The position numbers were made by a program, and so were the translations under genes. The notes beneath the pieces were generated by a model. It was given only the letters and a program-made list of their open reading frames with translations, had not been told where the DNA came from and did not search any database. This document shows, piece by piece, positions 1 to 27,164 of a stretch of 27,164 nucleotides of DNA. The DNA lies in the IMG/VR virus record IMGVR_UViG_3300005512_000273, positions 1-27,164 of that record. One strand, 5' to 3'. The stretch is from a virus. Lineage: Duplodnaviria; Caudoviricetes. Each line of letters begins with the position of its first letter. Within the stretch, counting starts at the first letter, position 1.

Positions 1-53
1 AATCCACCGGCAAAGTCTTTGCGGTCAAGGTTAAAACCCTTGATAATCAAGCT

Positions 54-269
54 ATGAGATGCCCAAACCAAATGTGCAAGCACACTAAGTTAAAAGTCAT
101 CGACACCATCGGGTGGCTTGAATCGGTTGTGCTGAGGACAAGGCGCTGTGAAAAGTGTGGGTTTTCTTTTTCGACGACGGAAACAATCGATAAAGATGGC
201 GACTATATAGACAGGATCAGGGCATATGAAGGCGCTGACGAAAGGCTGACAAATGACGGCGAAAGATAG
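54..269 (+). CDS. NrdR-like zinc-ribbon protein without ATP-cone; putative phage regulator
   Basis: MRCPNQMC...KVIDT...RTRRCEKCGFSFSTTE follows the NrdR N-terminal pattern (CPxC..TKVIDSR..RRRRxCxxC..RFTTxE); only 71 aa. Confidence 0.7.
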   Translation: MRCPNQMCKHTKLKVIDTIGWLESVVLRTRRCEKCGFSFSTTETIDKDGDYIDRIRAYEGADERLTNDGER

Positions 270-633
270 ACACAGGCACGTTATGCTTGATTATTGGGGC
301 AATCCTGACAATGAGTTTATCAGCCGGACCGATATGTACAGAAGTATTCTTAAGATCAGGAGACAGACGTTTTACAAGCATTTCACTCCTGTTGAGCTTT
401 CAAAAATCGAGCATGACGCGCTCGAGCTGAGGAAACAGAATTCAAGCAGGGATCGTGCAGAAGTTTACAAGGCCCTTACCGAGCAGGCCAAGGCGGGTAA
501 GGTTAGAGCAATCAAAGAATTCCTCGACAGAATAGAGGGTAAGGTTATTGACAGACAGAAAATAGACTTTGGGGAAGACACAATCAAAAACGCTTTGTTG
601 AGCATTGACAGGATGCGGCAGGGCAAGTCTTGA
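253..633 (+). CDS. Putative terminase small subunit
   Basis: 126 aa, overlaps TerL start; HTH-like ISRTDMYRSILKIRRQTFYKHF and the helix ALTEQAKAGKVRAIKEFLDRIEGK seen in TerS-like proteins. Confidence 0.65.
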   Translation: MTAKDRHRHVMLDYWGNPDNEFISRTDMYRSILKIRRQTFYKHFTPVELSKIEHDALELRKQNSSRDRAEVYKALTEQAKAGKVRAIKEFLDRIEGKVIDRQKIDFGEDTIKNALLSIDRMRQGKS

Positions 634-2021
634 ATTTTCACGACAAAATCATAGACCTTACGATTGGTTATCAAGCCGATCCTCAAGCGTTCATCCGCGA
701 AATTATTCTGGCAGATCCGACAGAACAGCAATCCTCCCTGGTTACAGCAATCGCGACCCCAGGGGCTCACGTTTCAATACGGTCCGGCCATGGCACCGGG
801 AAGACAACGAGCCTATCTTGGGTTGTCCTCTGGTTCCTATCCTGTTTCCCCAACGCTAAAATCCCGTGTACCGCGCCGACAGGCCACCAGCTTTTCGACC
901 TTTTATGGCCGGAAATCCATAAATGGCGTGATCGGATGCATTCGCCATGGAGGCAGGCAATCAAAATCACTGCAGACAGGGTGGCAATAACGGGGATGGA
1001 GAAAACACAGTTCGCGGTTGCCAGGACGGCCAGGCCAGAAAACCCGGAAGCATTACAAGGGTTCCATGCAGACAACCTTCTTTTTCTGATTGACGAGGCA
1101 AGCGGGGTCCCGGAAAAGGTGTTCGAGGTCGCAGAAGGCGCGTTATCAACAAAAAATGCAAGGGTTATCATGACCGGAAACCCCACCAGGACAGACGGGT
1201 ATTTTTTTAGATCGCACCACCAGGACCGGGCCTTGTGGGACACTCTGCATTTTAACTGCCTTGGGTCTCCGCTCGTAGACCCGTTATATCCACAGCAAAT
1301 GGCCCAGAAGTATGGCGAGGACTCTAATATTTACAGGGTGCGCGTTCTGGGGGAATTCCCAAAAGCGTCGGATGATGTGCTGATTCCATTGTATCTGATT
1401 GAGGACGCAGTGGGTCGTGATGTCGAGTTCCCAATATCAGAGACAATCGCGGCCCTTGACGTTGCGCGGTTTGGTGATGATGCCAACGCGTTTCTAATCC
1501 GCAAGGGTTTGTCAGTGAATTATATCGAAGAGTGGCGCAACAAGGACCTGATGCAGACAACAGGCAAAATCGTTGAGGCGTATCGAAAAAAGATGTTTGA
1601 CCGGATTATGGTTGATTCAATTGGTCTCGGGGCCGGGGTCGTTGACCGTCTGATCGAAATGAATGTCCCGGCAATAGCGGTCAATGTGGCCGAGTCTTCA
1701 GCACAAAAAGAAAATTTCAGCAGACTTCGGGACCAGTTATGGTGGGCCTGCCGAGAATTTTTTACAGAAAAACAGGGCAGGATTGACCCGTGGGTTGATC
1801 ACTTGGATGATTTAATAGGGGAACTTTCCGCTGTTCGGTACAAAATTTTGTCGAACGGGAAGATTAAGATTGAGGACAAAGACGAGATGAAAAAACGAGG
1901 GCTACTCAGCCCAAACATTGCGGACGCTCTTTGCTTGACTTTTGCCGAGGGTGTAAGCCCACGGGCAAGGCAGATATCATCTGTTCCGGTCGTGAGGCAG
2001 GCGTCGGGAGGATGGACATAA
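630..2021 (+). CDS. terL: Terminase large subunit
   Basis: Walker A SGHGTGKT, Walker B LFLIDEASG, coupling motif TGNP, nuclease motifs LDVARFGDD and SPNIADAL; TTG start overlaps the upstream stop. Confidence 0.95.
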   Translation: MNFHDKIIDLTIGYQADPQAFIREIILADPTEQQSSLVTAIATPGAHVSIRSGHGTGKTTSLSWVVLWFLSCFPNAKIPCTAPTGHQLFDLLWPEIHKWRDRMHSPWRQAIKITADRVAITGMEKTQFAVARTARPENPEALQGFHADNLLFLIDEASGVPEKVFEVAEGALSTKNARVIMTGNPTRTDGYFFRSHHQDRALWDTLHFNCLGSPLVDPLYPQQMAQKYGEDSNIYRVRVLGEFPKASDDVLIPLYLIEDAVGRDVEFPISETIAALDVARFGDDANAFLIRKGLSVNYIEEWRNKDLMQTTGKIVEAYRKKMFDRIMVDSIGLGAGVVDRLIEMNVPAIAVNVAESSAQKENFSRLRDQLWWACREFFTEKQGRIDPWVDHLDDLIGELSAVRYKILSNGKIKIEDKDEMKKRGLLSPNIADALCLTFAEGVSPRARQISSVPVVRQASGGWT

Positions 2022-2269
2022 TGAACGATGCCACCGGTTGTAAGGCGCTATGGTCGGCTGTGATGTCCCGGGCAATCCTGGACGTGAGGAAGAAACCCAG
2101 GGCGTCGATGCGGCCTGCACAGAAGAACGGGGCCGGATATTTGAAACGGACGGCGGAAACATGGCTCACAGCGAAACAGAATAAAGACGCCGGGTCCTTT
2201 CTTTGGGTGTGTGAATCCCTTGAAATCGACCCGGACAGAACACGAAAATTAATTTTTAAGGCAGACTGA
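2021..2269 (+). CDS. Hypothetical phage protein (82 aa)
   Basis: TAATG stop/start overlap with terL and GGAGGA RBS favour the ATG at 2021 over the track start at 1931; LWSAV...AILD...W...SFLWVCESLEIDPD pattern resembles a recurring small phage protein family. Confidence 0.65.
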   Translation: MNDATGCKALWSAVMSRAILDVRKKPRASMRPAQKNGAGYLKRTAETWLTAKQNKDAGSFLWVCESLEIDPDRTRKLIFKAD

Positions 2270-2318
2270 ATTCCAGGGTGTAGCGGCGCTCTGAAACCAG
2301 GACAGGAGACACATATAC

Positions 2319-4460
2319 ATGATTGAGTTTAAGACCAACCAGCAACTTGACGCCGAGGAAGCCGCTCAAGCCAAGGCAGACAAGGAAGCCAAGGACCGGC
2401 AGCAAAGAGCCGTCGTCACGTCGTTGGCTTCATACGTTCGTGATTGCTGGGAAGCGGCTAAAGAGGCCAAGGTTGATATTGAAAAAAGAATGATTGACTC
2501 GCTTCGGAGCAAGAACGGAATATATTCTCCGTCAAAGCTGGCAGAAATCCAAAAGCACGGCGGGTCTGAAATATTCATGATGCTGACGGACGAAAAATGC
2601 ACGGCGGTTTCGTCGTGGCTGTCCGACATTCTTTTTCCTGCCGGAGAGGAACCATGGGCAATCAAGCCGACGCCGGTCCCGGAGCTGAGACCGGAAAAAG
2701 TGATGGAGCTTAAACAACACATCGTCGGGGAGGCACAGACCTATATTAAGGAGGACGCCATTGCCGCCGTTTACGCCGGTGAGATCAAGACGGAAACGCA
2801 ATTCAAGGATTATATGTTGTCTGCTATGCAGGACCGGCTTGAAGAAATGTCAGATGATATCCGCACGGAAATGGAGAAGGCAGCAAAAGAAGCCCGGGAC
2901 AAGATAGAGACCAAACTAAAAGACGTGGTGATCGAGTCTGGATGGAGAGAAGCCGTGAAAGAATCTCTTGATGATATTGCCACGTTCCCGGCAGGGATTG
3001 TCAAGGGGCCGGTGCTGCGGAGAAAGAAACGGCTGAAATGGAAGAGCGGGTATCAGGACCAGGATCAGATGGACAAGGGATACCAGGGCTTTCAAACGTC
3101 GCCTGCAGAGGTGGTCGAAGAGGTCCGGATTGACTTCAACCGGGTCAGCCCGTTTGATATTTATCCCCTGCCGAATGCCAGGACGCCGGAAGACGGCATA
3201 ATCGAACGTCACAGACTGACACGGCGGTATCTCACTTCTCTTATCGGTGTCCAGGGGTATGACAATGACGCAATCCGTATGGTTCTCCAGGATTACGGCA
3301 ATTCCGGTCAATCTACCTGGCTGTCCATTGCGAACGATCAGACCCGGCAGACCCTGGAAAACAGGCCCAACGAGTGGAGATCCCCTGAAACTATGATTGA
3401 TGCCCTGCAGTTCTGGGGCAATGTCCAGGGGTTGAAACTGCTTCAGTACGGCATGAGTCCTGAAGCGGTCCAGGACCCGTTTGCCGATTACGCGGTCGAG
3501 GTCTGGCTGATCGGCAACTATGTGATCAAGGCCGAGATCAACGGCGATCCCATGGGCCGGGTGCCCTACAATTTTGCATCTTTTCGGAAGCAGAACGGCA
3601 GTATTTGGGGGAAGGGTCCACCCGAGGTGTTCAAGGACTCCCAGGATGCCTGCAACGCTGCAGCAAGGAACCTGATCAATAATATGGGAATAGCTTCAGG
3701 CCCACAGGTGACCGTGGACGTTTCTCAGTTGCCGGCGGGAGCGAATATTACCGATTTGTACCCGTGGAAAATCCACCAGGTCAATACCGAGTCGGCCATG
3801 GGGTCTGGCGCGAACAAGCCGCCCATATCGTTTTTTGTACCTCCTACGGTGGCCAATGAGCTGATCGGGGTTTACAAGTTCTTTTCCGAGGAAGCAGACA
3901 ACAAAACGGGTGTCCCGAAATATTCATATGGTGGTGAGGCCAAGGGCGGCGCATTGGGCACGGCGACCGGCTTTTCAATGATGATGGGCAACGCAGCCCG
4001 GGGAATCAAGCACGTTGTCGGAAATATCGACGCCGGGATTATCAAGCCTACGATTGAGCGGACCCATGAGTTTCAAATCATGTTTTTCCGGGACCCGGAA
4101 TATTTTATCGGGGATATCAAGGTGATTGCCCGTGGATCGTCTGCCATGGTTGCAAAGGAACAGGCAGCCGTAAGGCGCAACGAACTCCTGCAGATTGCCG
4201 TACAATCGCCGGATGTCATGGCGGTTATCGGCCAGGTCGGGCTTGCATCGATGCTGCATGAGATTTTCAAGTCGGCGGATTTTAAGGATGACGAGATTGT
4301 ACCGGCTAAAAAAGAAATGCTGCGACGAGAACGTCAGCAGCAGATGGCAATGGAACAGCAGGCCCAGATTGAGCAGCAATCACAGGCAGGCGATGGGGTT
4401 GGTCCAGAAACAGACCCGGCAGGTAATGTGGCCGGAGGAAGGGATGTAAGGACGGTATGA
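2319..4460 (+). CDS. Portal protein
   Basis: 713 aa after TerL, AGGAG RBS; GIVKGP, RVSPFDIYP, WGKGPPE, D.QD.CNAAARNLINN..IASGPQV and TATGFSMMM motifs typical of podovirus portals; Q-rich C-terminus. Confidence 0.9.
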   Translation: MIEFKTNQQLDAEEAAQAKADKEAKDRQQRAVVTSLASYVRDCWEAAKEAKVDIEKRMIDSLRSKNGIYSPSKLAEIQKHGGSEIFMMLTDEKCTAVSSWLSDILFPAGEEPWAIKPTPVPELRPEKVMELKQHIVGEAQTYIKEDAIAAVYAGEIKTETQFKDYMLSAMQDRLEEMSDDIRTEMEKAAKEARDKIETKLKDVVIESGWREAVKESLDDIATFPAGIVKGPVLRRKKRLKWKSGYQDQDQMDKGYQGFQTSPAEVVEEVRIDFNRVSPFDIYPLPNARTPEDGIIERHRLTRRYLTSLIGVQGYDNDAIRMVLQDYGNSGQSTWLSIANDQTRQTLENRPNEWRSPETMIDALQFWGNVQGLKLLQYGMSPEAVQDPFADYAVEVWLIGNYVIKAEINGDPMGRVPYNFASFRKQNGSIWGKGPPEVFKDSQDACNAAARNLINNMGIASGPQVTVDVSQLPAGANITDLYPWKIHQVNTESAMGSGANKPPISFFVPPTVANELIGVYKFFSEEADNKTGVPKYSYGGEAKGGALGTATGFSMMMGNAARGIKHVVGNIDAGIIKPTIERTHEFQIMFFRDPEYFIGDIKVIARGSSAMVAKEQAAVRRNELLQIAVQSPDVMAVIGQVGLASMLHEIFKSADFKDDEIVPAKKEMLRRERQQQMAMEQQAQIEQQSQAGDGVGPETDPAGNVAGGRDVRTV

Positions 4461-4816
4461 CACAGATTGAGGCTGAGAAGGCGGCAAGGAAGTGGCAAAA
4501 ACGATTAGGGTTACTTGATTGGTATATCACTATTTGTTTCCGTGATGCCAGGGACATGGACCAATACCCGGCAAGAACGAAGATCCAGCAGAATACACAG
4601 CACGCTGATATCCGCCTGATGATGCCGGAAGACCGGCAGAAGTCGGACCCGCAAGACGGCAATATTGAACTGGATATCGTACACGAACTGGTCCATGTCC
4701 GTTTGTGGGCAATTGATCCTCTTGACGCGGAAGGAGCCCTTTATACCTGCAGGGAGCAGGCGATTGAATGGATTGCCAGGGCATTGATATCAAGTGAATA
4801 CCAGAAGGAAGGATAA
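4457..4816 (+). CDS. Small HExxH (zincin-like) protein
   Basis: WQKRLGLLDWYI and IVHELVHVRL with a downstream E (EQAIE); ATGA overlap with portal. Confidence 0.6.
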   Translation: MTQIEAEKAARKWQKRLGLLDWYITICFRDARDMDQYPARTKIQQNTQHADIRLMMPEDRQKSDPQDGNIELDIVHELVHVRLWAIDPLDAEGALYTCREQAIEWIARALISSEYQKEG

Positions 4817-4819
4817 ACC

Positions 4820-5248
4820 ATGGCAATGATCGACCATAACACCACGCTTGGGGACCTGAACGACCTGGACCGGGACAACTTTGACAATTTAATGAGGAAC
4901 GCCAAGACATACCGGTTTGAAACGCCAAAGGAGGCCCAGAACTTTATGGGCGTATGTGTGGATAAGGCACTGAGGAAATGCGGCGTCAAGATCAATCCGA
5001 GCATGGACGGGCACCGTATTGGGCGCCTGATGACATCCAGGCAGGCCAAAGTTGAGCATCGCGTCTATGACGACAAGGAAGAGTATGACCTGTGCAACAG
5101 GACCGGCAAAACGCCGTATCAGACAGGTTTGTATATTTACAGCCGAAAAGAGATTGCCGCGTTTGTGTCCAGCCCTTTCAGGCATAATGGTCTGGTACAA
5201 ATGCCAGGGATCTATGTCCGGACAACTGTGCCAAAGGTTATGGCATGA
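4820..5248 (+). CDS. Hypothetical protein
   Basis: 142 aa, AAGGA RBS, tightly packed in the operon; no motif recognised. Confidence 0.6.
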   Translation: MAMIDHNTTLGDLNDLDRDNFDNLMRNAKTYRFETPKEAQNFMGVCVDKALRKCGVKINPSMDGHRIGRLMTSRQAKVEHRVYDDKEEYDLCNRTGKTPYQTGLYIYSRKEIAAFVSSPFRHNGLVQMPGIYVRTTVPKVMA

Positions 5249-5490
5249 ACAAGTTTGACCTGAATGTCAGGGCAGACAAGGAAGTTGTCCGTGCGGTCGC
5301 AAAGCTGCAGTTCCAGGATGACTTTAAAATATACTCGTCGTACCTGCAGGGCGAACTCGACGCCTTAAGAAAACAGACAGACACGGCCACGGGCGACCTT
5401 TTGAAATGGTTCCAGGGCCGGGCACAAATGCTGCAAATGCTGGTTGACTTACCGGAAATGTGCCGCGATATCATCAAAAAATCCAACTGA
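5245..5490 (+). CDS. Small head-module protein preceding the scaffold gene
   Basis: 81 aa helical protein, ATGA overlap, WFQGRAQML motif typical of small genes between portal and scaffold. Confidence 0.6.
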   Translation: MNKFDLNVRADKEVVRAVAKLQFQDDFKIYSSYLQGELDALRKQTDTATGDLLKWFQGRAQMLQMLVDLPEMCRDIIKKSN

Positions 5491-5519
5491 AACCCCTCCT
5501 TTTATCTATATACCCCTAT

Positions 5520-5645
5520 GTGGGTGGCGTGTTATTGCCACATTCCACCCACCCAATTTACAGTGACGGTAGCCGGATACCTTGCGCCAATAGGCGCAGG
5601 ACCCACCAAAACTTTTTATAGCGCGATACCCATCAAAGGACCGCG
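5520..5645 (+). promoter_or_regulatory. Structured leader upstream of scaffold gene: three hairpins, two sharing GATACC...GGACC
   Basis: GTGGGTGG/CCACCCAC (5520-5552); GATACC-TTGCGCC-AATA-GGCGCA-GGACC (5576-5603); CGC-GATACC-CATCAAA-GGACC-GCG (5622-5645) next to the RBS. Confidence 0.5.
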
Positions 5646-5656
5646 AAAGGAAAAAG

Positions 5657-6673
5657 ATGCAGCTACCGAATGCCGTAAAAAAAGCCGCTGAGAACTCAGA
5701 GGCAATGGCAAAACAACTGAGAGAAGGAAAGCCCCAGGATCGTTACGGGACCACTCCGCAGGTCGGAACCCCGAAAGATGGCCAACGGGAGACTTTGCCG
5801 AAAAAGGTTGATGACCAGACCAACAAGCCTGCAGACACTCCGCAGAACAGCCAGACGCAACAACCAAAAGAGGACGAAGAAACTTACAAACAGCGATATT
5901 TCACGCTTAAGGGAAAGTTTGATTCAGAAGTCCCAAGGTTACAGCAGGATGTCCGGAACCTACAGCAATACCTGTCTGATCTGAAAAAAGAAAATGAGCA
6001 GCTTATGGAAGCTGCAAACAACCCCAACAACAAAGATCCCGTGAATGAAGGAAAGTCGTCTTCCCTTGACCCGGAAGTGTTCAAAGAGTATGGCGAGGAT
6101 TTTGGTGCCCTTGTCGAAACCATCCAGACGGTCCAGGCCGAGAACAAAACCTTGAAAAAGGAGTTGTCCAGGCTTTCCGGGGATGTGTCTCAGTCAAGGG
6201 AAAGCCAGCAGGCAAGGGTTTACAATGATTATCTGGGCCAGGTGAAGGCGCAGCTCTCATCCGGCTTCAATGTCGAGTTTGACACGATCAACAGTGACCC
6301 CAACTTTCTTAACTTTTTGAGGCAACACGCCGGGAATGAGAGTGAACCCCGGTTTGCCAAGCTGAAAAAGGCCGAGGCCAACTGCGACCTTCCATCCACC
6401 ATGGCGATCTTTAAAGAATATTTAGGCAACCCGTCCCGGCAGAACGGCCAGGATAACTTGCCAGCACCCAACCTTCAACCCAACCCGAAGAACACCGGCA
6501 CTGACTTGAATCCGCCTGCGCCTGCCGCGAGTACGCGCACATGGACAAGGAAAAGCATTGCACAGTTTTACAAAGATAAAACAGCCGGGATGTTCAACGG
6601 ACGTGAGGATGAGGCGAAACTGCTGGAACAAGATATCTTCCTGGCCCCACAGCAGGGGAGAGTGGTGGCCTGA
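5657..6673 (+). CDS. Capsid scaffolding protein
   Basis: Directly upstream of MCP; low-complexity N-terminus, YKQRYFTLKGKFDSEVPRL followed by coiled coil, C-terminal WTRKSIAQFY...LEQDIFLAPQQGRV. Confidence 0.8.
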   Translation: MQLPNAVKKAAENSEAMAKQLREGKPQDRYGTTPQVGTPKDGQRETLPKKVDDQTNKPADTPQNSQTQQPKEDEETYKQRYFTLKGKFDSEVPRLQQDVRNLQQYLSDLKKENEQLMEAANNPNNKDPVNEGKSSSLDPEVFKEYGEDFGALVETIQTVQAENKTLKKELSRLSGDVSQSRESQQARVYNDYLGQVKAQLSSGFNVEFDTINSDPNFLNFLRQHAGNESEPRFAKLKKAEANCDLPSTMAIFKEYLGNPSRQNGQDNLPAPNLQPNPKNTGTDLNPPAPAASTRTWTRKSIAQFYKDKTAGMFNGREDEAKLLEQDIFLAPQQGRVVA

Positions 6674-6685
6674 TAGGAGACTATC

Positions 6686-8960
6686 ATGGTTTATCCAATT
6701 GATTCGAGTCTTGGTGCGTATAGCAACGACACCAACAACGGTCTTTCCGGCACATACATTCCGGAGATTTGGTAGTTAAAATGGCCAAATTAAAATTGAA
6801 TCTGAATAACGGGGAAGCAAAAGCCGACCCGATGCAAGCGAGAAAAACTCAAATAAACACCCAGAAGGGTTAGGCATGAGTGAAAAATACATAGCAGGGT
6901 TTATCGACGCAGACGGACATATCTCAATAAGGTGCCGGGTTAATTCAAAGCCGGACCTTGAGGTTTCAATGTCTCAGCGTGCAGACTTTCTCGATCCTCT
7001 TTATGAGGCGCAAGAAATGTTTGGAGGGGCCATAAGAAACAAATTTGAGGGGCAGCATTGTGAACTTCAAATAAGGTCCGGCCCTGCGAGGAAATGTGTT
7101 GAACGTCTTAAAAAATATTTAGTTGTGAAAAGATACCAGGCTGAACAATATCTCGGTATGGTAGATGCCGCACCGATTTTAAGATCGAAGGAAGAGGTTG
7201 TTTCTTTTAGAAAAGATGTTAAATCGGTGCGTCGAGTAGAGTCTCTCCCTGTCCAAAATTACCCAACAAGGAAATGGATGGCCGGGTATATTGACGGTGA
7301 CGGCTCATTTGGTGTGAAGGTTTGCAAGAAAACAGGGTATGCTTATCCAACCTTGTCAATATTGAGCGCTGATAATTACACGGCAGGCATATTGCTTCTG
7401 AAGAAGGCCTTCGGTGGAAGAATATGCAGGACAGGGACAAGCTATTTGTGGCAATTACAGCTCTCACAACCAAGCAAATCTAAGCAAGTCTTAGGTTATT
7501 TCACAAAATATTTAGAAAAGAAACAAGACGTAGCCCGTTTTCTTTATGAGTGTGCAAAGAATGGAAACTTCCGTGATGGAGAAGCCATTCGCAATATAGT
7601 CAAAACGCTCAACTCGCAGCAGCACAGACTGAGTGATTCAACCGCAACGGTTAAAGAGTCCATAAGCACCATTAACTTTGGCATTGTCAAAAAAAAGGTT
7701 GGCAGGCCGGTGGGTGTTATTGAAACACGACCAAGACGGAAGCGACAGTCGAAACTACAAGAATATGTAGTATGCAGGAAAACTGATTGAAAAATTTTAT
7801 ATGTCAACCGTGTTCGCCGCGATCAGCAACACTGATTATGAGGGTTAATGGATAATGGCTCTCACTAAATCCCGTGAATTGCTGGAACACCCTTATAGCT
7901 TGCTATACCACAACGTAACCGGCAACGGTAAGCGTGATGGTTTAAAAAATAGCGGGATTGGGCAATCAGCAGCCAAGCAGCCTGGTGACAGGTTGAAGGT
8001 TCAGAGACTAGATAAAGTAGCCTTGATTAAAGGTGAAATATCCACGAGTGCGGGACAATGTTTTGCTTGTAAACGGAAGAAACATTGAAGATATAGTCCG
8101 GTCTGCATGGAAACATGCAGGAGTCGGAGATAAACACTCCGAACGTAAACAAAACGGAAATTTCCTCTTACGGCGATAAAGTACAGATCAGGACCGTTCC
8201 TGATATCACCATTAACGATTATGAGATCGGGCAGTCTCTGAACTACGAGAAGCCACGATCCGACAACGTTGAACTGCTGATCGATCAGGGTAAGTATTAT
8301 GGCGTGGCCATTAACAGCGTTGAAAAGAAACAGTCAGATATCGACTATGTTTCCAAATGGGCAGAGGACGCAGCAGAACAGATGAAAATTGCCATTGATA
8401 CTGATATCCTGGCTGCTCTTCCCGCACTGGCTGATTCTGACAATGCAGGCACAACCGCCGGTTACATTTCCGGGAACATCGACCTTGGCGTCGCCACCAC
8501 GGACGGTTCTACAGCAGAAATCCTGCTGAAGTCGACAGTTGTCGACAAAATGGTCGAGTGTGGACAGGTGTTGACAGAACAGAACGTGCCCCAGACCGGA
8601 AGATGGTTTGTTATCCCTGCCTGGCTGGCAACCCGGATCAAAACGTCTGAGCTTTCCGAGGCCAGCTATGCCGGTGACGGTGTTTCCATGAAACGAAACG
8701 GACGGATCGGCGTGATTGATACCTTTGAGATTTTTGTATCCAACAACGTCTCTACCACCACCGAGACCGCCGTTACCTGTTACAGCGCATTGTTCGGGCA
8801 CAAATCGGCCCTGACCTTCGCGTCGCAACTGACTGAGAACGAGATGATCGATAACCCGGACGACTTCGGGAAGCTCATGAGAGGGCTACAGGTTTACGGT
8901 TACAAGGTCATTAAGCCTGAGTCCCTTGGGCACCTGTACTGCAAGGCGAACCTGACATAG
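6686..8960 (+). CDS. Major capsid protein, split by two group I introns: join(6686..6773,7775..7845,8157..8960), 320 aa
   Basis: AGGAG RBS before ATG 6686; the spliced product reads ...SGTYIPEIW-S-GKLIEKFYMSTVFAAISNTDYEG-EISSYGDKVQIRTVPDITINDY..., a contiguous MCP N-terminal signature (IPEIWSGKL, NTDYEGEI, GDxVxI); ends ...RGLQVYGYKVIKPESL. Confidence 0.93.
6774..7774 (+). mobile_element. Group I intron 1 (1001 nt, IB-like) with homing endonuclease gene
   Basis: Exon ends in U6773, intron ends in G7774; P1 ATTTGGT/GCCAAAT (6784-6790) with U-G at the splice site; P3 TTGAATC (6796-6802)/GATTCAA (7635-7641); P6a GCGAG (6838-6842)/CTCGC (7613-7617); P7 GACTG (7627-7631)/CAGTC (7746-7750); P9 ACTACA/TGTAGT; removal restores the MCP frame. 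Confidence 0.9.
6876..7790 (+). CDS. LAGLIDADG homing endonuclease, two-motif (monomeric) type
   Basis: YIAGFIDADG and WMAGYIDGDG motifs; starts in the P6 loop of intron 1. Confidence 0.93.
   Translation: MSEKYIAGFIDADGHISIRCRVNSKPDLEVSMSQRADFLDPLYEAQEMFGGAIRNKFEGQHCELQIRSGPARKCVERLKKYLVVKRYQAEQYLGMVDAAPILRSKEEVVSFRKDVKSVRRVESLPVQNYPTRKWMAGYIDGDGSFGVKVCKKTGYAYPTLSILSADNYTAGILLLKKAFGGRICRTGTSYLWQLQLSQPSKSKQVLGYFTKYLEKKQDVARFLYECAKNGNFRDGEAIRNIVKTLNSQQHRLSDSTATVKESISTINFGIVKKKVGRPVGVIETRPRRKRQSKLQEYVVCRKTD
7846..8156 (+). ncRNA. Group I intron 2 (311 nt, IA-like, no endonuclease)
   Basis: P1 TGAGGGT/GCTCTCA (7858-7864) with U-G; P AATTGCTGGAA (7877-7887), Q AATCAGCAGCC (7964-7974), R GTTCAGAGACTA (7999-8010), S AAGATATAGTCC (8088-8099); insertion between P7 and P3; P8 CAATGTTT/AAACATTG; P9 CTGCATG-GAAA-CATGCAG; terminal G8156; removal restores the MCP frame. 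Confidence 0.95.
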
Positions 8961-8980
8961 CAGTTATTTGAATACTGTTC

Positions 8981-9018
8981 ATGGACCTGGGAACCGCACT
9001 GATAACTCCCAGGTCCAT
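8981..9018 (+). other. Perfect 12-bp stem-loop after MCP (mRNA stabiliser, processing site or weak terminator)
   Basis: ATGGACCTGGGA-N14-TCCCAGGTCCAT; no clear U-tract. Confidence 0.5.
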
Positions 9019-9050
9019 TACCAAATTTAATAATCACGGGAGATAGAACA

Positions 9051-9467
9051 ATGAAATTGAGAATGATAAAAAAATTAGAGTCCCAGATCATGAACGCGGA
9101 TGACTTCACGGATGCCACCGAGACCACTGGTACACTGGCATTTGATGACAAACTGCCGGTCGGGGCCATGGTCCTCGGCTGGAAGGCTGTCGTAACCGGG
9201 GCCTTTACAGGTGATACGTCCTGCCTTCTTTCGGTTGGGATTTCGACTGATGCGGACAAGTTCTCGGCAGACACCACAGAGAATATTTTTGCCGCTGGAA
9301 CATATGGGTCCCTTGCTTTGGCCGCTGATGCGGTAACAGGGCTCGGAGCAGAGATGACCCCGTTTGTCACGATTACCAGTGCCACCAACATGACGCTGGT
9401 TATTGCCGACGGGACAGGACAGATGGTCGTCACCCTGTATTACATCGACACCGCAGAGGACGATTGA
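9051..9467 (+). CDS. Putative capsid decoration/minor head protein
   Basis: Follows MCP; T/A/G-rich beta-type sequence LPVGAMVLG..VVTGAF.G.....LSVG...D.D.F. Confidence 0.6.
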   Translation: MKLRMIKKLESQIMNADDFTDATETTGTLAFDDKLPVGAMVLGWKAVVTGAFTGDTSCLLSVGISTDADKFSADTTENIFAAGTYGSLALAADAVTGLGAEMTPFVTITSATNMTLVIADGTGQMVVTLYYIDTAEDD

Positions 9468-9554
9468 TTTGTTTATGACAAGGCCGCTACCTTGACCATT
9501 GGAAGGGTGTAAAAGCCCTTCCTAAAACCTTAACCCAAATGAAAGGACACATGG

Positions 9555-9995
9555 ATGAAGTTTTTGAGGAACAAAGAAACCGGCCAGGTTCTGCACTGGA
9601 ACCCGCAAATGGCGAAGCTGAAACAAATGGTGCCGTGTGAACCGCCCGTTGTAAGCGGGAAGCCTCCTGCAGCCGCAGAAGAAAAGGAACTGCCGCCTGT
9701 TGTTGAGATTGCTATCCCTCCGGACCCTCCGCCTGAACCGGAAGAAAACCCGTACTTGCCCAAAAAAGTGGCGGCCAAGCTGGTTCACAAGTGGTTCAAC
9801 CGGTCGGTTGATCGTGTCAAAATAAAGGAGTTTTACAAGTTTGCCAAAGAGCAGACCGGTAAAGACTTCCCTGAAAAGCTGACCAAATTGCAATTGGTGA
9901 CCATGCTCAACGAAGAATTAACCGCGTCATGCGTCGAGCGCAATCAATGGGGACGCACAGGAGGGATAGGCCATGGCTGTTTATACCGCCGGTGA
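9555..9995 (+). CDS. Hypothetical virion-module protein with Pro/Glu-rich linker
   Basis: AAAGGA RBS; 146 aa; between decoration-like and adaptor genes. Confidence 0.55.
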   Translation: MKFLRNKETGQVLHWNPQMAKLKQMVPCEPPVVSGKPPAAAEEKELPPVVEIAIPPDPPPEPEENPYLPKKVAAKLVHKWFNRSVDRVKIKEFYKFAKEQTGKDFPEKLTKLQLVTMLNEELTASCVERNQWGRTGGIGHGCLYRR

Positions 9996-10620
9996 TGTTA
10001 TCACCATCTTGGGCCAGCAGTTACACGACGTCGGCCAGGACATCTGGACCGAGGCGTTATTGTTGACGTATATGTCCGAGGCACAGAACCATATTGCATT
10101 GTTACGGCCGGACTCAACGGCAGTTGTGGAACCGTTTACACTGGCCGAGTCTGCAAAACAGACCATCCCTGCCGGCGGGGTCCAGTTTTTGAACTGTATC
10201 CGGAACCTTGGCGCGGGTGGCACGACCCCTGGCAGACACATCAAAAGAACCACAAGGGACGAGATCGACGGGTATTACCCGGAATGGACGTCGACTGAAT
10301 CTGCCACGGCCATCAATCGGTTCATTTATGAAGCAGAATCCCCAAAGGTGTTCTGGGTGTACCCGACACCGAGCGTAGCCACGCTTTCCGTTGAGCTTGC
10401 TTATTCGAAGTCCCCCACGAAGCTGACAGATACGGAAGATGACATCGGGGTTGACGATACCTATGTCACGGCGCTCATTGAATGGGTGATGTACCGGTGC
10501 ATGTCCATGGAGGGTGCCGGTGCCAGCGTGGAAAAGGCGGCCCGTCACCATGCCAGTTTCTATGGGGCACTCCAGGGGAAATTACAGACGGACCAAGTAC
10601 TTAAAACCGAAATGAGGTAA
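9973..10620 (+). CDS. Head-tail adaptor-like protein
   Basis: 215 aa; WTEALLLTYMSEAQ..IA..RPD, FWVYP.P, ALIEWVMYR motifs of podovirus adaptor proteins; position. Confidence 0.7.
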   Translation: MAVYTAGDVITILGQQLHDVGQDIWTEALLLTYMSEAQNHIALLRPDSTAVVEPFTLAESAKQTIPAGGVQFLNCIRNLGAGGTTPGRHIKRTTRDEIDGYYPEWTSTESATAINRFIYEAESPKVFWVYPTPSVATLSVELAYSKSPTKLTDTEDDIGVDDTYVTALIEWVMYRCMSMEGAGASVEKAARHHASFYGALQGKLQTDQVLKTEMR

Positions 10621-10623
10621 AAA

Positions 10624-11178
10624 ATGACAGCATTCAGCGACTTTTACCCGTTCATTCGTCCAGACATTCCCGGGTGCCTTGAGTCGGCGTTTGATGCCGA
10701 ACTTCTCAGAATCAGCAATCATTTTTGCCAGAACACCTGGGCATGGCGGTATGACACCACGGAATCCGTATCAGAAGACGATGAAGAAATTTATGTCATG
10801 GCTCCTTCCAGGTCCATCCTGATCGGTGTGGTATCGGCCAAGGTGAATGATGTCAACTTTTATGATTTCACAATCAGCAGTGATAACACCATTGTCCTTG
10901 ATTCTTCCGCGACCAGTGATTTCAGTATTGTGTTTGAACTGGCTTTAAAGCCTGCGATGAATTCAACGACCCTGCCGGATGTCCTGTTTGATGACCACCT
11001 GGACGCCATTGTGGCGGGGGTAAAACGGAACCTGTTCATTTCCCCTAAGAAATCATGGACAGACCCTTCTTTGTCGGTCCATTACGACCGGATTTACCGG
11101 GCGGCCGTATCGGAAGAGAAGATCAACGCGTCAAAGGACGCAAACCTTGTCCGTGTCAGAAGCATAGGATGGGTGTAA
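10624..11178 (+). CDS. Second adaptor/tail tubular A-like protein
   Basis: 184 aa; F.DFYP.I.PD.PGC, FC..T..W, LKP......LPD.LFDD..DAI..G, P.K.WTDP motifs; GAGG RBS. Confidence 0.65.
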   Translation: MTAFSDFYPFIRPDIPGCLESAFDAELLRISNHFCQNTWAWRYDTTESVSEDDEEIYVMAPSRSILIGVVSAKVNDVNFYDFTISSDNTIVLDSSATSDFSIVFELALKPAMNSTTLPDVLFDDHLDAIVAGVKRNLFISPKKSWTDPSLSVHYDRIYRAAVSEEKINASKDANLVRVRSIGWV

Positions 11179-11181
11179 ACC

Positions 11182-12801
11182 ATGATTGATATCGGCATTT
11201 TTAAAGGTGAGGTCCCAAGAGTAGCGGATAAGTTATTGCCGGTTGAATATGCGTCGAGCGCAATCAATTGTGACCTGGAGTCCGGGAACCTTCAGCCGTT
11301 GAAGGGGGTGTCTTCGGTCCAGGATGTCGGCGCCACCTGCACCAGTATTTATAAGATGTCAACGTCATACCTTCAATGGGCGGCCAATGTGAACGTGGTC
11401 AAGTCCCTGGTGGCCGATTCAGGCAACCGGATCTTAATATCCGGCGACGGGTACCCAAAAGAGACAAACGCTTCCCTTGCCATAGGATCAGGCACGTATC
11501 CGTCGGCCACAAGGCGGCTTGGCATACCGGCCCCGACCAATGCCTTAACCGTCACGTTGAACGGCACTGCCGGGGAAGATATCGTTCATTCTTCATCCTA
11601 CGTGTATACCATTGTCGGAGAATGGGCAGACGGCAGCGTGGTGGAATCGGCCCCGTCTGTTGCAACCGATGTCTTTGATGTTTATTCAGACATAACCCCA
11701 CGGTTGACAGGTTTTGTGGATGCGACCGCCACAGGGGTTTACACCACACATTTCAGGATATACCGGCTTAATTCAGGCACCACTGGTGCGGAATATCAAT
11801 ATGTGGATGATATCGCCGTCACGGAGACATACCTTGACGATACCGTCCTCGATGCAGACCTGGGAGAGGTCTTGCCCACCACATACTGGACAGCTCCGGA
11901 ATCGACCCTGACCGGATTGATTGCCACTTCCCACGGGCTGGTGTTCGGGTTTGACGGCAACACGATTTACCCGTCTGAAATCTTTATTCCCTATGCCTAC
12001 CCGTCTATTTACAGCCTGGTGACGGAATCTGACATTGTTGGTCTTGGATATACCGGAAGCCTTGTGGTGGTCCTGACTGAAACGGTCCCATATATGCTGA
12101 TCGGCCAGGAACCGGAAACATTATCATTGCGGCGGCTTGGGCATCCTCAATCGTGCGTGGCGGCCCGGTCTATCGTGAATATACCCGGGGGCGTCGTGTA
12201 TGCCAGCCCGGACGGCTTATACAAGATAGACGAGTCCGGCCTGGGGACCCTTGTTACCCGGAACGTCATGACCAAAGAACAATGGAAAGCTTTAATCCCG
12301 GCCAACCTGATCGGATTTTTGTATGATGAATACTATATCGGTTTTTTCTCCGGGACCACAGCAGGGTTTTCTTTGAACCTGAATTCAGGCGAATACAAAA
12401 CCATTGCCATGACCCAGAATGTCTATGGGGGGACCTACTCGCCTGAATCTGACCTGCTGTACCTGATCCAGGCGAAATCCTCTGTCCGGGAGATTGTTTC
12501 CTGGCAATCCGGCAGTGATCTTGACTACACCTGGATATCCAAGATTTTCACGTCAACTGTCAGGGAGGTTTATACGGCCTGCAAGGTGTGTGGGACATTC
12601 ACGGCCGGCAGCGTAACCCTGAGCTTCTACGTTGACGGTGTCCTTGGCGGCACAAAGGTCGTCACCAGCGACAGTATTTTCAGGATTAATATCAAGGGGT
12701 GTACGTCGTTCCATGTAAAGGCCGTCGGCAAAGCCACGATTGACAGAATCCTGGTGGGCGGGTCAGTGAACGAAATCGTGGAGATACTTGAAAATGTCTG
12801 A
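11182..12801 (+). CDS. Tail nozzle/tail tubular B-like protein
   Basis: 539 aa beta-rich; FKGEVPR...LLP...A..A.NC...G.L.P start, RIYR, SE...PYAYP..Y, VVYASPDGL. Confidence 0.75.
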   Translation: MIDIGIFKGEVPRVADKLLPVEYASSAINCDLESGNLQPLKGVSSVQDVGATCTSIYKMSTSYLQWAANVNVVKSLVADSGNRILISGDGYPKETNASLAIGSGTYPSATRRLGIPAPTNALTVTLNGTAGEDIVHSSSYVYTIVGEWADGSVVESAPSVATDVFDVYSDITPRLTGFVDATATGVYTTHFRIYRLNSGTTGAEYQYVDDIAVTETYLDDTVLDADLGEVLPTTYWTAPESTLTGLIATSHGLVFGFDGNTIYPSEIFIPYAYPSIYSLVTESDIVGLGYTGSLVVVLTETVPYMLIGQEPETLSLRRLGHPQSCVAARSIVNIPGGVVYASPDGLYKIDESGLGTLVTRNVMTKEQWKALIPANLIGFLYDEYYIGFFSGTTAGFSLNLNSGEYKTIAMTQNVYGGTYSPESDLLYLIQAKSSVREIVSWQSGSDLDYTWISKIFTSTVREVYTACKVCGTFTAGSVTLSFYVDGVLGGTKVVTSDSIFRINIKGCTSFHVKAVGKATIDRILVGGSVNEIVEILENV

Positions 12802-15061
12802 TCCCAATATCCCCAATATCCCCCCGTCTGCCCCTGCAGACCATGTGTCTTTTTTCACGTCCGTCAAATCCTGCATCGAGGCATTGTCCGGTCAGGGCCG
12901 CAACACCGACGCAAACCGGGCCGTCCGGGTGAGTGACCTTGCAAGGCTTGGTATTGACATCGGCATGTTCTTGAGAAGCACGTCAACCAACCCGTATGAT
13001 ATTGTGACGCCTGACACGGAATCAGAATCTGAGGAAACCCCGGACCCTCCGGCAAATCTTTCCGTTACAAAATACACCTTTTCCCATGAGCTTGAGTGGG
13101 ATAACCCGGACGATCCAATTGTCTCTCACATCGAAATATGGATTGCTGAGAACAGCCAGGACAAAGAGGACGCCGTTTTAAGGGGCCTTGTGACTGTAAC
13201 GGAAGCATTAATGGGAGAGAAGGGGTATTATTCTTCAAAAAATTTCCCCATAACCAGCGATATGACATACTGGATACGATCTGTCAGCTTTGCGGGGAAC
13301 CATTCGGAGTGGTGCCCTCCTGACGCAATGGGCGGGTATGTGGTAACCGGAGTTGATTCTATCGGTGAGGCCATTGATAACATATTGGAAATACTAACCG
13401 GTGAAATTACAGAGGATGAGCTATATCAGGATCTGAATAGCAGGATTGATTTGATTGATACCCCTGGCACGGGGTTAATAGATCGGATGGATACGGTTGA
13501 AACCGATACTGGGACGAATGCAGCGGCAATCGTTACGGAACAAAATACACGGGCTAACGCGGACAGCGCATTATCATCAAGCATTTCAACCGTGCAAACG
13601 ACAGTCCAGACGAATGCAGCGGCAATCGTTACGGAACAAAATACACGGGCTAACGCGGACAGCGCATTATCATCAAGCATTTCAACCGTGCAAACGACAG
13701 TTAACGGTCATACCACTTCCATCCAGACGAATGCCACATCAATTGATGGTATCGAAGGAAAATATACCGTCAAAATTGACAACAACGGTTATGTTACTGG
13801 ATATGGATTAATTTCAACGGATAACGACGGTACGCCAACCAGTGAATTTATTGTCCTGGTAGATGAATTTAAGATTGTTACTCCCGGCAAAGCAGTGCAA
13901 GTGCCTTTTATTGTTGGGAATGTTGATGGAGTTTCAACAGTAGGTATCAATGGCAATCTGGTGGTGGATGATACGATATTGGCCCGGCATATCCAGGCAG
14001 AGCAGATCAAAGCCGAGCATATCCAGGCAGAGCAGATCAAAGCCGCGCATATTGATACCGCTGAATTATTCTCCATGATTGTCCAGAGTGAGGGCTATGT
14101 GGCAACGGGAGAAAGTAATCCTGCCGGCTTTAAAATTGATGGCCCCAATAAAACATTTGATATGGCAGGCTTCACATATGATGCGACAAATGGCCTTCAA
14201 ATAACGGATCCCAATAATGACCTGAGCATTAAATGTGTCAACCCAACAGACGGAAAATATTGTCAATTAAATGCTGGAGACCTGTCTTTTTTTCAGTATC
14301 TTGCCAGCGATTACCGTCTGACAAAATCGCTGAAACGGATAGATATCGGAACCGCCAATTCAGGCGATACTGTAACGCTTGAGGGATATTGGGAAGGAGT
14401 ACCCAATGTTTTTTGTTTTCCGGCCACGCTTGGCGTTTATGATGCTGGTTATCCGCTTCAAAGCCAAACACTTAGAATTGCTGCCGAGAATATCCAGGAA
14501 ACCGGGACAGGAACAGATAGATATCAATTTGATGCTGTTGCAGAATTGATCAATGCGGATGGCAGTGCTGGTGATTCGATTGCTCATACCTCTTCCGGGA
14601 CAACATCAACCGTAACCTGTTCGAGTCATGCGTTAGGTGTTTCAAACGTCAAACAAGTGACCTGTAACATTAGTGCAAAAGGATATTTTAAAGATTACAG
14701 GGGTTCACGTGACGGGTTTTCAGAATATCAATACAAACAACTCTATGTGACTGCTCGGCTGGATTATTATAATGGTTCATCCTGGGTGTTGGGGACACCG
14801 AGTTACTCCCAATTATCTATTAATAATGGGAATGTTTCATGGACCTTGTCAACAGCAGTATCAACACCTGATATTACCCATGTGAGAGCGTCGGTTATCC
14901 GAGGGGCTACTAATAATTATGTGTATGCCACCACCAACAACGAACCAGAAGGGGGCGCTGATTCATACCCCATCCAGGTGACGTTAACCAACTGGTCAGC
15001 TGATTTATCAGGCTTTGAAACCTATGCGGAAGGGTCTCTTGTCTATGTCGCAATTTTATAA
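12794..15061 (+). CDS. Tail fibre/host-specificity protein with FN3-like region, coiled-coil repeats and DUF1983-like domain
   Basis: PDPPANLSV...YWIRSVS..GN.S (FN3-like); EQNTRANADSAL repeats; KYTVKIDNNGYVTGYGL...SEFIV..DEFKI...PFIV; ATG 12794 preferred over TTG 12788 from GGAG spacing. Confidence 0.8.
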   Translation: MSDPNIPNIPPSAPADHVSFFTSVKSCIEALSGQGRNTDANRAVRVSDLARLGIDIGMFLRSTSTNPYDIVTPDTESESEETPDPPANLSVTKYTFSHELEWDNPDDPIVSHIEIWIAENSQDKEDAVLRGLVTVTEALMGEKGYYSSKNFPITSDMTYWIRSVSFAGNHSEWCPPDAMGGYVVTGVDSIGEAIDNILEILTGEITEDELYQDLNSRIDLIDTPGTGLIDRMDTVETDTGTNAAAIVTEQNTRANADSALSSSISTVQTTVQTNAAAIVTEQNTRANADSALSSSISTVQTTVNGHTTSIQTNATSIDGIEGKYTVKIDNNGYVTGYGLISTDNDGTPTSEFIVLVDEFKIVTPGKAVQVPFIVGNVDGVSTVGINGNLVVDDTILARHIQAEQIKAEHIQAEQIKAAHIDTAELFSMIVQSEGYVATGESNPAGFKIDGPNKTFDMAGFTYDATNGLQITDPNNDLSIKCVNPTDGKYCQLNAGDLSFFQYLASDYRLTKSLKRIDIGTANSGDTVTLEGYWEGVPNVFCFPATLGVYDAGYPLQSQTLRIAAENIQETGTGTDRYQFDAVAELINADGSAGDSIAHTSSGTTSTVTCSSHALGVSNVKQVTCNISAKGYFKDYRGSRDGFSEYQYKQLYVTARLDYYNGSSWVLGTPSYSQLSINNGNVSWTLSTAVSTPDITHVRASVIRGATNNYVYATTNNEPEGGADSYPIQVTLTNWSADLSGFETYAEGSLVYVAIL
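13513..13701 (+). repeat. Tandem repeat, 96-nt period, two identical 93-nt copies (32-aa unit)
   Basis: 13513-13605 = 13609-13701, encoding TNAAAIVTEQNTRANADSALSSSISTVQTTV. Confidence 0.95.
13987..14045 (+). repeat. Tandem repeat, 30-nt period (HIQAEQIKA x2)
   Basis: GCATATCCAGGCAGAGCAGATCAAAGCCG at 13987 and 14017. Confidence 0.9.
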
Positions 15062-15064
15062 GGA

Positions 15065-15370
15065 ATGGCAATGCTGAAAACCGATTTAAGGAAAAAGGTT
15101 AAAGAAACGGATGAAATCCTTAACAAGGCCATCCAGGAGTACCTTGACGGCAAACACTACCGGGGGGACCCGACGACCATTGCCCAATGGAGACTTGCGA
15201 ACTATGAAGATTTGAGACGATGGTCTTATCCCCCGATAACAGAGTACCTGGATGCACAGCTAAAGGTCAGAGACAAGCTTGCTATCAACAAAAAAAATGA
15301 AGGGACGGCGCAGATTGAGACCTATGACGATAAATGTTGGGCCGTAAAATACCGGTTCCCAAAGGAATAG
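15065..15370 (+). CDS. Tail fibre assembly chaperone-like protein
   Basis: Directly after the fibre; YEDLRRWSYPPITEYLDA...CWAVKYRFPK matches the R..YP.I...LD...VK..YPK pattern of fibre-associated small proteins. Confidence 0.6.
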   Translation: MAMLKTDLRKKVKETDEILNKAIQEYLDGKHYRGDPTTIAQWRLANYEDLRRWSYPPITEYLDAQLKVRDKLAINKKNEGTAQIETYDDKCWAVKYRFPKE

Positions 15371-15371
15371 C

Positions 15372-15735
15372 ATGAAAGTTGACATCTTAACATATTGCGA
15401 GACCGATGGCATTAAGACGTTCAGGGATTCGTTCATCATGGGTCTGTATGACCGGATGGTTAAAGACGGGACTGCCAAAACGGTTTTTTATGCCGGCCAC
15501 GTTACCACAAGAGACCATTTTTTTAAAATATATCAAATCCGAGGACCTGGCGTTTTATGTGCTGGCGGTTGAGGGCAAGGTCGTGGGCATGACCTGGCTC
15601 GATCACAGCGGAGCACTTAGGGCAAAACTCACAGAAGACAACGAAATCAACGAATTGATTTTTTCCAGGATTACGGCACTTGAAATTGAAAACACGAAAT
15701 TAAAGAATAGGATAAGTGTATTAGAGGATGCTTGA
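15372..15735 (+). pseudogene. Frameshifted, truncated GNAT paralogue fused to an unrelated coiled-coil tail
   Basis: 15372 frame aligns with the N-terminus of 15920..16456; similarity continues in the +1 frame after the T7 run at 15518-15524 (HFLKYIKSEDLAFYVLAVEGKVVGMTWLDH) and stops near 15606. Confidence 0.7.
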
Positions 15736-15923
15736 AACATTACAAAATAGGAGACAGCATAATGGAACTTTCACCAGACGAACTATTTAAAATTATCGGC
15801 ATAAAAGAAGTAGAGATACTACTATTAAAATCTGAGATGACCAAGAAGGATGATGCCATAAAAGAGATGGAGAAACGGCTCGCCGCTGTGGCCGCCAGAA
15901 AAGAACCCACGGATAAAGAATGA
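15732..15923 (+). CDS. Small coiled-coil hypothetical protein
   Basis: 63 aa; 4-nt overlaps with both neighbours; ELFKIIGIKEVEI followed by heptads; start could be ATG 15762. Confidence 0.5.
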   Translation: MKHYKIGDSIMELSPDELFKIIGIKEVEILLLKSEMTKKDDAIKEMEKRLAAVAARKEPTDKE

Positions 15924-16456
15924 ATCTCCAGATAATCCCATATACAGAAGTCGATGGCGTCAGGACGTTTAAGGATTCTGAAATTAAAGAACTTTTTTTC
16001 CAGACCCAGGTTGATGGTTTGGTTAATGTCGTTTTTTATGACGGTGGAGTCCATACAGCCGACGCCTTTTTAAGCATGATGAAATCTCCAGGATGCCTGA
16101 TGTGGATATGTATGGATGGGGAAGATACCGTTGGATACACATGGTTAAATCGGTTTGAAAATCATACCGCAAGACAACATTTCTGTTTCTTTAAAGATTA
16201 TTGGGGTAAGTCAATCGACTTCGGGAAATATGGTTTAAAAACATTTCTTACAATGAAAGATCGAGATGGAAACTACATTTTTGATCTGCTAACCGGATAC
16301 CTCCCTGTCTGGAATATAAAGGCCCGACAATTTGTAGAGAAGTGTGGCGCAAAAACTCATGGGATTATTCCTAATGGGATATGGAATGGGATCACCAAAC
16401 AAAGCGAACCAGCAGTGTTTATTTATTACACAAGGGAGTGTTTCGAATGCAATTAA
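15920..16456 (+). CDS. GNAT-fold acetyltransferase-like protein
   Basis: VGYTWL...ARQHFCFFKDYWGK...LTGYLPVWNIKARQFVEKCG...G.IP pattern; usual position before podovirus ejection genes. Confidence 0.7.
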   Translation: MNLQIIPYTEVDGVRTFKDSEIKELFFQTQVDGLVNVVFYDGGVHTADAFLSMMKSPGCLMWICMDGEDTVGYTWLNRFENHTARQHFCFFKDYWGKSIDFGKYGLKTFLTMKDRDGNYIFDLLTGYLPVWNIKARQFVEKCGAKTHGIIPNGIWNGITKQSEPAVFIYYTRECFECN

Positions 16457-17340
16457 ATTTAATGAACATGGATGCGGATTGGGCTATTAATCCCCTTGAG
16501 CACAAAGGTATTCAGGCGATGGGTGGCGGCAGTGGTGGCGACTCATATGACGCTGCGTATAATGCACGTATGGCGACCATTGCAGAGTCCATGTCAGAGA
16601 TGGGCGACGAGTATTTTGATTTTTGGAAAAGCGGCGCTGATGTCGGGCATTATGAAACTAAAGAGAATACAACCGAGGGCCATTACGAAACCAGGATTAT
16701 CCCAGGTTATTCAGCGAGTGATGGCCGCCGTGGTGAAGGTGCCACGCAGGAAAGAACCGAAGAAGTCTGGGTGCCGGGCGAGACCACGACCGAGCAAGTA
16801 TGGGTTGTGGATGAAGACAAGGCCGGGTATCGGGACATGGAACAGGCCCAGATTGACGCGAATATTGATCTCATCGGGTACGAGAAAGAGCTTGATTCAG
16901 CCAGGATCAGGCAGGAAATGGAACTTCTACCGGGTCAAACCGCGCTCACGGGAGAGCAAATCGCGGCAGCACGAGAACTCCTGCCAGGCCAGACAGCGCT
17001 TACCGGGGCTCAGAATGCAGACGCCATGACAGCTATCGGGGAACGGGCACCTGTCAGGGCAAAATTCTATGACGAGTCCCTTAAAGGGGTTGATATAGAC
17101 AGCCGCGTGAATAGGGCCGCTGCTGACGCTGCCCACGCTTTTATGAACTCTCAGGGCACATTAAATCGGACCATGGCAAGGCAGGGTGTCAATCCGAACT
17201 CAGGCCGGTTTGCTGCCATGTCTACCGCAAACTCCATTGACAGGGCGAAAGCCATTGGCGGCGCAAAAACAACGGCAAGAGAAAACGCCGAACAAGAAAA
17301 CTTTGGTCGCTTACAGGCTGCCATGGGAGGGGGTGCATAA
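16447..17340 (+). CDS. Putative internal virion/ejection protein
   Basis: AAGGGAG RBS favours ATG 16447 over 16381; MGGGSGG segment, Ala-rich helices, R.MARQGVNPNSGRF motif; internal ELLPGQTALTG repeat. Confidence 0.65.
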   Translation: MQLNLMNMDADWAINPLEHKGIQAMGGGSGGDSYDAAYNARMATIAESMSEMGDEYFDFWKSGADVGHYETKENTTEGHYETRIIPGYSASDGRRGEGATQERTEEVWVPGETTTEQVWVVDEDKAGYRDMEQAQIDANIDLIGYEKELDSARIRQEMELLPGQTALTGEQIAAARELLPGQTALTGAQNADAMTAIGERAPVRAKFYDESLKGVDIDSRVNRAAADAAHAFMNSQGTLNRTMARQGVNPNSGRFAAMSTANSIDRAKAIGGAKTTARENAEQENFGRLQAAMGGGA

Positions 17341-17606
17341 TGTATCAAGTTGAAAATCCAATGGACAAGGCCATGGGTGCCAAGCAGCAGTCATCTGCTA
17401 CCTATGGGAAAATGCAGCAGAAAATTGATAAGCCCGGTCCGAGTGTGGGTGGTGCTGCCATGTCAGGATTGAGTGGAATGGGCACCATGGCGGCCATAGG
17501 CGGTACAAAAATGGGCGCTGCAGCATTAGGAGCAATTGGGCTTGGCGGAACAGTCGGACTGGGTGTCGGCGCTCTTGTCGGCATCGGATCATATTTATTT
17601 TCTTAG
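17340..17606 (+). CDS. Small Gly/Ala-rich hydrophobic protein (glycine zipper), putative ejection protein
   Basis: TAATG overlap; GAAALGAIGLGGTVGLGVGALVGIGSYLF C-terminus. Confidence 0.65.
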   Translation: MYQVENPMDKAMGAKQQSSATYGKMQQKIDKPGPSVGGAAMSGLSGMGTMAAIGGTKMGAAALGAIGLGGTVGLGVGALVGIGSYLFS

Positions 17607-17615
17607 GAGATTATT

Positions 17616-19415
17616 ATGCCGGATAGATGGGGAAGGATAACAGCAGACGATTGGGGCGCGGCAACTGGCATGATCAATCAGATCCAGGCCATGGGCCAGC
17701 GGAACACAGCGTTTAATAACAGGCAGAAAGACCGGGAAGCCGACGAGAAACTTCGGTCCGATATTGAAACGAACTACCAGGGGTATAAGGCCGGGCCTCA
17801 ACCGGTGCCCTATGGGGATGGCAATATATATGATGCTCCCGGGGAAATGAAGGCGTTTAAAGGCGTTGGAACCGGTCAGGCCCAGGTTGCAGGCAAACAA
17901 TTATATGCACAGGACCTGCAGGCGGACCAGGCCATAGAAGGCCAGAGACGGTCAAAGGCGGTCACTGAAAAAGAAAATGAGCTATGGCGGAAAATCGGTG
18001 CCATGTCACCAGAGGACAGAGACGCCTTCTTTGAAGGATACACACCTCAGTCCAGGGAGGATTTCATGGCATTCCAGACCGTTGGAGAAAGCCTTGAAGC
18101 CAATGATCAGGTGAGACATGCAAAATTAAAAAAGAACGCCGATAAGGGGACCCAACTTTTCAAAAAATACAACTCAACTCTTCGTGGTGGGCTGGGCTTT
18201 TTAAAGAAAGGGATCACCCCTCTTGCCGAAAGATACCTTGAAGCCGCTGTCAATGAGTCCCATCACCCATTGGCTGTTCAGAAAAACACCAACGGGACAT
18301 ATGACCTTGTGTACGAAGAAATGGGGAAACCGCCGATCACAATTGGCGATGACATCACACTTGAACAGGCATATAAAAAAGCACTTGATATCCCCGCAAA
18401 AGCATTTGTGTCTGATTTTGTCGGCCAGCGAGCGGCCATTGCAAAACTGAACCGGGAAGCCCCGTGGGTGCAGTGGGCAAAAGGCAAAGAGACATATGAC
18501 GTCAAGACCGTGTATGACCCTGAACATCCAGTGACAGGACGGGACGTTATTTATAAAAAAGGAGGAGGTATCGCCACAAAAGAAGACGGTTCTCCGATGA
18601 CAGTGGCTGATTTGACCTCAAATGGGTTCAGACCCATGAGGTCTCATGACCGGGCGAACCAGGGTGGCGAGGCACAACAAATGGCCGCCATGACCAAGGC
18701 ATACCAAACCGCATTTAAGAACGCGGCAGAAGTGTTCAAGCCGTCCGGGTCTTCCACCGGCACCGAAGCGTTAATGAAAAGCATGGAATCAGGGGAGCAA
18801 ACGCCTGAAACACAGAATATGTATCAAGCCATGCTGGATTATTACCACGGGAACAAGGGCAAAAAACTGGAAGGCGCGGCCAGGGACAAGTTCAAGGTTG
18901 CGGAAAAGGGCATTGAGGCTATGCGGATGCTGTATCAAATAACCGCGCCCAAACCAGGCCCGGACACCCCACCGGTTGACGGTGCCAGGAAGGCAAAAGA
19001 CGGTTTCTGGTATGTCCGGCAGGGTGACGGCTGGTCCAGGGTCCACACTGGAAAGGACGGTCACTCCCCCCAACGGATTGCTGCGGAAGTTTCAGGCACC
19101 CATGGAGAGAGAACGGCCATGGGTGGTCCCGGGGAAGACCTGCCGGTTGAGCCACCACAACCGCAGGTGGAGGCAAACTCCCCGGCGATCAGGCCGGAAC
19201 TCCCACAGGATATAAGCACCTGGAATGTAAAGATCATTCCACAGAACGGCAGGCAGATACCGGTTGTTATAACGGAGCGAGGCCCGATCCCATTAACCCC
19301 GGAAGAAATCGAACTGTATAAGCAGTTTTCTTCACAACAAAGAAACCAGGCCATTGGCGCTGGTGTAGATTGGTTTCAAAAGAACGCCACAGGAACTCAA
19401 CAACTCCCACAATAA
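17616..19415 (+). CDS. Putative internal virion/ejection protein (599 aa)
   Basis: AGGAG RBS; Q/A/K-rich helical composition; position before the giant internal protein. Confidence 0.6.
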   Translation: MPDRWGRITADDWGAATGMINQIQAMGQRNTAFNNRQKDREADEKLRSDIETNYQGYKAGPQPVPYGDGNIYDAPGEMKAFKGVGTGQAQVAGKQLYAQDLQADQAIEGQRRSKAVTEKENELWRKIGAMSPEDRDAFFEGYTPQSREDFMAFQTVGESLEANDQVRHAKLKKNADKGTQLFKKYNSTLRGGLGFLKKGITPLAERYLEAAVNESHHPLAVQKNTNGTYDLVYEEMGKPPITIGDDITLEQAYKKALDIPAKAFVSDFVGQRAAIAKLNREAPWVQWAKGKETYDVKTVYDPEHPVTGRDVIYKKGGGIATKEDGSPMTVADLTSNGFRPMRSHDRANQGGEAQQMAAMTKAYQTAFKNAAEVFKPSGSSTGTEALMKSMESGEQTPETQNMYQAMLDYYHGNKGKKLEGAARDKFKVAEKGIEAMRMLYQITAPKPGPDTPPVDGARKAKDGFWYVRQGDGWSRVHTGKDGHSPQRIAAEVSGTHGERTAMGGPGEDLPVEPPQPQVEANSPAIRPELPQDISTWNVKIIPQNGRQIPVVITERGPIPLTPEEIELYKQFSSQQRNQAIGAGVDWFQKNATGTQQLPQ

Positions 19416-19427
19416 GGATTCCCAGAA

Positions 19428-22400
19428 ATGCCATTATTTTTTGAGCCAGTTGACCACGACCCCTTTGCCGACGATTCCGCACCGGCAAACCAAACCATTA
19501 CCCTTGAAAAGGTCGGATATAACCCTTTCCCGGAAGATGAACAGCCGGTAGAAGAAGAATCCCCAACCGGAGCGATGGGCGCATTATATGGTGGAGTAAA
19601 GAACACTCTTCGAACCATGGGGACCGCCATTGATGTTGCAACAGGCGATGATGCAGGCGTTATGGAAACTGCAAGACAGAGCATAGCCCATCCAAACATG
19701 ACCCCGGCACAAGGCGATTTTAGGGCGACTTTAGCAGAGTACGGAGACCCTGACGGTGTGTGGGATGCAATTAAAAATGTGGCAAAGGCCGCATGGGAAG
19801 AGCCAAAAGGGGCATTACATGAAACCCTGTCCCAATTGCCGAATTCAGGCGTTATCATCGGGAGCATGAGTGCAGGCGCTGGTATAGGCACAATGATCGG
19901 TGGACCAGTCGGAACATTAGTTGGCGGCATAGCTGGCCTTTTTGTAGGGAATAGTTCAATCGAAACGGGGGCTATCGCAAATGAAAAGGCAATGGAAGGA
20001 GAATATGACCGTGGAGAGGCGATAGCGGGCGGGTTGGTAAAGGGCGGTGTGATTACTGCCGTTGATACTGCCACCTTGGGCCTTACTAAATGGTTGACCG
20101 GCACAGCAGGCAGGGCTACCACTCAAGCCGTTAACCGGGTTTTAGCCAACAAGGGTGTGAATATAGCCGACAAGGTTGCTGTTAAAGCGGCTTTGACGGA
20201 TAAGGTTATTTTCAGAGAGGCTAAGGAAGCCGGAAAGATTGCGGCGGAACAGGCATCTAAGGGCGTTATGCCGACATTGGGCCATGTCGGGTCATTTGCC
20301 GGTGAGGTCGCAGGAGAGGGCGTCGGGGAACATTTGGGCAGCACGCTTGCGCCTGGAATTGAAGCTGATTTGACGGACTCTGTTTTAGAATCATTGATGT
20401 CAGGGCCTCAAAGCATTGCCGAAGTAGGGGTGGGTAAAAGCCTCAACCTCTTGGACAAAAAACCAATAGATGATGCAGGCAATGACCTTGACCCTGACAA
20501 AGGGTTCGGCGGTGAAGATATCGGCGCCCAAGCTGACCAGGCACCAGTTCTGTTCGAAGGGATTGCAGAAGCAACCTCACACTTACCTGCGATGGAAGAA
20601 GAGTATTCCGAGAACATCCCGTTCCATGTCAAGAACATGAACGAGATTAATAACCAGAACATCATTAACGCCACCGAGTTTGAGACTGAATTAGAACCGC
20701 GTGACGTTCAGAGTCGGCAGGCCAACCAGGCCATGATTGATCAGACCAATATTCCGACAAATGCAGGCATTGACCTTTTGGCAAAAGATATCATGCAGGA
20801 CAAGATTGCCAGGAGTGAAACCGCATTAAACCAGCGACAGCAGGCCATGGGCCGGGCAGGGATGTACCAGTTCCAGCAGGGCATGGAGAACCAGCCGGGA
20901 GAAATGATGCCACAGGACGCGGCGACGGGATACGCCCCGGACGCAGCCGAAGACAGGCGGCAACAGGTGGTGGGTAGATCAGTCCAGGCGCTTGACCGAC
21001 GCAATCAACTCATGAGGCAGGCTGATCAGCCCGTCATGCAGAGGGCCATGGAGCAACAGCCGGACGCCTCATCCATGCCTTTACCAGGTGATATGCCGGG
21101 GTTCCAAAGAGGCATGGAAAATAATGGGGACGGTGGGAGATATCTTCCTTTTGCCGGGCTGGCTGATATGCTGCCGTCAGAAGTAACCTTGGCTGACCAG
21201 GACCAGAGCAGCTATGACGACGGCATTGATGTGGGTGCGGCAGACTTTGAGCCGTCATCTGTCAGGGACAATAGGAAATTCCAAACCGCACTATCAGATA
21301 ATTTCGGGAATCAAGACTTGCCTGCAGAAGGGATAACGGCAATGCGCCCGGTGTTTGAGCATGAGGTAGGACCGGACGAGGTGAACACGGAACCAACAGA
21401 CGCCCAGAAGGCAGCCGGGAATTATAAAAAATCTCATATCAAGATTGACGGGCTTGATATTTCCATTGAAAACCCGGACGGGTCCACCCGGAAAGGAAAG
21501 GACAAATCCGGGAAAGAATGGGAATCAACCATGTCCGGGCACTATGGATATTTTAGGAGATCCGAGGGCAAAGACGGGGATCAGGTTGACGTTGTGGTTA
21601 AGCCCGGGACCGAGACAAGCCCACAGGTGTTTGTTGTGGATCAGGTGGACCCTGAGACGGGCAAATTTGATGAACATAAGGTCGTCATGGGCACTGAGTC
21701 GGAAGAAGAGGCAAAGGCCCTGTACCTGTCAAATTATGAAGACGGCTGGCAGGGGTTTGGGGCCATTACCCGAATGGATCAGGCCGAGTTCAAGGACTGG
21801 CTGAAGGATGGGAAGCGGACAAAGAAGCCTTTGGGCACGCCTGAAACGAAACAGCCCGTTTCACCACCCGCCGTTGAAACGGCAGACATCATCCAGACGA
21901 ATAAAACAGATGATGGGGAGGTTGAGTTCTATATTACAAAAAGCCGGGTCGATGGTAAATACAGCGTGTCAATGATCGATGTTGATTCTCGCATGAACAT
22001 TGGTGCAACACGGTTTAAAGATGAGGCCAGCGCCAGAGATCATTTCAAAAAACAGCTTGATGAATATAACAATTACAACACCCCCGCCGCCTCTGACACA
22101 AGCGCAACGCCGGGGGTTACTTTCTCCCCAGGCGCAAAAGTCTCCTGGACCGACAAAAAAGGCAATGAGTTTTCAGGCAAGCTGACCAAGAAGGTCAAGT
22201 CGAACTGGTTTATTGATGTGGGCAAGGCAAAACCCGTGTTGATGCCGGAAAGTAAGTTGGCGGCAGTCGAATCTGAGAAAGAACCAGAATTGCCCACAGA
22301 TCCAGGGTTTATCCCCAACGTGGTTGGCAAAAACAGCAGGGGTGAAGAAATAATCACATACCCTGTCCAGCCCAACAAGCGGTGGATTGAAGGTGAAAAC

Positions 22401-25400
22401 GGGTCCTTGAGCGGAACAGAAGCCCTGCCGGAACAGCTGTTCAAAGAGGGCAGGACCCGGTTCCTGACAAAAGAAGAACAGCACACGCAGGCCATGCTTG
22501 CACAGCAGAAAGCTGAATCAGAGGTTGAGGCGGAGAAGGAAACTCCGGAACCCTCCACTGAAGGGATGTCTCCTGAGCTGGCATATCGGACAAAGTACCG
22601 TCATTGGGTGGAAACCGGGAAAAAGGGCAATCGCCCGTCTGTTCCCGGGCATTTGCCGATTCATGCCATGGAGAATATTCAAAAGTCAGTCGAGCGAGAC
22701 CTTGAGTATGACCGGGGAAAGCGGGAGGAAAACCAGGCCGTTAAGGTCTTCGCCAATAACATGGTTCACCAATGGGAAAAGGATACCGGTAGTCCTGCCA
22801 GTGAAGCCCGGAAAAAAGACTTGGAGCAGACCGGTAAAGAGCTTGCCCGGCAGATAAAAGAGCGTGACTTTCAAGCACTCACCGACCGCATGCACCGGGG
22901 GAATCCAGAATCCCTGCGGATGTTCCGGACACTTACCGGGGAATCAACCCAAAACGCTGATGCCATTAAAGCAAATATCCGGTCCCTTGATCCTGAAGAA
23001 TACGACGCATGGGATAAGGCCCGGAAGGAACTGGCTGCCAAGGATCAGGCAGACAAGGAAGAGGCAGAAGCAAAAAAAGCCCGTGAGGAAATGCTGAACC
23101 GTCCGGTAAATGAGCGGTTCAGTGACGAAACATGGGGTGATTGGGTAACCAGGCTGATTGAAGAAGGCCATGAGCTGAGAGAAGAAAAGCGCGGGTTTGC
23201 CACTGTTCTTACACTGAGCAAAGGGAACAATTTATATTCCTTTAAGACCAAGCAGGAACAGGAGTACGTCCAGGAACAGTACGACAAACTTTCCAGTGAG
23301 AAGATCCGGAATGAACTGGATGCAGAAGAAAAGGACAGGCAGGACAACCCGGATAAGTATATCACGGACGAGCAGGCGGATGAGCTGTTCGGGAAAAAGC
23401 CGAAGGAAGAAACACCCCAACAGGCCCCGACATCCGATGGTGAACAAATTATTCCAAAAGAAACATTAGCAAAGGCACGGTTAGAAGCAAAGGCCCTGTA
23501 CCTGTCAAATTATGAAGACGGCTGGCAGGGGTTTGGGGCCATTACCCGAATGGATCAGGCCGAGTTCAAGGACTGGCTGAAGGATGGGAAGCGGACAAAG
23601 AAGCCTTTGGGCACGCCTGAAACGAAACAGCCCGTTTCACCACCCGCCGTTGAAACGGCAGACATCATCCAGACGAATAAAACAGATGATGGGGAGGTTG
23701 AGTTCTATATTACAAAAAGCCGGGTCGATGGTAAATACAGCGTGTCAATGATCGATGTTGATTCTCGCATGAACATTGGTGCAACACGGTTTAAAGATGA
23801 GGCCAGCGCCAGAGATCATTTCAAAAAACAGCTTGATGAATATAACAATTACAACACCCCCGCCGCCTCTGACACAAGCGCACCGATGGGGGTTACTTTA
23901 CCCGGAAAGGTTGATGATGTCAAATTCCAAACCGCCTACCACGGGACACCGCACACATGGACCCCTGAGCCTGGGTTTCCTAACGGCAGGCCCAGGCTTG
24001 ATAAGATAGGGACCGGGGAAGGTGCTGCGGCTTACGGGCATGGGTGGTATTCGGCTGACTCTGAAGGGGTGGCAAACACTTATCAGAAAAGTATCAAAAA
24101 ATCTGGGTGGCGTGACGATGTTTGGGAGATGGCCATCCAATACCTTGATGAATATGCTTCAGATTTGCCGATCAAAAATGGGCAAGAAATAAAAGACTTG
24201 GCGGTTGAAACCATTGAAGAAGTAATCGCCAATGAAAACAATACAGGCTCTATTCAATTTGCAAAAGAGTTACTGTCCGTTGTGTCAAATATGAATCCGG
24301 CGAAATTCTCAGCAAAAGACGGAAAGGTTTATTACGATGGAATGGCATACGAAGAATCTGTCGGAAACAAGACTGGGTATCTTTCGTATGGCGACATCTA
24401 CAAGCTCGACATTCCGGACGAAGTAATTCCCAAGCTGCTTGATTGGGATAAGCCTCTTTCTGAGCAGAGTGGATATGTGAAATCCGCACTAAAAAATTTG
24501 AATAGTGACGGGAGAATCACAAATAAAACATATGATTCGTGGGTAAACGAGCTTTACAAAAAAGATAAAACCGGGTCAGCTCTGTACACCCTCCTGTCAA
24601 CCCAGATAGCAGCAAGCGATGGCAAAAATGCACATGTAGGAGACGACAAAGCCGCCTCAGAATATCTCGCCTCAATAGGCATCCCCGGCAACAAATACCT
24701 GGACGGAATGAGCCGGGGCAAAGGTGAAGGCAGTTATAATTATGTATTGTGGGATCAGGCTGTACTTGATCAAGTGGCCCTGCTTGAAAGAAATGGTGAA
24801 AAGTTAGAGGCGATACAGGCCGCCTATCAAACCAAATTGGCAGACACCGGCGAAAAGGGTAATATCAAATCAGTGACAGACAAAACGGGGAAGGCCGACA
24901 TACCCACTGTAAAAAACCCGCAGGCCGATGGTGGGAAAATTATATATGCTGGTACTTACGGAGAACCGGCAACAGAAATTATCCCATATGGAACCGACCT
25001 ACCTGGACATCGGGATAATATCTTTGGCGGTATTTTTGGGACATTCAATAAACACGAAACCGGGGCGCATGGCAATAAAGTCCAAACAATATTATCTCCG
25101 AACCATATAACCGCTGAAAATTTTAGAGCGCAAGCCCTTGGCGACGATTGGGGAAAAACACAAGAATATATAAAAGACATCTTCCACTATGAAGAATTAA
25201 CAGATTCAGAAATAGAGGAGCTCGCTGATTATATTTTTGAGGATAAAAATCTAAATGACACTGATCCCGACATGGGAACAGAAAGGTTTTCTGAAATTGT
25301 TCTTGGAGATATCCAAGATTGGACATTGCAGGGTGTCAAAGGCGAAATAGCAAGGAGATTTGGCTATACAAGCGTTGGCATGAAAGATGAACATGGCGAA

Positions 25401-27164
25401 AGCGTTTTAGCCTTGCAAGGAAGCAAAATAATATCCCCTAACCAATCAAGCGCACCGGGTGAAGGTGCGCAGTATCAGTTAGGCACACCCCTGACACCCA
25501 AAGACAAGCTAAGAGCAAATCGTCAAGCATACAAGGATAAACAAAATGACCTGCGTAACAGTAGACGGGATAAGGTTTCACCTGACACCCCAAGCACTAC
25601 AAGACAAAGATTTTATGCGGCGGTTAGGAGAGTCGGAGACCCGGGAAAAGCAAATCTTACACCCCCGTCAAACCGAAAAGAAAAAACCCTCATCAAGCTC
25701 GGAAAAGCACTCGGACTAAGAACATTTTTCTTTAAGACCACTGACACCCGTACCAAAGTGACCGGGTTTACCTACCCCGGCGCTGACGAACTGTTTCTTA
25801 ATAAATCAAGTGATTCACCTCTAATCGGTATCATGGGGCATGAGGTTGTCCACCAGATCCGGTCAAACCATCCTGACCTGTACGATTATCTTGTAAAAGA
25901 ATTCAAAGACAATAAGCAAGATTACTTCCTGTACGTTGCCAAAGAGCAGGTTAATCGTGAAATGGCAGGGATTGACAAGCTGACGGAAGACAAGATGCTT
26001 GAAGAGTTCCTTGGCGACTTTGCACATGACAGCTTCCAAAGAATAGAGTTCTGGGACAAGCTGAACAAGAAATCACCGTCTATGTTCAAGACCCTTGTTG
26101 ATATCATCAAGAAAGCGTTTGGGAAGGCAAGAGACATCCTCACGAGGGCAGAGCAGCACATTCTTGATATTGACAAGGCCCAGGATGCACTTGTGAATGT
26201 GATTGATGAGGCGATGCGGAGAAGTGGTGGCAAACAAAACAATGCAGAGGCGAACGCCCGGTATATGTTCGCCGGTCCAGAATCCAGAACAGCCGATAAA
26301 TCAAAAGCATTTGAAGCGCAGCAGATGCGTGATAACGGAGCATCCAGGACAAAGGTATGGAAAGATACCGGGTGGTGGGAGATCGTCCCAGGATCGGACG
26401 TCTGGAGCTTTGAAATAGATGATTCAAAGGTACAGTTAAAACCAATACCCGTAGAAGACGGCGAGCTATTGGCAGACGGGAAATTATCTGATTTGGTTCA
26501 AGCAGATGACCTGTTCAGATCGTATCCGTGGTTGAAGGATGTAAAGGCGCTGATTTCTGTTGATCCAGGGTTGAAGTCTGAGTCTGGGACATACAGGACC
26601 GATGAGGAGTTGAAAGACTTTCCAGGTGAACCCAATATTTATGTGAAGGCCAGGACTGAGGACCAGGCCAGAAGTATATTACTCCATGAGATTCAGCACA
26701 ATATCCAGGAGCATGAAGGGTTTGCGAGTGGTGGAAATCTCAACTCTATACCAGAAAAAGAGATGTTCGATGCTATGAGCGAGGCTGGGTTCCCAGGAGT
26801 CGAATATCCAGGCGGACCGCAGTGGTCAAGAAACGCTATCGCTATGAATTATTACAAAAAACTCACCGGCGAAGCCCAATCCCGTTTAACCCAGGCACGC
26901 CTTGACATGACAAAGGCTCAAAGAAAGCTGATACCGCCCTGGAAGACCCTTGAAAAGATGATGAAGGCTGAAGGCTTGTTGCAGGAAGGCCAGAAGCCGG
27001 AAGACGTGTTAATCAGCCGTGACGGTAACGGTGTGGCGATATCAGAAGATGGGCAGCAGAGAAACACCGATACCCCAGCTTTCAAGGAATGGTTTGGTGA
27101 TTCTGTTGTCACGGTTGATGGGAAGGCTGGGTCGGAGCCGTTAAAATTATACCATGGTAGCCCG
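19428..27164 (+). CDS. Giant polyvalent internal virion protein (>2579 aa, 3' end outside window)
   Basis: AAGGA then ATG 19428 (MPLFFEPVDHDPF); motifs checked are all in this frame: Gly-zipper near 19850-19960, InPase-like 21381-21830, ART-like YHGT 23937, HEVVH 25839, LPD23-like 26265, HEIQH 26685, ART-PolyVal start FKEWFGDS...YHGS at the end; absence from the ORF track is consistent with no stop in the window (not every codon was checked by hand). Confidence 0.85.
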   Translation, partial: MPLFFEPVDHDPFADDSAPANQTITLEKVGYNPFPEDEQPVEEESPTGAMGALYGGVKNTLRTMGTAIDVATGDDAGVMETARQSIAHPNMTPAQGDFRATLAEYGDPDGVWDAIKNVAKAAWEEPKGALHETLSQLPNSGVIIGSMSAGAGIGTMIGGPVGTLVGGIAGLFVGNSSIETGAIANEKAMEGEYDRGEAIAGGLVKGGVITAVDTATLGLTKWLTGTAGRATTQAVNRVLANKGVNIADKVAVKAALTDKVIFREAKEAGKIAAEQASKGVMPTLGHVGSFAGEVAGEGVGEHLGSTLAPGIEADLTDSVLESLMSGPQSIAEVGVGKSLNLLDKKPIDDAGNDLDPDKGFGGEDIGAQADQAPVLFEGIAEATSHLPAMEEEYSENIPFHVKNMNEINNQNIINATEFETELEPRDVQSRQANQAMIDQTNIPTNAGIDLLAKDIMQDKIARSETALNQRQQAMGRAGMYQFQQGMENQPGEMMPQDAATGYAPDAAEDRRQQVVGRSVQALDRRNQLMRQADQPVMQRAMEQQPDASSMPLPGDMPGFQRGMENNGDGGRYLPFAGLADMLPSEVTLADQDQSSYDDGIDVGAADFEPSSVRDNRKFQTALSDNFGNQDLPAEGITAMRPVFEHEVGPDEVNTEPTDAQKAAGNYKKSHIKIDGLDISIENPDGSTRKGKDKSGKEWESTMSGHYGYFRRSEGKDGDQVDVVVKPGTETSPQVFVVDQVDPETGKFDEHKVVMGTESEEEAKALYLSNYEDGWQGFGAITRMDQAEFKDWLKDGKRTKKPLGTPETKQPVSPPAVETADIIQTNKTDDGEVEFYITKSRVDGKYSVSMIDVDSRMNIGATRFKDEASARDHFKKQLDEYNNYNTPAASDTSATPGVTFSPGAKVSWTDKKGNEFSGKLTKKVKSNWFIDVGKAKPVLMPESKLAAVESEKEPELPTDPGFIPNVVGKNSRGEEIITYPVQPNKRWIEGENGSLSGTEALPEQLFKEGRTRFLTKEEQHTQAMLAQQKAESEVEAEKETPEPSTEGMSPELAYRTKYRHWVETGKKGNRPSVPGHLPIHAMENIQKSVERDLEYDRGKREENQAVKVFANNMVHQWEKDTGSPASEARKKDLEQTGKELARQIKERDFQALTDRMHRGNPESLRMFRTLTGESTQNADAIKANIRSLDPEEYDAWDKARKELAAKDQADKEEAEAKKAREEMLNRPVNERFSDETWGDWVTRLIEEGHELREEKRGFATVLTLSKGNNLYSFKTKQEQEYVQEQYDKLSSEKIRNELDAEEKDRQDNPDKYITDEQADELFGKKPKEETPQQAPTSDGEQIIPKETLAKARLEAKALYLSNYEDGWQGFGAITRMDQAEFKDWLKDGKRTKKPLGTPETKQPVSPPAVETADIIQTNKTDDGEVEFYITKSRVDGKYSVSMIDVDSRMNIGATRFKDEASARDHFKKQLDEYNNYNTPAASDTSAPMGVTLPGKVDDVKFQTAYHGTPHTWTPEPGFPNGRPRLDKIGTGEGAAAYGHGWYSADSEGVANTYQKSIKKSGWRDDVWEMAIQYLDEYASDLPIKNGQEIKDLAVETIEEVIANENNTGSIQFAKELLSVVSNMNPAKFSAKDGKVYYDGMAYEESVGNKTGYLSYGDIYKLDIPDEVIPKLLDWDKPLSEQSGYVKSALKNLNSDGRITNKTYDSWVNELYKKDKTGSALYTLLSTQIAASDGKNAHVGDDKAASEYLASIGIPGNKYLDGMSRGKGEGSYNYVLWDQAVLDQVALLERNGEKLEAIQAAYQTKLADTGEKGNIKSVTDKTGKADIPTVKNPQADGGKIIYAGTYGEPATEIIPYGTDLPGHRDNIFGGIFGTFNKHETGAHGNKVQTILSPNHITAENFRAQALGDDWGKTQEYIKDIFHYEELTDSEIEELADYIFEDKNLNDTDPDMGTERFSEIVLGDIQDWTLQGVKGEIARRFGYTSVGMKDEHGESVLALQGSKIISPNQSSAPGEGAQYQLGTPLTPKDKLRANRQAYKDKQNDLRNSRRDKVSPDTPSTTRQRFYAAVRRVGDPGKANLTPPSNRKEKTLIKLGKALGLRTFFFKTTDTRTKVTGFTYPGADELFLNKSSDSPLIGIMGHEVVHQIRSNHPDLYDYLVKEFKDNKQDYFLYVAKEQVNREMAGIDKLTEDKMLEEFLGDFAHDSFQRIEFWDKLNKKSPSMFKTLVDIIKKAFGKARDILTRAEQHILDIDKAQDALVNVIDEAMRRSGGKQNNAEANARYMFAGPESRTADKSKAFEAQQMRDNGASRTKVWKDTGWWEIVPGSDVWSFEIDDSKVQLKPIPVEDGELLADGKLSDLVQADDLFRSYPWLKDVKALISVDPGLKSESGTYRTDEELKDFPGEPNIYVKARTEDQARSILLHEIQHNIQEHEGFASGGNLNSIPEKEMFDAMSEAGFPGVEYPGGPQWSRNAIAMNYYKKLTGEAQSRLTQARLDMTKAQRKLIPPWKTLEKMMKAEGLLQEGQKPEDVLISRDGNGVAISEDGQQRNTDTPAFKEWFGDSVVTVDGKAGSEPLKLYHGSP
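21711..22106 (+). repeat. 396-bp direct repeat, copy 1
   Basis: No mismatch seen against 23487-23882 by manual comparison; offset 1776 nt (in frame). Confidence 0.92.
23487..23882 (+). repeat. 396-bp direct repeat, copy 2
   Basis: GCAAAGGCCCTGTACC...GACACAAGCGCA, same as 21711-22106. Confidence 0.92.

Follow-up and report, generated by a model that had tools for sequence, protein, structure and literature searches.

Introns in phage capsid genes have been described before. In mycobacteriophage LittleE, RT-PCR and N-terminal sequencing demonstrated that the capsid gene is spliced (Pope et al. 2013, PMC3706429). In crAss-like Delta and Zeta phages, the accessible passages of Yutin et al. 2021 (PMC7886860) place group I introns typically in the capsid gene and report one gene in five fragments. 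Thus, capsid-gene introns, and several per gene, are already published. A gene of Staphylococcus phage Twort carries three group I introns and shows exon skipping (PMC3073962, citing Landthaler and Shub 1999). As to intron-encoded proteins, LAGLIDADG cargo is found in one of those listed for the Bastillevirinae in the part of PMC11878797 available to us.

We analysed a 27,164-nucleotide stretch, hereafter the window, that corresponds to positions 1-27,164 of IMG/VR virus record IMGVR_UViG_3300005512_000273 (Duplodnaviria; Caudoviricetes), an uncultured, incomplete contig. Loci of relatives are labelled L001, L002 and so on. The window encodes a tailed-phage head and tail module, with adaptor and tail genes besides terminase, portal and capsid. 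Its capsid gene is very probably split by two unrelated group I introns, both predicted to be spliced out. Intron 1 is likely mobile by means of its LAGLIDADG enzyme and intron 2 would be a passenger deprived of its HNH gene. The features of the locus are as follows.

630-2021, plus strand: terminase large subunit (head module context)
2319-4460, plus strand: portal (head module context)
5657-6673, plus strand: scaffold-like gene (label inferred from position)
6675-6688, plus strand: Shine-Dalgarno-like site (6675-6679) and capsid start codon (6686), from sequence and from the same start residue in uninterrupted relatives
6686-6773, plus strand: capsid exon 1, 88 nt, codons 1-29 and base 1 of Ser30
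6774-7774, plus strand: intron 1, group I, 1001 nt (structure and covariation; no Rfam match)
6847-6881, plus strand: two-stem hairpin in L6a over a purine-rich site and the endonuclease start codon (folding z-scores)
6876-7790, plus strand: gene of a two-motif (single-chain) LAGLIDADG endonuclease, 304 aa (Pfam PF00961, E 2e-15)
7775-7845, plus strand: capsid exon 2, 71 nt (found at this length in L105 too)
7846-8156, plus strand: intron 2, group I, 311 nt, without ORF (Rfam RF00028, 87 bits)
8115-8960, plus strand: mis-called ORF, 281 aa (present as a called protein; its ATG lies within the intron 2 P9 stem)
8157-8960, plus strand: capsid exon 3, 804 nt, codons 54-320 and stop (PHROG 267 match for the 8115-8960 frame)

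Two other regions of the window contain repeats. An open frame of more than 2580 codons (19416-27164) runs off the window end and encodes two InPase-like domains and LPD23 (large polyvalent protein); a 417-nt stretch is repeated within it at 99% identity (21707-22123 and 23483-23899). In the tail-fibre gene, two identical 93-nt copies lie 96 nt apart (13513-13701).

The stop of the scaffold-like gene directly precedes the ribosome-binding site and start codon of the capsid gene. The exon coordinates and junctions proposed in the initial annotation give, once the exons are joined, 963 nt in a single open frame of 320 codons, interrupted at capsid nucleotides 88 (intron 1) and 159 (intron 2). 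The exon U, the P1 U-G pair and the terminal G that it had reported are present at both junctions (terminal G 7774 and 8156). The 6773/7774 junction is also the one picked by an automatic search, with a score of 112 against 71 for the runner-up. As argued there too, the capsid would depend on the predicted removal of both introns: the unspliced frame stops after 29 residues, and after 53 when intron 1 alone is removed. Exon 2 serves both introns, pairing in P10 with intron 1 and contributing a P1 strand to intron 2. We considered exon 2 skipping as a route to a second capsid form and rejected it: it leads to an immediate stop and yields only a 29-residue peptide. Reads of one DNA run (X1, share 0.05) are short pieces, mostly of other group I cores; none crosses either junction, and they carry no weight either way.

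The warning that ORF callers would give the capsid a wrong N-terminus proved apt, the 8115-8960 frame being found as a called protein. This frame matches PHROG 267, major head protein (E 3e-50), from profile position 68 only. In uninterrupted L002 and L124, the match begins at profile position 38-39 and thus covers the exon 1-2 region. One may still read the gene as annotated, with an unspliced capsid starting at ATG 8115 and the upstream pieces as relics. The frame is indeed open over 281 codons and called as a gene. However, this start would swap 53 conserved residues for 14 intron-derived ones, and exons 1 and 2 are 64-79% identical to those of intron-2-bearing relatives. Moreover, the ATG sits inside the P9 stem and is missing in 3 of 6 intron 2 copies, and the ribosome-binding site is at 6675. 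We consider an ATG 8115 start extremely improbable and retain the 320-residue spliced product.

Uninterrupted relatives agree with that product. When viral contigs were scanned with exon 3, 110 relatives came up, and the best 80 were kept. Contiguous alignment with intronless capsids, proposed as a check in the initial annotation, is observed for 75 of these best 80, in one piece across both junctions. The other five are L001 (the same phage), three genes with intron 2 only and one that starts at residue 51. L001 is a second contig, 99.8% identical and with both introns, possibly from the same source and so not independent. Compared with uninterrupted relatives, the 320-residue capsid is 88% identical to L002 and 85% to L124; the block that spans the junctions matches at 33/35 and 32/35 residues, respectively. 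The contig of L124, 184 kb long, belongs to a Desulfobacula genome bin, the sole pointer to a host, which makes Desulfobacula a tentative host. A search for terminase in the genome holding L124 gave no match, so the prophage reading of this locus rests solely on collinear portal and head genes. The best match among cultured phages is a Rhizobium phage capsid, at 45%.

The structure of intron 1 was drawn on the window and then tested on 15 full-length copies.

6768-6789, plus strand: intron 1 P1
6796-6802/7635-7641, plus strand: intron 1 P3
6810-6831, plus strand: intron 1 P4
6833-6840/7615-7621, plus strand: intron 1 P6/P6a
7625-7631/7746-7751, plus strand: intron 1 P7
7642-7644/7737-7739, plus strand: intron 1 P8
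7755-7770, plus strand: intron 1 P9
7774, plus strand: intron 1 terminal G

The P3-P7 pseudoknot core is present with P4, P6, P8 and P9, as is the G-binding G-C pair in P7. In the 15 sequences, 98.7% of cells are paired and 17 of 37 pairs show two-sided changes, a level reached by none of 500 shuffles; slid controls drop to 14-45% pairing. P3, which spans the whole ORF, has two-sided changes at 4 of its 7 pairs, and P7 at 2 of 6. P4, P6a and most of P7 are invariant and thus uninformative by themselves. In P1, the U-G pair is found in 15/15 and 4 of 6 pairs covary, and the P10 G-C is found in 15/15; since the junctions were selected to require U, P1 and G, only the covariation is independent support. 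P10 comprises only 1-2 pairs.

A scan with the Rfam group I model, also proposed at the outset, detects half of the case: intron 2 is matched with 87 bits, and intron 1 is left unmatched even at E up to 1. The same scan gave nothing for the intron 1 copies of L082, L084, L085, L088-L090 and L098. Because RF00028 is reported to miss group I subtypes (PMC6125680, PMC11878797, in the passages available), this miss is not a defining failure for intron 1. The intron has no P2, with 6 nt between the counted P1 pairs and P3, and no P7.1/P7.2, with 3 nt between P7 and P3'. Introns of the IB subgroup are not known to have P7.1. The accessible part of PMC1995217 names IC2, IA1 and IB4 as subgroups without P2. 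By its layout alone, intron 1 may be called IB4-like, and no more than that.

Intron 2 has another architecture.

7840-7863, plus strand: intron 2 P1
7870-7874/8051-8055, plus strand: intron 2 P3
8006-8010/8094-8098, plus strand: intron 2 P7
8011-8042, plus strand: intron 2 P7.1 insertion
8056-8087, plus strand: intron 2 P8, with a short loop at the position of the relatives' HNH gene
8103-8120, plus strand: intron 2 P9
8124-8142, plus strand: intron 2 P9.1
8156, plus strand: intron 2 terminal G

It restores the frame, and has the P1 U-G pair, the terminal G, a full core and the RF00028 match. In six sequences, 98.4% of cells are paired and 13 of 53 pairs show two-sided changes (0/500 shuffles as high). 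The outer helix of the 40-nt insertion between P7 and P3' covaries in 3 of 4 pairs. This layout appears IA-like, and is classed no finer than IA. All 7 loci found by a pattern scan, three of them new, carry intron 2 at capsid nucleotide 159. L005 has an HNH gene (PF13392) in L8 and L135 an aligned ORF; short remnants are left in L003 and L130, and almost nothing in the window and L136. Judged from these copies, the HNH gene kept by relatives has been lost from the window's intron 2.

The view that the two introns differ and have separate origins is well founded. The spacing between the P7 5' strand and the P3 3' strand is 3 nt in intron 1 and 40 nt in intron 2, as had been noticed; the introns share only words of 8-14 nt, at chance level, and they carry different cargo in different loops. 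Both introns could be genuine but dead here, in a defective phage or prophage. The incomplete contig of an uncultured phage would allow for this, and the endonuclease frame now reads beyond the terminal G, as it does in only 2 of 18 family members. Against it, every helix of both introns is intact in the window, the neighbouring head genes are whole in the vicinity of the introns, and L001 retains both introns at 99.8% identity, possibly from the same source. We consider death of the introns very unlikely.

The LAGLIDADG cargo of intron 1, recognized from the start, is an intact two-motif protein. Its structural model (pLDDT 91.8, pTM 0.85) shows a two-domain meganuclease fold. Foldseek matched I-OnuI-type and single-chain I-CreI/I-MsoI structures (E 1e-14 to 1e-11, TM 0.55-0.65, 14-19% identity). 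We collected 98 relatives at E up to 1e-10. The catalytic Asp13 is found in 92 of them (5 gaps, 1 Glu) and Asp142 in all 98, and both are present in the window. In the GTDB collection, none of 115 pattern matches to endonuclease relatives was confirmed, and cultured phages gave three distant records only. PHROG 5046, which is labelled 'HNH endonuclease', matches these LAGLIDADG proteins; because of this label, PHROG-based counts may hide phage LAGLIDADG cargo.

The endonuclease frame starts in L6a and runs through P6a, P6, P7, P3, P8, P7', P9 and the terminal G, to a stop 16 nt inside exon 2. It thereby overlaps the 3' core by 156 nt, P6 through the terminal G, with loop L8 making up about 90 nt. 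Across the 17 family members measured, the overlap is 79-156 nt. The frame extends over the P7 3' strand in 15 of 18 copies and past the terminal G in 2 of 18, and the peptide encoded by P6-P7 is found in 96 of the 98 proteins. Uncorrected pN/pS counts between the window and seven relatives gave a pN of 0.26 against a pS of 0.85 outside the core, and a pS of 0.84 in L8. Over two core blocks, pS is 0.17 and 0.08, with non-synonymous differences of 0.26 and 0.35 outside them. This pattern indicates that the endonuclease is under purifying selection and that both the coding and the ribozyme layers are selected. The frame over the core and 3' splice site, the loss of the HNH gene and the hotspot described below are the points missing from the initial annotation.

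An alternative is that intron 1 is not self-sufficient. The LAGLIDADG protein would then also be a maturase that folds the compact core, and capsid output would need the intron protein first. The core is minimal, with no P2, a very short P5 and a P8 of 3-5 pairs closing the coding loop of about 90 nt. Each of the 12 further loci examined from ribozyme-pattern scans has the ORF, with no ORF-less copy among them, and the 98 proteins share a basic C-terminal tail. A bacterial maturase precedent, the Thermotoga neapolitana 23S intron, is cited in the available part of PMC3984707. However, homing alone would account for the catalytic aspartates being intact in nearly all members, ORF-less copies that have diverged may escape the pattern scans, and the model gives the tail low confidence (pLDDT 55-77 for the final 40 residues). 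We regard a maturase role as unlikely and favor a homing enzyme.

The hairpin over the endonuclease start codon has a z of -2.4 to -2.7 in the window. In the family, z is -2 or lower in 7 of 16 members and the hairpin is weak in 4 of 16; three site-88 copies vary widely (z -2.2, -0.8 and -0.4). The start region of the capsid gene itself folds about as well (z -2.0). The hairpin might act as a translational brake, and is put forward as a lead only. A tetraloop-receptor reading of its internal loop was considered by eye only and dropped. An internal promoter for the endonuclease found no support, with 2 sigma-70-like sites in 5400-9100 for 3.7 expected. The endonuclease frame has no stop inside intron 1; a full-length circle would join 7773-7774 to 6774 as an in-frame TGA. 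This TGA may be chance, and by eye it is absent in L097, the other read-through copy.

Automatic junction search placed 18 intron 1 copies at capsid nucleotides 88 (4), 101 (12), 102 (1) and 105 (1). L163 is a fifth full copy at site 88. By eye, more distant relatives can be placed in another capsid-like gene (L099-L101); a further one lies just upstream of the Pseudoalteromonas phage J2-1 terminase. The capsid region is a multi-site intron hotspot, with this family occupying at least four positions within a single capsid motif. We found no description of the intron 1 family in print, in a search of the main texts of mostly non-subscription papers, and a 2025 group I intron database (PMC11835236) may hold members. 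In J2-1 (L186; L102:1250-2056), a group I-like insert containing an unannotated LAGLIDADG ORF lies just before the terminase large subunit gene, whose annotation probably lacks the first exon. Two tandem LAGLIDADG introns are seen in another capsid-like gene (L099:3447-5216, L101:3988-5645). Near capsid codon 241, L087 has a further group I intron (1798-2628) with a 256-codon ORF without a Pfam match.

Four allele states occupy the same two sites. Neither intron is present in 75 of the 80 loci; intron 1 only is found in L082-L084, with L163 also having intron 1 at the same site; intron 2 only in L003, L005, L006, L130, L135 and L136; and both introns in the window and L105. In L105, whose contig ends inside intron 2, both introns surround the same 71-nt exon and the endonuclease is 64% identical to that of the window. 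A capsid tree was built from exon 3 with 48 rows, the intron-bearing ones fetched by searching for introns. Intron states are mixed on this tree. The sister of the window is the intron-free L002 (100/99), and in two supported sister pairs an intron-1-only gene stands with an intron-2-only gene. Splice-site bases differ too. All 4 intron 1 carriers tested have TCA as Ser30 codon, compared with 2 of 60 distinct stretches without interruption, and the Gly53 codon ends in U in 7 of 7 carriers against 20 of 60. In the sequences compared, carriers are thus enriched in the bases that P1 and P10 would need.

The mixed states fit homing, and the tree is compatible both with repeated gain and with ancestral presence followed by loss. 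In the latter case, both introns would be ancestral to the capsid clade and the mixed states would reflect repeated loss rather than separate recent invasions. In a 13-row clade (100/99), 9 rows have at least one intron, and the ORF of intron 2 shows decay to various degrees. The endonuclease has also diverged about as much as the capsid, with 63-70% endonuclease identity among site-88 copies near the 68-72% capsid identity. On the other hand, site 88 is filled in L163, whose capsid is 46% identical and outside the window's clade, one ribozyme-ORF lineage is found at sites 88, 101, 102 and 105, so movement is needed, and the introns, being unrelated, must have arrived separately at some time. 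Ancestral presence with repeated loss is a possible reading that we hold rather unlikely, and we keep to mobility of intron 1.

Relatives of the capsid gene also contain, after codon 26, mini-introns of 33-38 nt that lack a core but have P1, a 5-pair P10 and a terminal G (L087:128-163, L109:114-150, L097:4841-4873; also L167-L169, L171-L179 and L181-L185). There is no such insert in the window's capsid gene. A pattern scan found 20 loci, 17 in capsid-like genes and 3 judged to be chance. All five P10 pairs are present in 14 distinct copies, 2 of which show two-sided changes, and a second helix to the next exon beats all 300 shuffles. A full group I intron begins 21-72 nt downstream of these 14 copies (24 nt in L169, from the pattern scan), and this neighbour is an intron 1 relative in 5 of 14. 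Phage core-less mini-introns were not found described in print, again in the main texts of mostly non-subscription papers. L097:4841-6110 holds three capsid inserts in about 75 coding nt, namely a mini-intron, a LAGLIDADG intron and an IA-type intron after codon 50; an insert follows codon 50 in L111 and L171 too.

A more ambitious reading would join these elements. On this view, intron 1 represents a widespread phage family that has yet to be described, with ribozyme and enzyme written as a single text that cannot be taken apart: the final ~55 codons of the two-motif LAGLIDADG gene would serve as the catalytic core, and its product would act in homing as a nuclease and in splicing as a maturase. 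From each transcript, either capsid or nuclease would be made, by a switch set by the start-codon hairpin, and in relatives this same ribozyme would also excise a 33-38-nt core-less mini-intron 23-27 nt upstream, as helper of a two-part splicing system. We find this combination doubtful.

Splicing of both introns and homing of intron 1, as we infer them from sequence, might proceed as follows. By established group I chemistry, free guanosine would cut the 5' site and the freed exon U would attack after the terminal G, so that both introns would be spliced from late mRNA to give the 320-residue capsid protein. An in-frame stop lies at most 2 codons from the 5' site in 15 of 18 intron 1 family members and at codon 0 in 7 of 7 intron 2 copies. 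Such early stops would keep ribosomes off the folding core; they fit the view, cited in the accessible part of PMC3984707, that halting ribosomes helps intron folding. Since the last ~55 endonuclease codons double as core, translation and splicing would likely be mutually exclusive on each RNA, and the hairpin over the start codon would likely delay endonuclease translation. In co-infection or in a prophage, the LAGLIDADG enzyme would cut an intron-free capsid gene near the insertion site and repair would copy intron 1 in, making it a likely mobile homing element. Intron 2 would be a passenger that moves only with help.

The true sequence of the capsid, miscalled by gene callers and only half revealed by Rfam, is fixed by this analysis. 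The none, either and both states form a natural allele series for studying selfish ribozymes that compete for a block of 80 conserved nucleotides in a gene that is essential and highly expressed. The intron 1 family offers about a hundred candidate single-chain meganucleases with predictable targets, and intron 1 is a strong case of dual coding, one stretch being enzyme and ribozyme. The understanding of group I introns is unchanged by this case.

The comparisons that follow concern known systems as given in the accessible passages of the papers cited. One close parallel is LittleE, in which a probable group I intron likewise interrupts the major capsid gene close to its start, with an exon U, a terminal G and a LAGLIDADG-related ORF. 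However, the single LittleE intron measures about 820 nt and its 177-aa ORF is encoded on the opposite strand, whereas the window has two unrelated introns and a 304-aa, two-motif, sense-strand ORF over the core. The crAss-like phages are large gut phages for which these passages do not give boundaries or ribozymes; here there are two introns with exact junctions and empty alleles. Twort resembles the window in having several group I introns in one gene with short exons, but its three introns are mutually similar, whereas those of the window are unrelated and skipping of exon 2 leads to an immediate stop. Bacterial and archaeal IB4 rRNA introns (PMC1995217, PMC6125680) share with intron 1 the missing P2, the LAGLIDADG cargo and the fact of being often missed by RF00028. 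They reside in rRNA genes, with single-motif enzymes in the cyanobacterial cases, in contrast to a phage protein gene and two motifs here. Finally, the ORF of intron 1 recalls core creep (Edgell et al. 2011, PMC3073962), as in T4 td/I-TevI and the Synechococcus lividus LSU LAGLIDADG intron, where the ORF runs over P6-P9; T4 td also has a hairpin over the ribosome-binding site. The overlaps tabulated there are 0-81 nt, whereas that of the window is 156 nt and runs into the next exon.
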